Assembly (NCBI GenBank): GCA_965203555.1
Contig: CBDBCY010000004.1
Span: 2,368,001 to 2,432,000 of the forward strand
Reading direction: 5' to 3'
DNA from: Acidimicrobiia bacterium
Lineage (GTDB): Bacteria; Actinomycetota; Acidimicrobiia; Spongiisociales; ZC4RG35
DNA length: 64,000 bases
Below, piece after piece: positions 1-64,000 of this stretch. Below the pieces are notes generated by a model, which saw only the letters and a program-made list of their open reading frames with translations, was not told the DNA's origin and did no database searches. The translations under genes were made by a program, and so were the position numbers. The first letter of the stretch is position 1. Each line of letters starts with the position of its first letter.

Positions 1-1482
1 CGTGTTGAGCATCAGTTGGAGGTTTGCCTGCGTCTGGTGGTCGCCCCCGGGACAGCCGAAGGTCATCAGCGGCACACCGTTCTTCGCCGCTATGTAGCTG
101 ACCAGAGTGGTTCTGGGTCGCTTCCCGGGCCGGACTGCGTTCGGGTGACCTTTCAGAAGGTTGAATGTCTCGATTCGCGTGCTGAGAGCGCAGCCGAGTT
201 CCGGAAAGAAGACGGACTTTTCCAACGCGCCTCCGCTGGGAGTGGCGCAGGCCAGGTTTCCGTCGGAGTCGATGACGGCCAGATGGGTTGTTCCCGATCT
301 GTGACGCGGGCTCTCGGTTGATCCAGCCGGAGGAGAGTCCGCCACGATCTCCGATTGGCCGGGCCGGTCGGAGTATGCCCAGGCATCACCTGCGGGGGGC
401 ATCTCCGCAGTGGCCCTGGCCGGGTCGATCATGGCGGCCCGGCAGGCGCCGTATTGCTTTGACACGAGGGTGTCCACGGGCACGACAGCGTGGTCGGGAT
501 CTCCGTAGAATGCCTGGCGGTCGGAGAGAGCGTATTTGAGAGTTTCCGTGACCGTGTGGATGTAGTCGGGTGTGTTGTGACCCATCGCTTTCAGATTGAA
601 GTGTTCCAGCATGTCGAGCGCCTGCAGGAGTACCGCCGCCTGTGACCAGGTCCTCTGACCGTATATGCGGTGGCCGGCGAAAGTTGTGGACAACGGCTCT
701 TCGAACTGCGACCGGTAGCCGGCCAGGTCGCCGTCGGCCAGGATCCCACTCACGCTCCGTGAGGATTCCACGATCAGCCTGGCCACTCTGCCTCGATAGA
801 ACTCCTGCATCCCGGCGCGCAGTCTCTCGGATCGGACGCCGGTGCAGGCTGCTTCCGCCGTCACCAGTGATCTCAGGGTGTTCGCCAAACCGGGTTGTAC
901 CAAAAGCGTCCCTTCTTCGGGCTGTCGGCCGCGGTCGTAGAGGATCTCAAGGCCGCCGGGAGGAAACAGTTCGAACTGACTGGATATGGACCGTGATCTC
1001 AAATGGTTGATCATGTACCGGTAGCGTGGGATCCCCCGGTCCGCATATTCAATGGCCGGCGCCACCACCTCTCCCAGGCTCTTGGTCCCATGGCGTTCGA
1101 GCATCGATATGGTGGCGTGGACGACGCCCGGCACGGTGAAAGACAGTGGCGCCTGGTTTCCGGGTCCGGTGGGGATGGCTTCCAGTCCCTTGGACAGGTA
1201 GAAGTCAAGGGTGGCCTGTTTAGGGGCGACTCCCTGGCCGCTCAGGGATACCAGGTCCTGCGACCGGCTGTCATAGAGCATGAAGACGCCTTCGGTGGCC
1301 AGGGAGAAGGCGGCGGTGGGTTCCACCACGGCAGCAGCGAAAACCCCGGCCGCCAGGGCGTCAAAGGCATTGCCTCCCGACAGCATCATTCGCATACCCG
1401 CCATAGAGGTCAGGTAATGACCGCTTGCGATAACCCCGCGGGTTCCTGATATGACCGGACGGCCGGTCGGTGATCGTTCCAT
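1..1482 (-). CDS. ggt: Gamma-glutamyltransferase family protein; 3' end runs off the left edge
   Basis: Not in the ORF track; read by hand from ATG 1482. MERSPTGRPVISGTRGVIASGHYLTSMAG..GGNAFDA, VPGVV, the autocleavage motif GTTHLAVIDSDGN, and PGKRPRTTL..FGCPGGDHQTQ all lie in one frame (checked at the start, 361-420 and the left edge). Confidence 0.9.
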   Translation of the reverse strand, partial: MERSPTGRPVISGTRGVIASGHYLTSMAGMRMMLSGGNAFDALAAGVFAAAVVEPTAAFSLATEGVFMLYDSRSQDLVSLSGQGVAPKQATLDFYLSKGLEAIPTGPGNQAPLSFTVPGVVHATISMLERHGTKSLGEVVAPAIEYADRGIPRYRYMINHLRSRSISSQFELFPPGGLEILYDRGRQPEEGTLLVQPGLANTLRSLVTAEAACTGVRSERLRAGMQEFYRGRVARLIVESSRSVSGILADGDLAGYRSQFEEPLSTTFAGHRIYGQRTWSQAAVLLQALDMLEHFNLKAMGHNTPDYIHTVTETLKYALSDRQAFYGDPDHAVVPVDTLVSKQYGACRAAMIDPARATAEMPPAGDAWAYSDRPGQSEIVADSPPAGSTESPRHRSGTTHLAVIDSDGNLACATPSGGALEKSVFFPELGCALSTRIETFNLLKGHPNAVRPGKRPRTTLVSYIAAKNGVPLMTFGCPGGDHQTQANLQLMLNT

Positions 1483-1579
1483 ATATCCGGTGAGGGACGG
1501 TAGTTCGGCGGAGAATACTGCGGGGGACCGGCGACATCCGGCCCGGTTCGGTTGGGCCGGATGTCCATGTTCATCGCCC

Positions 1580-2155
1580 ATGCATGGAAAGCTTCGCAAC
1601 TTCATCGAGGCCGTCAACACCTTCGATGCCGTCTGCCGGAAGGTGTCGCCGTCGGCCTGGGACAACGATTCGCCCTGTGAGGGCTGGACGGCGCGCGATG
1701 TCGTGGCCCATCAGTGCGCGGTGCTCGACGCCCTCGCTCGGATCGCCCGAACCGGCGAGTGGAACAGACCTGTCAAAGTCGAACCTCCGACCGATCCGCT
1801 TGCCCGATGGGAACGAACGAGGGAAGCGGTACTGGCGGCGCTTCGCCGACCCGGGGTGATGGAGCGAGAGGACAAGTACTGGTTCGGGCGGATGGACATG
1901 GCCACCTTCGTGTCCTACGTGCAGTGGGATCCTCTGACTCACGCCTGGGACGTCGGAAAGGCGACCGGTGTCGACACAAACCTTCCGCCCGAACTGTGCG
2001 AGATCAGTTACGAGTTGATCGGAGAGAGGGCGGATTGGTTCCGCCGAACCGGTCGGATCGGACCGGCGGTTCAAGTCTCTGACGACGCATCGATCGTCGA
2101 TCGTTATCTGGCGCTGGTGGGGAGACGACCTTTGAGTCAGCCGACCAGAAGTTGA
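1580..2155 (+). CDS. DinB/maleylpyruvate-isomerase superfamily protein (TIGR03086-like)
   Basis: WDNDSPCEGWTARDVVAH and DPLTHAWDVGKATG motifs, C-terminal LALVGRR; start moved to ATG 1580. Confidence 0.8.
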   Translation: MHGKLRNFIEAVNTFDAVCRKVSPSAWDNDSPCEGWTARDVVAHQCAVLDALARIARTGEWNRPVKVEPPTDPLARWERTREAVLAALRRPGVMEREDKYWFGRMDMATFVSYVQWDPLTHAWDVGKATGVDTNLPPELCEISYELIGERADWFRRTGRIGPAVQVSDDASIVDRYLALVGRRPLSQPTRS

Positions 2156-3018
2156 GCCAGCAACCCGCCCACTGCGGCCACCGCGAACACATAGACGCCA
2201 AAGGCGACCAGGACTCCTTTGCCGGCCAGCTTTGCCAGGATCACGAACTCGGGGATGTTGAAACCGGCGCCGGAGATGGTTAGAGCAACGATCGCTCCGA
2301 TCCCGATCCCGGCTGATCGGAGAGCGTCGGCGATGGGGATGAAGACTTCGGTGTTGACGTAGAACAGCGTCCCGACCGCCGCCGCGGCCGGTATCGCCGC
2401 GTCCCCTGCCAGAACGGGAACCCGGGTAACGGTTTCGGCGGGCAAAAGTGCCGTGATTGCCAGGCCGATTCCCACTCCCACCACCAGCAGGGGCGCCATG
2501 GTGAGCAACAGTTTCCGGGAGGCTCTCCAGGCCGGTCGCCATTCTGCCCGCCAGCCTTGCCAGTGCCCGGCGTCTGTAGCCTCGGCCCCTCCGGCCAGGG
2601 TGGGAAGTGGTTTCATGAACCGTTCCAGACCATTTTTCTCCGCCACCAGCGCCAGACCCAGGGCCGCCGCGAACGTCACTCCCAGGTATAGGAGGGCTGC
2701 TTTCCAGCCCACGATGATCATGAGCGCTCCGAACAGAATAGGGTCCAGCACCGGCGCTGCCATGACGAAAGCCACATACCCGGCGGCTGTGACCCCCGCC
2801 TGTCGGAAGGCGACCAGCACCGGTATGGTCGAGTAGGTGCAAAAAGGGGTGATGAAACCCACGGCGATGCCCCGCAAAGCGGCGACCATCGGCGTGGCGC
2901 CCATCAGGGTCTTAAGCCGGGTGTTTCCCAACCGCCTTTGCGACATGTTCAACAAGAACGACACTCCGATGAACAGCGCGAGAAGCTCCACGAAGAGCCA
3001 GGCGGCCTCGCCGATCAT
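2137..3018 (-). CDS. Predicted permease (DUF318/ArsP-like)
   Basis: Multi-TM protein with GFITPFCTYSTIPV, FVMAAPVLDP and ALTISGAGFNIPE motifs. Confidence 0.75.
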   Translation of the reverse strand: MIGEAAWLFVELLALFIGVSFLLNMSQRRLGNTRLKTLMGATPMVAALRGIAVGFITPFCTYSTIPVLVAFRQAGVTAAGYVAFVMAAPVLDPILFGALMIIVGWKAALLYLGVTFAAALGLALVAEKNGLERFMKPLPTLAGGAEATDAGHWQGWRAEWRPAWRASRKLLLTMAPLLVVGVGIGLAITALLPAETVTRVPVLAGDAAIPAAAAVGTLFYVNTEVFIPIADALRSAGIGIGAIVALTISGAGFNIPEFVILAKLAGKGVLVAFGVYVFAVAAVGGLLAQLLVG

Positions 3019-3054
3019 CTCGAGTGACGCCGCGCCGTGTGGAGTCGAGGCAGC

Positions 3055-3750
3055 CTAGCCCAACAGGGTGGGGGCTGAAGGGAAGGTGACGGGCTCGATG
3101 AGAGTCGGGTCATTGTTGATCACCTTGTTGACCCTGCGCGACACCGGGTGGGCTTCCCATTCCCGGATGTCGGGGTGTTCCAGGAGGCTCTGGGCGGCAA
3201 TAGGGTCGTCCAGGTCGGGGTCCAGCCACGGTGACCAGCGCTGCGGCGGGAGGGCGATGGGCATCCGATGATGAACGGAAGCGATCGGCCCTTCAGACTC
3301 TCCGGTGATGATGGCGCAGGACACCAGCCACTCTTCGTTGACGGGGTGGCGTCTCACCGACCACAGACCGGCAAATGCCAGGGGTTGTTGGTCGGAGCGG
3401 AAGATCCAGTGGGGGATGTGACCGTCCGACCGGGCGGTCCACTCGTAGAAGCCGTCGGCTGGGATCAGGCACCGCCGGTTGGCCATGCTCTTTCGGAACA
3501 AGGGTTTTCGGGCTGCTGTCTCTGAGCGTGCATTGATGTGGAACGTCTTGAGGTCCGGGGTCCAGTGGGGAATCAGGCCCCACCGCATGGCTTCCAGGCG
3601 GGTTGTCCCTTTGCGGTGGCGAACCGCATAGACGGGATCGGTCGGCGCCACGTTCCAACTGGGTGAGAGCGGCTCTTCGATTATCTCCTCGGCTTCGAGA
3701 TAGTCGCCGTATTCGTAGGGGTCTCGCGCCTGGCCGAACCTGCCGCACAT
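3055..3750 (-). CDS. SOS response-associated peptidase (SRAP/YedK/HMCES family; abasic-site protection)
   Basis: True start MCGRF (Cys2) at 3750; WNVAPT, MRWGLIP, INARSET, RCLIPADGFYEW, HHRMP. Confidence 0.93.
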   Translation of the reverse strand: MCGRFGQARDPYEYGDYLEAEEIIEEPLSPSWNVAPTDPVYAVRHRKGTTRLEAMRWGLIPHWTPDLKTFHINARSETAARKPLFRKSMANRRCLIPADGFYEWTARSDGHIPHWIFRSDQQPLAFAGLWSVRRHPVNEEWLVSCAIITGESEGPIASVHHRMPIALPPQRWSPWLDPDLDDPIAAQSLLEHPDIREWEAHPVSRRVNKVINNDPTLIEPVTFPSAPTLLG

Positions 3751-3793
3751 GCCGGTTAGTGTAAGAAGCCACCCGATAGAGGAGTTCCCCCTA

Positions 3794-4201
3794 ATGGCCA
3801 CTTTGGAAGAGTTCTGCACCATCACCGCCGGTCTTCGCCCCCGGATGCTGGGCAAGACCCCCTCCGGCGTCCGGCTCGATTTTGCTTTCGAGGGAACCGC
3901 GGAGAGTCCCCACTGGGAGGGGTCCCGGCCCGTGTCGGGAGTCGACTACGCCACGGTCCGCTCCGACGGGAATCTCAACCTGGACATCAGGGGCGTGATC
4001 GGAGAGGGACGCAAGACAGTCTCATACCGGGCCATGGGGGTGAGCGTCATGAAATCCAAGACCGAAGCCCTGCCCCGTGAACTCCTGACCTTCGAGACCT
4101 CCGACGAAGACCTGTCCTGGCTCAACACCGCCATCGGCGTGGCTGTCGGACAGGGCAAAGGCCTTGATCTGACCTTGACCGTCTACATAGTGAAGGACTG
4201 A
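3794..4201 (+). CDS. DUF3237-like beta-barrel protein
   Basis: LGKTPSGVR..F.G, GVDYATVRSDG.LNLDIR, FETSDEDLSWLN..GVAVG; GAGGAG RBS before ATG 3794. Confidence 0.7.
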   Translation: MATLEEFCTITAGLRPRMLGKTPSGVRLDFAFEGTAESPHWEGSRPVSGVDYATVRSDGNLNLDIRGVIGEGRKTVSYRAMGVSVMKSKTEALPRELLTFETSDEDLSWLNTAIGVAVGQGKGLDLTLTVYIVKD

Positions 4202-4481
4202 TGTGAGCCGCCCAATCTGCAGGTCTCCCCGGACTGTCGGTGGGTTGGTTCCGGCGCGGGGGCATAGCCTCAGGGGGTGTTCCTAGCCTCGGCGGTGGCT
4301 GTGGCGTTGTCGGTGCCGGCTTCTATTGGGATGGGACTTGAGGTGCGGAACGGGGTGGATCGTGGAGATTCTTCCGGACTGGCTGTTGAATCGAGCGCGG
4401 AGGGGGCAGTGGTCAGTGAGTACGTGACATCCGATGCGTTGGTTTTGTCTGATAACGGGGACCGGATCGGGTTCGTTCACT

Positions 4482-4533
4482 TTGAAGAAGGAAACTCCCT
4501 CCAGGAACAGGGCTGATCCGCCCAACAGTCCCT
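4482..4533 (+). repeat. Direct repeat copy 1: duplicated fragment from the 3' part of the enoyl-CoA hydratase gene
   Basis: 4494-4524 is identical to 6337-6367 (31 bp, actccctccaggaacagggctgatccgccca). Ungapped 4482-4533 vs 6325-6376 matches at 47/52. Confidence 0.9.
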
Positions 4534-4710
4534 CGATGATCCTGCGGGGTTCAACTCCTTTCACATGGTGATCATTAATCCCCCCTACCAGCGGCCCCGC
4601 GGCGGACAGAATGTCATTGACGTGGCCGGGGTGACCGAGGAGGCGGGCCGGATTGAGGGGGATGCGAGATCCCTGACCGACCTGGCGGTTTTGGGGAATG
4701 GCCGGCGCTG

Positions 4711-5099
4711 TTACTTCGCAGAAGGTCGGGTGATCTCTTGCATCTTGCCTACGAAGAATTCCGAGGTCGTCAACACCTGGGTGGCTTCCTCCTCTGTCCA
4801 GTTTCCCCTGGCAAAGCGGTAGGCCGCCTCGTTACGCATAGCCAACAGCGGTTCAAGGACATCTTCCATGCCGGACGGCAGAGCACCGCCGGCTACCAGA
4901 TCATCTATTTTCTGTCGAACGCTGTCGTGGCTCTTGGATTTGATCCCCTGATGAAACAGTATTGCCTTGGCTGCGTAAAACGCGGCGTCGTAACTTTCGC
5001 GGATGCATCTGATGTATTCTCCCCACTTGATGAACTTTGCGCCCACCTCAGGGAATCCAATGACCGTTTCTGCAGCTTGGCCACGAATTCCTCATGCAT
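4711..5099 (-). pseudogene. HEPN-domain protein (UPF0332-like) with a frameshift near 5036 (pseudogene or sequencing indel)
   Basis: MHEEFVAKLQKRSLDSLRWAQ from ATG 5099 (overlapping the MNT stop) continues in another frame as KFIKWGEY..ESYDAAFYAAKAIL..KSH..MRNEAAY. One extra A in the AAA run restores the frame. Confidence 0.75.
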
Positions 5100-5469
5100 C
5101 CAGACGTTTTCCCTCCCGTCTTACGAAGTAATGGAAATCGTCGTCGCTTGACTCAAGCTCTCGAAGCGTGGTGGGATGCCCGTCAATGCAGACCCTGTGA
5201 GTAAGGCGGATGGGTTTCGCCACAGAGTACAGCAGGTTCAATTCCGCGCCGATCGCGCCTTCCTCGTGGAGGACAACCAGGAGGTCCACATCGGAGTCGG
5301 GGCGGTGAGTTCCAAGCGCCCGAGACCCAAAAAGCCAGACCTGCGCCAAACGTTTCCCGAACACACGATGGTAGCCATCCACCGCTTCGGCGATAGCCTT
5401 TTGCACTGTCTCTTCTGACGGCGACCCACGGAGCGGCGATTTAACAGATGCGTTGACAGACGGTTCCAT
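5092..5469 (-). CDS. Minimal nucleotidyltransferase (MNT), antitoxin-type partner of HEPN
   Basis: VWLFGSRALGTHRPDSDVDLLVV (GS..DxD motif); stop overlaps the HEPN start. Confidence 0.88.
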   Translation of the reverse strand: MEPSVNASVKSPLRGSPSEETVQKAIAEAVDGYHRVFGKRLAQVWLFGSRALGTHRPDSDVDLLVVLHEEGAIGAELNLLYSVAKPIRLTHRVCIDGHPTTLRELESSDDDFHYFVRREGKRLDA

Positions 5470-5499
5470 CTGTGAAAACGAGCATAGCAAAACCGGCGG

Positions 5500-5845
5500 G
5501 AAAGGTTGAGGGTGGTGGGCGAGGGCGGTGAGGGGGTGGTGGGCCATGTGGGATTGCACATGCTGGGGCGTTTCGCCGATTCGATGGGGGTGACCGGGGC
5601 ACTGTCGGATGTGTTCGACGGCCGGGGGTGGTTCATGATCGGGGCGGGATGTTGTGTCATCGGAGTGCTGATGTTGACCGGCGGCAGACAGGCCTGTTCG
5701 GACATCGAGTGTCTACGCGCCCAGCCGGGCCTGTTCGGTCCGGTGGCGTCGTACTCCACCCTGTTTTCAGACGATGCGCGGCATCGAGGAACAGGCCCAA
5801 GCGGGGTTGGCCGCTGCTGTGAGCCGGGTGCGGAAACAAATATCG
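5500..5845 (+). mobile_element. IS1380-family transposase remnant (5' fragment, frameshifted)
   Basis: Fragments in shifting frames (GEGVVGHVGLHMLGRFAD..GALS / VHDRG / MLTGG..CSDIECLRAQPGLFGPVASYSTL) match the actinobacterial IS1380 N-terminal pattern (vv.haG..ll..HDpG..GGd..DI..LR.qp.lFGpVAS.pT). Confidence 0.7.
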
Positions 5846-5934
5846 GAAAAGGTCGTCGGTTACCAACCGAACCGAGGAGTTGATCATGGATGTGGACGCG
5901 TCTTTGCACCAAGTGCATGTGAGCGGCGCGCATG

Positions 5935-6246
5935 GAGCGTTTGGCCCGAGTTGGGGATTACCCGGGGGTGCTCCACTCAACCTGTTCGTTTTTGTCCCGA
6001 TGGTGGTGTTACCCGTGGGGAGATGGCGGCGTTTTTGATGCGGGCCTTTGATATCCCACCGGGTTCGCGGACGTGAGGGCGGACAGTTGGTACGCGGCCG
6101 ACGTGGACGCCCTGGCCGCGGCCGGGGTCACGGTGGGCTGTTCCGCTCAACCGCTGCGTTTCTGTCCCGACCAGCTGGTGACCCGTGGACAGATGGCAAC
6201 GTTCCTGGCCAGAGCAACAGGCCTGGTCGAGACGCCTTCTCCCTGA
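5935..6246 (+). pseudogene. S-layer homology (SLH) domain protein remnant with two Cys-containing SLH repeats
   Basis: LGITRGCSTQPVRFCPDGGVTRGEMAAFLMRAF, then after a frameshift near 6060 FADVRADSWYAADVDALAAAGVTVGCSAQPLRFCPDQLVTRGQMATFLARA..* (TGA 6244-6246). No intact start. Confidence 0.75.
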
Positions 6247-6290
6247 ACCCTGCTGTCACTCGGTTCGGCCCAGACCGGCCGAACCGCGGT

Positions 6291-7064
6291 CTATGTCGAG
6301 CGGAAATCGGGCTTCCGTTTTTCCTTGAAGGCGGAGACTCCCTCCAGGAACAGGGCTGATCCGCCCAGCAGCCCCTGGCTGGCGGCTTCGGCGGCCAGTC
6401 CCTTGGCAACGGCCACCGAGGAGGTCTGATAGAGGAGTTTTCGGTTGGCGGCGTAGGCGGAGGTGGGCCCGTCGCAAAGCCGCTTCGCCCACTCCATGGC
6501 TTCTGACAGCGCTTCTCCTCCGGCTGAAACCCGGTGGCAGAGTCCGATGTCCGAGGACTCTTGCGCTCCCACTTTCCTGCCGGACATGGTGATCTCGATT
6601 GCCCGGCCCAGCCCCACCATCTGGGGTAGATACCAGGCGGTTCCCGAGTCGGGAGTGAGACCCAGGTGAATGAAGGCGCTCATGAAATAGGACCCGGGGT
6701 CCATCACCCGCACGTCACAACTCAGGGCTATCCCCATTCCTGCCCCGGCCGCCGGTCCGTTCACCGCCGCCACCGTAGGCACCGGGGACTCGTGAAAGGC
6801 GTCGATCATGGGATGGAAGTGCTGGTGAAGGATGGCTTCCAGGTCCCCGGCCTTTTCCATCTCCTCGGTCAGTTCCAGCAGATCCGCTCCCGCGCAGAAG
6901 GCTCGTCCTTCTCCGGTTACAACCGCGGCGCGGGCCTCTTTCCCGGCCCGTTGTACAGCCTCGGTGATTTCCCGGGCCATCGTCAGGGTGATGGCGTTGT
7001 AGCGGGCAGGGCGCCGAAGAGTCACGACGGCCACCTCCCCCACCAACTCATATCCGCATTGCAT
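6291..7064 (-). CDS. Enoyl-CoA hydratase/isomerase (PaaG-like crotonase)
   Basis: GEGRAFCAGADL, AAVNGPAAGAG, GLTPDSG, EGVSAFKEKRKPDF; start set at ATG 7064. Confidence 0.9.
   Translation of the reverse strand: MQCGYELVGEVAVVTLRRPARYNAITLTMAREITEAVQRAGKEARAAVVTGEGRAFCAGADLLELTEEMEKAGDLEAILHQHFHPMIDAFHESPVPTVAAVNGPAAGAGMGIALSCDVRVMDPGSYFMSAFIHLGLTPDSGTAWYLPQMVGLGRAIEITMSGRKVGAQESSDIGLCHRVSAGGEALSEAMEWAKRLCDGPTSAYAANRKLLYQTSSVAVAKGLAAEAASQGLLGGSALFLEGVSAFKEKRKPDFRST
6325..6376 (+). repeat. Direct repeat copy 2, inside the 3' end of the enoyl-CoA hydratase gene
   Basis: Matches 4482-4533; on the minus strand it encodes GLLGGSALFLEGVS. Confidence 0.9.
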
Positions 7065-7191
7065 TAGCCGAGACCCTTTCCCTTCGACGTGGCTTCCACG
7101 GTAGCGAAGCGCCATGGGAATTCCTATTGGTGGGCCTGCCTGCAACGTATTCTGGAGTCCAGGACGAACTTGTATACGCTCACCTCTTAGC

Positions 7192-8427
7192 ATGTCTTCC
7201 CGATGTTCATTCTGCACCCGGCTCCCCGGCGCCGGTTCCTATGTGGTAGCCGGACCCAAGGGGGTTGGCATATGCGACCTGTGCGCGGTAACCGTCAACA
7301 CGGTCGCCCAGGAGGCGCTGCGACCCCATGGCACCGAAAGACTGGTCACCGGCATCAGACATCTGATGACCAACGACCCCGCCTGGGGGGGCCCGCTGGG
7401 CATCATCGACGACGCGGCCGTCGCCATCCGAAAGGGGAAGGTGGCCTGGGTGGGCGCGGAGCGGGAAATACCGCGCCAACTCGAGGAGCTGCCGCGACTG
7501 GATTGCGGGGGCCGGGTGGCAGTGCCGGGTTTTGTGGACGCATTCTGCCAGGTGGCGGGAACCGCGGGTGGGCCGGCGCCGCCCGACGAGTCATCGCCGA
7601 TTGAGATGGCCACCGAATGGGCCGGGCGATTGCTGGCCGGTGGCGCCACGTGTCTTCTGGTTTCGGTCAGGACCCGTGGCGATACCGAGGAGGACAGGGA
7701 GCGGATCGCTACCGCAAACATGCTCAAACAAGAGCTTCCCTTGAAGGTCGTGACCAGTTGGGCGGTGGGGCCGGATGCCGGCATCTCCCCCTTTGACGGG
7801 GAGGGAAAAGGGATTCTCCGAGATGTCGCCCAGTACCTTTCGGGGCTGTCGATCGTGGTGGGAACCGAAGGGTTTTCTCCCAGCGAGGCTCGCAAGGTTT
7901 GCTCTTCGATGGGGTCGGTGCGAAAGCGGGTGAGGCTGCACGGTGATCCGGACATACCGGCCGACGCGGTCCGCTCGATGCGCCCGCTGGCGGTCCAGGA
8001 CATGACCCAATTGGACGACTGGACTCTGCAGGCGCTGCGATCCAACGGTGGGGCCGTTGTCGTACAGCCCATGTCGAACTTCGGAGGGCGGCTACCGATC
8101 CGGAGCCTGAGGAGTCGGGGTATCACGGTTGCTTTGGGTACGGGTTGTCTGCCCGGTGAACGGTCCGTCACGTCGATGCCCTTTTTGGCCTGGGTGGCTT
8201 CGGAAGCGGCTGACATCCCGATCGAGACGGCGCTGTGGTGCGCCACCTACGGGGGCGCTCAGGCACTGGGTGACAAGGCAAGAGGACTGATCCGCCGGGG
8301 AGCGGTCGGCGATATGGCAATTCTGGATGTTGCCGACTTCCACGAGTTGGCCAACCATCCCGACCTGCCCATGGTGTGGGAACTGATACTGGAGGGAGAC
8401 CTGACCGCAGTGGGTCAAACCGGATGA
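7192..8427 (+). CDS. ClpX-type C4 zinc finger fused to a HutI-like amidohydrolase fold, probably non-catalytic
   Basis: N-terminal CSFC..VVAGPKGVGICDLC, then LGIIDDAAVAIRKGKVAWVG, DCGGRVAVPGFVD and ATYGGAQALG..GLIRRGAVGD. The HxH metal motif is replaced by FCQ. Confidence 0.7.
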   Translation: MSSRCSFCTRLPGAGSYVVAGPKGVGICDLCAVTVNTVAQEALRPHGTERLVTGIRHLMTNDPAWGGPLGIIDDAAVAIRKGKVAWVGAEREIPRQLEELPRLDCGGRVAVPGFVDAFCQVAGTAGGPAPPDESSPIEMATEWAGRLLAGGATCLLVSVRTRGDTEEDRERIATANMLKQELPLKVVTSWAVGPDAGISPFDGEGKGILRDVAQYLSGLSIVVGTEGFSPSEARKVCSSMGSVRKRVRLHGDPDIPADAVRSMRPLAVQDMTQLDDWTLQALRSNGGAVVVQPMSNFGGRLPIRSLRSRGITVALGTGCLPGERSVTSMPFLAWVASEAADIPIETALWCATYGGAQALGDKARGLIRRGAVGDMAILDVADFHELANHPDLPMVWELILEGDLTAVGQTG

Positions 8428-9212
8428 ATTGGAAATCCGATCCCTCCCCGCTGGCGATCTCTCATCGAGGAGGAGCGGGTTTGTGGCCGGAGAACACCAT
8501 GGAAGCCTTCTCCAGAACGGTGGAGATGGGGTATCGGTGGATTGAGACCGACATCCATGTGACGGCGGACGGGGTGGTGGTGTGCCTTCACGATCCCACC
8601 CTGGAACGCACCACCGATGGCGAGGGAGAGGTGGCGAGGCTGCCCTGGAAAGAGGTGCGGGAACTCGACGCCGGATACACCCATCATCCGGACCAGGGTT
8701 TTCCCTTCCGGGGCCAAGGTGTCCGGATACCTTCCCTGGAAGAGGTGGCCTCCTCCTTTCCGGACCTGCGAATGGTGCTGGAGTTGAAGGCCGATCACAC
8801 CGAAGCGGCCCTGTTGCGACTGATTCGACGGTTGAAGCTCGGCGACCGGGTGATAATCGCATCTTTCTCCGATGCTCGATTGGCCCGCGTGCGGGAACTG
8901 TACGACGGAGATATAGCCACGTCCACCGGCGAAAAAGAGGTTGCCCGCTTGGTCAAGGCGGCCTGGCTGGGGAGACGGGCGCGTACCGACCATGCAGCTC
9001 TGCAGATCCCGACCCGGTCCGGTCTCGCGCCGCTCGTCACCCGGCGAACGGTCAAGGCCTACCATCGCATGGGACTGCAGGTGCATGTGTGGACGATCGA
9101 CCACCCCCGTCGCATGGAGCGTCTGCTGGACCGGGGAGTGGACGGCATCATGACCGACCGCCCCGATCTGCTGAAGGAGGTGTTCACCAAAAGAGGAATC
9201 TGGGGACAGTGA
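8424..9212 (+). CDS. Glycerophosphodiester phosphodiesterase (GDPD)
   Basis: ISHRGG..PENTMEAF, IETDIH.TADG.VVCLHD.TLERTT, ELK, VHVWTID, GVDGIMTDRP; ATGA overlap with the upstream gene. Confidence 0.92.
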   Translation: MNWKSDPSPLAISHRGGAGLWPENTMEAFSRTVEMGYRWIETDIHVTADGVVVCLHDPTLERTTDGEGEVARLPWKEVRELDAGYTHHPDQGFPFRGQGVRIPSLEEVASSFPDLRMVLELKADHTEAALLRLIRRLKLGDRVIIASFSDARLARVRELYDGDIATSTGEKEVARLVKAAWLGRRARTDHAALQIPTRSGLAPLVTRRTVKAYHRMGLQVHVWTIDHPRRMERLLDRGVDGIMTDRPDLLKEVFTKRGIWGQ

Positions 9213-10039
9213 CTCCCGGTTCCTACTACGACTCCGATCAGCCCCGCCGGCTGGTCATCTCCGAGATCAACAATCTCCGCCGCTATCGGGGGCTGCTGCG
9301 GCTGCTGGTGAGAAGGGACCTTACGGTTCGCTACAAGCGGTCCATGCTGGGAGTGTGGTGGACGCTTCTCAACCCCCTGCTGACCGTGGCTGTCATGTGG
9401 GCGGTGTTCAGCACCATTTTCCGCTTCGAGATACCGGGGGGAGTTCCCTACGTGGTGTACGTGCTGTCGGGAGTGATGCTGATCACGTTTTTCTCCCAGG
9501 GGGTGGTGGCGTCGGGATCGTCCATCGTGGGCTCGGCGGGGATTCTGTCCAAGGTGTACGTACCGGCGGAGGTATTCGCGGTGGCGCCCGCTCTCGCCGC
9601 CCTGGTGAATTTCGGCATCAACATCCTCCTGCTGCTGGTGGTGCAGTTGATAGCCGGGGTGGGCATTCCCCTCACCGCATTGCTGGCGCCGATTCCCCTG
9701 CTCTTTTTGGTCATGTTCGTGGCCGGCATGGGGATGATGGTGGCGTCCCTGGCAGTGGCGTATCGGGATGTCCTGGACATAGTCGGGGTGCTGCTCACCC
9801 TCACCATGTACGCCACCCCCGGCTTCTACCCGGTGACCATCGTCCCGGATCGATTCCTGTTCCTGATCCACGTCAATCCGCTCTATTCATACCTGGAAGT
9901 GTTCCGGGGACTGATCTACGGAGGCGGTTTCGCTCCGGGATGGATGTGGGCGGTGATGGTGTTCACGGCCTGCGCCGCCTTGTTGGGGGGCGCTTGGACC
10001 TTCTCCCGATCGTGGCGACGGCTGGCGGTGTTGGTATGA
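9209..10039 (+). CDS. ABC-2 polysaccharide/teichoic acid export permease (Wzm/TagG-like)
   Basis: RDLTVRYKRSMLGVWWTLLNPL, YRDV..YATPGFYP, NPL; GTGA overlap at 9209. Confidence 0.88.
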   Translation: MTPGSYYDSDQPRRLVISEINNLRRYRGLLRLLVRRDLTVRYKRSMLGVWWTLLNPLLTVAVMWAVFSTIFRFEIPGGVPYVVYVLSGVMLITFFSQGVVASGSSIVGSAGILSKVYVPAEVFAVAPALAALVNFGINILLLLVVQLIAGVGIPLTALLAPIPLLFLVMFVAGMGMMVASLAVAYRDVLDIVGVLLTLTMYATPGFYPVTIVPDRFLFLIHVNPLYSYLEVFRGLIYGGGFAPGWMWAVMVFTACAALLGGAWTFSRSWRRLAVLV

Positions 10040-10773
10040 CGTCGCCGGCGGTTGACTGTCGACAGGTCTCTTTGGTCTATCCACTGGTCAGGGACCGTCC
10101 CGGCTCATTCAAGGAACAGGTCATCCGCTCTCTGCGCGGAAAGATCGAAGTGGATGAACTGAGGGCCATCCGGGATCTTTCTCTCCAGGTCGAGTACGGC
10201 GAAGTGCTGGGAGTGATCGGCGACAACGGCGCCGGGAAGTCAACTCTCATGAAAATCGTCGCCCGGGTGCTCCCCCCGACAGAAGGAAGAGTTATTGTCA
10301 GAGGTCTGGTGGCACCGCTCATCGAGTTGGGAGCGGGGTTCAATCCCGAGTTGACCGCCACCGAAAACGTGATCATGTACGGGGCTATCCTGGGTCGTTC
10401 TCCTCACCAGATGGCAGAGAGAGCGGATGCCATCATCGACTGGGCCGGGTTGTCAGAATTCGCCGATGTGGCGGTGCGGGCCTTTTCATCAGGGATGTTG
10501 GCCCGCCTGGGTTTCTCCATCGTCACCGACATCAACCCCGATGTGTTGCTGGTGGATGAAATCCTCAGCGTGGGTGATCAGAGCTTTCGAGAGAGGTCTC
10601 GGGAACGGGTGGGCAGTGTCATGGAGCGGGGCGCGGCAACGATTCTGGTGTCACACGACATGCAGATGGTGGAGGATCTGGCATCCCGCGCAATATGGCT
10701 GGACAGGGGGAGGATCCGCAAGGAAGGAACGCCGGAAGATGTGATCGCGGCCTACACCGGCGGCGGAGTTTAG
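10036..10773 (+). CDS. ABC export ATPase (Wzt/TagH-like), no C-terminal carbohydrate-binding domain
   Basis: GDNGAGKST, GAGFNPELT..EN, FSSGMLARLGFS, LLVDEILSVGD, LVSHD. Confidence 0.92.
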   Translation: MTSPAVDCRQVSLVYPLVRDRPGSFKEQVIRSLRGKIEVDELRAIRDLSLQVEYGEVLGVIGDNGAGKSTLMKIVARVLPPTEGRVIVRGLVAPLIELGAGFNPELTATENVIMYGAILGRSPHQMAERADAIIDWAGLSEFADVAVRAFSSGMLARLGFSIVTDINPDVLLVDEILSVGDQSFRERSRERVGSVMERGAATILVSHDMQMVEDLASRAIWLDRGRIRKEGTPEDVIAAYTGGGV

Positions 10774-11630
10774 AGCAAGTGGGCGAAGCCGGCCGGCGCG
10801 CCTTCGGGGACGGGCAGCAACGGCGCCCGACAGCGTCCTGCCCGCAGGCCCACCATCTCGGCCGCCGCCTTGACTCCGGGAATCCCGTAGCGGGCCACCC
10901 CATCGTTGGCGGCGGTCAGCCGATGCTGTTTCTTCATGTCTCCGGGAGGATTCTCCAACGCGGCGGTCACTACTTCCAGGCCCAACTGCGGGACGTAGTT
11001 GGCGGCCGCCAGTATGACACCGTACACCCCTGCCGCCAGGGTCAGGTTGACGGAATAGGCCGAGCCATTGTACAGGGCGAAGTTGTCCGGTAGTCCGGCC
11101 AGCATCCGCTGGATGCGGACGGCGTCCCCGCTGGAGTCCTTCATGCCCACCACATTCGGGTGTCGGGCCAACTCCCAGACGGTCTCCAACGGGATCGAAT
11201 AGGCAGTTACCACCGGCACCGAATAGAGGAACACCGGAAGGGGGGACTCATCTGCGACTTCTGTGAAGAAGGCCGCAACAAAGTTGGTGCGATTTCGGGA
11301 CAAAGTGGTGGGGGTCAGCACCAAGGCGGCGTCGGCGCCGCCCTCGGCCGCCTCGGCGATCTGGCGCCGGGCCGCTCGATTGGTCTCGGCGTTGATGCCG
11401 CACAGGAGAAAGGTGTTATCGCCGACACTGTCTCGGGAGGCGGCGGTCAGTCGCAATCTCTCACCGGGTTCGAGAAGGGGCCCCTCACCGGTGGAGCCGG
11501 CCAACACGAAACCTTCGTATCCCAACCCGGCCAGCACCGACAGGTTGTGACGATGGGCTTGGAGATCAAGTTCTTGCCGATCATCGAAAGGAGTGATAAT
11601 GGCAGGCATGGCCCTTGGCAGTGAATTCAT
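10770..11630 (-). CDS. Dihydrodipicolinate synthase family aldolase (HOGA/DapA-like)
   Basis: ITPF, GSTGE, LYSVP, HPNVVGMKDSSGD (Schiff-base Lys). Confidence 0.85.
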   Translation of the reverse strand: MNSLPRAMPAIITPFDDRQELDLQAHRHNLSVLAGLGYEGFVLAGSTGEGPLLEPGERLRLTAASRDSVGDNTFLLCGINAETNRAARRQIAEAAEGGADAALVLTPTTLSRNRTNFVAAFFTEVADESPLPVFLYSVPVVTAYSIPLETVWELARHPNVVGMKDSSGDAVRIQRMLAGLPDNFALYNGSAYSVNLTLAAGVYGVILAAANYVPQLGLEVVTAALENPPGDMKKQHRLTAANDGVARYGIPGVKAAAEMVGLRAGRCRAPLLPVPEGAPAGFAHLL

Positions 11631-11695
11631 CAGGCTCGGATGATAGCCCTTTGGCGGCCGGTAGCCTTAACCCGGTTGCCGATTAAGGAGAAGAG

Positions 11696-12679
11696 TTGAA
11701 GTTTGCCTGGCTATGCAGCCACGAGTCCTACCAGCCGGAAGTACTGGTGGATCAAGCAGTTCGAGCGGAGGAAGCCGGATTCGACATGATCCTGGGGTCG
11801 GATCACTTCCATCCCTGGGTCGACGACAACTGCGCGTCAGGTTTCGTGTGGTCCTGGCTGGGGGCGGTGGCGGCTCGGACCGACGCGGAACTCGCCACTT
11901 CCGTTACCTGTCCTCTCTATCACTATCACCCCGCCTTGGTGGCCCAGGCGGCCGCCACCGTGGACAGGTTGACAGGAGGAAAATTCGTTCTGGGAGTGGG
12001 TACCGGGGAGAACATCAACGAGGGACCGATGGGGTTCAAATTCGGGGATTACCGGGAACGCATCAGGAGAATGCGCGAAGCACTGGAGATCATGCATCGG
12101 CTGCTGGAGGGCGAGAAACTGGACTTTGAGGGCGACTGGTACATCACCGACAAGGCCAGGCTCTACAGCCCGCCGCCCCGCAAGACGCCTATCTGGATGG
12201 CGGCCGGAGGCCCTCAGTCCGCCACGTTCGCCGGAAGGCGGGCGGATGGCTTGATCACCAGCGTGAAAGCGCCTGCCGACACCCTTGAGAGGGTGATCGG
12301 ACCATTCCGGGCCTCCGCTGAGAAGTGGGGACGGCCTGGAACGCTCATGACCACCCGCTGGTGCGTGCTGGCCGGTGACGAATCCGAAGCCTGGGAAGCC
12401 CTGGGCAGCATGAGGGGCTTGCGGGCGCCCGGAAGGCTGCAGGCTGTCGACCCGATGGTCCTTCGGGAGCGGGCGGACTCCATGGACCGCGATGAAGTTC
12501 TGGGTAAGTACACAATGGCGGCCGGCGTGGAAGATCTGATCGATGTCTACCGCCCGTTGGTGACCGAGATCGGCGCCGACTACGTCGCCATCCAGATCGC
12601 CTCCACCAACCCCGACCGCACCCTGGAAATAGTCGAAAAGGAAGTCCTACCCGAACTGCGGGCGGTGGCCGATTCGTAG
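11696..12679 (+). CDS. F420-dependent LLM oxidoreductase (G6PDH-like family)
   Basis: SHE, SDHFHPW, WSWLGA, TSVTCP..YHPALVAQAAAT, LGVGTGENINE. Confidence 0.85.
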   Translation: MKFAWLCSHESYQPEVLVDQAVRAEEAGFDMILGSDHFHPWVDDNCASGFVWSWLGAVAARTDAELATSVTCPLYHYHPALVAQAAATVDRLTGGKFVLGVGTGENINEGPMGFKFGDYRERIRRMREALEIMHRLLEGEKLDFEGDWYITDKARLYSPPPRKTPIWMAAGGPQSATFAGRRADGLITSVKAPADTLERVIGPFRASAEKWGRPGTLMTTRWCVLAGDESEAWEALGSMRGLRAPGRLQAVDPMVLRERADSMDRDEVLGKYTMAAGVEDLIDVYRPLVTEIGADYVAIQIASTNPDRTLEIVEKEVLPELRAVADS

Positions 12680-12770
12680 CCACCCCGGCTCGTCCGGCGG
12701 TCAGCGGGGCCGGATGTCGGGAATGTTCCATCCGCGCCGGATGGGACCAAATCCCGTGAACCTCCCTTTC

Positions 12771-12831
12771 CAGGGACAGTGTCCCTGTTTTGGTATACAT
12801 TTTCGGGGATGGCATCCCTGTTTTGGTATAC
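12771..12831. repeat. Two 33-bp-period units, each with a short palindrome, upstream of the DUF433 gene
   Basis: tccctgttttggtatac at 12782-12798 and 12815-12831; palindromes cagggaca-g-tgtccctg and gggatg-g-catccc. Confidence 0.7.
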
Positions 12832-12959
12832 CCTCGGCCTGTGATTCTGTACTGGCTTGACGGCGGATCGGTATAGGTTGACCCTGCCGCTCTGTCCGTA
12901 AGTCAGGGTACGGCGGGAGTCCTCTCCCGATCACGGCGGGGAGAGTATGCTGAAAGGGC

Positions 12960-13679
12960 ATGAGCGAGGGTGACGGGATGGATCCGCGTTTCGACCGTCG
13001 GCTCTACACGGTGAGCGACGCCGCCCGGTACATTGGCATGAGTCCTACGACCCTTTCGGCTTGGACAAGGGAGAGGTCCGGTCGGAGGAAGCCTCGGTCC
13101 GGCGGTGGGGAGAGGCCGGTAGTGACCGCATTGGAAGCACGAAAGGGTGATCGTCGGCGGATTCCTTTCATAGGACTGATCGAGGCGACGGTTGTGCAGG
13201 CCTTCCGGCAGACCGGCCTTCCGATGCAGCGTATTCGTCGCGCCCTTCGGGTGCTTTCGGAGAGAGGCGAACTGGAACATGCTCTGGCTTCGAAGGGCTT
13301 GTTCACCGACGGCGCCGAGGTGCTGTACGACTACGCCTCCTATTCCGGCGATCCCCAGCTTCGTCTGCTCACCGTGGTACACACCGGCCGGCGGGTCTTT
13401 CACGAAGTTATATTGGAGTACGTGCGGAGAATCGATTTCGGAGACAACTGGGCGACCGGCTTGATTATCCCCATCACCAAGCGGGAACTTCTGAGGGTCC
13501 GTCCTGATGTGGCCGGTGGAGACCCGCTGTTCATGAACGGCGGGGCGCCGCTGTCAGCGGTGTACTCCCGGTATCGAGCCGGCGAGCCCATCGGTTCCAT
13601 AGCAGCCGACTTCGAAGTCCCCGCTGACGATATCGCCGAGAGCATCCGTGCCGTCTGGCCGCGATCCGAAGCAGCCTGA
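12960..13679 (+). CDS. DUF433/HTH antitoxin (VapB45-like)
   Basis: N-terminal HTH LYTVSDAARYIGMSPTTLSAW, FIGLIEA..AFR..GLPMQRIR, C-terminal DUF433 PDVAGGDP..RYRAGE..IAADF. Confidence 0.85.
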   Translation: MSEGDGMDPRFDRRLYTVSDAARYIGMSPTTLSAWTRERSGRRKPRSGGGERPVVTALEARKGDRRRIPFIGLIEATVVQAFRQTGLPMQRIRRALRVLSERGELEHALASKGLFTDGAEVLYDYASYSGDPQLRLLTVVHTGRRVFHEVILEYVRRIDFGDNWATGLIIPITKRELLRVRPDVAGGDPLFMNGGAPLSAVYSRYRAGEPIGSIAADFEVPADDIAESIRAVWPRSEAA

Positions 13680-14076
13680 TCCCGACACCGCGATCTTTTT
13701 CCTGGACCGTTCGGTAGGTAAGAACACTGTGGCCGCCGCGCTCCGGGAACAGGGTGTCGACGTGCGGCATATGGGAGAGATCTACCCTTCTGACGGCCAA
13801 TTCATCTCTGATCCCGAATGGACACTTCGTTGTGATCAGGAAGGCTGGGTGGCAAGCACCAAGGACGGTCGTATCGTTGGTGACCACTGGGAGGCTATCG
13901 AGTCGGCGGGGCTTCGTCTCTTCGTTTTCCCCAACGCGAACCTGACCGGAGAGGAAATGGGTGCCCGAATCAGGAACAACTGGAGTCGTATCTTGGCCCA
14001 CCTCCGCAAACCGGGACCATATGCGTACGCGATACTGCCCCGCGGTCTCGACAGACGGTGGCCTGCCAAAGGTTGA
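13648..14076 (+). CDS. PIN-domain toxin (VapC45-like)
   Basis: FFLDRSVG..VAAALR, D.EW, GWVASTKDGRI; overlaps the antitoxin stop. Confidence 0.82.
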   Translation: MPSGRDPKQPDPDTAIFFLDRSVGKNTVAAALREQGVDVRHMGEIYPSDGQFISDPEWTLRCDQEGWVASTKDGRIVGDHWEAIESAGLRLFVFPNANLTGEEMGARIRNNWSRILAHLRKPGPYAYAILPRGLDRRWPAKG

Positions 14077-14088
14077 GCACCGGCAGTT

Positions 14089-15921
14089 TCAGCTTATCCG
14101 TGTTCGAGCAGCGCGCAGGGCGTCGGCCATGGCCCCGGTGCCGGAAAAGGTGACGGTGAGGGTCTGGGTTGCCCGGGTCATCGCCGTGTACAGCAGCCTC
14201 TTTTGGGCATCGATCCTGCTGGAGACATCTTCATCCCTCACCCATATGTGGTTGGCGGCTCCTATGATCACATGGGGAAACTCGAGACCCTTGAAGAGAT
14301 GAAGAGTGGCCATCCGTACCGCGTCTCGGACAAAGGCTGACTTATCCTTGTTCCGGAAAGGCCGCCGGGCGTTGAACCAGCGCACTCCACTCTTCTGAAG
14401 TTCTTGCCGCACGTAATGTCTCTGCCGTTTGTGACCTGACAACACCACTATGTCTCTTGGTTCTACTCCTGCGTCAAGCCTCTCTTTCACCTGGCGAGCT
14501 ATCTCCGTGGTTTCAGCCCTCAGGTCTGCGCATTCCAGAAGGAGCGGTCTCGGCCCGCTCCGTTCGGCCGCCTCGGGCAGCACCAGCGTCTCGAGATCGT
14601 TGGCGACGGCCCGGCTTGGGGTCCGGTTGGGGCCCACCAATATATCGACGGCTGGCTCAAGTATCTCACGGGTGTTGCGGTAGTTTCGCCGGAGAATGGT
14701 GGAGCGTCCGCGGGCGGTCATTCCCGGCGGGTTCCAGGTCATCCGTCTCCGGTAGATGTTCTGAGCGCTGTCCAGCGCCATCACGAAATGGTCCTTGTCC
14801 GACTTGAGCATTGCGTGGGCCAGTTCGAGATGGGAGGGTTCCAGGTCCTGTGCCTCATCAACCAGGACCAAGTCGTATTTGTCAGAATCGCTCAGGTCTT
14901 CGGCATTGTTCTTGGCATCGATTCGTCTCTGCCGCCACTTCTCTTCATCTGGCAGATTCGGTGGCGAACCTCCGGCAGGCTCCTCTACCAGTTCGTATGC
15001 CAAGGCGTCCACCGTCTTGACCTTGATATTGGAGGTGCCCGCCACCTCCTTCTTCAACGCGGCAAACAATGGCCGGTTGAAGCACAATAACAGGATGTGG
15101 GTCGACGGGAAGTGCTCGGCGAAGTATCTGGCGCGATAGGTGAGTACCAGGGTCTTGCCGCTTCCCGCCACGCCGCGGATGATCCGATAGCCGGGTCCGA
15201 GCGACATCGCCAGCCGCTCTTGCCGTCTGTCGAGCACCGCGATGGCTTGGTCGGGATCAGAAAGGGAGGGTGGATCGAATAGCAGCCGTCCCTGGTCGGC
15301 GTCCTGATCATCTTTGATGACGATCCTGGGATTGACCGCCGCACGAACAACCTTTTCGTTCTCCTCCGTCAACGATGGAGATTTCCCTCCCAGGATGCGG
15401 CGAAGGGCCATCCCCAGATTCTTCGGCTGGAAGTCCTCCCTCGATAGCAGGGGAGTGTTGCGGCCAGCGGAGGCAACTCTGGCTCGGGGGACCTCCGGCA
15501 AGGCGATCGCATGCCTGATGGGAAGTTCACTGATTCGAGAAGTGCCGGAGATGTGAATCCGCTGAGAAAGCCCTTCTGCTCTCGTCTTTACATCGCTCTG
15601 GATATGGGCAAGGTCGAGCTTGCGGCGTAAAGCCAGCACTCCCCTGCGGGCCAGGGAGCGAGGGGAAGGCGCTTCCAGAACGGCGATTCCAGATGCCGGA
15701 TCGAATACCACCAGGTAGGGATCCTGGTCCGTTGGAGAGGACACCTGGTCGAAATCGATTTCAAACTCCGAGGCCAAGGTGACGCGATCACCGGTCCCGG
15801 TTCTCTCCAGCCACACTGTCACCTCCTCCGGCAAGAAATCGCGCAAGGCCCGGGCAACGGTCTGCAGGCGGGCGGGCAGATCGTTGCGACTGGGAATGTT
15901 CTGAGGTATCAGGAAGGCCAT
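14089..15921 (-). CDS. Superfamily 1 (UvrD-like) helicase with a degenerate N-terminal NERD-like domain
   Basis: GVAGSGKT, LLLCFNRPL, LVDEAQD, DSAQNIY, RNYRNTREI, TLHLFKGLEF, LLYTAMTRA; ATG directly abuts the upstream TAG. Confidence 0.88.
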   Translation of the reverse strand: MAFLIPQNIPSRNDLPARLQTVARALRDFLPEEVTVWLERTGTGDRVTLASEFEIDFDQVSSPTDQDPYLVVFDPASGIAVLEAPSPRSLARRGVLALRRKLDLAHIQSDVKTRAEGLSQRIHISGTSRISELPIRHAIALPEVPRARVASAGRNTPLLSREDFQPKNLGMALRRILGGKSPSLTEENEKVVRAAVNPRIVIKDDQDADQGRLLFDPPSLSDPDQAIAVLDRRQERLAMSLGPGYRIIRGVAGSGKTLVLTYRARYFAEHFPSTHILLLCFNRPLFAALKKEVAGTSNIKVKTVDALAYELVEEPAGGSPPNLPDEEKWRQRRIDAKNNAEDLSDSDKYDLVLVDEAQDLEPSHLELAHAMLKSDKDHFVMALDSAQNIYRRRMTWNPPGMTARGRSTILRRNYRNTREILEPAVDILVGPNRTPSRAVANDLETLVLPEAAERSGPRPLLLECADLRAETTEIARQVKERLDAGVEPRDIVVLSGHKRQRHYVRQELQKSGVRWFNARRPFRNKDKSAFVRDAVRMATLHLFKGLEFPHVIIGAANHIWVRDEDVSSRIDAQKRLLYTAMTRATQTLTVTFSGTGAMADALRAARTRIS

Positions 15922-21147
<5,226 letters not shown>

Positions 21148-21290
21148 TGGAGCTCTCGATCAGCAGATCCCTGTTGGGAGTGAAGCCGGAGGCCGTACCC
21201 TCCCTCTTCCACGCGACTGCTCAGGCTGTTCTCGACACTCTCCGGAGTCTCACACCGTCCGGGACACCCTTGATTTTGACTAGAATAGGA

Positions 21291-21303
21291 TTGACAGAGT
21301 CAA
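21291..21303. promoter_or_regulatory. Palindrome TTGAC-N3-GTCAA upstream of the ACP gene (possible operator)
   Basis: ttgacagagtcaa, just downstream of TAGAAT (21281-21286) and upstream of the GAGGAG RBS. Confidence 0.35.
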
Positions 21304-21325
21304 CTATTCATGTGAGGAGAGCAAA

Positions 21326-21562
21326 GTGTCTTCAACCGAGGAACGAGTCAAAGCGCTGGTCGCTGCGAACCTGGAAGTGGACGGTCAACCATTGGGTGGT
21401 TCTCTGAACCTGGAAGTCAGCCTGGTGGATCATGGAGTGTCGTCTTTGGATCTGGTGGCGTTTGCCAAGGTGGTCGCCCAGGACTTTGGCGTGACCTTCA
21501 GCACCGAAGACTGCGCGAGTATCAACACCATCCAGGGTCTCATAGATTTCTTGGACGGCTGA
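21326..21562 (+). CDS. Stand-alone acyl carrier protein (SupB-like)
   Basis: 78 aa, acidic, LVDHGVSSLDLV..FGV.F..ED...I.TI..LIDF; directly upstream of a PPTase. Confidence 0.85.
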   Translation: MSSTEERVKALVAANLEVDGQPLGGSLNLEVSLVDHGVSSLDLVAFAKVVAQDFGVTFSTEDCASINTIQGLIDFLDG

Positions 21563-21629
21563 GACGGGAAGTCTCGATAACTAAGAGGAACGCCCATCAA
21601 CCGGTTTATGAGGGGCTGAAGGGGGGGCG

Positions 21630-22466
21630 GTGGGTTGCCGAGTCGGAGGAAGCGCGGACTCCGTCGACGACCCTTGGTGGCGTCTCCTCAAATTGACCGG
21701 TCGCCTTGAGATCAATCATGTGAGCCTGGTGCCACACTCGTCCCACGAGGAAAGAGCCTGGGACTGGTTGAGTGACGAAGAACGGCGGCGGTGGGAGAGG
21801 TTCTTGCGTTCAGGTCCCCGGCGCCGTTTTGCTCTGTGCCGGGCCGCGCTGCGGGCGGTTCTCTGCTCCCGGTTGGGTTGTGACAACCGGGATCTCGCTT
21901 TCGAAGTCTCCGAATATGGAAAGCCCTTTGCTCTGTTGCGAGGAGAGAGAGCACCCATCGGATTCAACGTAAGCCACAGCGGAAACCACGGGCTCATTGC
22001 GCTGGCCGAACAGGGAAGGGTGGGGGTTGACGTGGAGGAGCGAAAGTGCCGGGGGGACCTGGACGACCTGGCTGAAACTGTTTTCGGAGCGGAAGAGCGG
22101 GCCCTTGTTGCCGAGTTGCAGGGAGAAGCCAAGCTCCGTACTTTCTACGATTTCTGGACTGTCAAGGAAGCCTTGGCCAAAGCCTTGGGCACGGGCCTCC
22201 ATACGGACTTTGCACGGTTTCAGGTACCACCGGGGATGCGTGGAGGCGAGCGGACCGGCCTCTTCCGGTTTCCCCATCTGTCAGACGTGATTTGGGAGGT
22301 GGAGAATCTCGGTAGCAGACAGACTGCTATGGCCGTGGCTCTTGAAGTGGATCCCAAAGGGACAGGTAGGTTAACCCCCGGAGTCGCTCACTCCGGATGG
22401 GAGCAAGACGGTCAACCTTTCCGGTCGAAGCCGGGGAGGAGGCGCCGGCATCAAACCCGGGGCTGA
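21630..22466 (+). CDS. Sfp-type 4'-phosphopantetheinyl transferase (SupC-like)
   Basis: LSDEERRRWERF, YGKP, FNVSHSG, VGVDVE, FWTVKEALAKALGTG; start uncertain. Confidence 0.92.
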   Translation: MGCRVGGSADSVDDPWWRLLKLTGRLEINHVSLVPHSSHEERAWDWLSDEERRRWERFLRSGPRRRFALCRAALRAVLCSRLGCDNRDLAFEVSEYGKPFALLRGERAPIGFNVSHSGNHGLIALAEQGRVGVDVEERKCRGDLDDLAETVFGAEERALVAELQGEAKLRTFYDFWTVKEALAKALGTGLHTDFARFQVPPGMRGGERTGLFRFPHLSDVIWEVENLGSRQTAMAVALEVDPKGTGRLTPGVAHSGWEQDGQPFRSKPGRRRRHQTRG

Positions 22467-22670
22467 CTCGCCGGCGATTCAACGACTGGTTGACGGGTCT
22501 TCACGGTCAAGATCCCAACAGGCCCGATAGTGGGGTAGGACAAGGGCATCCCGGCAGAACCCTGGGCCGGGTACCCCCTGGACTATCTTTGGCTGCACGC
22601 TTTTTCACTTGCCGGGAGGCGAGGTGACGATCGGTACCAAGAGGACTATGCGACAGATAGGCGGTGGCTT

Positions 22671-24404
22671 TTGTCAGGCCGCATAGACGAGGGGATCCGC
22701 TACGAACCGGAAGAGCGTTGCTCTCTCTGGCTGGCCGCCGGGGTGGGGATACAGGGCGTGGTGACCGTGCTGGCGATAATCGTCCTGGTGGCGGTCTTCA
22801 CTGTCCTGGCAGCAGATCAGGGCCGCCAATACCTGGAATGGTCTGTTTTTGCAGCGTTGGTTATCAGCGGAGTGGTCTCCGTGTTGCAAGCGGCCCGGAT
22901 CGGGCGACTGGGTGGAGGTCATGTGCTCATTTCGGGAGTAACACCCAACTACATCCCGATCTCTGTCCTGGCGCTGGAGGTGGGAGGTCCCGAGGTGTTG
23001 GCCGGCCTTATCGTTCTGTCGGCGCTCTTTTACCTGGTAGTGGCGGCGTGGCTCCCGCTGCTGCGCCGAATCATCACTCCGGTTGTTGCCGGCACGGTGT
23101 TGATGCTGATCGCCACCATGATCCTCCCCGTAGCCGTTGATCGTCTTGTAGAAGTGCCTGTGGGAGCATCACAGGGCGCCGGCCTCGGTGTGGTGGCAGT
23201 GACGCTGGCTGTCACCACCGTCCTGGTGCTCCGGGCTACCGGGACCTGGCGGATGTGGTCCCTGCTGATCGGGATCGCGGTGGGGGGTCTGGCCGCTGTT
23301 CCGTTTGGACTGTACGAACTGGAGCGAGTTTCGGGGGCGCCTTGGTTTGGGATTCCCGAGGGAGGCCTCCCCGGACTGGATCTGACCTTGACCGCCGAGG
23401 CATGGGCGCTGGCGCCGATGTTTCTGATCGTCACTCTCGTGCAGGCCATCAAGAACATCGGCGACAACATGGCCGCTCAGCAGGTATCCTATCGCAGGCA
23501 CAGGGCGATAGATTTCCGTTCGGTCCAGGGGGCTATCTACGCGAACGGGGTCGGGATACTGCTCTCGGGGCTGGCCGGGGCTCCGCCCTCGTCCTCCTAT
23601 TCGTCGTCGACTGTCTCGCTGGTGCGTCTCACGGGGGTGGCTGCTCGTCGGGTGGGATATGCGATGGGAGTGATCCTCGTGGGACTGGCTTTGTTCCCCA
23701 AGGCGACGGCGGTTTTGTTGGGGATACCGACTCCGGTGATGGGAGCAGTATTGCTAACCGTGACCGGTCTGCTTTTCATGGAAGGTTTGCGTGCCGTGTC
23801 CCAGGGCGGCCTCGATCCCCGGAACATCCTGCTGGTGGGAATGGCCTATGCCGTGGGCGTGGGCATGGAGCAGCGGAACATTCTGGAGGGGCTCGTGGCG
23901 CAGCCATGGGATTCGCTGCTCGGCGACGGCCTCACCCTGGGCACCGCCACCGCCGTGGGACTGTCGTTGTTTCTCAGGGCAACCAGTCCGCGACCGAGGC
24001 GCCTGGAGGCGGTCCTGGACGCCTCCGCTTTTCCTGCCATCGACTCTTTCCTTGAAGAGATGGCCCGCGAGAAGGGCTGGGACAACTCTTCTGTCCAGCG
24101 GCTGCGCTCGGCTGGTGAGGAGACGCTCTCCAGTTTGCTGCAACCCGGCAACACATACGAGAACCAGGAGACCCCGCGGCTGATCGTGGTGGCGTATCTC
24201 GACGAAAAGTCCGTAGAGATGGAGTTCATGGCGGTCTTGGAACAGGAAAACCTGGAGGACCGCCTTGCCCATCTGGCCGAAGAGGACCAGGAATGGGATG
24301 AAAGAGAGCTTTCATTTCGCCTTCTTCGCCACCACGCTTCCAGTGTCCGGCATCAGAAATACCAAGGCATAGACATAGTTACGGTGAAGGTTGAGAGTTC
24401 CTAA
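22671..24404 (+). CDS. NCS2 (xanthine/uracil) permease with a C-terminal RsbW/HATPase-like domain (permease of the Sup cluster)
   Basis: About 13 hydrophobic segments; SVLQAARIGRLGGG, RRIITPVVAGTV, LTGVAARRVG, LFPK..IPTPVMG; ~135-aa soluble tail. Confidence 0.85.
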   Translation: MSGRIDEGIRYEPEERCSLWLAAGVGIQGVVTVLAIIVLVAVFTVLAADQGRQYLEWSVFAALVISGVVSVLQAARIGRLGGGHVLISGVTPNYIPISVLALEVGGPEVLAGLIVLSALFYLVVAAWLPLLRRIITPVVAGTVLMLIATMILPVAVDRLVEVPVGASQGAGLGVVAVTLAVTTVLVLRATGTWRMWSLLIGIAVGGLAAVPFGLYELERVSGAPWFGIPEGGLPGLDLTLTAEAWALAPMFLIVTLVQAIKNIGDNMAAQQVSYRRHRAIDFRSVQGAIYANGVGILLSGLAGAPPSSSYSSSTVSLVRLTGVAARRVGYAMGVILVGLALFPKATAVLLGIPTPVMGAVLLTVTGLLFMEGLRAVSQGGLDPRNILLVGMAYAVGVGMEQRNILEGLVAQPWDSLLGDGLTLGTATAVGLSLFLRATSPRPRRLEAVLDASAFPAIDSFLEEMAREKGWDNSSVQRLRSAGEETLSSLLQPGNTYENQETPRLIVVAYLDEKSVEMEFMAVLEQENLEDRLAHLAEEDQEWDERELSFRLLRHHASSVRHQKYQGIDIVTVKVESS

Positions 24405-24452
24405 TTCCTGAGTGGGGGCCGGTTCTATTTGTCCCGCCGACGGGAATGAAAC

Positions 24453-25397
24453 TCAATCCACTCCGATAGTTTCGAGAAACTCCCTCAGGGCAGAGGCGCA
24501 GGCCTGCGGTTGTTCGAGCTGAAGGAAGTGGGTGGCGTCCGGAAGGAAGTCGTAGTCGACAGTGAGTATGTCGCTCAGGTCAAGCGTTGGCAGAAAGGAG
24601 AAGGGGAGTGTGGGGTCCGCTCCGAATACCTTGGTAGGGGATTGCAACCTGTCGAAATCAACCATCACCGAGAATACTCCGGCGTATTCGACAATCCTCG
24701 CTTCGTATTCCCTGGGGCACCGAAGTTCGTAATCGTGGCCGTCCGTTCTTCGACGCAGGGTCGTCGCCGCCATGAGCTCCAAGACTCCTGGGACGACGCT
24801 GGAGAACATCGGGACGAATCGAAGGATGTAGGAAAAGTCCTCTTTGTCCGGGAAGCGCTCGGAACGATGGCGAGTCAGGAAGGCGTTGCGTGTGGCTGCC
24901 GCTTCCATTTCCTCGTAGCTCCTGCCTGGTTTGCAGAGAGGCGGATCGAACAGCATACGTCCGGAGAACGCGCTTCCATTGGTGGGGGACAAGAGTGAAA
25001 TCAAGGCTGAAACGGAGTGGAACACCCCTACCTTGGGTTTCGCTCCGAAGTGTCGATCGATAGCCTCCATGACGAGTTCGTGGTCATTGACGAATGTTGG
25101 GACATTGTGCTTTTCGATGGTTCCCACCGGGTTCCACCCATGGTTTCTGAGGTCATAGATGATCAGGTCGTAGTCGTCGACCAAGAGAGACCAGAACGGG
25201 TAATAGAGGTCGCTGGCGAGGCCGTTGCCGTGGCTGAGCACCAGCCGAGGCCCCTCCGGGTTGCCGTGACGGCGAAGGACGATGACTCCATCTCCCTCCA
25301 ATCTCACCCTACGAACCGAGAGTGGCTCAGGTACCTGCCAGACGGGATCTTGATCAGAAGTCAAATGGCTTGTCATAGTACCCTTTGGCTCATCCAC
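24453..25397 (-). CDS. Alpha/beta hydrolase of the Sup cluster
   Basis: LSHGNG, YDLRNHG, nucleophile elbow VFHSVSA, FDPP, THFLQLEQP (catalytic His); divergent from the PKS. Confidence 0.82.
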   Translation of the reverse strand: MDEPKGTMTSHLTSDQDPVWQVPEPLSVRRVRLEGDGVIVLRRHGNPEGPRLVLSHGNGLASDLYYPFWSLLVDDYDLIIYDLRNHGWNPVGTIEKHNVPTFVNDHELVMEAIDRHFGAKPKVGVFHSVSALISLLSPTNGSAFSGRMLFDPPLCKPGRSYEEMEAAATRNAFLTRHRSERFPDKEDFSYILRFVPMFSSVVPGVLELMAATTLRRRTDGHDYELRCPREYEARIVEYAGVFSVMVDFDRLQSPTKVFGADPTLPFSFLPTLDLSDILTVDYDFLPDATHFLQLEQPQACASALREFLETIGVD

Positions 25398-25666
25398 ATG
25401 AGGTCCCTCCGCCGGTTATCCTGGCCCGCTCGGGGTGTCGACCCGGAAGCGGCGCCGTTCGAAGGTGGGTTTGTCGCCGGAGTCCTTCCGTACTTCTCCG
25501 GTCCGGGCTCATCTCGGGGACGCGGCAGGGTGGGCGCCACCACCGGAGCGGCCGACCCGTCGGACGATTCGGCCCGGTCGGATGGCTTTCGCCTTCGGCT
25601 GCCGCTGGTAATGATCGCTTGTAGGTATTTTGAGAGAGACAACCTGAGTACGGGGACAGGTGCCTT

Positions 25667-28600
25667 ATGACGCTGAGAGAGTCTTCCGGCCCATCCAGAC
25701 GATCCGTCGCCTCTTTCGTGGCCGAAGAACGGGACATGTCTTCGAGCGGAGAGCCGATCGCGATCGTGGGCATGGCGTGCCGGTTCCCCGGCGCGCCCGA
25801 TCTGGCGGCCTTCTGGCGGCTTCTGGAAAGGGGCGGGAACGCGGTGACAGAAGGAGTCCCCGGCTCGGGGGTGGGGCGAGTGGGCGAGCTCTATCCGGAT
25901 GCCGAAGTCCAGAGCGAGGCCTGCCGTTTCGGAGCTTTCATCGAGGGGATCGACCTGTTCGACGCTGAGTTCTTTCGCATCTCGCCGGTGGAGGCGCAAC
26001 TCCTGGACCCTCAACAGAGGTTGATGTTGGAGACCAGTTGGCAGGCCCTGGAAGATGCGGGCATGGACCCGGAACGATTGAAGGGAAGCCGCACCGGGGT
26101 CTACATCGGCATCAGCAACATGGACTACCGGCTCCTGAACCTGGATTCCAGCCAGACCGCCGAGGCTGCCACCAGCCTGTACGCCGTGAGCGGCACCTCC
26201 CTGAACACCGCGGCCGGGCGGGTCGCCTTTGCCCTGGGCCTGGAAGGGCCCGCCATGGCGGTGGACACCGCCTGCTCCTCGTCGCTGGTGGCGGTGCACC
26301 AGGCGGTCTCGGCCCTGCAGCGGGACGAGGCGAGTGTGATCCTGGCCGGTGGAGTGCAGGCGGTCCTCAACGGTCGTCTGACCGAGTTGCGGGCCAATGC
26401 CCGGATGTTGTCCCCGGATGGAAAATGCAAGGCCTTCGACGCCTCGGCCAACGGCTTCGTCCGTGGGGAGGGCTGCGGAATAGTGGTGCTGAAGAGGCTC
26501 AGGGATGCAGAGGCTGACGGCGACCGGATCTGGGGAGTGATCCTGGGATCCGCCCTCAACCAGGACGGCACGAGTGCCGGGTTCACGGTACCCAGCGAAC
26601 GGGCCCAGGCAGAGGTGATCACCGAAGCGCTGCGCCGGGCCGGGGTCGCTCCCTGGCAGGTGGACTACCTGGAGGCTCACGGAACGGGCACCGAGGTTGG
26701 CGACCCGATCGAGTTGAACTCCGCCGGCGCCGTGTACGGCCAGGGCAGGGAACCGGACCGGCCCCTGCTGGTCGGCTCGGTCAAGACGAACATCGGCCAC
26801 TTGGAACCGGCGGCCGGAGTCGCCGGTCTGATGAAGGTCATCCTGTCGATGCAGCATGGGACAGTGCCCAAGCATTTGCACTTCCGGGACCCGAACCCCG
26901 GCGTGGCCTGGGACGCCCTCCCGTTGCAGATAGCCACTGAATGCACCGACTGGCCGGTGCATACCGACCGTCCTCCCCGGGCGGGCATCAGCGCCTACGG
27001 GTGGTCGGGAACCAACGCCCACGTGGTTGTCGAAGGATATGGGGAGCCGGTACGTGGCTCGGACCAAGGAGGGAGACCGTCAGGACCTGCGGGCCTCTAT
27101 CGCGACATTGCCGTGTCTCTACCCAATTCGGGCGCCGGGATGGCGCCCTCCCCGGACGAAGTCGCAGACCGCCCGGCGCGGCTCCTGCCCCTCTCGGCCA
27201 AGTCGGAGGTCGCCTTGCGTGAGTTGGCGGACCGCTACCTGTCCTGGTTGGATGAGCAGGCAGACGCCCCATCAGCCAATGGATCCGCCGCCGACCTGCA
27301 CCCCGGTGACATGACGTGGACCGCCGCAGAGGGTCGCGGGCACTTCGACTTCCGGGCCGGAGTGGTCTTCCGGGACATGGCTTCCCTGCGAGCCGGTTTG
27401 AAGGCAGTCGCCGGGATGGAATCTCCATCTTCCCCGCGGAATGCCCGGAGGGTGGCCTTCGCCTTCACGGGGCAGGGCGCCCAGTGGCAGGGTATGGGCC
27501 AATCCCTCTATCGCAGCGAACCGGTCGCCCGGGCCGTTCTGGACCGATGCGACCAACTGATCCGACAAGAGCGGGGAGTGTCACTGCTGGATGTCATGTT
27601 CGGCAGGCCCGCCGCGGCAGGTGACCTGCACGACCCGGCGTGGACCCAGCCGGCCATCTATGCCCTGCAGTGCGCCCTCTCCGCTCTCTGGGAGAGCGTG
27701 GGGATCAGGCCCGAGGTGGTGCTGGGACATAGCCTGGGCGAGATTGCGGCCGCGCATGCCGCCGGAGTCTTCACCCTTGAAGAGGGACTCCGGTTCGCCT
27801 CCACCAGGGGGACGCTGATGGCGGCCCTTCCCAGCGCCGGGGCGATGGCCGCGGTGTTCGCCCCCGAACGCCGGGTGAAGGCGGAGGTGGCCGAATGGAA
27901 TGAAGCCCGCGGCGCCGCCGACCTTTGCGTTGCGGTGGACAACGGCGCTCACCAGGTGATCAGCGGTCCGGCCGCGCAAGTGCACGCCTTTTCGGACCGC
28001 ATGGAGGAGGCGGGTGTGAAGGTACGACGGCTGGCGCCCAGCCCCGCCTACCACAGCCCGCTGGTGGAACCGGCCCTCGACGACCTGGAGGCATTCTTCG
28101 CGGACGTGGCCGTCTCTTCGGCCGGAATCCCGCTGGTCAGCAACGTGACGGGAAGGGTGGTGGAGCCCGGCATGGCGATGGATGGGGCTTACTGGCGCCG
28201 TCAGGCCGGTGAGCCGGTCGCCTTCCGAAGCTCCGTGGAGACGCTGGCCGCCCTGGGCGTGGATGCGGTTATCGAGCTTGGGCCCCACGCGGTGCTCGGG
28301 CCCCTGGTTTCGGTCAACTGGCCCCAGAACCCGGGGAACCTTGAGGGCCCTGCGGTGCTGGTCAGTCTGCTGCGGCCTTCCTGGGACGGGTCGGAGCCCG
28401 AGAGGGCCGATGCCTTCCTGCAGGCGGTGGCTGGAGCCTACGAGGGGGGCCTGCCCGTCTCCTTTGAGGGACTGTTCGCCGGGGAGTCCCGGCGCCGGGT
28501 GGCCCTGCCCGGATATCCCTTCCAGCGACGGCGCCACTGGGTGCCGAAGGCGGGGAGGCGGAGACGGGGCGACGCCCACCCCCTGCTGGGTGTCAGGCAC

Positions 28601-31600
28601 GAGTCCCCGCGCGGCGAGATCATGTTCGAGACGGAGATGTCTCCGTCGGATCCCGGGTGGCTGTCCGACCACCAGGTCTACGGGCGGGTGGTGATGCCCG
28701 GCGCGGTCTACGGGGCCATGGCCGCCTCCGCGTCAGTGGCCGACGGGCGCGGACCGGCAGCAGTCGAGGACCTGCAACTACATAACCCGCTGGTATTTCC
28801 GTCCCACGACGCGGGCAGCGAGGCGGAAGTCCCGGGTCGGCAGGTGCAAGTGCTCCTGGACAAGGTGGATGGCGCCCAGCCCCGGGGATTCGAGATCTTT
28901 AGCAGGGGGCCTAACGAAGAGGGTTGGACGATTCACGCCGAGGGCAGGCTGGTCCCCATCGATGGGCGCTTGGATGGTCGGGACCGGACCGACCCGGGCG
29001 TCTTGAGGGCCGGGATGCAGATCCAGGACCTGCGCGCCTATTACCGGGCCAAGGAGGCGACCGGGATTGACTTCGGCCCGCGCTTTAGGTCCCTGGAAGC
29101 TCTGTGGGGACGACCGGGGGAGGCGGTCGGCGAGGTTGTCCTGACAGAACCCGGGGAAGCAGGAGGCTCGCAGATACACCCGCTGTTGCTGGACGGGTGC
29201 TTCCAGGTGCTGTCGGCAGCCCGCGACCTGGCCGGTGTCGGGACCGGCGCCACCTACCTGCCTTTCGCCTGGGAGCGACTGTGGTTGAACGGTCCCCTTC
29301 CTGACCGGTTGGTCTGCCATGCTCGCATGAGAGACTCCGACCGGACTGCCGATGCCCAGGCGGGGGAACAGCCGGAAACCCTGACAGGGGACTTGATTTT
29401 CTACGATCACCAGGGTGCGGTCCTCGGCGGACTGGAGGGATACACCGTAAAGCGGGCCACCCGGGCGGCGCTCCTCTCGGCCTCGGAGGAACTGGGGGAG
29501 ATGCTCTACGAGGTGGCCTGGCGTGAACGCCCACTGGCCGGTGGGCTGGTGTCGGCCGAAGCTCTGACCGGGCCGGCGGCGGTGAGTGAAAACACGAGCC
29601 CGTTTGCAGACTATCTGTCGAGCGAGGGTGTGGCGATGGAGGACCGCGCCATGCTCCTCAACGACCTGGAGTGTCTCTCCCGCTCATACGCTCTCGCCGC
29701 CCTGGAAGAGTTGGGCTGGCGACGGCGCCGCGGCGAGGCGGTCGAGCCCGAGACTCTCCGAGATCTTTTGGGGATCGAACCGGAACACACCAGGTTGGTG
29801 GGACGATTGCTCCGGCTGGTGAGGGACGCCGGACTGCTCAGTGGACCCGATGATGAGGGGAGATACATCGTAGAAGTCGACACCGGGGGACCCTTGGGGG
29901 ATGAAGCACTGGCCGACTCCGAGGCCTTTGCAGACAGGGTGGCGGAACGGCACCCCCATGGCCTCAACGAGTTGGGCCTGGTAAGGAGGAGCGGCATCGC
30001 CCTGGCGGGCGGGCTTTGCGGGACCGTCGACATCCTGGAGGTCCTCTTTCGCAGCGAGGGACCGGGGGTAACCGAGTACTACTTCGCCGCCCCCGCCTCC
30101 CGGGCGTCCAACCGGCTCCTGGCCGACGCGGTTGCCCAGGTGGCGAAGGACTGGCCGGAGGATCGACCCCTGCGGGTGATCGAGGTCGGAGCGGGCACGG
30201 GTTCGGCCACGTCGGTGGTGTTGGCGGAACTCCCGGACGCGTGTGACTACATGTTCACCGACATCTCGGCCGGCTTCTTTGCGGAAGCAGAAAGCCGGTT
30301 TGCAGATTCGCCGATACCGATGGAGTACCGACCGCTGGACATTGAAAGGGCGCCGTCCGCCCAGGAATTCGAACCTCATGCCTACGACCTGATCATTGCG
30401 GCGAACGTGCTCCACGCCACTCGCGATCTGGATGAGACCCTGACCAACTGCCTCGAGTTGCTGGCGCCCTCCGGCCAGTTGATCGCGCTGGAGAACATGC
30501 GGGGTCGCGGCTGGCAGGACATCACCTTCGGACTGCTGGATGGCTGGTGGCGGTTCGCCGACGACTGCCGACCGGATCACGCCATGGCTCTGCCCTCGGT
30601 TTGGCGTCAGGCTCTGGTGGATGCGGGCTATGACGAGGTGAGTTTCCTGGGGATCGAGGGAGTCGAAGAGGGCGGGCCCTTTGGCTCCAGCGTCTTTCTC
30701 GCGCAGGGTCCGGCGGAAGTCGCCCTACCCGCCGGATTGTGGGTGATGTGCTCGGCGGGCGACGATGTGAGCCTTGAGATGGCGAGAGAACTGGCGAGAA
30801 GGAACCAGACCGTGGTTGTGGCCGATTCGACTCTGCCACCCGGTCCGCCCGAGGGCGAGCGGAAGGTTGTTAGGAGGGCCGTGGTGGCCGACAGCCGGGA
30901 GTCGTGGCGGGACCTTCTCGATGAACTCCCCGAAGACATTCCGTTCCGGGGTGTGGTGCACCTGGGCGCCCTCCGGGGGCACGGACCGCAGGCTTCCGTG
31001 GCACAACTGCGGGAGGACACCACGGATGCCGGGGGCAGCGCCCTGGCCCTGGTGCAGGCCCTGCTGGACGCCGATGTCGCTCCGGAGAACGGTCTCTGGT
31101 TCATCACATTGGGTGCTCAGGCGCTGGAACGGGACTACATGCGCGATTGCGTCGGAGAACCGGCCGGGGCCGTCCTGTGGGGCTTCGGCAGAGCGGTGGC
31201 CAGAGAAGCATCCCACCTTCTCCCGCGCATGCTGGACATCGACCCCGCCGATCCGGCCCCTATCACCCGTCTGGTCGACGAACTCATGTATGCCGACCAG
31301 GAAACCCAGGTCGCTCTCCGGGACGGCGACCGACTGGCCGCCCGCCTGATCCGAACCGGGGCCTCCAGAACCCGCGTGGACCTGCCGGAAGACCCGGCTT
31401 GGCGTCTCATGCCCGACGCGGAGGGAATGCTGGAAGGACTCTCCGCCCAGCCTGCACCGAGGCGGCCCCTGGGACCGGGGCAGGTCCGGGTGGCGGTGGA
31501 AGCAGTCGGGGTTAACTTCCTGGACGTACTGCTGAGCATGGGCGTGGTGGATTCGGCAGAGCCCCTGCTGGGCGAGGAATTCTGCGGGGGAATAGTGGAG

Positions 31601-34600
31601 ACCGCCCCGGACGTCACCGATTTCGCGGTGGGCGACCGCGTGGCCGGACTCTCCTTCGGCACCTTCTCACCCGAGGTGGTGACGCAGGTGGAGTTGGTGG
31701 CGCAGGCACCGCGTGGTGTCTCGGCCGCCGCCCTGGCGACCATCCCGTCGGCCTTCGTGAGCGCCGGGCTGAGCTTCGAGATGGCCGGGTTGAAGGCCGG
31801 TGCCCGTGTGCTCATCCACACCGCCTCGGGTGGGGTGGGACTGGCGGCGGTGCAGTTGGCGCAGGCCGCAGGCTGGGAGGTGTTCGCCACGGCCAGCGCC
31901 CCCAAGCAAGCGTATTTGCGGTCTGTGGGGATCGAGCATGTCTTCGACAGTCGAACAACCGACTTCGGGCGGGGAGTCCTGGATGCAACGGGCGGCGACG
32001 GAGTGGACATGGTGCTGAACAGCCTCACCGGCCCCGGGTTCATCGAGGCCAGCCTGTCCTGTCTGGCCCCCGGAGGAAGTTTCGTGGAGATGGGACGCCG
32101 GGACATATGGAGCCCCGAGGAGATGGCGGAGTCCCGCCCCGATGTCTCCTACTCCATCCTGGAACTGGACTGGCTGAAGAAGAACGAACCGGCCCACCCG
32201 GGCGCGGTGCTCCGCGACGTGATGGAGAGGATCACCACCGGCGCCTTGGCCCCGCTGGCCCACACCCGGTGGCCGATCGCCGAGGCCCCGGCCGCCATGG
32301 ACTTCATGCGCTCAGCACGCCACATCGGTAAGAACGTGCTGGTGATGCCACCCCTGGCCGGCGGTCGGTTGCGGCCCAACGGCACCTACCTGGTCACCGG
32401 CGGCCTGGGAGGTATCGGCATGGAAGTGGCCAAGTGGCTGGCAGGCCATGGTGCGGGCGTGATTGTCCTGAACGGTCGTAGGCCCCCCGACCCCGCCGCC
32501 CGGAGAGCGATCAAGGCTCTCGAGCGCCAAGGCGCCGATGTACGGGTGGAGTTGGCCGACGTGACCCAGGCTTCGGCCGTGGATGAGATGCTGGCCCGTC
32601 TGGACGCCCAAGCCCCTCCCCTGGCGGGCGTCATCCACAGCGTGGGCGTGCTGTCCGACGGCGCCCTCGGTAACCAGACCTGGGAACGTTTTGAACGGGT
32701 GTTGTGGCCCAAGGTTTTGGGAGCCTGGCATCTGCACCGGGCCACCTCGGACCGCGACCTGGACCTGTTCGTTCTGTTCAGCAGCATCACCGGGGTACTG
32801 GGTAAATCGGGCCAGGCCAATCACGCCGCGGCCAATACCTTCCTGGACCAACTGGCCGCATACCGAAGGTCCCTGGGACTCCCCGGTCAGGCCATCGCGT
32901 GGGGCGCCTGGTCGGAGTTGGGAGAAGCCGAGGAGCAGAGAGAACGGATCGAGCGGCAACTCGAAGCGCAGGGTACCGGCTGGATCAGTCCTGAACAGGG
33001 TCTTGACGCCTTTCACGAACTGGTCCGCCGGGACTTGACCTCCTCCATGGTGGGAGCGGTGGACTGGCCGGTCTTCACCGAGAACTATGAAGGCGCTCCC
33101 AGCTTTTTCGAAGACCTGCTCCCCGGAGGGCTGGAGTCCGGGGAGGATGACGGGGCGGCCTCCGGTCCAACCGACGTGCTTTCGGAATTGAGACATGGGG
33201 CGCCTGCGGATTGGGAAGGGTTGCTGGTCTCCTTCCTGCAGCGGGAGTTGCAGGCGGTGCTGAGGCTTCCGTCGGTCCCCGCCCCGGCGGTTGGTTTCTT
33301 CGACCTGGGAATGGACTCGTTGATGTCGGTGGAGTTCCGCAACCGGCTGAACCGGTCCCTGTCCGGGGAGTTCGTACTGTCGAGCACCGCGGTGTTCGAC
33401 TACCCCAGCCTCGACAGCCTGGCCGGCCACCTGCTCGAGGAACTCACCCCGACCATGGCATCCGATACCCCCGACGCCACCAGGGAATCTCCCGTTCCGG
33501 ACCGCCCTCCTCAGGCGCCACGCGACGAGGACGACATAGCCGTCGTGGGTATGGCCTGCCGCTTCCCCGGCGCCTCGGATCTCCCGGCCTTCTGGCGTCT
33601 CCTGGAATCAGGCGAAAACGCGGTGACCGATGGACGGACGGATGGCGGCCCCTGGAGCGGCGTTACCGGAGACCCTGCCGCAGGCGATGCGGTCTATCGG
33701 CGCGGAGGCTTCGTGGAGGGAATCGACTACTTCGACTCCAGGTTTTTCCGCATCTCCCCCATCGAGGCGCAATTGATGGATCCGCAGCAACGGATGCTTC
33801 TCGAAACCGCCTGGCAAGCCTTGGAGGACGCCGCAATGGACCCCGAGCAGCTGAGGGGCAGCCGCACCGGCGTCTATGCCGGGGTGGGCAGCCCCGAATA
33901 CCGGGACGTGATCGCGGCCGGCGGCAGGGAAGACAGTTACCTGGGGACCGCTCCCAGCGTGGCGGTCGGCCGCGTCGCATTCGCGCTGGGCCTGGAGGGA
34001 CCAGCCATGCCGGTGGACATGGCCTGCGCCTCCTCCCTGGCAGCGGTGCACCAGGCGGTGGCGGCTCTGCAGGGAGGGGATGTGGACCTGGCCTTGGTGG
34101 GCGGGGTGAACGCAACGTTGTCCCAGGCTTTTGTCAGATTCCACCTGGACATCGGCATGCTGTCCGCCACGGGGCGGTGTCGCGCCTTCGACGCCGCGGC
34201 CGACGGCTTCGTCCGGGGGGAGGGCTGCGGGGTGGTGGTCCTGAAGCGGCTCGGCGAGGCGGAGGCCGACGGCGACCGTATATGGGCGGTGATACGAGGG
34301 TCTGCGGTCAACCAGAACGGAGCCAGCGCCGCACTGACGGTGCCGAACGGCCCGGCCCAGGAGCGCGTGATGACAGAAGCCCTTGCCCGGGCCGGAGTCT
34401 CCCCGTCCGACGTCGACTACCTGGAGGCGCATGCGGTCGGCTCCCAACTGGGCGACCCGATCGAGTTGAATGCGGTGGGGGCGGTTTACGGCGCCCAGCG
34501 CGACCCGCGACGTCCGCTGCTGATCGGATCGGTGAAATCGAACATCGGGCACATTGAATGGGCGGCAGGGATCGCCGCCTTCATCAAGACGGTCCTATCC

Positions 34601-36058
34601 CTGAATAAGGGAGTGATACCGGAGAGTCTTCATCTCGAAACCCCGAATCCGAACGTCGAATGGGACCGGATACCGGTGCGGCTTACGTCCAGCAGGACGG
34701 ACTGGCCTACGGTCTCCGACCGCCCGCCTCTGGCGGGTATCAATGCCTCCGGACTCTCGGGAACCAATGCGCATGTCCTGGTGGAGGGCTACAGGGCGTC
34801 GGCGGGTGTTCCCGCGGAAAGTAACGGCGCATCTTTGCCAACCGGTGCTCCCAAGCCGATACCTGTGTCGCTTCCGGGACCGGTTGACGACCTTTCGATC
34901 TCCGGGCCAAGACCGCCGGAGCGAACCGTTCGTCTATTGCCGCTCTCCGGGAAGTCCGAGGGTGCGCTCCGGGAACTGGCGGAGCGGTACCTGGGGTGGC
35001 TCGACGGCGACGAGGGGCCCGCCTCCGATGCGACCCTGTCCGACTTGGCCTGGACTGCGGGCGTGGGCCGCGGTCACTTCCCGCACCGCGCCTGTCTTCC
35101 ATTCGGCGACGTCGAACAACTTCGGAAGCGACTGCATGGGTTGGCGGGCGCCGATGGGACACCGACGCCGCAAGCTCTCCACCGGGCGACCAGAGTTGCA
35201 TTCGCGTACCCCGGACAGGACAGCCGACGGATTGGCATGGCAGAGGCGCTGTACCGCAGCGAGCCGGTGGCGCGGGCAGTGCTGGACCGGTGCGACGAAC
35301 TGATTCGTCAAGACCGGGGGTTCTCGCTGCTTGATGTGATGTTCCGTCGCACCGGGGTCAACCAGGACCCGAACGATCCGGCGTGGGTCCTGCCGGCTGT
35401 CTATGCGCTCGGCTGCGCCCTGACCGCGCAGTGGGCGAGCGTAGGCATACGGCCCAGTGCGGTGGTGGGCAACGGTCCAGGAGCGCTGGCGGCAGGGCAG
35501 GTGGCCGGAGTATTCAGCCTTGAGGAAGGTCTGCGACTCGCGGCGGCATTGGGCAACCTCAAGAAGACGTGGTCGGAGCAGGGCGGGCAGGATACGCTCG
35601 GAAGCCCGCAGACGGCGCTCGCCGACGTTACGGTCTCCGCGCCTACCGTCGCCCTGGTCGGCAGCGCGACTGGACGGCTGGTGGATTCCGTTGGCGCCCT
35701 TGACCTCAACCACTGGCTCAGGCAGGCCGAGGAACCCGTGGACTTTTCCGGCTGTGCAGAGACTTTGGCCCAGCTTGGAGCGGATGTGGTAGTGGGGATC
35801 GGTTCCGCCCCGGGGCTGGGCCGACCGATTGTTGACGCTTGGCCGGAGGCCGCCGGGCCGCCGGTCGTGATTTCCGCGCTGGCGAGTCCGTCCGGCGACA
35901 AAGAATCGCCGGACTCCGATGGCGGGTTCGCGAGAGCAGTGGCTGGTGCATACGAGGCCGGGCTGGACGTCTCTTTTGCCGGATTGTTTGCCGGAGAGTC
36001 CCGGCGTCGAATTTCTATCCCGACTTACGCCTTCCAACGCAGGCGACACTGGATCTAA
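25667..36058 (+). CDS. supA: Sup-type type I PKS/FAS: KS-AT-DH-cMT-ER-KR-ACP-KS-AT(inactive)
   Basis: KS1 DTACSSS/HGTGT/GH; AT1 GHSLG..AYHS; DH HQVYGRVVMPG; MT IEVGAGTG; ER HTASGGVG; KR GGLGGIG..QANHAAAN; ACP GMDSL; KS2 DMACASS/HAVGS; AT2 GNGPG. Domain order and neighbouring genes match sponge-symbiont SupA. The start may be 25736. Confidence 0.9.
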   Translation: MTLRESSGPSRRSVASFVAEERDMSSSGEPIAIVGMACRFPGAPDLAAFWRLLERGGNAVTEGVPGSGVGRVGELYPDAEVQSEACRFGAFIEGIDLFDAEFFRISPVEAQLLDPQQRLMLETSWQALEDAGMDPERLKGSRTGVYIGISNMDYRLLNLDSSQTAEAATSLYAVSGTSLNTAAGRVAFALGLEGPAMAVDTACSSSLVAVHQAVSALQRDEASVILAGGVQAVLNGRLTELRANARMLSPDGKCKAFDASANGFVRGEGCGIVVLKRLRDAEADGDRIWGVILGSALNQDGTSAGFTVPSERAQAEVITEALRRAGVAPWQVDYLEAHGTGTEVGDPIELNSAGAVYGQGREPDRPLLVGSVKTNIGHLEPAAGVAGLMKVILSMQHGTVPKHLHFRDPNPGVAWDALPLQIATECTDWPVHTDRPPRAGISAYGWSGTNAHVVVEGYGEPVRGSDQGGRPSGPAGLYRDIAVSLPNSGAGMAPSPDEVADRPARLLPLSAKSEVALRELADRYLSWLDEQADAPSANGSAADLHPGDMTWTAAEGRGHFDFRAGVVFRDMASLRAGLKAVAGMESPSSPRNARRVAFAFTGQGAQWQGMGQSLYRSEPVARAVLDRCDQLIRQERGVSLLDVMFGRPAAAGDLHDPAWTQPAIYALQCALSALWESVGIRPEVVLGHSLGEIAAAHAAGVFTLEEGLRFASTRGTLMAALPSAGAMAAVFAPERRVKAEVAEWNEARGAADLCVAVDNGAHQVISGPAAQVHAFSDRMEEAGVKVRRLAPSPAYHSPLVEPALDDLEAFFADVAVSSAGIPLVSNVTGRVVEPGMAMDGAYWRRQAGEPVAFRSSVETLAALGVDAVIELGPHAVLGPLVSVNWPQNPGNLEGPAVLVSLLRPSWDGSEPERADAFLQAVAGAYEGGLPVSFEGLFAGESRRRVALPGYPFQRRRHWVPKAGRRRRGDAHPLLGVRHESPRGEIMFETEMSPSDPGWLSDHQVYGRVVMPGAVYGAMAASASVADGRGPAAVEDLQLHNPLVFPSHDAGSEAEVPGRQVQVLLDKVDGAQPRGFEIFSRGPNEEGWTIHAEGRLVPIDGRLDGRDRTDPGVLRAGMQIQDLRAYYRAKEATGIDFGPRFRSLEALWGRPGEAVGEVVLTEPGEAGGSQIHPLLLDGCFQVLSAARDLAGVGTGATYLPFAWERLWLNGPLPDRLVCHARMRDSDRTADAQAGEQPETLTGDLIFYDHQGAVLGGLEGYTVKRATRAALLSASEELGEMLYEVAWRERPLAGGLVSAEALTGPAAVSENTSPFADYLSSEGVAMEDRAMLLNDLECLSRSYALAALEELGWRRRRGEAVEPETLRDLLGIEPEHTRLVGRLLRLVRDAGLLSGPDDEGRYIVEVDTGGPLGDEALADSEAFADRVAERHPHGLNELGLVRRSGIALAGGLCGTVDILEVLFRSEGPGVTEYYFAAPASRASNRLLADAVAQVAKDWPEDRPLRVIEVGAGTGSATSVVLAELPDACDYMFTDISAGFFAEAESRFADSPIPMEYRPLDIERAPSAQEFEPHAYDLIIAANVLHATRDLDETLTNCLELLAPSGQLIALENMRGRGWQDITFGLLDGWWRFADDCRPDHAMALPSVWRQALVDAGYDEVSFLGIEGVEEGGPFGSSVFLAQGPAEVALPAGLWVMCSAGDDVSLEMARELARRNQTVVVADSTLPPGPPEGERKVVRRAVVADSRESWRDLLDELPEDIPFRGVVHLGALRGHGPQASVAQLREDTTDAGGSALALVQALLDADVAPENGLWFITLGAQALERDYMRDCVGEPAGAVLWGFGRAVAREASHLLPRMLDIDPADPAPITRLVDELMYADQETQVALRDGDRLAARLIRTGASRTRVDLPEDPAWRLMPDAEGMLEGLSAQPAPRRPLGPGQVRVAVEAVGVNFLDVLLSMGVVDSAEPLLGEEFCGGIVETAPDVTDFAVGDRVAGLSFGTFSPEVVTQVELVAQAPRGVSAAALATIPSAFVSAGLSFEMAGLKAGARVLIHTASGGVGLAAVQLAQAAGWEVFATASAPKQAYLRSVGIEHVFDSRTTDFGRGVLDATGGDGVDMVLNSLTGPGFIEASLSCLAPGGSFVEMGRRDIWSPEEMAESRPDVSYSILELDWLKKNEPAHPGAVLRDVMERITTGALAPLAHTRWPIAEAPAAMDFMRSARHIGKNVLVMPPLAGGRLRPNGTYLVTGGLGGIGMEVAKWLAGHGAGVIVLNGRRPPDPAARRAIKALERQGADVRVELADVTQASAVDEMLARLDAQAPPLAGVIHSVGVLSDGALGNQTWERFERVLWPKVLGAWHLHRATSDRDLDLFVLFSSITGVLGKSGQANHAAANTFLDQLAAYRRSLGLPGQAIAWGAWSELGEAEEQRERIERQLEAQGTGWISPEQGLDAFHELVRRDLTSSMVGAVDWPVFTENYEGAPSFFEDLLPGGLESGEDDGAASGPTDVLSELRHGAPADWEGLLVSFLQRELQAVLRLPSVPAPAVGFFDLGMDSLMSVEFRNRLNRSLSGEFVLSSTAVFDYPSLDSLAGHLLEELTPTMASDTPDATRESPVPDRPPQAPRDEDDIAVVGMACRFPGASDLPAFWRLLESGENAVTDGRTDGGPWSGVTGDPAAGDAVYRRGGFVEGIDYFDSRFFRISPIEAQLMDPQQRMLLETAWQALEDAAMDPEQLRGSRTGVYAGVGSPEYRDVIAAGGREDSYLGTAPSVAVGRVAFALGLEGPAMPVDMACASSLAAVHQAVAALQGGDVDLALVGGVNATLSQAFVRFHLDIGMLSATGRCRAFDAAADGFVRGEGCGVVVLKRLGEAEADGDRIWAVIRGSAVNQNGASAALTVPNGPAQERVMTEALARAGVSPSDVDYLEAHAVGSQLGDPIELNAVGAVYGAQRDPRRPLLIGSVKSNIGHIEWAAGIAAFIKTVLSLNKGVIPESLHLETPNPNVEWDRIPVRLTSSRTDWPTVSDRPPLAGINASGLSGTNAHVLVEGYRASAGVPAESNGASLPTGAPKPIPVSLPGPVDDLSISGPRPPERTVRLLPLSGKSEGALRELAERYLGWLDGDEGPASDATLSDLAWTAGVGRGHFPHRACLPFGDVEQLRKRLHGLAGADGTPTPQALHRATRVAFAYPGQDSRRIGMAEALYRSEPVARAVLDRCDELIRQDRGFSLLDVMFRRTGVNQDPNDPAWVLPAVYALGCALTAQWASVGIRPSAVVGNGPGALAAGQVAGVFSLEEGLRLAAALGNLKKTWSEQGGQDTLGSPQTALADVTVSAPTVALVGSATGRLVDSVGALDLNHWLRQAEEPVDFSGCAETLAQLGADVVVGIGSAPGLGRPIVDAWPEAAGPPVVISALASPSGDKESPDSDGGFARAVAGAYEAGLDVSFAGLFAGESRRRISIPTYAFQRRRHWI

Positions 36059-36125
36059 CCCGGAATCAGGACAGCGCGGTCCCCAGCCTTGCCGCGTCCT
36101 CGGTGCGCGCCCGATGCAGTCGAGG

Positions 36126-36878
36126 CTAAGAGCTTCGGCGGTTCTTGAGCTTGGCCTTCACGTAGTCGCGGTTCATCATGGCTATGAAGTCGATGGAGAT
36201 CTGCTTGGGGCAGGCCGCTTCGCACTCTCCGTGGTTGGTGCAGGAACCGAAGAACTGCTCCATGGTGTCCACCATGCGCTCGGTCCGCAGGTAGCGCTCG
36301 GCGCTTCCCTGGGGGAGCAGGTTGAGATGGGATGCCTTGGCGGCTGTGAACAGTTGGGCGGCGGAGTTGGGACACACCGCCACGCAGGCGCCGCATCCGA
36401 TGCATGCGGCCGCGTCGAAGGCGGTCTCGGCTATCTCCTTGGGCACCGGGGTGAGGTTGGCCTCGGGAGCGGCGCCGGTGGCCACCGTGATGAATCCCCC
36501 GGCCTCGATGATCCGGTCGAAGGCCGAGCGGTCCACCATCAGGTCGCGGATAATCTCGAAGGCGGCGGCTCTCCAGGGTTCGACCGTGATCGTGTCGCCG
36601 TCGGAGAAGCTTCTCATGTGGAGTTGGCAGGTGGCGGTGGCCGCCTGCGGGCCGTGCGCCCTCCCGTTGATCATCACCCCGCAGGCGCCGCAAATCCCCT
36701 CCCGGCAGTCCGAGTCGAAGGTGATCGGCTCGATGTCCTCCAGGGTGAGCCGTTCGTTCAGCACATCCAGCATCTCCAGAAACGACATCTCCTCCGAGAT
36801 ATCGGAAACCTGGTAGGTCTCGAACCTGCCCCGGTCCGATGGACCGGCCTGCCGCCAAACCCGCAATGTGATGTTCAC
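36126..36878 (-). CDS. sdhB: Succinate dehydrogenase/fumarate reductase Fe-S subunit
   Basis: [37 protein letters not shown]; GTG start overlaps the sdhA stop. Confidence 0.93.
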
Positions 36879-38800
36879 TTGTAACTCCGGGTGCTCAACT
36901 TGACGTTGCGGAACTCCAGGGGCTCTTCCTGCAGTTGTGGCCGGGCCGGATCGCCGGTCCAGAACCAGGCGGATACGGTGGCGAAGTTCTGGTCGTCGCG
37001 AACCGCTTCGCCCTGGGCCGTTTGATGTTCTTCCCGAAAGTGTCCCCCGCATGACTCCTCGCGCTGACGGGCGTCGACGCACATCGCCATGGCCAATTCG
37101 AAGAAATCTTCCAGTCGAGCCGCCTTTTCCAGGGTCTGGTTGACGCTTTCCCCGTCGCCGGGGACCCGGGCCGAGGCTCGGAACTCCTCGTACAGGTCGG
37201 GCAACTCCGCCATGGCCTGGTCGAGGCCCCGGCGGCTTCTGGACATCCCGCAGTGGTCCCACACCACCCGTCCCAGCCGACGGTGGAAGTCGTCGACCGT
37301 TCGATTTCCCCTCATGGAAAGCAGCCGGGAGATCCGGTCCCGCAGTTCCGACTCGGTGCGGATGAAGGCCTCGTCCGAAGTCGAAGGCGGGTCCTCGTTC
37401 AGGAAGTCGGCCAGGTAATCACCGATGGTGTAGGGGAGCACGAAGTAGCCGTCGGCCAGTCCCTGCATGAGAGCCGAGGCACCCAGCCGGTTGGCGCCGT
37501 GGTCGGAGAAGTTGCCTTCTCCCAGGGCGTAAAGACCCGGAATGGTGGTCATCAGGTTGTAGTCCACCCACAACCCGCCCATCGTGTAGTGAGGAGCGGG
37601 ATAGATGCGCATCGGCGCCTGATAGGGGTCCTCGTCGGTGATCCGGTTGTACATCTGCATCAGGTTGTCATAGCGGGCGGCGATAGCCGAGCGGCCCAGC
37701 CGCCCGATCGCATCCCGGAAGTCCAGGTAGACGCCGTTCTTCCTCGCACCCACCCCATGGCCCGCGTCCACCATTCGCTTGGCGGCCCGTGACGCCACAT
37801 CTCTGGGCACCAGATTCCCGAACGAGGGATAGATTCTCTCCAGGTAATAGTCCCGGTCCTCGTCCGGAATCCGGTCGGGGGGTCGGTCGTCGTCTGCAGA
37901 CTTCGGCACCCATACCCGTCCGTCGTTGCGCAGGGACTCCGACATCAGGGTCAGCTTGGACTGAAACTCTTCTGCGGCGGGAATGCAAGTGGGGTGAATC
38001 TGGGTGTAGCACGGGTTTGCGAAGGCTGCTCCGCGGCGATGGGCCCGCCAGATGGCCGTGACGTTGCAGGTCATGGCATTGGTGGACAGGTAATAGACGT
38101 TGGAGTAACCGCCGGTGCACAGGACCACCGCGTGGGCCGAGTGAGAACTGATCTCCCCGGTGAGAAGATCCCTCACGACTACCCCCACGGCCCGACCTTC
38201 CTTCATCACCACGTCCATGAACTCGGTGCGCACCCACAGTTTCACGGCGCCGAGTCCGACCTGGCGCGCCATGGCCTGGTAGGCCCCCAGCAGCAATTGC
38301 TGTCCGGTCTGGCCGCGGGAATAGAAGGTGCGGGAGACCTGGGCCCCGCCGAAGGAGCGGTTGTCCAGCAATCCCCCGTACTCGCGGGCGAAGGGAACAC
38401 CCTGGGCTGTCGCTTGGTCGATGATGTTGAGGGACAGTTGGGCCAACCGGTAGACGTTGGCTTCCCGGGAGCGGAAATCGCCGCCCTTGATGGTGTCGTA
38501 GAACAGCCGGTCGACCGAGTCGCCGTCGTTCCGATAGTTCTTTGCGGCGTTGATCCCTCCCTGGGCGGCGATGGAGTGTGCCCGGCGGGGGGTGTCGTGG
38601 AAGGTGAAGACATCCACCCGGTAGCCGAGTTCCGCCAGGGTTGCCGCGGCCGATGCCCCGGCCAGGCCTGAACCGATCACGATGATCTTGAAGCGGCGTT
38701 TGTTGGCGGGGTTGACCAGGTTGACGGAGAAGCGGTGGTTGTCCCAGGAGTCGGCCAGAGAGCCGTTGGGAACCTTGGGGTCCAGCACCGTGGCGGTCAT
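36875..38800 (-). CDS. sdhA: Succinate dehydrogenase/fumarate reductase flavoprotein subunit
   Basis: [18 protein letters not shown] (covalent FAD His), [30 protein letters not shown]; start MTATVLDPK at 38800. Confidence 0.95.
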
Positions 38801-39516
38801 CCCACCATCCCCGTCCACACTGCCACCGGAATGCTCACGTTGCCGATCACGATCACCGCCGAAAAGGCCTGGGCGAACCACCGCCGCCAGCGTGCGTAGG
38901 CGGGATGAGCCAGGCCCAGACTTTGAAAGAGAGACCAGGCGCCGTGGTAGATGTGAATCCCCAGCAGCACGTTGGCCACGATGTAAAGGACTGCCACTCC
39001 TCCCCGGGAAAGTGAACCGATCAGATTGGCCTCCACCGCCCCGGCCTCCCAGCCCTCCGGCGCCATCGGGACTAATCCCCAGGTGAGATCGGCCAGATGC
39101 CAGAACAGAAAGATGGCGACGATGACGCCGCTCCACCGCATAGTGCGGGAGGCGTAGCCGGCCACCGCGTAGTCGCGTGGACCCTGATAGGTGACGTTGG
39201 CTCTGCGATTGAGCATGGTGAGGCTGGCCGCGGCATGAATATGAAGCAGAAAAGCCACCACCAACCCGGTACGGAAGATCCACAGGGTCACTGTCTTCGG
39301 CAACAGCGGGTAAAGCAACTCTCTGAGGAAGTGGGCATAGGAGTCAAGCTGCCCGTCACCCAGGTAAACCTTCAGATTGCCGATCATGTGACCCAGAACG
39401 AATGCCAGCAGCGCTATGCCGGTTATTGCCATGACCCACTTCTTTCCCACCGCGGACCGGTAGAACTCGAGAGGCCACGGTCGTCGGTGGGCAGCAGAGA
39501 CGGAGTCGGAAGTCAT
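38797..39516 (-). CDS. sdhC: Succinate dehydrogenase cytochrome b558 subunit
   Basis: [37 protein letters not shown]; about 5 TM helices. Confidence 0.9.
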
Positions 39517-39594
39517 CTAACCGATGTGGTGCATGGGCTGATCCACCGATTGTAAACAGAACGCGCCCTCCTCTGGGAGCGAATCGGTCTCCAT

Positions 39595-39623
39595 TTGACA
39601 TTTTGTATGAGTCCGTATATATT
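39595..39623 (+). promoter_or_regulatory. Sigma70/SigA-type promoter upstream of whiB
   Basis: TTGACA (39595-39600), 17-bp spacer, TATATT (39618-39623). Confidence 0.6.
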
Positions 39624-39715
39624 CCGTCGGTGTAATTACATCGTTGTAATAAAATGACCGATGGGACGATGGTAAACCCCCATTGGGACCTGCAGAATCG
39701 AGAAAGGGAAGGACG

Positions 39716-39991
39716 ATGCGACGTAGCTTGATAGAGGCCTTGGCGAGCGTGCCGCTTGACTGGCAGAACTATGCCAACTGCCTGGGAGCGGATGCTGACT
39801 TGTTCTTTCCGGAGCGCGGCTCGTCCACCCGCAAGGCGAAGGCCATTTGCGGGGAGTGCGAGGTGCAGATCGAGTGTCTCGATTACGCATTGGACAACGG
39901 CGAGCGTTTCGGCATCTGGGGCGGATTGTCGGAGAGGGAACGGCGTCGGGTGCGGCACGACCGGGCGAGGAGAACAGCAGTCGCCTCCTGA
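39716..39991 (+). CDS. whiB: WhiB family Fe-S transcriptional regulator (WhiB2/WhiB-like)
   Basis: W...ANC..D.DLFFPERGSSTRKAKAICGECEV..ECLDYAL..ERFGIWGGLSERERR. Confidence 0.92.
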   Translation: MRRSLIEALASVPLDWQNYANCLGADADLFFPERGSSTRKAKAICGECEVQIECLDYALDNGERFGIWGGLSERERRRVRHDRARRTAVAS

Positions 39992-40035
39992 TGGCGCCCC
40001 TAAAATCAGGTGGGCCACGAGGTTAGGGGGATAAC

Positions 40036-40947
40036 TTGGAAGTCCTGTTCGGTTTCGGCGTCCTGTTGCTTGCTCTGGCAGGCCTCATCATCCTGCTGGT
40101 GCGCTTGTTCCGCCGCTTTCGATCCGGGGCGCGGTCCTCGGACGCGGAGGCCGATCCGTTGGCGCCCATGCCGAACCTGGAGGATCTGTCTGTCTCCGGA
40201 GACATGGCCCGGGTGACCTTCGCCGTGCCGATGGTGGGCAAGGATCCCGTCCTGCTGGAACTGTTGAGCTATTACGCCCTGGAGGCGGTACGCCGAGCTC
40301 GCCGGCGCCTTCCCCTGGCGAGCCTGGAAGGGGTGGAAGTCTTTGTCTCCCACCGGGGCCAGTTGAAGAAGGTGGGGAAGGTTGACTTTGATGAGCCTGG
40401 ACATCTCCCCGAAGATATGCCCGTCCCCGAGATCGCCAGGCTTTCGGAGGTGATGGACGACCCGTTGGACAGCGACTTTCAGGCGCCGAAAGGTTCAAAG
40501 CCTCCGGCCAGCCACGCGGACGGTGAAAAGCTGGCGCCCCTGGGATCCTTTCTGAAAATCTCAGCCAAGGCAGAGACCGCCCTGCGTCTGCAGGGTATAG
40601 ATCCTCGCGACATGAGCGCCGGTGAGTTGGTGCGCGGCATTCTGGCGCTGCGGGGCTACACCGTCTCTCCCGGCAAGGACGCCCACACCCATCACGCCCG
40701 AAAAGGTTCCGCCACCGTGTTCTTGAGGGAGGTCCCCCACGCCCGGGGCGGATATCCCGAGCTGTCCGAAAGGGAGATAAACCGCTTCGTGATGGATATG
40801 GTGGGTTCCCGCATGGCAAGGGGGATGCTGGTGACCGAGAAGTACGGGCCCTTCTCGGTGTACAAAATGGAACGGCGGAATCATAAGATCCGGTTTGTTA
40901 CGCGGGAACGGCTCCAGAAAGCCATAGATGCGTTAGCCTTGGGGTAA
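40036..40947 (+). CDS. Membrane-anchored hypothetical protein with a degenerate Mrr-like C-terminal domain
   Basis: N-terminal TM; the C-terminus ELVRGILALRGYTV..ARKG..INRFV..RGMLVT..IRFVTRERL follows the Mrr_cat pattern without the D..QxK residues. Confidence 0.5.
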   Translation: MEVLFGFGVLLLALAGLIILLVRLFRRFRSGARSSDAEADPLAPMPNLEDLSVSGDMARVTFAVPMVGKDPVLLELLSYYALEAVRRARRRLPLASLEGVEVFVSHRGQLKKVGKVDFDEPGHLPEDMPVPEIARLSEVMDDPLDSDFQAPKGSKPPASHADGEKLAPLGSFLKISAKAETALRLQGIDPRDMSAGELVRGILALRGYTVSPGKDAHTHHARKGSATVFLREVPHARGGYPELSEREINRFVMDMVGSRMARGMLVTEKYGPFSVYKMERRNHKIRFVTRERLQKAIDALALG

Positions 40948-40992
40948 CTGCTCCGCGTTCGGCGTGGAGAAGACCAACAAAGGAGAAAGACG

Positions 40993-41187
40993 TTGTTTGG
41001 TTTGAAACCCTTGGAACTCGGGATAATCGTACTGATCCTGCTGCTGCTCTTCGGCGCCTCCAAGCTTCCCAAGCTGGCGCGGTCGTTGGGATCGTCCGCC
41101 CGCGAGTTCCGGAAGGGAGTCGAGGAGGGCGCCAACGCCAAGGCAGGCGATTCCTCGGACGCCGCCGAGGCCGGCGAGGACTCTTAG
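40993..41187 (+). CDS. tatA: Twin-arginine translocase subunit TatA
   Basis: ELGIIVLILLLLFGASKLPKLARSLG...REFRKG; AGGAG RBS. Confidence 0.93.
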   Translation: MFGLKPLELGIIVLILLLLFGASKLPKLARSLGSSAREFRKGVEEGANAKAGDSSDAAEAGEDS

Positions 41188-41217
41188 AACTTCAACCGCT
41201 CGAGAACTCCCCGCAGG

Positions 41218-41676
41218 TCAGATTTGCTGGAGAGCCCCCTCGTAGCTTTCGAAATCGCGGGGAGTCGTGATTGAATCCGTGGTGATGACTTCCCTCACCA
41301 CCCGGTCGGAGTCAATCACGTAGGTGGCGCGTTGCGCCACGCCCAACGTGTCGTTGAAACACCCGTACAGTTGGGCAACCTGCCCGTGGGGCCAGAAATC
41401 GGAGAGGATGGGGAAATTAAAACCTTGCTCCTCAGCCCACTTCTTGTTGGAGTAACGGGTATCACAGGTTAGAACCACCACTTGGACTCCCGATTCCGAC
41501 AGTTTGGCGAGGTTATCCCGGATCTCGCACAGTTCCCCCTCGCAAATGCCGGTGAATGGGAAGGGAATGAACACCAGCAAGGTCTTGCCCCTGGGCAGGC
41601 CGTCCAGGGTCACTTCATTGCCATCTTGATCTTTCAGAGAGAAGGGGGGAGCAATAGAGCCAACTTCTGCTGCCAT
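41218..41676 (-). CDS. Peroxiredoxin (AhpE-like)
   Basis: APPFSLKDQDG, PFPFTGICEGELC (peroxidatic motif), LSDFWPHG, RATYVID. Confidence 0.88.
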   Translation of the reverse strand: MAAEVGSIAPPFSLKDQDGNEVTLDGLPRGKTLLVFIPFPFTGICEGELCEIRDNLAKLSESGVQVVVLTCDTRYSNKKWAEEQGFNFPILSDFWPHGQVAQLYGCFNDTLGVAQRATYVIDSDRVVREVITTDSITTPRDFESYEGALQQI

Positions 41677-41727
41677 TTTGGTCTCCTGGTGTCGGGGCGG
41701 CTGCTTTACGGAGTAAAGCCTACCGGC

Positions 41728-42804
41728 CTACCAGGGGGGATCGTCCAGCAGGACCCGGGCCGCCCAGCCGACCGGATCCTCTACTTCTCGGGTGGTGGGC
41801 AACCCATCCGGTTGCCAGACGCGTTCAGCAGCCATCGGCCCGAACCGCTCCTCCACCTGGACCAGGAATCCCTTCCCCCTCTCGATGTCATCCTCGGTAA
41901 CGGTTACCAGCATTCCAGCCTGGTTGGCGCCCTCCTCCAGCCGCAGGTTGAGGTCCCGCTCACTGAATATCCCGTGAAGGTCGGGCAGCATCCCCGACCC
42001 CGCTTTTTCGACGAGGCGCCGCGACATGGCGGCCGTAACTCCCAGGAACGCCTGGAGGTTCTCGCGGGCCGGTCCGGCGGAGGAAGAGTCGAACAGTCCC
42101 GCCTCATGCACGTCGAGATCCAGTTCGAATAGCGCCGACGGGTCGGTGATCGATCCCAGTTGTCCCATCAGGGACTCCGGCGCCAGTCGCACCGTCGCCG
42201 CGTAATTGTCATTGAGGGTGCGGTAGGAATCCGTGACGTGGGGAAGAGAGAACACCGCTCGATGGGCTGTCTCGTACAGGGCCGCCCACAAACGCACCTG
42301 CCGTCCGTCCACCGAAAGCTCGTCGGCCAAGTCGTCGATCACCGTGGCCACCAGCAGGGTGCGATTGGAAGAGACGGCGGGAAGACCCGTTTCGCATGAT
42401 GCAACCACCCGACCCGCCATCAGCCCAGTCCAAGCTCCGAGTTGGGCGCCCGCCATCACCGGTCCCAATGGCGCAAGCATTTCCCAGCGCTGCCCTTGAG
42501 CGCTGTCTCTCATTTGCGCGGCAAACGGCGCCGCCCACTGACCGAGTTCCTCGACCATCGCATCTCCCCACTCCCGGGGGCCGAGCGGCACAACCGCCGA
42601 AGCCGGAGGAAAACTGAAGGGAGCGGTTTCGGAGATCCGGTACTCGGCCAGTCTCACCAATTCCACGAGTTCCTCGGTAGTCCAAGGGTTGAGCAGTTGA
42701 GACTCCCCGGCAAGATGACGGGAGATCTCCCGGGCCAGGTCCAGGTTGACCGGTCCCGGTTGGCTGAACATTCTCATCAACCGGGAAAAGAGATCTTCGC
42801 TCAC
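41728..42804 (-). CDS. Zincin-like putative hydrolase (DUF2342/Rv3195-like)
   Basis: GPVNLDLAREIS, VRLWAALYETAHRAVF, VWQPDGLPTTREVEDPVGW; HExxH appears as YETAH. Confidence 0.7.
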   Translation of the reverse strand: MSEDLFSRLMRMFSQPGPVNLDLAREISRHLAGESQLLNPWTTEELVELVRLAEYRISETAPFSFPPASAVVPLGPREWGDAMVEELGQWAAPFAAQMRDSAQGQRWEMLAPLGPVMAGAQLGAWTGLMAGRVVASCETGLPAVSSNRTLLVATVIDDLADELSVDGRQVRLWAALYETAHRAVFSLPHVTDSYRTLNDNYAATVRLAPESLMGQLGSITDPSALFELDLDVHEAGLFDSSSAGPARENLQAFLGVTAAMSRRLVEKAGSGMLPDLHGIFSERDLNLRLEEGANQAGMLVTVTEDDIERGKGFLVQVEERFGPMAAERVWQPDGLPTTREVEDPVGWAARVLLDDPPW

Positions 42805-42912
42805 CCTGTCGATTCTATGGTGGTCGGCGGTGATTCTTCTGAACCTTTGCTTCGGATTAAACCCTCCAGTTGCACGCTTGGGCGCCGGCGGCGGCTAATT
42901 TCATCACTACTT

Positions 42913-43347
42913 GTGTCGGAAAGTTCTCCCACCCCCCGGATCGAGATCGTCGAGGCGCCCATTGACGTGGCGGGTCTGCTGGAAGAGGTGAGCCGTCCCG
43001 ATGCGGGGGCGGTGGCCCTCTTCCTGGGCACGGTGCGCAACCATTCTCCCCAGCGCCGGGGTGTCACCCATCTTGAGTATGAGGTTTACCGATCCCAGGT
43101 GTGCGAAAGAATCGGAGAGATTGCCGCCGAGGCGTTGGAACGTTGGCCGGTATTGGCGGTGGCGGTCGAGCACCGGGTGGGCCGGGTGGATGTTGGTGGA
43201 GTGGCAGTGGCCGTGGCGGTGTCAAGTGCTCATCGGGCGGAGGCATTCGCCGCAGCCCGCTATCTGATTGATGAACTGAAGGAGAGAGCGCCTATCTGGA
43301 AGAAGGAACATTGGGATGCAGGCGCAGAATGGTCGTTGGGTTCCTGA
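42913..43347 (+). CDS. moaE: Molybdopterin synthase large subunit
   Basis: GAVALFLGTVRNH, LEYE, HRVG, VSSAHRAEAF.A.RYLIDELK..PIWKKE. Confidence 0.93.
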   Translation: MSESSPTPRIEIVEAPIDVAGLLEEVSRPDAGAVALFLGTVRNHSPQRRGVTHLEYEVYRSQVCERIGEIAAEALERWPVLAVAVEHRVGRVDVGGVAVAVAVSSAHRAEAFAAARYLIDELKERAPIWKKEHWDAGAEWSLGS

Positions 43348-43443
43348 AGGCTTGGTGGCCGGATCGGCCATCCGTTCGAATCGATTTGATATTCTGTTAA
43401 AACCTTGCCGCATCTTGGAAGGAGCATCGGGGTGACTGTCGTA

Positions 43444-45318
43444 ATGGAGCAAAGCCAAGACCTACCGGCCACCGGACAGGGAACCAGAACAGTCGCCTCA
43501 TTGGTGCGAGACAGGGCTCTTCGGTCTCCGGACCTGGTGGCGCTGCGAGAAAAGGACTACGGGATCTGGCAGGAGATCACCTGGGGGGAGTATTGGGAGA
43601 GCGTGTTGCTGGCCGCTCACGGCCTTCTGGCGTTGGGCGTGGAAGTGGGGGATCGGGTCTCGATTCACTCCGAGGACCGTCCCGAATGGGTGATCCTCGA
43701 TATTGCCGCAGTGGCGGTTCGGGCCGTAACGGTAGGCCTGTACCCGACCAATCCGGCCGCCGAGGTGCAGTATCTCCTGTCGGATTCAGGGGCGAGGGTC
43801 CATCTGGCCGAAGACCAGGAACAAGCAGACAAGCTGATGGAAGTGATCGACACTCTCCCCAACGTGGAGAAGATAATCCATGCCGAACCACGCGGCTTCC
43901 GGGCGTACCGGGACGATCCCCGGTTCATCTTCTGGGAGGCCTTCCTGGAGTTGGGTCGCAGGCACCGGGCAGAGAATCCCGGGGCGGTTACGAGGCGCAT
44001 GGAGGAAGCCCGTGCAGATGACATAATGACACTGGTTTATACGTCCGGCACCACCGGCCCTCCCAAGGGGGCGATGCTGGACAACGCCAACGTGGAGTAT
44101 TGCTTTGATGAACTCATCAATGCCGATTCCCGGATGCCGGGCGACATGGGACCCAACGATTCCGATGAAATCCTTACCTACCTTCCGCTCTGCCATGTGG
44201 CGGAGCGGATATTCTCGACGTGGACCTCGGCGGCATGTGGCACCACCCTCAACTTTGCCGAGTCGATCGAGACGGTCCAGGATAACCTGCGGGAAGTTCA
44301 GCCCACCCTGTTCTTCGCGGTTCCGCGAATCTGGGAGAAACTCCATGCGGCTGTGATCATCAAGAGCAAGGACGCCACCTGGCTCAAGCGGGTCTTCATG
44401 TCCTTGGGCAACGCCATGGCCGGGATCATCGGTCGGCAGAGAGTGAGAAACGGCGGCAAGCACACTCTCTTCAGCCGCATCTTTTACATGGTCGGATACC
44501 CGTTGGTATTTCGTGCACTGCGGGAAAGGATCGGCCTGCGCCGCGTCCGGTGGGCGGGGACCGGCGCGGCGCCCATCGCTCCGGAAGTGATCGAGTTCTT
44601 TCACGGGTTGGGGGTGAACGTCTACGAGTTGTACGGCATGACGGAGAATGCGGCGGTGGCGACCAACAACTTCCACGGGCGCATGAAACTGGGCACGGTG
44701 GGAGAGCCATATCCGGGGATAGGCCTGCGGATCGATCCGGAGACGGGGGAGATTCAGACCAAGCATCCCGGGGTGTTCCGGGGATACTGGAACAAGCCGG
44801 AGAAGACGGCTGGGGCTTTCACCGAGGACGGGTGGTTGCGCACCGGAGACGTGGGCGAATGGGTGGAGGGGACTCATGTCAAGATCGTCGACCGGATCAA
44901 GCACATAATCATCACGTCGGGGGGAAAGAACATCTCTCCCTCGGAAATCGAGAACAGCCTCAAGACCTCTCCGTTCGTAAAGGAAGCGATGGTGATCGGC
45001 GATGGGAAGAACTACCTCACCGCGCTGATCGGCATCGAATTCGACACGGTCGGCGATTGGGCAACCCGTCGAAACATTCCTTATACCACCTACCGTGATC
45101 TCGGCGAGAAACCCGAGGTGGTGAAACTGATCCAGGGCGTTATCAAAGAGACCAACGCCAAGTTCGCCAGAGTCGAGAACGTTCGGCAATTCAGGATGCT
45201 CCCCAAGGAACTCGACCATGAGGACGGCGAATTGACCGCTACCCAGAAGCTGAAGCGGGAGTCGATGGAGGAAATGTTCGGAGAACTGGTTGTCGATATG
45301 TATGCGGGCCGCAAGTAG
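43444..45318 (+). CDS. Long-chain fatty acid-CoA ligase (FadD/FAA1-type)
   Basis: YTSGTTGPPKG, YLPLCHVAER, AVPRIWEK, YGMTE, WLRTGDVG, DRIK..GGKNISP, ELTATQKLKR. Confidence 0.92.
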   Translation: MEQSQDLPATGQGTRTVASLVRDRALRSPDLVALREKDYGIWQEITWGEYWESVLLAAHGLLALGVEVGDRVSIHSEDRPEWVILDIAAVAVRAVTVGLYPTNPAAEVQYLLSDSGARVHLAEDQEQADKLMEVIDTLPNVEKIIHAEPRGFRAYRDDPRFIFWEAFLELGRRHRAENPGAVTRRMEEARADDIMTLVYTSGTTGPPKGAMLDNANVEYCFDELINADSRMPGDMGPNDSDEILTYLPLCHVAERIFSTWTSAACGTTLNFAESIETVQDNLREVQPTLFFAVPRIWEKLHAAVIIKSKDATWLKRVFMSLGNAMAGIIGRQRVRNGGKHTLFSRIFYMVGYPLVFRALRERIGLRRVRWAGTGAAPIAPEVIEFFHGLGVNVYELYGMTENAAVATNNFHGRMKLGTVGEPYPGIGLRIDPETGEIQTKHPGVFRGYWNKPEKTAGAFTEDGWLRTGDVGEWVEGTHVKIVDRIKHIIITSGGKNISPSEIENSLKTSPFVKEAMVIGDGKNYLTALIGIEFDTVGDWATRRNIPYTTYRDLGEKPEVVKLIQGVIKETNAKFARVENVRQFRMLPKELDHEDGELTATQKLKRESMEEMFGELVVDMYAGRK

Positions 45319-45356
45319 ATGATTTCGGTCCTGCCGGCTGAGCAGAGCGGACTCTG

Positions 45357-46328
45357 ATGTCGGCTGAATTGTTGGCCGTCGGGTTGCTGGCCCAATCCGA
45401 TCACAGCCAATTGGCGGGCGCCATCGTCAGCGGCCTTTCACTGGGAACCATCTACGCGCTGCTGGCGATGGGATTCGTCATCATCTTCAAAGCCACGCAG
45501 GTGGTGAATTTCGCACACGGCGCCTTGGCGACGGTGGGAGCTTTCATCACGGCGGGAGTGGCGGTTGAGCTCAACTTCCCCGGCCGCTTTCTCGACCTGC
45601 CTCCCCTGGTGGGGTGGTCCATTTCCGTTCTGACCGCCCTGGTGCTGTCGGCCGTCATGGGCGTCCTGCTCGAGAGAGTCTTCCTACGTCCCATGGTGGG
45701 AGAGGATTTGTTCTCCGTTGCCATAGTCACCCTGGGCATGAATGTGATCCTCATGACCATCGTGACCGACTACATCGGACCCGATCCTCGTTCCATGGCC
45801 GACCCTTGGGGAGACGCCGTAGCCGACCTGGGGTTCGTGATCATTGCACACACGGAGATAGCTCAGTTTGTAGTAGCCCTTGTCCTGGTGGTGTTGGTGG
45901 CCCTGTTCTTCCGGTCCCGCACCGGCATCGCCATGCGTGCCACGGCTTTCGACCAGGAGGCGGCGCGGGCCCAGGGGATCAAGGTCGGAGCGATTTTTGC
46001 CATCGCCTGGGCTATCGGGGCGGTGCTGGCCACGGTGGGAGGCATTTTCGGATCCGTGTACCCCCGTCGAGTCGGGGTCTACTCGGACACCGCCCTCCTG
46101 GCGTTCCGAGCATTCCCCGCCATCATTCTGGGTGGCCTTGACTCTGTGGTAGGCGCCGTGGTCGGGGGGTTGGCGGTGGGAGTAGCCGAGGCTTTAGCGG
46201 GCAGTTATCTCAACCATCCCTGGTTCGGGACCGGATTCAGCGGCATCGTTCCATACCTGTTGATGGTGGGGGTGTTGTTCATCCGTCCCTACGGCATCTT
46301 CGGCACCGAGGAGATCAGGCGAGTATGA
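45357..46328 (+). CDS. HAAT (Liv-type) ABC permease, LivH-like
   Basis: YALLAMGF..IFKAT.VVNFAHG, GIAMRATA.D..AA..GI, ILGGLDS. Confidence 0.9.
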   Translation: MSAELLAVGLLAQSDHSQLAGAIVSGLSLGTIYALLAMGFVIIFKATQVVNFAHGALATVGAFITAGVAVELNFPGRFLDLPPLVGWSISVLTALVLSAVMGVLLERVFLRPMVGEDLFSVAIVTLGMNVILMTIVTDYIGPDPRSMADPWGDAVADLGFVIIAHTEIAQFVVALVLVVLVALFFRSRTGIAMRATAFDQEAARAQGIKVGAIFAIAWAIGAVLATVGGIFGSVYPRRVGVYSDTALLAFRAFPAIILGGLDSVVGAVVGGLAVGVAEALAGSYLNHPWFGTGFSGIVPYLLMVGVLFIRPYGIFGTEEIRRV

Positions 46329-47566
46329 GAGGCCGTCCGCACCTTCACACGTCCTACTCAGCCGATCAGGCGTTGATGCCCACGGTCACCAAGAAGGTGG
46401 TGCTGGCGGTCTTCCTGGTTCTGGCGGCATTGGCCCCCATCGCTTCCAGCATTCCCTTCTATCCGGACTTCCTGGGTCACAACGATTGGATGAAGCTGCT
46501 GTCCCATGTGGCCATTTTCGGCATCGGGGCGTTGGGAATCAACCTGCTCACCGGGGTGGCGGGCCAGGTTTCCCTGGGGCATGCCTTCTTCATGGGACTC
46601 GGCGCCTACGTGGCGGTGGTCTTCGGGGCCCCTCCCGGCGATTTGTGGGGGTTGGGTTTACCCATGTGGATATGGCTTCCCATGGCTGGGATCATCCCGG
46701 CGATAGTGGGACTGTTGGTCGGGCCGGCCGCGGTACGGGTCCGGGGTCTCTATCTGGCCTTCGCCACTCTGGGACTGGTATTCATCGGGGAATGGGCGTG
46801 GCGCAATCTTAAGTTTGTTACCGGCGGAGCTTTTGCCGGTCGTAAGTTTCCCGCATTCCAGTGGAGAGTGTGGAAGGAGGAGGAACCGATAGCGGACTTC
46901 TCCTCCGATGGGGTGTGGTTGGGGTTTGAGATCTCCGAGGAGGCCAAGGTCTATCTGTTGATGCTGGGATTCCTGGTGGTGGCGACACTGGTGGCCAAGA
47001 ACCTGCAACGCACCAGGACCGGTCGGGCATTCCAAGCCATCCGGGACCGCGACATTGCCGCGGAGGTGATGGGAGTTGACGAATTCCGCTACAAGCTGAC
47101 GGCCTTCGGCATTTCATCAGCCTTCGCCGGGGTGGCCGGCGCCCTGTTTGCCTCCTTCGTGGGACGTCAGATCCCCGAGACCTGGGACCTGTTCCTGTCG
47201 GTGGAGTTCATAGCCATCATCCTGATCGGAGGGGCCGGTACGGTGTCCGGGGCGTTGATGGGCACCGCCTTCGTGATCATCCTGCCCCGGTTGGTCCAGG
47301 ATTTCACCGAGTGGCTTTCCGCAGTGATCGAAGGCGGGGAGGGCGCCCTGGCCACCGTTGCGGACGTGGTGGTGTCAATCTCGCCCGATGACGGAGGTGT
47401 GATCAACACGATCCCGGGGGTGGGTCCCGGCTTGTCGGTCTTTCAACTCAACCAGGTCCTTTTCGGGCTGCTGATCATCCTGTTCATGATTTTCGAACCG
47501 CTCGGCCTGTACGGGATCTGGTTACGAGTGCGAAACTACTGGAAAGGCTGGCCTTTTACCTATTGA
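46325..47566 (+). CDS. HAAT ABC permease, LivM-like
   Basis: GINLLTGVAGQVSLGHAFF, RVRGLYLAFATL, GRAFQAIRD..AAEVMG, ILIGGAGT. Confidence 0.9.
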   Translation: MRGRPHLHTSYSADQALMPTVTKKVVLAVFLVLAALAPIASSIPFYPDFLGHNDWMKLLSHVAIFGIGALGINLLTGVAGQVSLGHAFFMGLGAYVAVVFGAPPGDLWGLGLPMWIWLPMAGIIPAIVGLLVGPAAVRVRGLYLAFATLGLVFIGEWAWRNLKFVTGGAFAGRKFPAFQWRVWKEEEPIADFSSDGVWLGFEISEEAKVYLLMLGFLVVATLVAKNLQRTRTGRAFQAIRDRDIAAEVMGVDEFRYKLTAFGISSAFAGVAGALFASFVGRQIPETWDLFLSVEFIAIILIGGAGTVSGALMGTAFVIILPRLVQDFTEWLSAVIEGGEGALATVADVVVSISPDDGGVINTIPGVGPGLSVFQLNQVLFGLLIILFMIFEPLGLYGIWLRVRNYWKGWPFTY

Positions 47567-47652
47567 TAAGAGTTTTAGTGGATAGTTTTCCCAGGTAGCT
47601 TCTATTGTTCAGTGTCACCAGGGAAGCGAAGCAACCGGAAGAAGGAGAAGAT

Positions 47653-49167
47653 ATGAAGAACAAACTCAAGTGGCTGGCCGTGGTCATGGCAATGACCCTG
47701 ATAGCGGCCGCCTGCGGTGGAGATGAGGATGAAGCGGAAGCTCCGGCGACCACGGAAACTCCGGCGACCACCGAAGCTCCAGCCACCACGGCTGCTCCCG
47801 ATGAGGAGCCCATGGACGATGAAGAACATATGGACGATGAAGAGCATATGGACGATGAAGAGCATATGGACGATGAAGAACATATGCACGATGAAGAACA
47901 TATGGACGATGAAGAGCATATGGACGATGAAGAACAAATGGACATGATGATCGCCACCGATGTCGGGGTGGATCTGGAGGCCGGTGTTATCAAAGTGGGG
48001 ATGCTTTCCGACCTGACCGGCGCCTTCGGCGGCCTGGTGGGATTGGTGGTGGCAGGCGTCAACGCCTACTGGGCCGATGTCAACGCCCATGGCGGCATCC
48101 ACGGAATGCAGGTTGAATTGGTGTACCGGGACACGGTGTATTCGGTGGACAACCATGTCCAGTTCTACGAGGAACTGAAGGACGAGGTGGTTGCCTTCGG
48201 TCACTCCACCGGGTCTCCCCATACTGTCGCAATTCGTGAGGACCTCGAAGCGGACGGCATTCTTGCCATCCCGCTCACCTGGTACTCCGGATGGTCGGAT
48301 CCGGCGCTGAATGCCAACCTCCTCTCTCACGGCACCCCCTATTGCATCGAGGCCATGAACATGATCGGCTATATGCACGACATCCTGGTCGCCCAGGGAG
48401 TCGACAGCCCGACCATGGCAGTGGCGTCCTTCCCGGGTGACTATGGACTGGACTCGGCCGAAGGCGCCAAGCTCGGCGCTGCGGCGCTTGGCATGGAAGT
48501 GGTCTACGACGGCTCGGGTAGCGTCATTCCCGGCCAGGACAATGCCCCCATCGGCAATGCAATCGCCCAGAGCGGCGCAGACATTGTCTGGGTGACGGCC
48601 AACGCCGCCACCCTCACCGAGGTCTACGGCGCGGCTATCTCCCAGGGCTTCGAGGCTTTGTGGTCGGGCGCCGCTCCGGTTTGGAGTCCCGCTCTGGTGG
48701 CCCCTGATTCTCCCATCAAGGACGCCATCGCCCGTGACTTCTACGGATCCATTTACTTCTCGCCAATAATCGAGAACAATCCCGGAACGGAGTTCTTGAG
48801 GGAACTGATGGCCACCTACGCACCTGAAGTTCCTCTCATCGACTACGTCGTGGAGGGTTTCGTAGAGGCCATGATCCTTCACGAAGTTCTGAATGTTGCC
48901 TACGCCAACGGCGACATGACCCAGAGCGGAATGGTGGTTGCGGCCAAGAGCATCGAGGAGATCGACTTCCGCGGCCTCGCCCCCAGCGAGAGCTACGTGG
49001 GCGGCCCGAATGAGCGTCTGCAGCGTCAGATCTGGATTACCCGCCCCGATCCGGAGGCATTGGCGGCCGGCACGTCGCCCACCGGCATCAGTGTGATCGA
49101 GAGGGCATTCACCCACCCGATAGCTGCTGATTACGTATTCGAAGAGGCTTGCTACAAGCTCTCATAG
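47653..49167 (+). CDS. HAAT ABC substrate-binding lipoprotein with a repeat-containing N-terminal tether
   Basis: Lipobox IAAAC, then APATTE-like x3 and MDDEEH x7, then IKVGMLSDLTG..N..GGIHG..L..RDT.Y; AGGAG RBS. Confidence 0.88.
   Translation: MKNKLKWLAVVMAMTLIAAACGGDEDEAEAPATTETPATTEAPATTAAPDEEPMDDEEHMDDEEHMDDEEHMDDEEHMHDEEHMDDEEHMDDEEQMDMMIATDVGVDLEAGVIKVGMLSDLTGAFGGLVGLVVAGVNAYWADVNAHGGIHGMQVELVYRDTVYSVDNHVQFYEELKDEVVAFGHSTGSPHTVAIREDLEADGILAIPLTWYSGWSDPALNANLLSHGTPYCIEAMNMIGYMHDILVAQGVDSPTMAVASFPGDYGLDSAEGAKLGAAALGMEVVYDGSGSVIPGQDNAPIGNAIAQSGADIVWVTANAATLTEVYGAAISQGFEALWSGAAPVWSPALVAPDSPIKDAIARDFYGSIYFSPIIENNPGTEFLRELMATYAPEVPLIDYVVEGFVEAMILHEVLNVAYANGDMTQSGMVVAAKSIEEIDFRGLAPSESYVGGPNERLQRQIWITRPDPEALAAGTSPTGISVIERAFTHPIAADYVFEEACYKLS
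47812..47937 (+). repeat. In-frame 18-bp tandem repeat x7 encoding (MDDEEH)n
   Basis: atggacgatgaaga(a/g)cat units, one MHDEEH variant and a terminal MDDEEQ. Confidence 0.97.
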
Positions 49168-49182
49168 TCACATAGCGGCCCT

Positions 49183-49215
49183 GGGCCGGCCCACCTCATG
49201 CGGGTGGGCCGGCCC
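49183..49215 (+). terminator. 13-bp GC stem-loop after the binding-protein gene (mRNA stabiliser or partial terminator)
   Basis: gggccggcccacc-tcatgcg-ggtgggccggccc is a perfect inverted repeat; no U-tract. Confidence 0.6.
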
Positions 49216-49242
49216 GAGCCGATCCAAGTCGAGAGTTAGGCC

Positions 49243-50031
49243 ATGCTTGAAGTTTCCAACCTGGAAGTTGTCTATAACGACGTTGTCCTCGTGCTTCGAG
49301 GCGTTTCCCTTGAAGCGCCGGAAGGACAGATAGTCGCCCTGTTGGGCGCCAACGGCGCCGGAAAGACCACCACCGCCCGGGCGATAACCGGTCTGCTTGA
49401 TGTTCATGAAGGCGACATCACCAAGGGCGTCATTCGCTTCGAGGGCAAAGACATAACACATGTCTTGCCGTCGGACAGGGTGCGAATGGGGATCAGCCAG
49501 GTTATGGAGGGCCGCCGCATCTTTGCGGAGTTGACGGTGGACGAGAACCTGGCGGCCGGAGCCTACATAAACCGGGATCGAACGTCCATCCGGGAAGCCC
49601 ATAACCGGGTGATGACATTGTTTCCCGCCCTGGCAGAGCGGCGAAAGCAGGTTGCCGGGTATATGTCCGGTGGCGAGCAGCAAATGCTCGCTATTGGCAG
49701 GGCGCTTATGCAATCGCCCAAACTGATGATCCTCGATGAGCCCTCTCTGGGTTTGGCCCCCTTGCTGGTACAAAGGATCGCCGAGATCATCGTAGAGATA
49801 AACCGGTTGGGCACCGCAGTGCTGCTGATCGAGCAGAACGCCCATATGGCGCTGTCCATTGCCAATCACGGCTACGTGATGGAAAACGGCAAGATGGTGA
49901 TGGACGGCGGGGCCTCCAAACTCCAGGACGACGAAGATGTACAGGAGTTCTACCTCGGGCTCCACGCCGGTCAGCGCAAGTCGTTTCGGGATGTCAAGCA
50001 CTACAAGCGCCGGAAGCGGTGGCTTTCATGA
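49243..50031 (+). CDS. HAAT ABC ATPase, LivF-like
   Basis: GANGAGKTT, EGRRIF, MSGGEQQMLA, LDEPSLGLAP, EQNA. Confidence 0.92.
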   Translation: MLEVSNLEVVYNDVVLVLRGVSLEAPEGQIVALLGANGAGKTTTARAITGLLDVHEGDITKGVIRFEGKDITHVLPSDRVRMGISQVMEGRRIFAELTVDENLAAGAYINRDRTSIREAHNRVMTLFPALAERRKQVAGYMSGGEQQMLAIGRALMQSPKLMILDEPSLGLAPLLVQRIAEIIVEINRLGTAVLLIEQNAHMALSIANHGYVMENGKMVMDGGASKLQDDEDVQEFYLGLHAGQRKSFRDVKHYKRRKRWLS

Positions 50032-50834
50032 GCGCCGCCAACGGCACCCCTCTCTTGGAAGTAACCGATGTCAGCCTGTCATTCAAAGGCCTGATCGCGT
50101 TGCAGGAAGTGTCATTTCATGTCAACGAAGGAGAATTGTTTTCCATCATTGGCCCCAATGGCGCCGGCAAGACTTCGATCTTCAACTGCATCAACCAGGT
50201 TTACAAACCTCAGCAGGGGTCGATCTTGTGGAAGGGTGAATCGCTGATGGGTCTGAAACCGAACCAGACCGCCGAGCGGGGGATCGCCCGGACCTTTCAG
50301 AACATCGAACTCTTCGCCCACATGACGGTGATGGAGAACATTCTCTCAGGCCGCCACATCCGCATGAGTCACGGGTGGGTGGCCGGGTCACTGTGGATGG
50401 GTCGGGCCAAGCGGGAAGAGATGGAGAACCGCTTCAAAGTGGAGGACATCATCGACTTCCTGGAGATAGAACAGTGGCGAAAGTATCCGGTGGGACTGCT
50501 TCCCTACGGGGTCCAGAAGCGGGTGGAGCTGGGCCGGGCGCTGGCCATGGAGCCCGAACTCTTGCTGCTGGACGAGCCGGTGGCGGGCATGAACCTGGAG
50601 GAGACCGAGGACATGGCCCGGTTCATCCTGGACATCCAGGACGAGCTGGAAATCACCATGATCCTGGTGGAGCACGATATGAGCCTGGTGATGGATATTG
50701 CCGACCGGGTGATGGTGCTTGACTTCGGCAGAAAGATCGCGGAAGGTTTGCCCGAGGAAATCCAGACCAACATGGATGTGATCAGCGCCTACCTCGGCAC
50801 GACGGGTGAAGCATCCATACCGCAGTTCGGTTGA
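50028..50834 (+). CDS. HAAT ABC ATPase, LivG-like
   Basis: GPNGAGKTS, ARTFQN, LPYGVQKRVE, LDEPVAGMN, VEHDM. Confidence 0.92.
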   Translation: MSAANGTPLLEVTDVSLSFKGLIALQEVSFHVNEGELFSIIGPNGAGKTSIFNCINQVYKPQQGSILWKGESLMGLKPNQTAERGIARTFQNIELFAHMTVMENILSGRHIRMSHGWVAGSLWMGRAKREEMENRFKVEDIIDFLEIEQWRKYPVGLLPYGVQKRVELGRALAMEPELLLLDEPVAGMNLEETEDMARFILDIQDELEITMILVEHDMSLVMDIADRVMVLDFGRKIAEGLPEEIQTNMDVISAYLGTTGEASIPQFG

Positions 50835-50883
50835 TTCAAGGGAACAAAGAAACCTCGACGCCGGATGGGCGAGGACCGTCGGC

Positions 50884-51249
50884 GTGACAGGTCCACAGGT
50901 AGTAGGAATCTATGACGCTGACGGAGGCTGGGGGGGAAAACTGGGTTATGTCCTGGGAGTCATTGTGGGAGGAAAGCACTGTTCGTTGTGCGACATCACC
51001 CACGGATGGAATCCATGGGGACGAAGCGAGTGGAAGCGGGTCTATGCCCGAGTCCCTTTCAAAATGCAGTTGATCCATCGAGACCGGGCCAACCCTGCCC
51101 AACTGACGGCCGCCGGCGTCCTGCCTGCGGTGATTGCGCAGGAGAAAGGCAGGTGGCGGAGGCTGGTCGGTCCCGAGGAACTGGAAAGCTGCGCCGGAGA
51201 CCCGAACCGCCTTATGGCTCTCATCGAACTCGACTTCGACTCGAAGTAG
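50884..51249 (+). CDS. Small hypothetical protein with a CxxC motif (HCSLCDITHG)
   Basis: VVGIYDADGG..HCSLCDITHG..W..HRD..LPAV; same strand as the Liv operon; start uncertain. Confidence 0.6.
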   Translation: MTGPQVVGIYDADGGWGGKLGYVLGVIVGGKHCSLCDITHGWNPWGRSEWKRVYARVPFKMQLIHRDRANPAQLTAAGVLPAVIAQEKGRWRRLVGPEELESCAGDPNRLMALIELDFDSK

Positions 51250-51278
51250 GTTTGGTTGTTCAAGCGGGAAGGCCTTCC

Positions 51279-51620
51279 TCAAACCAGGAGTATCCTGATC
51301 TTCTCTATCGTCTCTCCGACCACTTGCCTTGGGGCTCTGCATTCCAGACGGGCTCCTCTCGCCCGCCAGTCCAGGCTTTTGATTTGATCGGATAGGACCA
51401 CTCCTCGGATGCGGCTCGAGGAGCTGAGGAGAACCTCGAACGGGTAGCCCTTGACCCTGGAGGTAATGGGGCAGAGGAGCGCCAGGCCAGTCTTGTGATT
51501 GTAAGCCTTCGGGCTTAAAACCAGGGCCGGTCGACGGCCGGCTTGTTCATGACCTGCCTGCGGGCTGAAGCGCAACCATACAATGTCCCCTCTGTCCGGA
51601 ACGTATCCCCTCAGCGACAT
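51279..51620 (-). CDS. mazF: MazF/ChpA endoribonuclease toxin
   Basis: YVPDRGDIVW..F.PQAGHEQAGRRPALVLSP..YN...CPITS..KGYPFEV..DQIKSLDWRAR. Confidence 0.95.
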   Translation of the reverse strand: MSLRGYVPDRGDIVWLRFSPQAGHEQAGRRPALVLSPKAYNHKTGLALLCPITSRVKGYPFEVLLSSSSRIRGVVLSDQIKSLDWRARGARLECRAPRQVVGETIEKIRILLV

Positions 51621-51645
51621 GCCTATACCCTCCTGCCGGCCACTG

Positions 51646-51885
51646 CTACCAGATTTCAGCGCCTTGCGGTGGGCCGGTCTCTGTTTCGGGGTGCAAAATG
51701 CCCGGTGCCACCGAGGACAGCATTTCATCCAGATCGTAGGATGTCTTGCGCAACACGACATGGTTTCCGTCCGGCAGGATCTCTACGGGGGAACCCTCCT
51801 GCACGCCCCATTGCTCGGCGATGGGCTTGGGTATGCGAATCGCCAAGCTGCCGCCCCATCTGGAAATGTGTGTTCGCGTTCCCAT
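51646..51885 (-). CDS. mazE: MazE (AbrB-fold) antitoxin
   Basis: ISRWGGSLAIRIPK..YDLDEML..HPE..GPPQGAEIW; GGAGG RBS 6 nt before the ATG. Confidence 0.92.
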   Translation of the reverse strand: MGTRTHISRWGGSLAIRIPKPIAEQWGVQEGSPVEILPDGNHVVLRKTSYDLDEMLSSVAPGILHPETETGPPQGAEIW

Positions 51886-51891
51886 CCGCAA

Positions 51892-51927
51892 CCTCCTATG
51901 AGATATACATTATATATCTATAGGAGG
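51892..51927 (-). promoter_or_regulatory. mazEF promoter/operator inverted repeat overlapping the -10 box and RBS
   Basis: cctcctat(g)agatata-catta-tatatctataggagg; TATAAT on the minus strand; AT-rich island in GC-rich DNA. Confidence 0.7.
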
Positions 51928-51975
51928 GTTGGGCTAGCACAAGTGACCTGTTTGTCCTTGCAAAAGCCCGAGTTT

Positions 51976-52575
51976 CTAGGTGTTGCGGTTGGTGAGGCGC
52001 CAGGCGGCGGGGAGCAGCAGACCGGCTGCGTAGGCCTTGATCACGTCGCCCACGATGAAGGGCGCCACGCCCTTTTCCAGGGCCGTGACCAGATCCATAT
52101 CCGCAGCGGCCATCAGCCCGATCACACCGAAGACGTAAATGACCAGGCTTCCGGTCAGAAAGGCGGTGACCGCCGAGATCACGCGACGGTCGTGATGACG
52201 CTCGGCCAACTTGCCCACCAGTGCGGCGGCGATCACGAACCCGAACAGATAGCCGCCGCTGGCGCCGAACAGCACCTCGGTTCCCGAAGCTCCGCCGGCG
52301 TAGAAGGGCATGAAGGTTCCCAGCGCCAGGTAGAGCAATTGGCTGGCCCCCCCGGCCCACATGCCCAGGGTTGCTCCGGTCAGAAGCACCGCGAAAGTCT
52401 GGCCGGTAATAGGGACCGGTGTGAATGGAAGCCTGATAGTGAATTGGGCGAAGAGGGCTGTCAAGAGGGCGAACGCGACCACCTGGATGACCCAGACCGC
52501 CGCCGCTGACATGGTACGGGTGGGCAACCGAACCCTGGCAGCCAGAACTTCATGATGGGGAGTGAAAAACGCCAT
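51976..52575 (-). CDS. bioY: Biotin ECF transporter S component BioY
   Basis: LPFTPVPITGQTFAVLL.G..LG, YL.LG...P.YAGG..G, GGYL.GF, PFIVGD.IK. Confidence 0.92.
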   Translation of the reverse strand: MAFFTPHHEVLAARVRLPTRTMSAAAVWVIQVVAFALLTALFAQFTIRLPFTPVPITGQTFAVLLTGATLGMWAGGASQLLYLALGTFMPFYAGGASGTEVLFGASGGYLFGFVIAAALVGKLAERHHDRRVISAVTAFLTGSLVIYVFGVIGLMAAADMDLVTALEKGVAPFIVGDVIKAYAAGLLLPAAWRLTNRNT

Positions 52576-52697
52576 TGCCCGCTCCTTTCGAAGGTTGGTG
52601 TTGACGTGGGTTTGACCTGTCGTTTCGAATTCAGGTTACCGGGTGAAAGTCCTGGACTCTTGCTCACGAATGGGATATACGCTTTGGAGGGAAACGA

Positions 52698-53756
52698 ATG
52701 ACAGATCCTCCCGATTTCTTGACAGATCCTCCCGATTCTTCCTCCGCCCCTCCTTCGCGCCGGCCTCGGTGGCTCTCGTTGCTGTGGACGGCAGTGGCCC
52801 TGGCGGTACTGGCGCCTCTGGGTTGGTTGATAAATCTGCCTTACTTTTCGGCCTCGGCCGGTCCCACCGGCGATGCGGTGGACGCGGTGATCGTACAGGA
52901 GGGTTTCCGGACATTCCAGCCGGAGGGAGAGCTGCTGCTCCTCACCGTGAGTTTGCAGCCGGTCAATCTTTACGAAGCGACCGTGGCGTTCTTTGACCGT
53001 AGGATCGACCTGATCGAGAAGGAGTTGCTCCGGCCCCAGGGCGAGACGAACGAGGAGGCTCGCCAGCGGAGTCTTCGGGCGATGGAACGGTCCAAGGACA
53101 TCGCGGTAGCCGTGGCGCTCGCCGAACTGGGGTTGGAGCAGGACCTGGCCGCGGGAGTGGAGGTGGTGGGGGTATTTCGGGAGGCGCCGGCCTCCGAAAC
53201 CCTGGCCGACGGTGACCTGCTGGTGGAGATGGAATCGCAACCGATCCGGACGGTGGGGGACATCCGTACGATTCTGGAGAGCCGCACGCCGGGGGAGGAG
53301 GTGCAGGTGACGGTGATTCGGGGATCGGAACGGATACCGCTCAGTTTCGCCCTGCACTCCAATCCCGACTCGCCTGAGCGCGCCATGGTGGGCATCAGCG
53401 CATCGACCGCTTATCCCATCGAGATTGACTCCGCCAACTATGGCGGCCCCTCTGCGGGGATGATCTATACCCTGGCGGTGATAGATCTTCTGGAGGAGGG
53501 AAACCTCACCGACGGTAGGGTGGTGGCCGGCACCGGAACCATCGGTATGGACGGATCGGTGGGGGCCATCGGAGGTATCCGCCAGAAGCTGGTGGCGGCT
53601 GAGGCGGCCGGCGCCGATGTGGTGCTGGTGCCAACGGACAACTACGCTGAAGCAACCACTGCCCCGGTGGATGTTGAGATCGTGGCGGTCGAAACGATCT
53701 CCGACGCGGTAAGTTATCTTCGGGAAGGCAAGGCAGGGACAAAAGAGACACAATGA
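52698..53756 (+). CDS. PDZ-domain Lon-like (S16) membrane protease (YlbL/Rv3194c-like)
   Basis: N-terminal TM, LPY...GP, M..SK..A, PDZ domain, GGPSAGM (Ser), AGTGTI..DG.VGAIGGIRQK (Lys). Confidence 0.9.
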   Translation: MTDPPDFLTDPPDSSSAPPSRRPRWLSLLWTAVALAVLAPLGWLINLPYFSASAGPTGDAVDAVIVQEGFRTFQPEGELLLLTVSLQPVNLYEATVAFFDRRIDLIEKELLRPQGETNEEARQRSLRAMERSKDIAVAVALAELGLEQDLAAGVEVVGVFREAPASETLADGDLLVEMESQPIRTVGDIRTILESRTPGEEVQVTVIRGSERIPLSFALHSNPDSPERAMVGISASTAYPIEIDSANYGGPSAGMIYTLAVIDLLEEGNLTDGRVVAGTGTIGMDGSVGAIGGIRQKLVAAEAAGADVVLVPTDNYAEATTAPVDVEIVAVETISDAVSYLREGKAGTKETQ

Positions 53757-54877
53757 ACTTTTCTTTCACAGAGGAACAAGAGGAACTGCGTCGCTACACG
53801 CGACAGTGGTTGGACCGCAACTGTGCGATGGAAACAGTGCGCCGACTCATGGACACAGAGCGCGGCTACGAACCTCGGCACTGGGAGGCGATTGCAGAGA
53901 TGGGTTGGCTGGCGATGGCCATTCCCGAGGAGTGGGGCGGTGCAGGTTTCAGCTTCCTCGAGTTGTTCGTGCTGCTGGAGGAGCAGGGAAGGACGCTGTT
54001 CTGCTCTCCTTTCCTTTCCACGGTGGTGATGGCGGCGGGGGTGGTGGAGGAGGCTGGTGACGAGGAGCAGAAGCGCAGGATACTCCCGGCGATTGCAGGG
54101 GGTGAGTTGATCGCCACGGTGGCGTTCAGCGAGCCGAACGGCCGGTGGGACTCCGAGGGAGTGACCGCTTCGGCCAGGCCCCGTCCCGGGGGAGGCTGGA
54201 CATTGAACGGGACCAAGAGTTTCGTCCTCGACGGGCATGTCGCCGATCTGGTGGTGGTGGCGGCCCGCACCGGTCGGGGTGTTTCCTTGTTCCTGGTCCC
54301 CGGTGAGGCAAAAGGCATGGATCGCAGGCGGCTGGACACAATGGACCAGACCCGAAAGCAGGCCCGGATCGAACTGCGAGACGTCGGGTTGGGCGCCGGG
54401 GCACTGTTGGGCGCCGATGGGGAGGGATGGCCGATTCTGGAGAGGATGATGCAGAAAGCAGTGGTGGCGCTTTCGGCGGAACAGGTGGGCGGTGCCCAGG
54501 CGTGCCTGGAGATGGCGGTCTCCTACGCTAAGGTCAGGAAACAATTCGGCCGTCCGATCGGCTCTTTTCAAGCCATCAAACACAAGTGCGCCGATATGCT
54601 GGCCCAGGTGGAGTCGGCCCGCTCTGCCGCCTATTACGCCGGCTGGGCGGTGAGCGAGGACAACGAGGAGCGGCCTTTGATGGCCAGTCTCGCCAAGTCG
54701 TATTGCTCGGAGGCCTACTTCGCCTCGGCGGCGGAGAACATCCAGATCCACGGCGGTATCGGTTTCACCTGGGAACATGACGCTCACCTGTATTTCAAGC
54801 GGGCAAAGAGTTCCGAATTGCTGTTCGGGGACCCTTCGCTGCACCGGGAGAAGATCGCGGATCAACTGGGTCTTTAG
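53753..54877 (+). CDS. Acyl-CoA dehydrogenase family protein
   Basis: FTEEQEELR, IPEEWGG.G, LNGTK.FV, R.QFGRPIGSFQAIKH, QIHGGIGFTWEHD.HLYFKRA. Confidence 0.92.
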   Translation: MNFSFTEEQEELRRYTRQWLDRNCAMETVRRLMDTERGYEPRHWEAIAEMGWLAMAIPEEWGGAGFSFLELFVLLEEQGRTLFCSPFLSTVVMAAGVVEEAGDEEQKRRILPAIAGGELIATVAFSEPNGRWDSEGVTASARPRPGGGWTLNGTKSFVLDGHVADLVVVAARTGRGVSLFLVPGEAKGMDRRRLDTMDQTRKQARIELRDVGLGAGALLGADGEGWPILERMMQKAVVALSAEQVGGAQACLEMAVSYAKVRKQFGRPIGSFQAIKHKCADMLAQVESARSAAYYAGWAVSEDNEERPLMASLAKSYCSEAYFASAAENIQIHGGIGFTWEHDAHLYFKRAKSSELLFGDPSLHREKIADQLGL

Positions 54878-54891
54878 CCCGCGATTCGCCG

Positions 54892-55353
54892 ATGTCCGGA
54901 TTCACCACAGTCGCCCTGGGCGGGTTGCTGGGCGCGGTCTTTCTTGCCTTGGTGGCAATCCTGCTGTGGCAGGAAGCCAAGCGCCGCCGGGCGTCAGGGG
55001 GGGCTGTCTATGTTGTCTCCGATGCGCTGGACCACATAAAGAGCAGTCTGGCGTCCGACATACGGCAGCGGTTGGGGAATGCCGGCATTCAGCGCATCGT
55101 CGAATGGGAGATCTACTACCTGCAGGGCTTGGCCCAAAAGAACCGTCGCCAACCGGTGGAAACGGTGGCGGGGGGTTCGCAATCCTCGATCGACTACATC
55201 CGCGAGCAGATTGCCAAGCGGCACGGCATCGAGATACCCTCAGATGACATCCGCGCAGTGTTGGAATTGGAAGCCGAGTACCTGCACAGCATCGGGGCGG
55301 TAGGGCAAAGGATCGGCCCCCTGGAGGAGTTGGCGGAAGAGGAGAGAGGTTGA
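54892..55353 (+). CDS. Membrane-anchored hypothetical protein
   Basis: N-terminal TM (VALGGLLGAVFLALVAILLW), helical body ending VLELEAEYLHSIGAVG; tightly spaced with its neighbours. Confidence 0.65.
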   Translation: MSGFTTVALGGLLGAVFLALVAILLWQEAKRRRASGGAVYVVSDALDHIKSSLASDIRQRLGNAGIQRIVEWEIYYLQGLAQKNRRQPVETVAGGSQSSIDYIREQIAKRHGIEIPSDDIRAVLELEAEYLHSIGAVGQRIGPLEELAEEERG

Positions 55354-55356
55354 GAC

Positions 55357-55692
55357 ATGAGAGTCAGATGCGGCGCCTGCCGCTCCAGCGTCACGATTGC
55401 CCGTCCCGGCCGCTTTTCATGCCCGCATTGTGGGGCGATGAACCAGGTAAAGGGACCCGCGCCCGGTCCGGGAGGCCCCCCGCCGCCCGCCGGGGCGCCG
55501 CGCCCGGTACCCGGACCACCGCGCGGGTACCCGGGGGTTGAACCTGCCGGACCTCCGCCGCCTCCCCCGCCCGAGGCGCCCTCTCCCCGCATCCGTTGCC
55601 CCCAATGTTTGTTCAGCTTCATAGTGGGCCCGATCCAGACCGCCATCTGCCCCAACTGCCGGGCAGAGGTCCCGGTGTCGGGCGTCCACTGA
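55357..55692 (+). CDS. Double zinc-ribbon protein with a polyproline linker
   Basis: CGAC..CPHC, ~45-aa Pro/Gly linker, CPQC..CPNC; GAGG RBS; stop overlaps the next start. Confidence 0.7.
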   Translation: MRVRCGACRSSVTIARPGRFSCPHCGAMNQVKGPAPGPGGPPPPAGAPRPVPGPPRGYPGVEPAGPPPPPPPEAPSPRIRCPQCLFSFIVGPIQTAICPNCRAEVPVSGVH

Positions 55693-56606
55693 TGGAGTTG
55701 GGCGTCTCCCTGGTGGATCCACGCCTTTCTTCCCGGCAACTCACCGACGTCGTCGTGCGGGCCGAGCAACTCGGCTACCGGGCCGCTTGGACCAACGAGT
55801 CGGTCCACCGGGAGGCTTTCTCCACTTTGGCCGGGTGGGCGGCGGTCACCTCCCGAATCCGTCTGGCCACCGGGGTGGCGCCGGTGTACGTCCGTTCCCC
55901 CCTGGCGGCGATGATGGGCGCCGCGACCGTCGCCATGGCGGCCGGACCGGGCCGCATGGTGCTGGGAATCGGCTCGGGACGCCGGTCAGTTGCCCGTTGC
56001 CATTTTGGTTTCGACCTGTCTTCACCGCTGGAGGCGGTCTCCGATTATCTGAAGATCATCCGAGAACTCCGCCACCACCGAAGCGTCATCCACCACGGCA
56101 AGGTGTTCTCGGTGGAAGGAGCAAAGCTCGGGTTGCTCGCCGCCGGTCCGATCTGGACCGTGGTCGGCGCCCTGGGACCGCGCATGTTGGAATTGGCGGT
56201 AACCGAGGCCGACGGCGTGTTGCTCAACTGGTCGACGGCGGCTCATCTGCGTTCCACGGCCAAGTGGATACGCGAATTCGACCGGGGAGCGTCTTTTTTC
56301 CACATTGCCGCCTATGTTCGGGTGGCCGTCTCCTCCGACCCCGAAGCAGCCCGGCAGGCACTGGTGAAAGAACTGGGTTACTACCTTCGGCAACCGGCCT
56401 ACCGGCGGCATGTCCACCGGCAAGGGCTGGATCCCGACGATGTCTCCACGGCGGCCGACCACCTGGGAATCGCCGGCAATGCGAAGGAGTGCCGAGCCGG
56501 CCTGGACGCCTACCGTTCCTCGGGGTTGGACGAGTTGGTGATCCGCCCGGTTCCGGTGGGGGAGGAGGGGATCGGAGCTGCCGTGGAGGCGATGGCGCCT
56601 TCCTAG
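55692..56606 (+). CDS. LLM-class flavin/F420-dependent oxidoreductase
   Basis: AEQLGY.AAW..E, TSRIRLATGV.PVY.RSP, GR.VLGIG.G, GALGPRML.LA..EADGVLL. Confidence 0.85.
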   Translation: MELGVSLVDPRLSSRQLTDVVVRAEQLGYRAAWTNESVHREAFSTLAGWAAVTSRIRLATGVAPVYVRSPLAAMMGAATVAMAAGPGRMVLGIGSGRRSVARCHFGFDLSSPLEAVSDYLKIIRELRHHRSVIHHGKVFSVEGAKLGLLAAGPIWTVVGALGPRMLELAVTEADGVLLNWSTAAHLRSTAKWIREFDRGASFFHIAAYVRVAVSSDPEAARQALVKELGYYLRQPAYRRHVHRQGLDPDDVSTAADHLGIAGNAKECRAGLDAYRSSGLDELVIRPVPVGEEGIGAAVEAMAPS

Positions 56607-56737
56607 AAATAGAGCCTTAAAAACCAGATGACACCAGCGATCAATATGGCCAGACCAACGGCTGCCGAGGCAATAATCAGATACCGGGTGGGCACCCGGC
56701 CAATGATATTGGGGGGAGTAGATAAAATCATCAGCAT
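56603..56737 (-). CDS. Candidate 44-aa single-TM small protein
   Basis: Read by hand: MLMILSTPPNIIGRVPTRYLIIASAAVGLAILIAGVIWFLRLYF*. It fills most of the intergenic gap and is shorter than any ORF in the track. Confidence 0.4.
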   Translation of the reverse strand: MLMILSTPPNIIGRVPTRYLIIASAAVGLAILIAGVIWFLRLYF

Positions 56738-56757
56738 GACGTACCCTGTTTTGTCCA

Positions 56758-58131
56758 ATGAGTGACTCCGAGTTCGACGTCCTGGTCCTGGGAGGGGGTC
56801 CGGGAGGATACGCCACCGCTCTCTACGCCCGCAACTTCGGGCTGTCGGTGGGACTGGTGGAGCAGGAAAAGCCCGGGGGGACCTGCCTGCTGCGGGGATG
56901 CATCCCGGCCAAGCAGTGGCTGCAGGTGGCGGAGGTGTTCACCACCGTAAAGAAAGCCGGGGACTTCGGGGTGCTGTCGTCCCAACCCGAGTTGGACTGG
57001 CCGGCGGCCCTGGCTCGCAAGGACCGGGTGGTCAACCAGTTGGTGTCCGGCCTTTCAGGTCTGCTCCGCCGAAGGGGGGTGAAGGTCGTCTCGGGTCGTG
57101 GGAGGCTTGCCGGGCCCGGGCGAGTGGAGGTGGAAGGGCGGGTATCACTTGGAGGCAGGGCGGTGGTCCTGGCAACCGGATCGCACGCCCGCACCATCCC
57201 CGGCTGGGAGATCGACGGCGAGCGAATAGTGACTTCCGATCATGCGGTGGACTGGGCTTCCCGGCCAGACCGGGTGGCAATCATCGGCGGCGGGGTGATC
57301 GGCTGCGAATTCGCATCACTTTTGGTGGATGTGGGTACGCAGGTGCATGTGTTCGAACTGGAGAAGCAGCTCATACCGGGGGGAGACACCGACGCCTCTC
57401 GCCAGTTGATGAGACAACTGGCCAAGCGGGGCGTGGAATTCTATTTGAAGACCGGGGTGGGTCCCGCCGAAACCACCGACAGCGGCGTCAAAGTCTCCTT
57501 TCGGGACCGCAGTGTTGAAGTGGATGTGGCGCTGGTGGCGGTGGGAAGGGGCCCCAACACCGATGGAGTGGGGTTGGAGACGGTGCGGGCCGAAGTGGAC
57601 CGGGGCTACGTCAAGGCCGATCCGGAAACCATGGAGACCGCCGAGCCCGGCCTGTTTGCGGTGGGGGATATCGTCGCCGGGACTCCCCAATTGGCACACG
57701 CGGCTTTTGCCGAGGGCATTGCGGCGGCCACCTACATCGCCACCGGAGAACCGGCGCCGGTCGATTACCGGGTGATTCCCAGAGTCACCTATACCCATCC
57801 GGAGGTGGCGGAGGTCGGCATCACCGCCGCCGAGGCCAAGGCGCAGGGGATGGAGGTTGAGATCACCAAGCATCCTTTTGGCGGTGTGGGACGGGCTCTC
57901 ATCATCGGCCAGAGCCAGGGTATGGTGAAGGTGGTGGCAGAAAAGGACGGTCCTCTGGTGGGAGCGGCGGTGGTGGGTCCGCAGGCCGGGGAGATGATCC
58001 ACGAACTTATGTACGCGGTGGGCTGGGAAGCGCTTCCGGACGAGGCCGCCGCGTTCATTCACGCCCATCCCACGCTGTCGGAGGCCGTGGGAGAGACGTT
58101 GTTGTCAGCCACGGGCCGCAGCCTGCACTGA
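56758..58131 (+). CDS. lpdA: Dihydrolipoamide dehydrogenase (E3)
   Basis: GGGPGGY, GGTCLLRGCIP, IIGGGVIGCEFA, AVGD, HAHPTLSE. Confidence 0.95.
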   Translation: MSDSEFDVLVLGGGPGGYATALYARNFGLSVGLVEQEKPGGTCLLRGCIPAKQWLQVAEVFTTVKKAGDFGVLSSQPELDWPAALARKDRVVNQLVSGLSGLLRRRGVKVVSGRGRLAGPGRVEVEGRVSLGGRAVVLATGSHARTIPGWEIDGERIVTSDHAVDWASRPDRVAIIGGGVIGCEFASLLVDVGTQVHVFELEKQLIPGGDTDASRQLMRQLAKRGVEFYLKTGVGPAETTDSGVKVSFRDRSVEVDVALVAVGRGPNTDGVGLETVRAEVDRGYVKADPETMETAEPGLFAVGDIVAGTPQLAHAAFAEGIAAATYIATGEPAPVDYRVIPRVTYTHPEVAEVGITAAEAKAQGMEVEITKHPFGGVGRALIIGQSQGMVKVVAEKDGPLVGAAVVGPQAGEMIHELMYAVGWEALPDEAAAFIHAHPTLSEAVGETLLSATGRSLH

Positions 58132-58146
58132 CGGAAAGGAATCCTG

Positions 58147-59484
58147 ATGACCACCACCATCCCCATGCCACAGTTGGGGGAAACCATCACCGAGGGAACC
58201 CTCCTGCGGTGGGCAAAGCAGGTGGGTGACGCCATTTCCCAGGGCGAGGTGGTTCTGGAGATTTCCACCGACAAGGTGGACACCGAAGTCCCGTCGCCGG
58301 TGTCAGGCGTGATGTTGGAGATACTGGTGGAGGAGGGAGAGACGGTGGAGGTGGGAACCGACCTCTGTGTGGTGGGGGATTCCGAAGCGCAGGTTCCGGA
58401 GGAGGCGCCTGCTCCCCGGGTCGTCTCCGAACCTGTTGAAAAAACGCCGGCGGCAGAGGTTCCGCCGCAGGAGTCGCCCGCCGCGCCGGCGCCGGAGAGT
58501 TCCCAGGGAACCAGGGGCCGTTCCAAACGCCTGTCCCCGGTGGTTCGTCGCCTGGTGCGCCGGCACGGGTTGGACATTGAAATGATCGCAGGCACCGGCC
58601 AGGGAGGCAGGGTCACCCGCCGGGACGTGGAAGCGTATCTGGGGACAGTTCCCAGGCCATCGGCGCCGGCGCCTGCTCCCCGACCCGCAGTTGTGTCGCG
58701 GCCGGCGGTCGAGCCGGCAACCCCGCCTCCGGCGCCTGCACCGGTCCCTGCGGTAGCCCCCGCCCCTGAGGAGAGAACGGATCTGAGCAGGCTGCGGGTC
58801 CGGATCGGAGAGAACATGATCCGTTCCCGGCGGACCGCCGCTCACGTGTGGAGCGCCATGGAGGTTGACTACGAACCGGTGGCGGAGGTGCGCGCCGCCC
58901 ACAAGGAGCGTTTCAAGCGAGATCATGGGTTTTCGCTCACCTACCTGCCCTTTGTCTGCCGGGCCGCCATTGACGCTCTGCGGGCGTACCCGGTGGTGAA
59001 CAGTTCCTTCTATCTGGAGGAGCGCAAAGCCGAATACCACGATCGGGTGCACCTGGGGATAGCGGTCGATCTCGACCAGCAGGGTCTGGTGGTGGTGACC
59101 ATCAGGGACGCCGAGGATCTGCGGCTTGCCGGACTCGCCAGGCACATCCGGCAACTGGCCGCGGCCGCCCGCAATCGACAGTTGGGGCCCGATCAGATGA
59201 CCGGTTCCACCTTCACCATCACCAATCCCGGACCGTTCGGGTCGTACATGTCAGCGCCGATCATCAACGTTCCCAACGTCGCCATCCTCTCCACCGACAC
59301 GGTCGCCAAGCGGCCGGTGGTGGTGACCACCTCCGACGGCCGGGACGCCCTGGCCATCCGTCACACGGGATTCTTGGGGTTCTCGTGGGATCACCGGGCT
59401 TTCGACGGGTCGACGGCAGTCCTCTTCCTGCAGCGTGTTAAACACAATCTGGAGACTTGGGACTGGGAGCAGGAACTGAAGTGA
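58147..59484 (+). CDS. 2-oxoacid dehydrogenase E2 dihydrolipoamide acyltransferase (DlaT/SucB-like)
   Basis: Lipoyl domain [14 protein letters not shown]3-binding [20 protein letters not shown], catalytic TFTITNPG and WDHRAFDG. Confidence 0.93.
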
Positions 59485-61194
59485 CCCCGCCCGGCCGGAG
59501 TTCCGCCCTTCGCGTGCGATGGCTGGGTCGACTTCCCTATGCAGAGGCCTGGGATCTCCAGCGAGCCGTCTGGGAACGTCGGAGCGGAGGGTCGACCGCA
59601 GACGACTACCTGTTGCTGCTGGAGCATCCCCACGTCTACACGGTGGGACGGAGGGGGGACGGTTCCCATCTGCTGATCGGTCCCGACCGGCTCTCGGAGG
59701 TGGGAGCGGAGTTCTTCCGGGTTGATCGGGGAGGGGACATCACCTATCACGGTCCCGGACAATTGGTGGGGTATCCACTGGTAGGCGTCAAACCCGGTCG
59801 GGTGACAGACTATGTTCGCTCCTTGGAGAGGGCTTTGATCCTGACCCTCTCCGATCTGGGAGTGAGTTCATGGCGGGAGAGGGGTTTGACCGGGGTATGG
59901 ACCGAGCGTGGAAAGGTGGCGGCCATCGGGGTACGTGTCTCCCGGCGGGTCTCCATGCACGGTTTCGCCCTGAATCTGCATCCGCAAATGGACTATTTCG
60001 ACTATATCAATCCCTGCGGAATCACCAGCCGTCCGGTTACCTCGGTGACTGAGTTGGCAGGTCATCGAGTTTCGATCGAGGAGGCGGTGGAAGCTTTCAT
60101 TCCTCGTTTTGTCGAAGTCTTCGGGTACCCCGAGGCGGAAACCCAGTTGGCGGCCTTCGCCCGTGGCCAGGGCCGGACCAAAGAGTTCGAAGTGGACAGG
60201 TTGCTGCGGGAGGGAACCTTCTCTCCCGACCGGCCGGCGCCTGCCGTCTCCCGGCGGTCCAGGAGATTGCCGGGCGAACCGCCGCGCCCCCCGTGGCTGA
60301 GGGTGACCGCCCGGATGGACCCCGAGTACCTGGAACTGAAGAAACTGATGCGATCCTTGGACCTGAACACGGTGTGCGAGGAGGCGGGGTGTCCCAACAT
60401 CTACGAATGCTGGGGGATGGGGACCGCCACCCTGATGATCCTCGGTGATCGATGCACCCGCGCCTGCGGGTTCTGCAACGTCACCACCGGCCGCCCGGTG
60501 GGGCTTGACCTGGAGGAACCGTACCGGGCTGCCGAGGCCGTCTCCCGGATGGGCCTCAGTCATGCGGTGATCACTTCGGTGAATCGTGACGACCTTGCCG
60601 ATGGGAGGCTCCTCGGTGTTTGCCGCCACCATCCGGGAAACCCGCGCCGTGTCTCCCCGGACTGATATCGAGGTGCTGATCCCCGACTTCAAAGGCGACC
60701 GCCAAGCGCTCGCCACGGTCATGGAGCAGCACCCCGACGTTCTCAACCACAACACCGAGACGGTGGTGCGTTTGCAACGGGAGATCCGCACCTCTGCCAA
60801 TTACGGGCGATCGCTGGCGCTCTTGGCGCGGGCCAAGCGTCTCTACCCGGAGGGTCTGGTGAAGTCCGGCCTGATCGTGGGGATGGGGGAGACGCGCGCC
60901 GAGGTCATGGGCGCATTGGCGGATCTGCGGGCGGTGGGCGTCGACATCGTCACCATCGGGCAGTACCTGCGGCCCACTCCCCGGCACCGGCCGGTGCATC
61001 GCTACGTGCATCCCGACGAGTTCGAGGAATATCGGGCCTTCGGCGAGAGAGTAGGCATTCCGCACGTGGAGTCGGGACCGTTGGTTCGCTCCAGCTATCA
61101 CGCCAAGAGCGCCAAGCAGTCGGTCGCTCCGCCGTCGGTGGGGAGGACGCCGGTGGTGATCGGTCGTCGCTCTCCGGTTAGCGTCTCCTCATAA
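59481..61194 (+). CDS. LipB-LipA fusion (octanoyltransferase + lipoyl synthase), interrupted by a +1 frameshift at about 60604
   Basis: LipB: [42 protein letters not shown]. It runs without a stop into LipA: [20 protein letters not shown]. The second frame carries [29 protein letters not shown]. Confidence 0.88.
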
Positions 61195-61272
61195 TCGCCG
61201 AACGGGTCTAAGCTACATGATTGCGGCGCGGGTGGGGTCATCGAGACTGTTCCCACATTGACGAGCTTTACC

Positions 61273-64000
61273 TTGGAAAACGATCGAAAAGACACAAGGC
61301 AGCGCTGGAGTTTGCGTCTCGCGGCTGGTCTGAGCGCAGTGTTTTTGCTGGTCGGGACAGCTATTCCCGTGCCGGCGGCGGAGTATCCCGGCGAGCCGCT
61401 GCGGATGGGTAGTCGAGGGCAGGCGGTCCGGGCGTGGCAGGCGGCGCTGGGGATTGCGGCCGACGGAAACTTCGGCGAGCAGACCAGGGAAGCCACCATC
61501 GCATGGCAGAACCGCAACGGTTTGACAGCAGACGGAATCGTGGGGCCCGCCTCCTGGAAAATCATGTTTCCCGACGCCACTATCGACCCCGACGACGTGA
61601 GGATAACCATCGCAGGCGCGGGCTACGGCCACGGAGTGGGCCTCACGCAGTACGGCGCCAAGGGGATGTCTCAGCAGGGTTACACGTCCACCCAGATTCT
61701 GGAGCACTTCTACCAGGGGTCATCTGTCGAGGACCTTTCCGACGCCATCCCCGGCTCCTGGGTGGTCACCGAGTCGATGCCGATCTGGGTGGGGATGAGA
61801 CAGAATCGCACCGAGTTCACCTTCGTGGTCAGCACCGGGCGGGTAAGGGTCTGTTTCGATGGGGATTACAACTCCTATCCGCTGCTGGTGGCCGGGGCCT
61901 CGCCGGATCGTGACAACACTTTCACCGGTCTCCTGATTACCAGGTTGGCGGACCTGGGATATTTGCAGGGAGCGCCTGAGACCTTCAACGAAACGGTCCG
62001 GGAGGCGGTGATCTCCTTCCAGGCGGCCCAGGGCCTGGAAGCGGACGGAGTGGTGGGGGGAGGTACCTGGCAGGCTCTTGTCCAGGGAAGCGGTCTCTCC
62101 GATTGCGCCGGGGCCTACTACCTGAACAGCGGGGAGGAGTTGGTGGTGACGGCCCAGGGGGACGGGTCCTGTTCCACCAATCTGGTGGGAGCGGTCTCGC
62201 AGTGCCGATTGAGCATTCAGGATCTGTCCGATGACAACCGGGTGGGTCTGCGGGGCCTCAATTACGGGGGCGAGATGACCCAATTCGTTCACGGTCGCAT
62301 CCGAGTACGCCCCAAAGGCGCAAGAATGCACTTTTCCATGCAAATGGACATAGAGGACTACGTGGCGGGTATCGCCGAGATCCCCACCGCCTGGATGGAT
62401 GCGGCCTTGGAGGCCCAGGCGATAGCGGCCCGGTCGTATGCGATTTATGCCATGCTGCGACGGGGTTCGGAGTCTTCTTTCAGTGATTCCCGGAAATCGG
62501 CCTGTTGGTGTCATGTGGTCAGCGACACCCGGGATCAGGTGTACGCGGGATGGAACAGGCAGATACAGAACGGCGGACGGTGGGAACTGGTGGGAGCGCG
62601 TCCCACCGCCGGCATGGTCGTGACCCATCCCGAGGAGGAACTCACGGTGGTCCAGGCCTTCTACTCTTCCTCCAGCGGAGGGGCCACAGAGGACTCCTCG
62701 GCGCTGTGGGGAACCGCCGGGCGGCCCTACCTCGTCTCGGTGGAGGATCCGTGGTCGATCGATCCGGCGGTCAACCCCGGCGCCTCCTGGTCCAAGAGCC
62801 TTTCGCTGTCTCAGTTGCTCGGAATCTATGACTTGGACGGCCGGTTCGATGACGTCATCTCGGTCACTACGGTTCCCTACCCGTGGGGAAGCGCCCAGTT
62901 CGTGAAAGTGGAGGGAATTCGAGGAGGGAGCAAAGTAGTCGAAAGGGGCTCGGCTTCGACCCTCAAGTCCTCTTTGCGGTTGAGATCGAGGTACTTTGAG
63001 ATCGACTATCTGGCCGACTGGTGGGCCCCGCCCCCGGCGCCCACCGGGGTGGAGGTAGCAGGTGGGAGGGCAGCCACGGTCAGCTGGGCGCCGGTTCCGT
63101 CGCGGTTCGCTCCGGAGAACTACACGGTGAGCGTCAGTCCCGCCCATGCCGATCCGATCACGGTGGAGGCTTCGCAGACCAGCGCAGTGTTCAGCGGCCT
63201 GAGCGCGGGAGTGGAGTACAGCTTCACGGTGACCGCCACCAATCAAGTCGGAACCGGTCCGTCCTCGGCGGCGACCGCGCCCAAGGTGGTGATCCCTGAG
63301 AATCCTTACCCCGGGGCGTCTCTTCGGGAAGGAGACCGCGGCGAGTCGGTGCGGGTCTGGCAGGGGGCACTCGGGATTACCGCCGACGGTGACTTCGGTC
63401 CGGCGACCACCGCCGCCACCCGTCAGTGGCAGCAGGCCAACGGTCTGGCTGTCGACGGGATCGTGGGGGAGGAGTCCTGGAACAAGATGTTCTCCTCGCC
63501 CCCGTCCGCCGAGACCCCCGATGAAACGGAGACCGAGGACGAGACGGAACCGGACCCCGAGCCGGAGGAGACCGGGTCGGACGTTCCCAGCTATCCGGGT
63601 TTCCTGTTGAGGGTGGGTAGCCAGGGCAAGTGGGTGAGGACCTGGCAGTCCGCCCTGGGGCTGCGCGCCGACGGCTATTTCGGATCGGACACGGCCCGGG
63701 CCACCCGGGAGTGGCAGCAGGCCAATGGTCTGGCGCCCGACGGGATAGTCGGCATGAAGAGTTGGCAGGCCATGTTTCCCGGCGCCGGGGTGGAACGACC
63801 CACGCCTCCGCCTGCTGTCGGAGATGAAGGCGATGATCTCCCGGAGCAGGAACCGGGCGCGGGGGTTCCCCCCTATCCGGGTAGCTCTCTCAAGGTCGGT
63901 TCGCAGGGTGCCGACGTGATCGTCTGGCAGCGGGCCCTGGGAATTGCGGCGGATGGGTATTTCGGTCCGGCCACCTTGTCCGCTACCAAGGCTTGGCAGT
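61273..64000 (+). CDS. Secreted SpoIID/LytB-type lytic transglycosylase with multiple peptidoglycan-binding domains and FN3; runs off the right edge
   Basis: Not in the ORF track (no stop in window). Signal peptide ..LAAGLSAVFLLVGTAIPVPAA; PGBD repeats LR.GS.G..V..WQ.ALG..ADG.FG..T...WQ..NGL..DGIVG..SW; GYGHGVGLTQYGA..ILEHFY; IEDYVAGIAEIP..ALEAQAIAARSYA; DQVY; FN3 ..YSFTVTATNQVGTG. Start uncertain. Confidence 0.85.
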   Translation, partial: MENDRKDTRQRWSLRLAAGLSAVFLLVGTAIPVPAAEYPGEPLRMGSRGQAVRAWQAALGIAADGNFGEQTREATIAWQNRNGLTADGIVGPASWKIMFPDATIDPDDVRITIAGAGYGHGVGLTQYGAKGMSQQGYTSTQILEHFYQGSSVEDLSDAIPGSWVVTESMPIWVGMRQNRTEFTFVVSTGRVRVCFDGDYNSYPLLVAGASPDRDNTFTGLLITRLADLGYLQGAPETFNETVREAVISFQAAQGLEADGVVGGGTWQALVQGSGLSDCAGAYYLNSGEELVVTAQGDGSCSTNLVGAVSQCRLSIQDLSDDNRVGLRGLNYGGEMTQFVHGRIRVRPKGARMHFSMQMDIEDYVAGIAEIPTAWMDAALEAQAIAARSYAIYAMLRRGSESSFSDSRKSACWCHVVSDTRDQVYAGWNRQIQNGGRWELVGARPTAGMVVTHPEEELTVVQAFYSSSSGGATEDSSALWGTAGRPYLVSVEDPWSIDPAVNPGASWSKSLSLSQLLGIYDLDGRFDDVISVTTVPYPWGSAQFVKVEGIRGGSKVVERGSASTLKSSLRLRSRYFEIDYLADWWAPPPAPTGVEVAGGRAATVSWAPVPSRFAPENYTVSVSPAHADPITVEASQTSAVFSGLSAGVEYSFTVTATNQVGTGPSSAATAPKVVIPENPYPGASLREGDRGESVRVWQGALGITADGDFGPATTAATRQWQQANGLAVDGIVGEESWNKMFSSPPSAETPDETETEDETEPDPEPEETGSDVPSYPGFLLRVGSQGKWVRTWQSALGLRADGYFGSDTARATREWQQANGLAPDGIVGMKSWQAMFPGAGVERPTPPPAVGDEGDDLPEQEPGAGVPPYPGSSLKVGSQGADVIVWQRALGIAADGYFGPATLSATKAWQ

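Follow-up and report, generated by a model that had tools for sequence, protein, structure and literature searches.

An accessory two-gene operon of sponge-associated actinobacteria encodes an exonuclease-DinG-RecQ fusion and an SF1 helicase

The gene pair described here was found in a 64,000-nucleotide stretch of an Acidimicrobiia genome (hereafter, the window; the genome is referred to as G000). It is an accessory two-gene operon coding for an exonuclease-DinG-RecQ fusion, P0001, and an SF1 helicase, P0002, and forms an accessory cassette of a few sponge-associated actinobacteria. The two proteins may act together in the surveillance and degradation of foreign or aberrant DNA, that is, in anti-phage or anti-plasmid defence, a function for which we see the case as evenly poised.

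Results

Organization of the operon

Both genes lie on the minus strand. According to the ORF list and its translation, gene 1 (15922..21147) is an uninterrupted reading frame encoding the 1741 residues of P0001. Gene 2 (14089..15921) encodes P0002, a UvrD-like helicase of 610 residues carrying UvrD-helicase and UvrD_C domains. The TAG of gene 1 (15922-15924) directly abuts the ATG of gene 2 (15921-15919), as a preliminary description of this DNA had stated. Homologues do not share the first ~70 residues of P0001, whose true start may therefore be M51 (ATG 20997-20995). As read from the sequence, gene 1 is separated by a divergent intergenic region (21148..21325) from an acyl-carrier-protein (ACP) gene on the plus strand (21326-21562), whose identity was confirmed by a PP-binding match. 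This region is presumed to hold the promoter of the operon and contains an inverted repeat, TTGACtctGTCAA, at 21291-21303. A LexA-box-like site was searched for with TCGAAC-N4-GTTCGA, allowing up to two mismatches, a consensus that belongs to another actinobacterial class. None was found in 20998-21330; with the same consensus, the window has eight matches, all outside this interval.

In the window, the cassette has VapBC-like, ACP, PPTase, permease and PKS genes as its neighbours. No Cas family match and no Tiamat gene were found among the scanned genes around the cassette, no cas, dpd, gajA or hamA gene is adjacent to it, and the window has no tRNA gene.

Three catalytic modules in one polypeptide

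P0001 joins in one chain a DEDDh exonuclease, a DinG helicase devoid of an Fe-S cluster and a RecQ-family helicase with a four-cysteine zinc module. These three parts had been read from the sequence in the preliminary description, and the Pfam placements agree with the coordinates given there. The DEDDh (RNase_T / DnaQ-like) 3′-5′ exonuclease domain spans residues 74-246 (20410..20928, minus strand; PF00929, 7.7e-22). It is followed by a DinG/XPD-type SF2 helicase at residues about 328-995 (18163..20166, minus strand), with Pfam matches to ResIII (328-417) and Helicase_C_2 (834-994). The NCBIfam DinG model NF005981 matches residues 72-1001 over profile positions 4-915 of 931, the N-terminal DEDD exonuclease being fused to DinG HD1 and HD2 as in the Bacillota-type exo-DinG. 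P0001 scores under the exo-DinG equivalog cut-offs of NF005981 (401 vs 789) and TIGR01407 (367 vs 547.7). In the homologue alignments, including that of 84 family members, no cysteine cluster of the Fe-S type is conserved between the DinG Walker A and DEAH motifs.

The RecQ-family helicase core occupies residues about 1062-1390 (16978..17964, minus strand), with Pfam matches to DEAD (1076-1239) and Helicase_C (1284-1384). In NCBIfam, TIGR00614 (recQ_fam) matches residues 1066-1385 above its cut-off (305.2 bits vs 219.8), whereas the score with the canonical bacterial RecQ equivalog TIGR01389 is 365 bits against a cut-off of 640. The RecQ structures 4tmu and 1oyw match the core at 1e-76 and WRN chains match it at 1e-43. 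The zinc module is displaced from the core by a family-specific insert of about 190 residues (~200 in round figures) at residues 1391-1581 (16405..16977, minus strand). This insert is a gap with respect to RecQ structures, in which no counterpart was found, the match being interrupted in the query fragment between its residues 346 and 558. The four-cysteine RecQ zinc-binding module (residues 1582-1626) and a conserved C-terminal region (residues 1627-1741) complete the protein (15925..16404, minus strand). RecQ_Zn_bind (PF16124) reaches 25.5 bits over residues 1582-1626 against a cut-off of 25, and the protein-atlas clusters nearest to the C-terminal part are RecQ_Zn_bind clusters. An RQC domain had been proposed alongside the zinc site; the zinc site was borne out by PF16124 and its four cysteines, but neither RQC nor HRDC gave a Pfam match on P0001 at E≤0.01. 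RQC is annotated on 21-88% of the members of two of the similar atlas clusters listed, which is to be taken as a lead only.

The catalytic motifs are well kept. All 11 homologues aligned share the DEDDh residues D77, E79, D165, H234 and D239, which are present in 69-72 of the 84 full-length family members. In the DinG part, the Walker A GKT (361-363) and DEAH (547-550) motifs are likewise invariant in the 11 homologues, with K362 and DEAH retained in 83-84 of the 84. The same holds for the RecQ part, where GKS (1100-1102) and DEAH (1195-1198) do not vary among the 11 homologues and K1101 and DEAH are found in all 84 family members. Finally, the zinc cysteines 1602, 1619, 1622 and 1625 are invariant in the 11 homologues and kept in 78-83 of the 84. 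This retention across the family indicates that all three catalytic modules are under selection.

Soundness of the fusion

A misassembled or chimeric frame, or two or three genes joined through sequencing error, could have produced such a protein, and breaks do occur, as the reading frame is split in two ORFs in three relatives (L053, L054 and L064). This explanation is nevertheless hardly credible and was rejected. It is contradicted by the 120 listed homologues of P0001; they are full length (1631-1873 residues, 50-81% identity) and come from many assemblies, and 119 of them carry RNase_T and both helicase sets. The DinG-RecQ junction is spanned by 98 of the best 150 clusters at 50% identity. 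The preliminary description had proposed to map reads over this junction. It is bridged by a Logan contig that shows 0 differences over 17080-18400, as well as by a relative with 91% identity that comes from another study. Finished Thermus plasmids also encode the same architecture.

The partner helicase

P0002 matches PF00580 (UvrD-helicase, 44 bits) and PF13361 (UvrD_C, 59.6 bits), both above cut-offs. Its GSGKT (253-257) and DEAQ (355-358) motifs are invariant in 20 sequences. In the AlphaFold model (pLDDT 76), the top folds are UvrD, PcrA and SLFN11, Foldseek returning UvrD and PcrA at 1e-14 to 1e-15. RecB and AddA models remain far under cut-off (TIGR00609, 24.9 vs 696; TIGR02785, 18.7 vs 708). 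The best PADLOC match is C3a187 'NERD+UvrD', a defence-candidate model (7e-53, residues 184-592 only).

The N-terminal domain (residues 1-200; 15322..15921, minus strand) is NERD-like by language-model features only. In the protein atlas, 27 of the 30 nearest clusters are NERD clusters (scores 0.91-0.93), a lead only. None of 20 homologous N-domains matches NERD (PF08378) in Pfam at E≤1, PF08378 is found in none of the 120 listed P0002 homologues, and PDB profiles give no signal for NERD. Thus, the UvrD half of the 'NERD-UvrD' partner announced in the preliminary description is firm, but its NERD half is a lead from the atlas. The order of secondary-structure elements in the predicted model fits a PD-(D/E)xK-type fold. 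A model of the domain alone (pLDDT 65) gave no Foldseek match at E≤0.001, the weak top ones including Kpn2I, MUS81-EME1 and XisH. In the alignment (A2), an N-terminal MAFxxPxN motif is invariant and D74 nearly so, while position 83 is occupied by E, D or Q and precedes Ala-Pro, lysine being absent, which indicates the lack of a canonical E-x-K active site. The domain looks like a NERD or PD-(D/E)xK fold that lost the canonical Glu-x-Lys.

Distribution and pairing in Acidimicrobiia

The fusion was found in 2 of 40 relatives (1 of 16 congeners) and in 6 of 400 further members of the class; tallies among the 40 relatives include an unpublished genome, G038, with neither fusion nor partner. A separate stand-alone exo-DinG occurs in 16/16 congeners. 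A universal housekeeping gene was therefore rejected for the genus, and the patchy occurrence that the preliminary description had proposed to test for was observed. In one family (f10), all five sampled genomes carry the fusion, and one genome has two copies of the cassette (L029 and L040). In Acidimicrobiia, the copies reside on the chromosome, the contigs concerned being 2.7-4.1 Mb long. G000 itself has a separate stand-alone exo-DinG, 39% identical, and is devoid of a canonical stand-alone RecQ, its sole other RecQ-like core being inside a 1775-residue RecQ-UvrD fusion.

Pairing is strict. The preliminary description had proposed to test whether homologues keep this partner. In each of the 21 fetched Acidimicrobiia loci, the fusion is directly followed by a P0002 homologue encoded on the same strand (gaps of 0-385 nt); the same arrangement is seen in G003 and G033. 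Among the 40 relatives, a full-length P0002 homologue occurs only in the two genomes with the fusion. The fetched loci have no other conserved neighbour in common. In particular, the VapBC-like pair beside the cassette, which had been taken as support for a defence or specialised repair role, recurs only in the congener G003, where it was judged by ORF sizes, and was rejected as a component of the system. The flanks of the cassette are present without it, although rearranged, in congeners G002, G004, G005 and G007; in G007, a PKS gene sits between the flanking genes.

Three neighbours on each side were scanned in 20 Acidimicrobiia loci (109 ORFs). They are mostly metabolic (luciferase-like, 8; MFS, 4; SDR, 3), and the only defence-type families among them are two PIN and one cytosine methylase. 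Repair genes comprise the 3-methyladenine glycosylase Tag in four loci and UvrA in one. Integrase, transposase, relaxase, replication genes and TmtA are not among the 25 commonest families. These neighbour families show that a defence-island signal is absent in the Acidimicrobiia clade, a setting that the preliminary description had proposed to test for.

Distant fusions

The architecture had been seen before: as early as 2005, it was noted on the megaplasmid of Thermus thermophilus HB27, the gene being absent from strain HB8 (Omelchenko et al., PMC1274311), and is thus already in print for HB27, uncharacterised. No characterisation of an exo-DinG-RecQ fusion was found in the literature searched. 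The T. thermophilus HB27 pTT27 protein ('REC_DNA', TT_RS10770; 1649 residues) and that of T. aquaticus pTA78 (TO73_RS12230; 1684 residues) have the same domain order as P0001, with RNase_T, DinG (ResIII/DEAD_2, Helicase_C_2), RecQ (DEAD, Helicase_C) and RecQ_Zn_bind. They show the same ~190-residue gap ahead of the zinc module and retain all catalytic residues, yet are only about 30% identical to P0001. The three genes downstream encode proteins of unknown function (279-323, 157-180 and 502-514 residues), and no SF1 helicase. These fusions are accessory too, being plasmid-borne and strain-variable. The pTA78 fusion is just downstream of a Phd/VapC pair and that of pTT27 is 7 kb from cmr genes. 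A Thermus Tn-seq study describes pTT27 'recQ' as a dispensable shell gene and places it among recombination helicase-nuclease pairs (PMC13140390). Plasmid matches include 20 Thermus records; among the 15 matches listed, none outside Thermus spans both helicases. A search of 50,697 phage records revealed no fusion, as none of the 37 that matched covers both helicases.

Other distant fusions (about 30% identity) have other partners. At four Chloroflexota loci, the next gene encodes a protein of 2274-2375 residues, and the two of these that were scanned match PADLOC Tiamat TmtA at 2e-158 and 4e-146. At one distant locus, a DrmMI / type IIG-like methylase and an Mrr_N protein are encoded upstream. 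The distant fusions thus swap partners among a Tiamat-like ATPase, an RM-like methylase and a three-gene set.

In a tree of RecQ cores, a single pure clade holds 49 of the 52 stand-alone sequences, the other three, which may be fragments, being nested among fused ones. This tree allows a single origin of all fusions. In the exo-DinG tree, the Thermus proteins form a separate clade and the exo-DinG part of the fusion has as its sister the stand-alone exo-DinG that the lineage itself carries. One fused clade is rejected (lnL difference 79.4, p-AU 6e-6), in a test in which the group was named after viewing the FastTree tree and 37 of 85 rows were used. The exo-DinG tree suggests that joining to this RecQ subfamily may have happened, or been repeated by rebuilding, on more than one occasion.

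Discussion

Defence, repair or maintenance of mobile elements

A defence function of the pair draws on the retention of the catalytic motifs across 84 family members, on the strict pairing in 21/21 Acidimicrobiia loci, on an accessory and patchy distribution with two copies in one genome and no common neighbour, and on flanking genes kept without the cassette in congeners. It further draws on Thermus megaplasmid carriage, with the difference between HB27 and HB8 and the proximity of Phd/VapC and cmr genes, on the defence-type genes directly after distant fusions and the helicase neighbourhood of Tiamat, and on the defence candidate that is the best PADLOC model of P0002. Because the partners of distant fusions vary between Tiamat-like ATPases, a methylase of RM-like type and a three-gene set, we favour an anti-foreign-DNA role over specialised repair. 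Several results count against defence, namely the metabolic neighbourhoods in place of defence islands, the Tag and UvrA genes, which hint at repair, and the presence of the fusion in all f10 genomes, which fits vertical inheritance in that family. So do the derivation of every domain from classic repair families, the lack of a phage-borne fusion or of a non-Thermus plasmid match with both helicases among the 15 listed, and a nuclease-like domain of the partner that is devoid of a canonical active site.

If the pair acts in defence, the NERD-like domain of the SF1 partner would engage a DNA end, a nick or single-stranded DNA and recruit the fusion. The DinG motor (5′-3′ in characterised DinG) and the RecQ motor (3′-5′ in characterised RecQ and RqlH) would then run on opposite strands at a duplex end or fork, and the DEDDh exonuclease would receive the 3′-ended strand. 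Complex formation, polarities, substrate, defence phenotype and the RecBCD-like bipolar mechanism are all what we infer for the pair. As a broader and more tentative proposal, which we hold with less confidence than the defence function as such, the fusion could form the core, conserved throughout, of modular systems against foreign DNA that make up a widespread and unnamed family. It would be a single-polypeptide RecBCD analogue, with motors of opposite polarity and a 3′-5′ exonuclease, into which lineages plug sensor or effector partners: in the present clade the NERD-like SF1 helicase, in Chloroflexota Tiamat-like GHL ATPases, elsewhere an RM-type methylase, and on Thermus megaplasmids the three-gene set.

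The pair might instead be a specialised DNA-repair or replication-stress module, which we consider rather unlikely. The DinG-type exonuclease-helicase would remove R-loops and trim 3′ tails at stalled forks, the RecQ-type helicase would remodel forks, G4 DNA and recombination intermediates, and the UvrD-like partner would clear proteins or RecA filaments, as an extra genome-maintenance pathway in some lineages, such as sponge symbionts and thermophiles. All domains do come from repair families, B. subtilis exo-DinG is reported to remove R-loops and to act at stalled forks (PMC12525004), and the Tn-seq study counts pTT27 recQ with recombination pairs (PMC13140390). The lack of a canonical stand-alone RecQ in G000, Tag in four loci and UvrA in one among otherwise metabolic neighbours, the 5/5 genomes of f10 and the sister relationship with the lineage's stand-alone exo-DinG point the same way. 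A repair role sits less well with presence in 1/16 congeners as compared to 16/16 for the stand-alone exo-DinG, with two copies in one genome, with plasmid-borne, strain-variable Thermus copies and with the Tiamat-like and RM-like partners of distant relatives. The lack of an upstream LexA-box-like site argues weakly in the same sense, the consensus belonging to another actinobacterial class. More improbable still is a mobile-element function, in which a helicase-nuclease for plasmid or island maintenance, replication restart or counter-defence became fixed in some chromosomes. Carriage by Thermus megaplasmids (20 records among plasmid matches), variable genomic contexts with no conserved synteny and the toxin-antitoxin pairs that adjoin the fusion in the window and on pTA78 would agree with it. 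On the other side, integrase, transposase, relaxase and replication genes are missing from the 25 families seen most often among the 109 neighbour ORFs, the fusion is absent from the phage collection and the Acidimicrobiia copies are on chromosomal contigs of megabase size.

Defence remains our preferred reading. If it is right, the pair would enlarge the known repertoire by a nuclease-helicase design with three motors, and would join Tiamat, NERD-helicases and DinG/RecQ helicases in one exchangeable toolkit. If the pair is a repair module, lineages lacking a canonical RecQ, such as that of G000, build RecQ function into multi-helicase proteins. In terms of mechanism, DNA ends would be processed in a new way by a single chain with 5′-3′ and 3′-5′ SF2 motors and an exonuclease. 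T. thermophilus HB27 is a genetically tractable carrier with the fusion on a dispensable megaplasmid, so that the question of defence versus repair is testable there.

Comparison with known systems

The pair had been called undescribed. It fits no named PADLOC system as a whole, and to this extent the term holds, but the architecture of the fusion had been noted by Omelchenko et al. in 2005. Bacillota DinG is not known to have an Fe-S cluster. The Bacillota-type exo-DinG (B. subtilis and S. aureus DinG) shares with P0001 the DEDD exonuclease-DinG layout and the lack of an Fe-S cysteine cluster, and P0001 differs from it by a whole RecQ helicase added at the C-terminus. E. coli DinG is described as having an Fe-S cluster (PMC12525004).

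The RecQ part of P0001 resembles RqlH of M. smegmatis, reported to consist of a RecQ-like core, a linker and a tetracysteine zinc domain, with no HRDC; the RqlH paper makes no mention of DinG fusions (PMC3378886). PADLOC PsyrT matches the RecQ core at 9e-90, over profile positions 9-374 of 689 only. RqlH and PsyrT have a ComF / phosphoribosyltransferase-like C-domain, for which P0001 gives no Pfam match, and in the toxin-antitoxin defence pairs RqlHI and PsyrTA the neighbour is RqlI or PsyrA, whereas that of P0001 is an SF1 helicase.

Tiamat is reported in a 2026 preprint as a validated anti-phage protein with helicases as neighbours, among them 'Hrq1'-type SF2 helicases, often fused to nucleases, and a NERD-helicase for which binding to Tiamat is predicted (10.64898/2026.09.30.754977). 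The NERD-like SF1 helicase of the window is of the kind reported beside Tiamat (type I-G, with NERD-helicase). TmtA-like giants directly follow the distant Chloroflexota fusions and are not among the genes scanned beside the window cassette.

Gabija GajB, Nhi, Hachiman HamB, type IV-A CRISPR DinG/Csf4 and DpdF are other helicase-nuclease comparators. PADLOC matches to such defence systems are at the level of domains (typeIV_DinG, 6e-103; DpdF, 2e-111; GajB, 2e-15; Nhi, 3e-7). Csf4 (TIGR03117) scores 81 against a cut-off of 400 and DpdF (NF041063) 217 against 550, with no dpd cluster among the window neighbours. Eukaryotic WRN, which has a 3′-5′ exonuclease and a RecQ helicase in one chain, may be seen as an analogue of P0001. 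The likeness to RecBCD would be one of function only, a nuclease being associated with motors that are expected to run in opposite directions. RecBCD, AddAB and AdnAB use SF1A and SF1B motors, whereas here two SF2 motors are joined, with an SF1 helicase as partner, in an architecture that is not homologous to theirs.

Organization of the fusion protein and of its operon

The 1741-aa protein P0001 is encoded by a single open frame on the minus strand of the window (15922-21147). Pfam placed in it an RNase_T domain (residues 74-246), ResIII (328-417) and Helicase_C_2 (834-994), the two halves of a DinG signature, followed by DEAD (1076-1239), Helicase_C (1284-1384) and RecQ_Zn_bind (1582-1626). 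The exonuclease-DinG-RecQ fusion read in the preliminary description was therefore right in its coordinates and in the order of its three blocks. In NCBIfam, the Bacillota-type exonuclease-DinG model aligned end to end with residues 72-1001, and residues 1066-1385 passed the curated subfamily cut-off for membership in the RecQ family. The RQC label is not backed, since neither RQC nor HRDC matched P0001 in Pfam. The RecQ core and the zinc motif lie about 200 residues apart, and solved RecQ structures matched only residues 1064-1385 and, weakly, 1597-1639.

In an alignment of 11 P0001 homologues, the DEDDh residues (D77, E79, D165, H234, D239), both Walker A lysines, both DEAH boxes and the four zinc cysteines were invariant. 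In the DinG part, the same alignment revealed no cluster of conserved cysteines from Walker A to DEAH, indicating a DinG of the kind lacking Fe-S. Because the first 70 or so residues are not conserved among homologues, the true start may be M51. Conservation was also counted in 84 full-length members (the window, 74 cluster representatives of at least 1550 aa and 9 loci). Both Walker A lysines and both DEAH boxes were kept in 83-84 of them, the zinc cysteines in 78-83 and the DEDDh residues in 69-72.

Downstream, on the same strand, lies the 610-aa frame of P0002 (14089-15921), a UvrD-like SF1 helicase according to Pfam. As read from the ORFs and the sequence of the window, the TAG of P0001 directly abuts the ATG of P0002; the two genes are hereafter called the cassette. 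A perfect inverted repeat, TTGAC-tct-GTCAA (21291-21303), stands within the 178 bp that separate the fusion gene from a divergently oriented ACP gene, and could be an operator.

The N-terminal domain of P0002 had been labelled NERD. Pfam NERD matched none of 20 partner N-domains at E<=1 and was found in none of 120 listed homologues, and a PDB profile search with the domain gave no match; the label is thus not backed by these searches, and a protein-atlas feature search alone points to it (NERD in 27 of the 30 nearest clusters, 0.91-0.93). The 20 aligned partners share an invariant MAFxxPxN N-terminus and a near-invariant D74. At position 83, E, D or Q precedes Ala-Pro, whereas a PD-(D/E)xK site would show Glu-x-Lys there. 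In a full-length model (pLDDT 76) the helicase core resembled UvrD, PcrA and SLFN11. A domain-only model (pLDDT 65) had the helix and strand order of a restriction-endonuclease-like fold, with only insignificant Foldseek matches (Kpn2I, MUS81-EME1, XisH). As a lead, the domain may be read as NERD-like and probably catalytically degenerate.

The DinG-RecQ junction is genuine

A word-indexed search returned 570 relatives of P0001. The 120 listed were all 1631-1873 aa long and 50-81% identical to P0001, and 119 carried RNase_T together with both helicase sets. When residues 760-1400 were used in an exhaustive HMMER search, 98 of the best 150 clusters at 50% identity spanned both the DinG C-terminal domain and the RecQ core. 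Logan contigs from one run holding the stretch bridged 17080-18400, including the DinG-RecQ junction, as well as 15400-17097, including the boundary of the two genes, with zero differences in either case. The junction was also bridged in a 91%-identical relative from another study. Misassembly, for which a check across the junction had been proposed, is therefore rejected.

The sole Logan contig break lies at about 17072-17112, where contigs of all four runs pile up (summed depth 640-3930). This segment encodes a hyper-conserved RecQ helicase motif (residues ~1345-1358), nearly letter-for-letter common to many organisms in the samples. A biological joint at this place was rejected in favour of an assembly-graph tangle at the shared motif. 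Two ORFs take the place of the single fusion frame in three relatives (L053:1171-6524, L054:6668-11195, L064:9923-13142), with the split inside the DinG part or with segments lacking; frameshifts, gene decay or errors of assembly could account for these.

The cassette is patchily distributed and its two genes stay together

One copy of the fusion is present in the genome holding the window (3.4 Mb, 4 contigs), together with a separate 990-aa stand-alone exo-DinG, 39% identical to it. The stand-alone form occurs in 16/16 congeners. Among 40 relatives, the full-length fusion was found only in the congener G003 (81% identity) and in G033, from another family (52%). The same two genomes alone held a full-length P0002 homologue, immediately downstream of the fusion; the copy of G033 has one in-frame TAG. 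Another congener, G001, holds only a P0002 fragment, on a 1.7-kb contig. Six of 400 further class genomes carried the fusion: all five of family f10, one of family f54 and none of the 48 sampled from the window's own family. The patchiness for which a test had been proposed was thus observed, the genomes being samples in which absence means absence from those searched.

The GTDB species-representative collection yielded 21 Acidimicrobiia loci with the fusion (L025-L043, L054, L064), the frame being broken in the last two. Many are MAGs with names pointing to sponge symbionts. The partner lies directly downstream on the same strand in all 21 (gaps 0-385 nt), so that, with G003 and G033, the P0002-type helicase proved to be a kept neighbour. 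Any other gene in common is confined to small groups of close relatives. One Acidimicrobiia genome (OZ241858.1) has two diverged copies of the whole cassette at distant places (L029, L040), which are placed on separate branches in the exo-DinG tree. Congeners without the cassette retain its flanking genes, but rearranged.

The 109 ORFs flanking 20 Acidimicrobiia cassettes were overwhelmingly metabolic, with 2 PIN, 1 cytosine methylase, 4 Tag glycosylases and 1 UvrA, and there was no integrase or transposase among their 25 commonest families. The cassettes of this class therefore do not appear to sit in defence islands. In the window, a VapBC-like pair on the plus strand, antitoxin-like (HTH_66/DUF433, 12960-13679) and toxin-like (PIN_10, 13648-14076), runs towards the cassette in convergent orientation. 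G003 has ORFs of similar size after its cassette, and the pair was not found beside the other loci; not being a conserved neighbour, it can hardly be counted as part of the system.

Other features of the surroundings were recorded. A stretch of about 64 bp (12767-12830), just downstream of a luciferase-like gene, has two matches near the cassette in G003 and one in the relative G007, lying outside the principal flank alignment; it may represent a short repeat where a rearrangement took place. No tRNA gene was found in the window. On the other side, genes for a free-standing ACP (21326-21562, plus strand) and a phosphopantetheinyl transferase (21630-22466, plus) adjoin the cassette. A 3463-aa type I polyketide synthase (25667-36058, plus) reads KS-AT-DH-MT-ER-KR-ACP, then a further KS region; its G+C is 0.67-0.68 as compared to about 0.60-0.63 around it.

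Thermus plasmids and other partners

A translated plasmid search retrieved, from Thermus megaplasmids, a 'RecQ family ATP-dependent DNA helicase' whose match to P0001 covers the two helicases. The proteins of pTT27 (T. thermophilus HB27, 1649 aa) and pTA78 (T. aquaticus, 1684 aa) show the same RNase_T-DinG-RecQ-zinc order in Pfam. The architecture had been noted in print in 2005 (Omelchenko et al., PMC1274311), and the annotation 'RecQ family helicase' is widespread for it, so the fusion as such is not undescribed. Its biochemical or genetic characterisation was not found in the literature searched; passages of a 2026 Tn-seq study describe the pTT27 recQ as a shell gene highly permissive to insertion (PMC13140390). 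The Thermus fusion is the first gene of a four-gene operon (L109:7753-15619, L110:8197-16168), conserved between the two species at 35-47% identity, whose three downstream proteins have no Pfam family. The product of gene 2 is coiled-coil-like. Counterparts of genes 2 and 4 also follow the fusion of an uncultured bacterium (L052:18-8051).

In four Chloroflexota loci (L046, L049, L050, L053), where the fusion is about 30% identical to P0001, it is directly followed by a gene for a 2274-2375-aa protein with a sacsin domain. The two such proteins that were scanned matched PADLOC Tiamat TmtA models (2e-158 and 4e-146). At locus L045, a 2154-aa protein resembling DrmMI and type IIG methylases and an Mrr_N protein are encoded upstream of the fusion. 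Passages of a 2026 preprint (10.64898/2026.09.30.754977) relate Tiamat, an experimentally validated anti-phage protein, to sacsin, and list helicases among its neighbours: a NERD-helicase predicted to bind Tiamat is one, and SF2 helicases of 'Hrq1' type, in many cases with a fused nuclease, are others. Of the two partners between which the fusion alternates, the NERD-like SF1 helicase and the Tiamat-like ATPase, each is thus a reported partner of the other. While the architecture dates from 2005, the obligatory Acidimicrobiia pairing with a NERD-like SF1 helicase, the partner swapping and the link to Tiamat-like genes were in no paper found in the literature searched, which covered the preprint by its text passages.

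Origin and possible role of the cassette

In a RecQ-core tree, 49 of 52 stand-alone RecQ-like proteins formed one pure clade, with the fused cores on the other side. In the exo-DinG tree, the Acidimicrobiia fusions were sister to the stand-alone exo-DinG of the same class, and a single clade of all fusions was rejected (AU test, p 6e-6, on 37 of 85 rows, the group having been named after sight of the first tree). There are two ways to explain this: the fusion arose repeatedly, each time with the same RecQ subfamily, or its exo-DinG part was exchanged or split off.

Strict gene pairing, patchiness, carriage on Thermus plasmids and a conserved core with interchangeable partners from defence families speak for an accessory system directed against foreign DNA, a reading to which we give middling confidence. 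A DNA end or single-stranded DNA would be engaged by the SF1 partner. The DinG and RecQ motors would then take opposite strands, their polarities being those of characterised relatives only: 5'-3' for E. coli DinG (PMC12525004), 3'-5' for RqlH and RecQ (PMC3378886). The 3' strand would finally pass into the DEDDh exonuclease; PMC12525004 reports that the exonuclease domain of B. subtilis DinG degrades single-stranded DNA 3'-5', and also the RNA of hybrids. A specialised role in repair or replication stress is a serious, if less likely, rival. The metabolic surroundings of the Acidimicrobiia cassettes, with their Tag glycosylases and UvrA, the presence of the fusion in all five sampled genomes of family f10 and the fact that every domain of the cassette proteins is a classic repair domain argue for it and count against defence.

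Comparison with known systems

The fusion passes the NCBIfam subfamily model of RecQ and fails the equivalog cut-off; its N-terminal part is built like exonuclease-DinG, though it fails the DinG equivalog cut-off, as it does those of Csf4 and DpdF. The C-domain that defines RqlH/PsyrT is absent from it. The genome holding the window encodes, outside the window, a second giant helicase fusion of 1775 aa (L108:4879-10206, minus strand; contig C4, about 1280878-1286205), in which a RecQ-like core (DEAD 317-490, Helicase_C 547-646) is followed on the same polypeptide by a UvrD helicase (1126-1621). Several congeners have comparable ORFs, of 1727-1866 aa. A RecQ-like and a UvrD-like motor are joined covalently there, whereas such motors are encoded side by side in the cassette, which we rate as belonging among helicase-nuclease systems.
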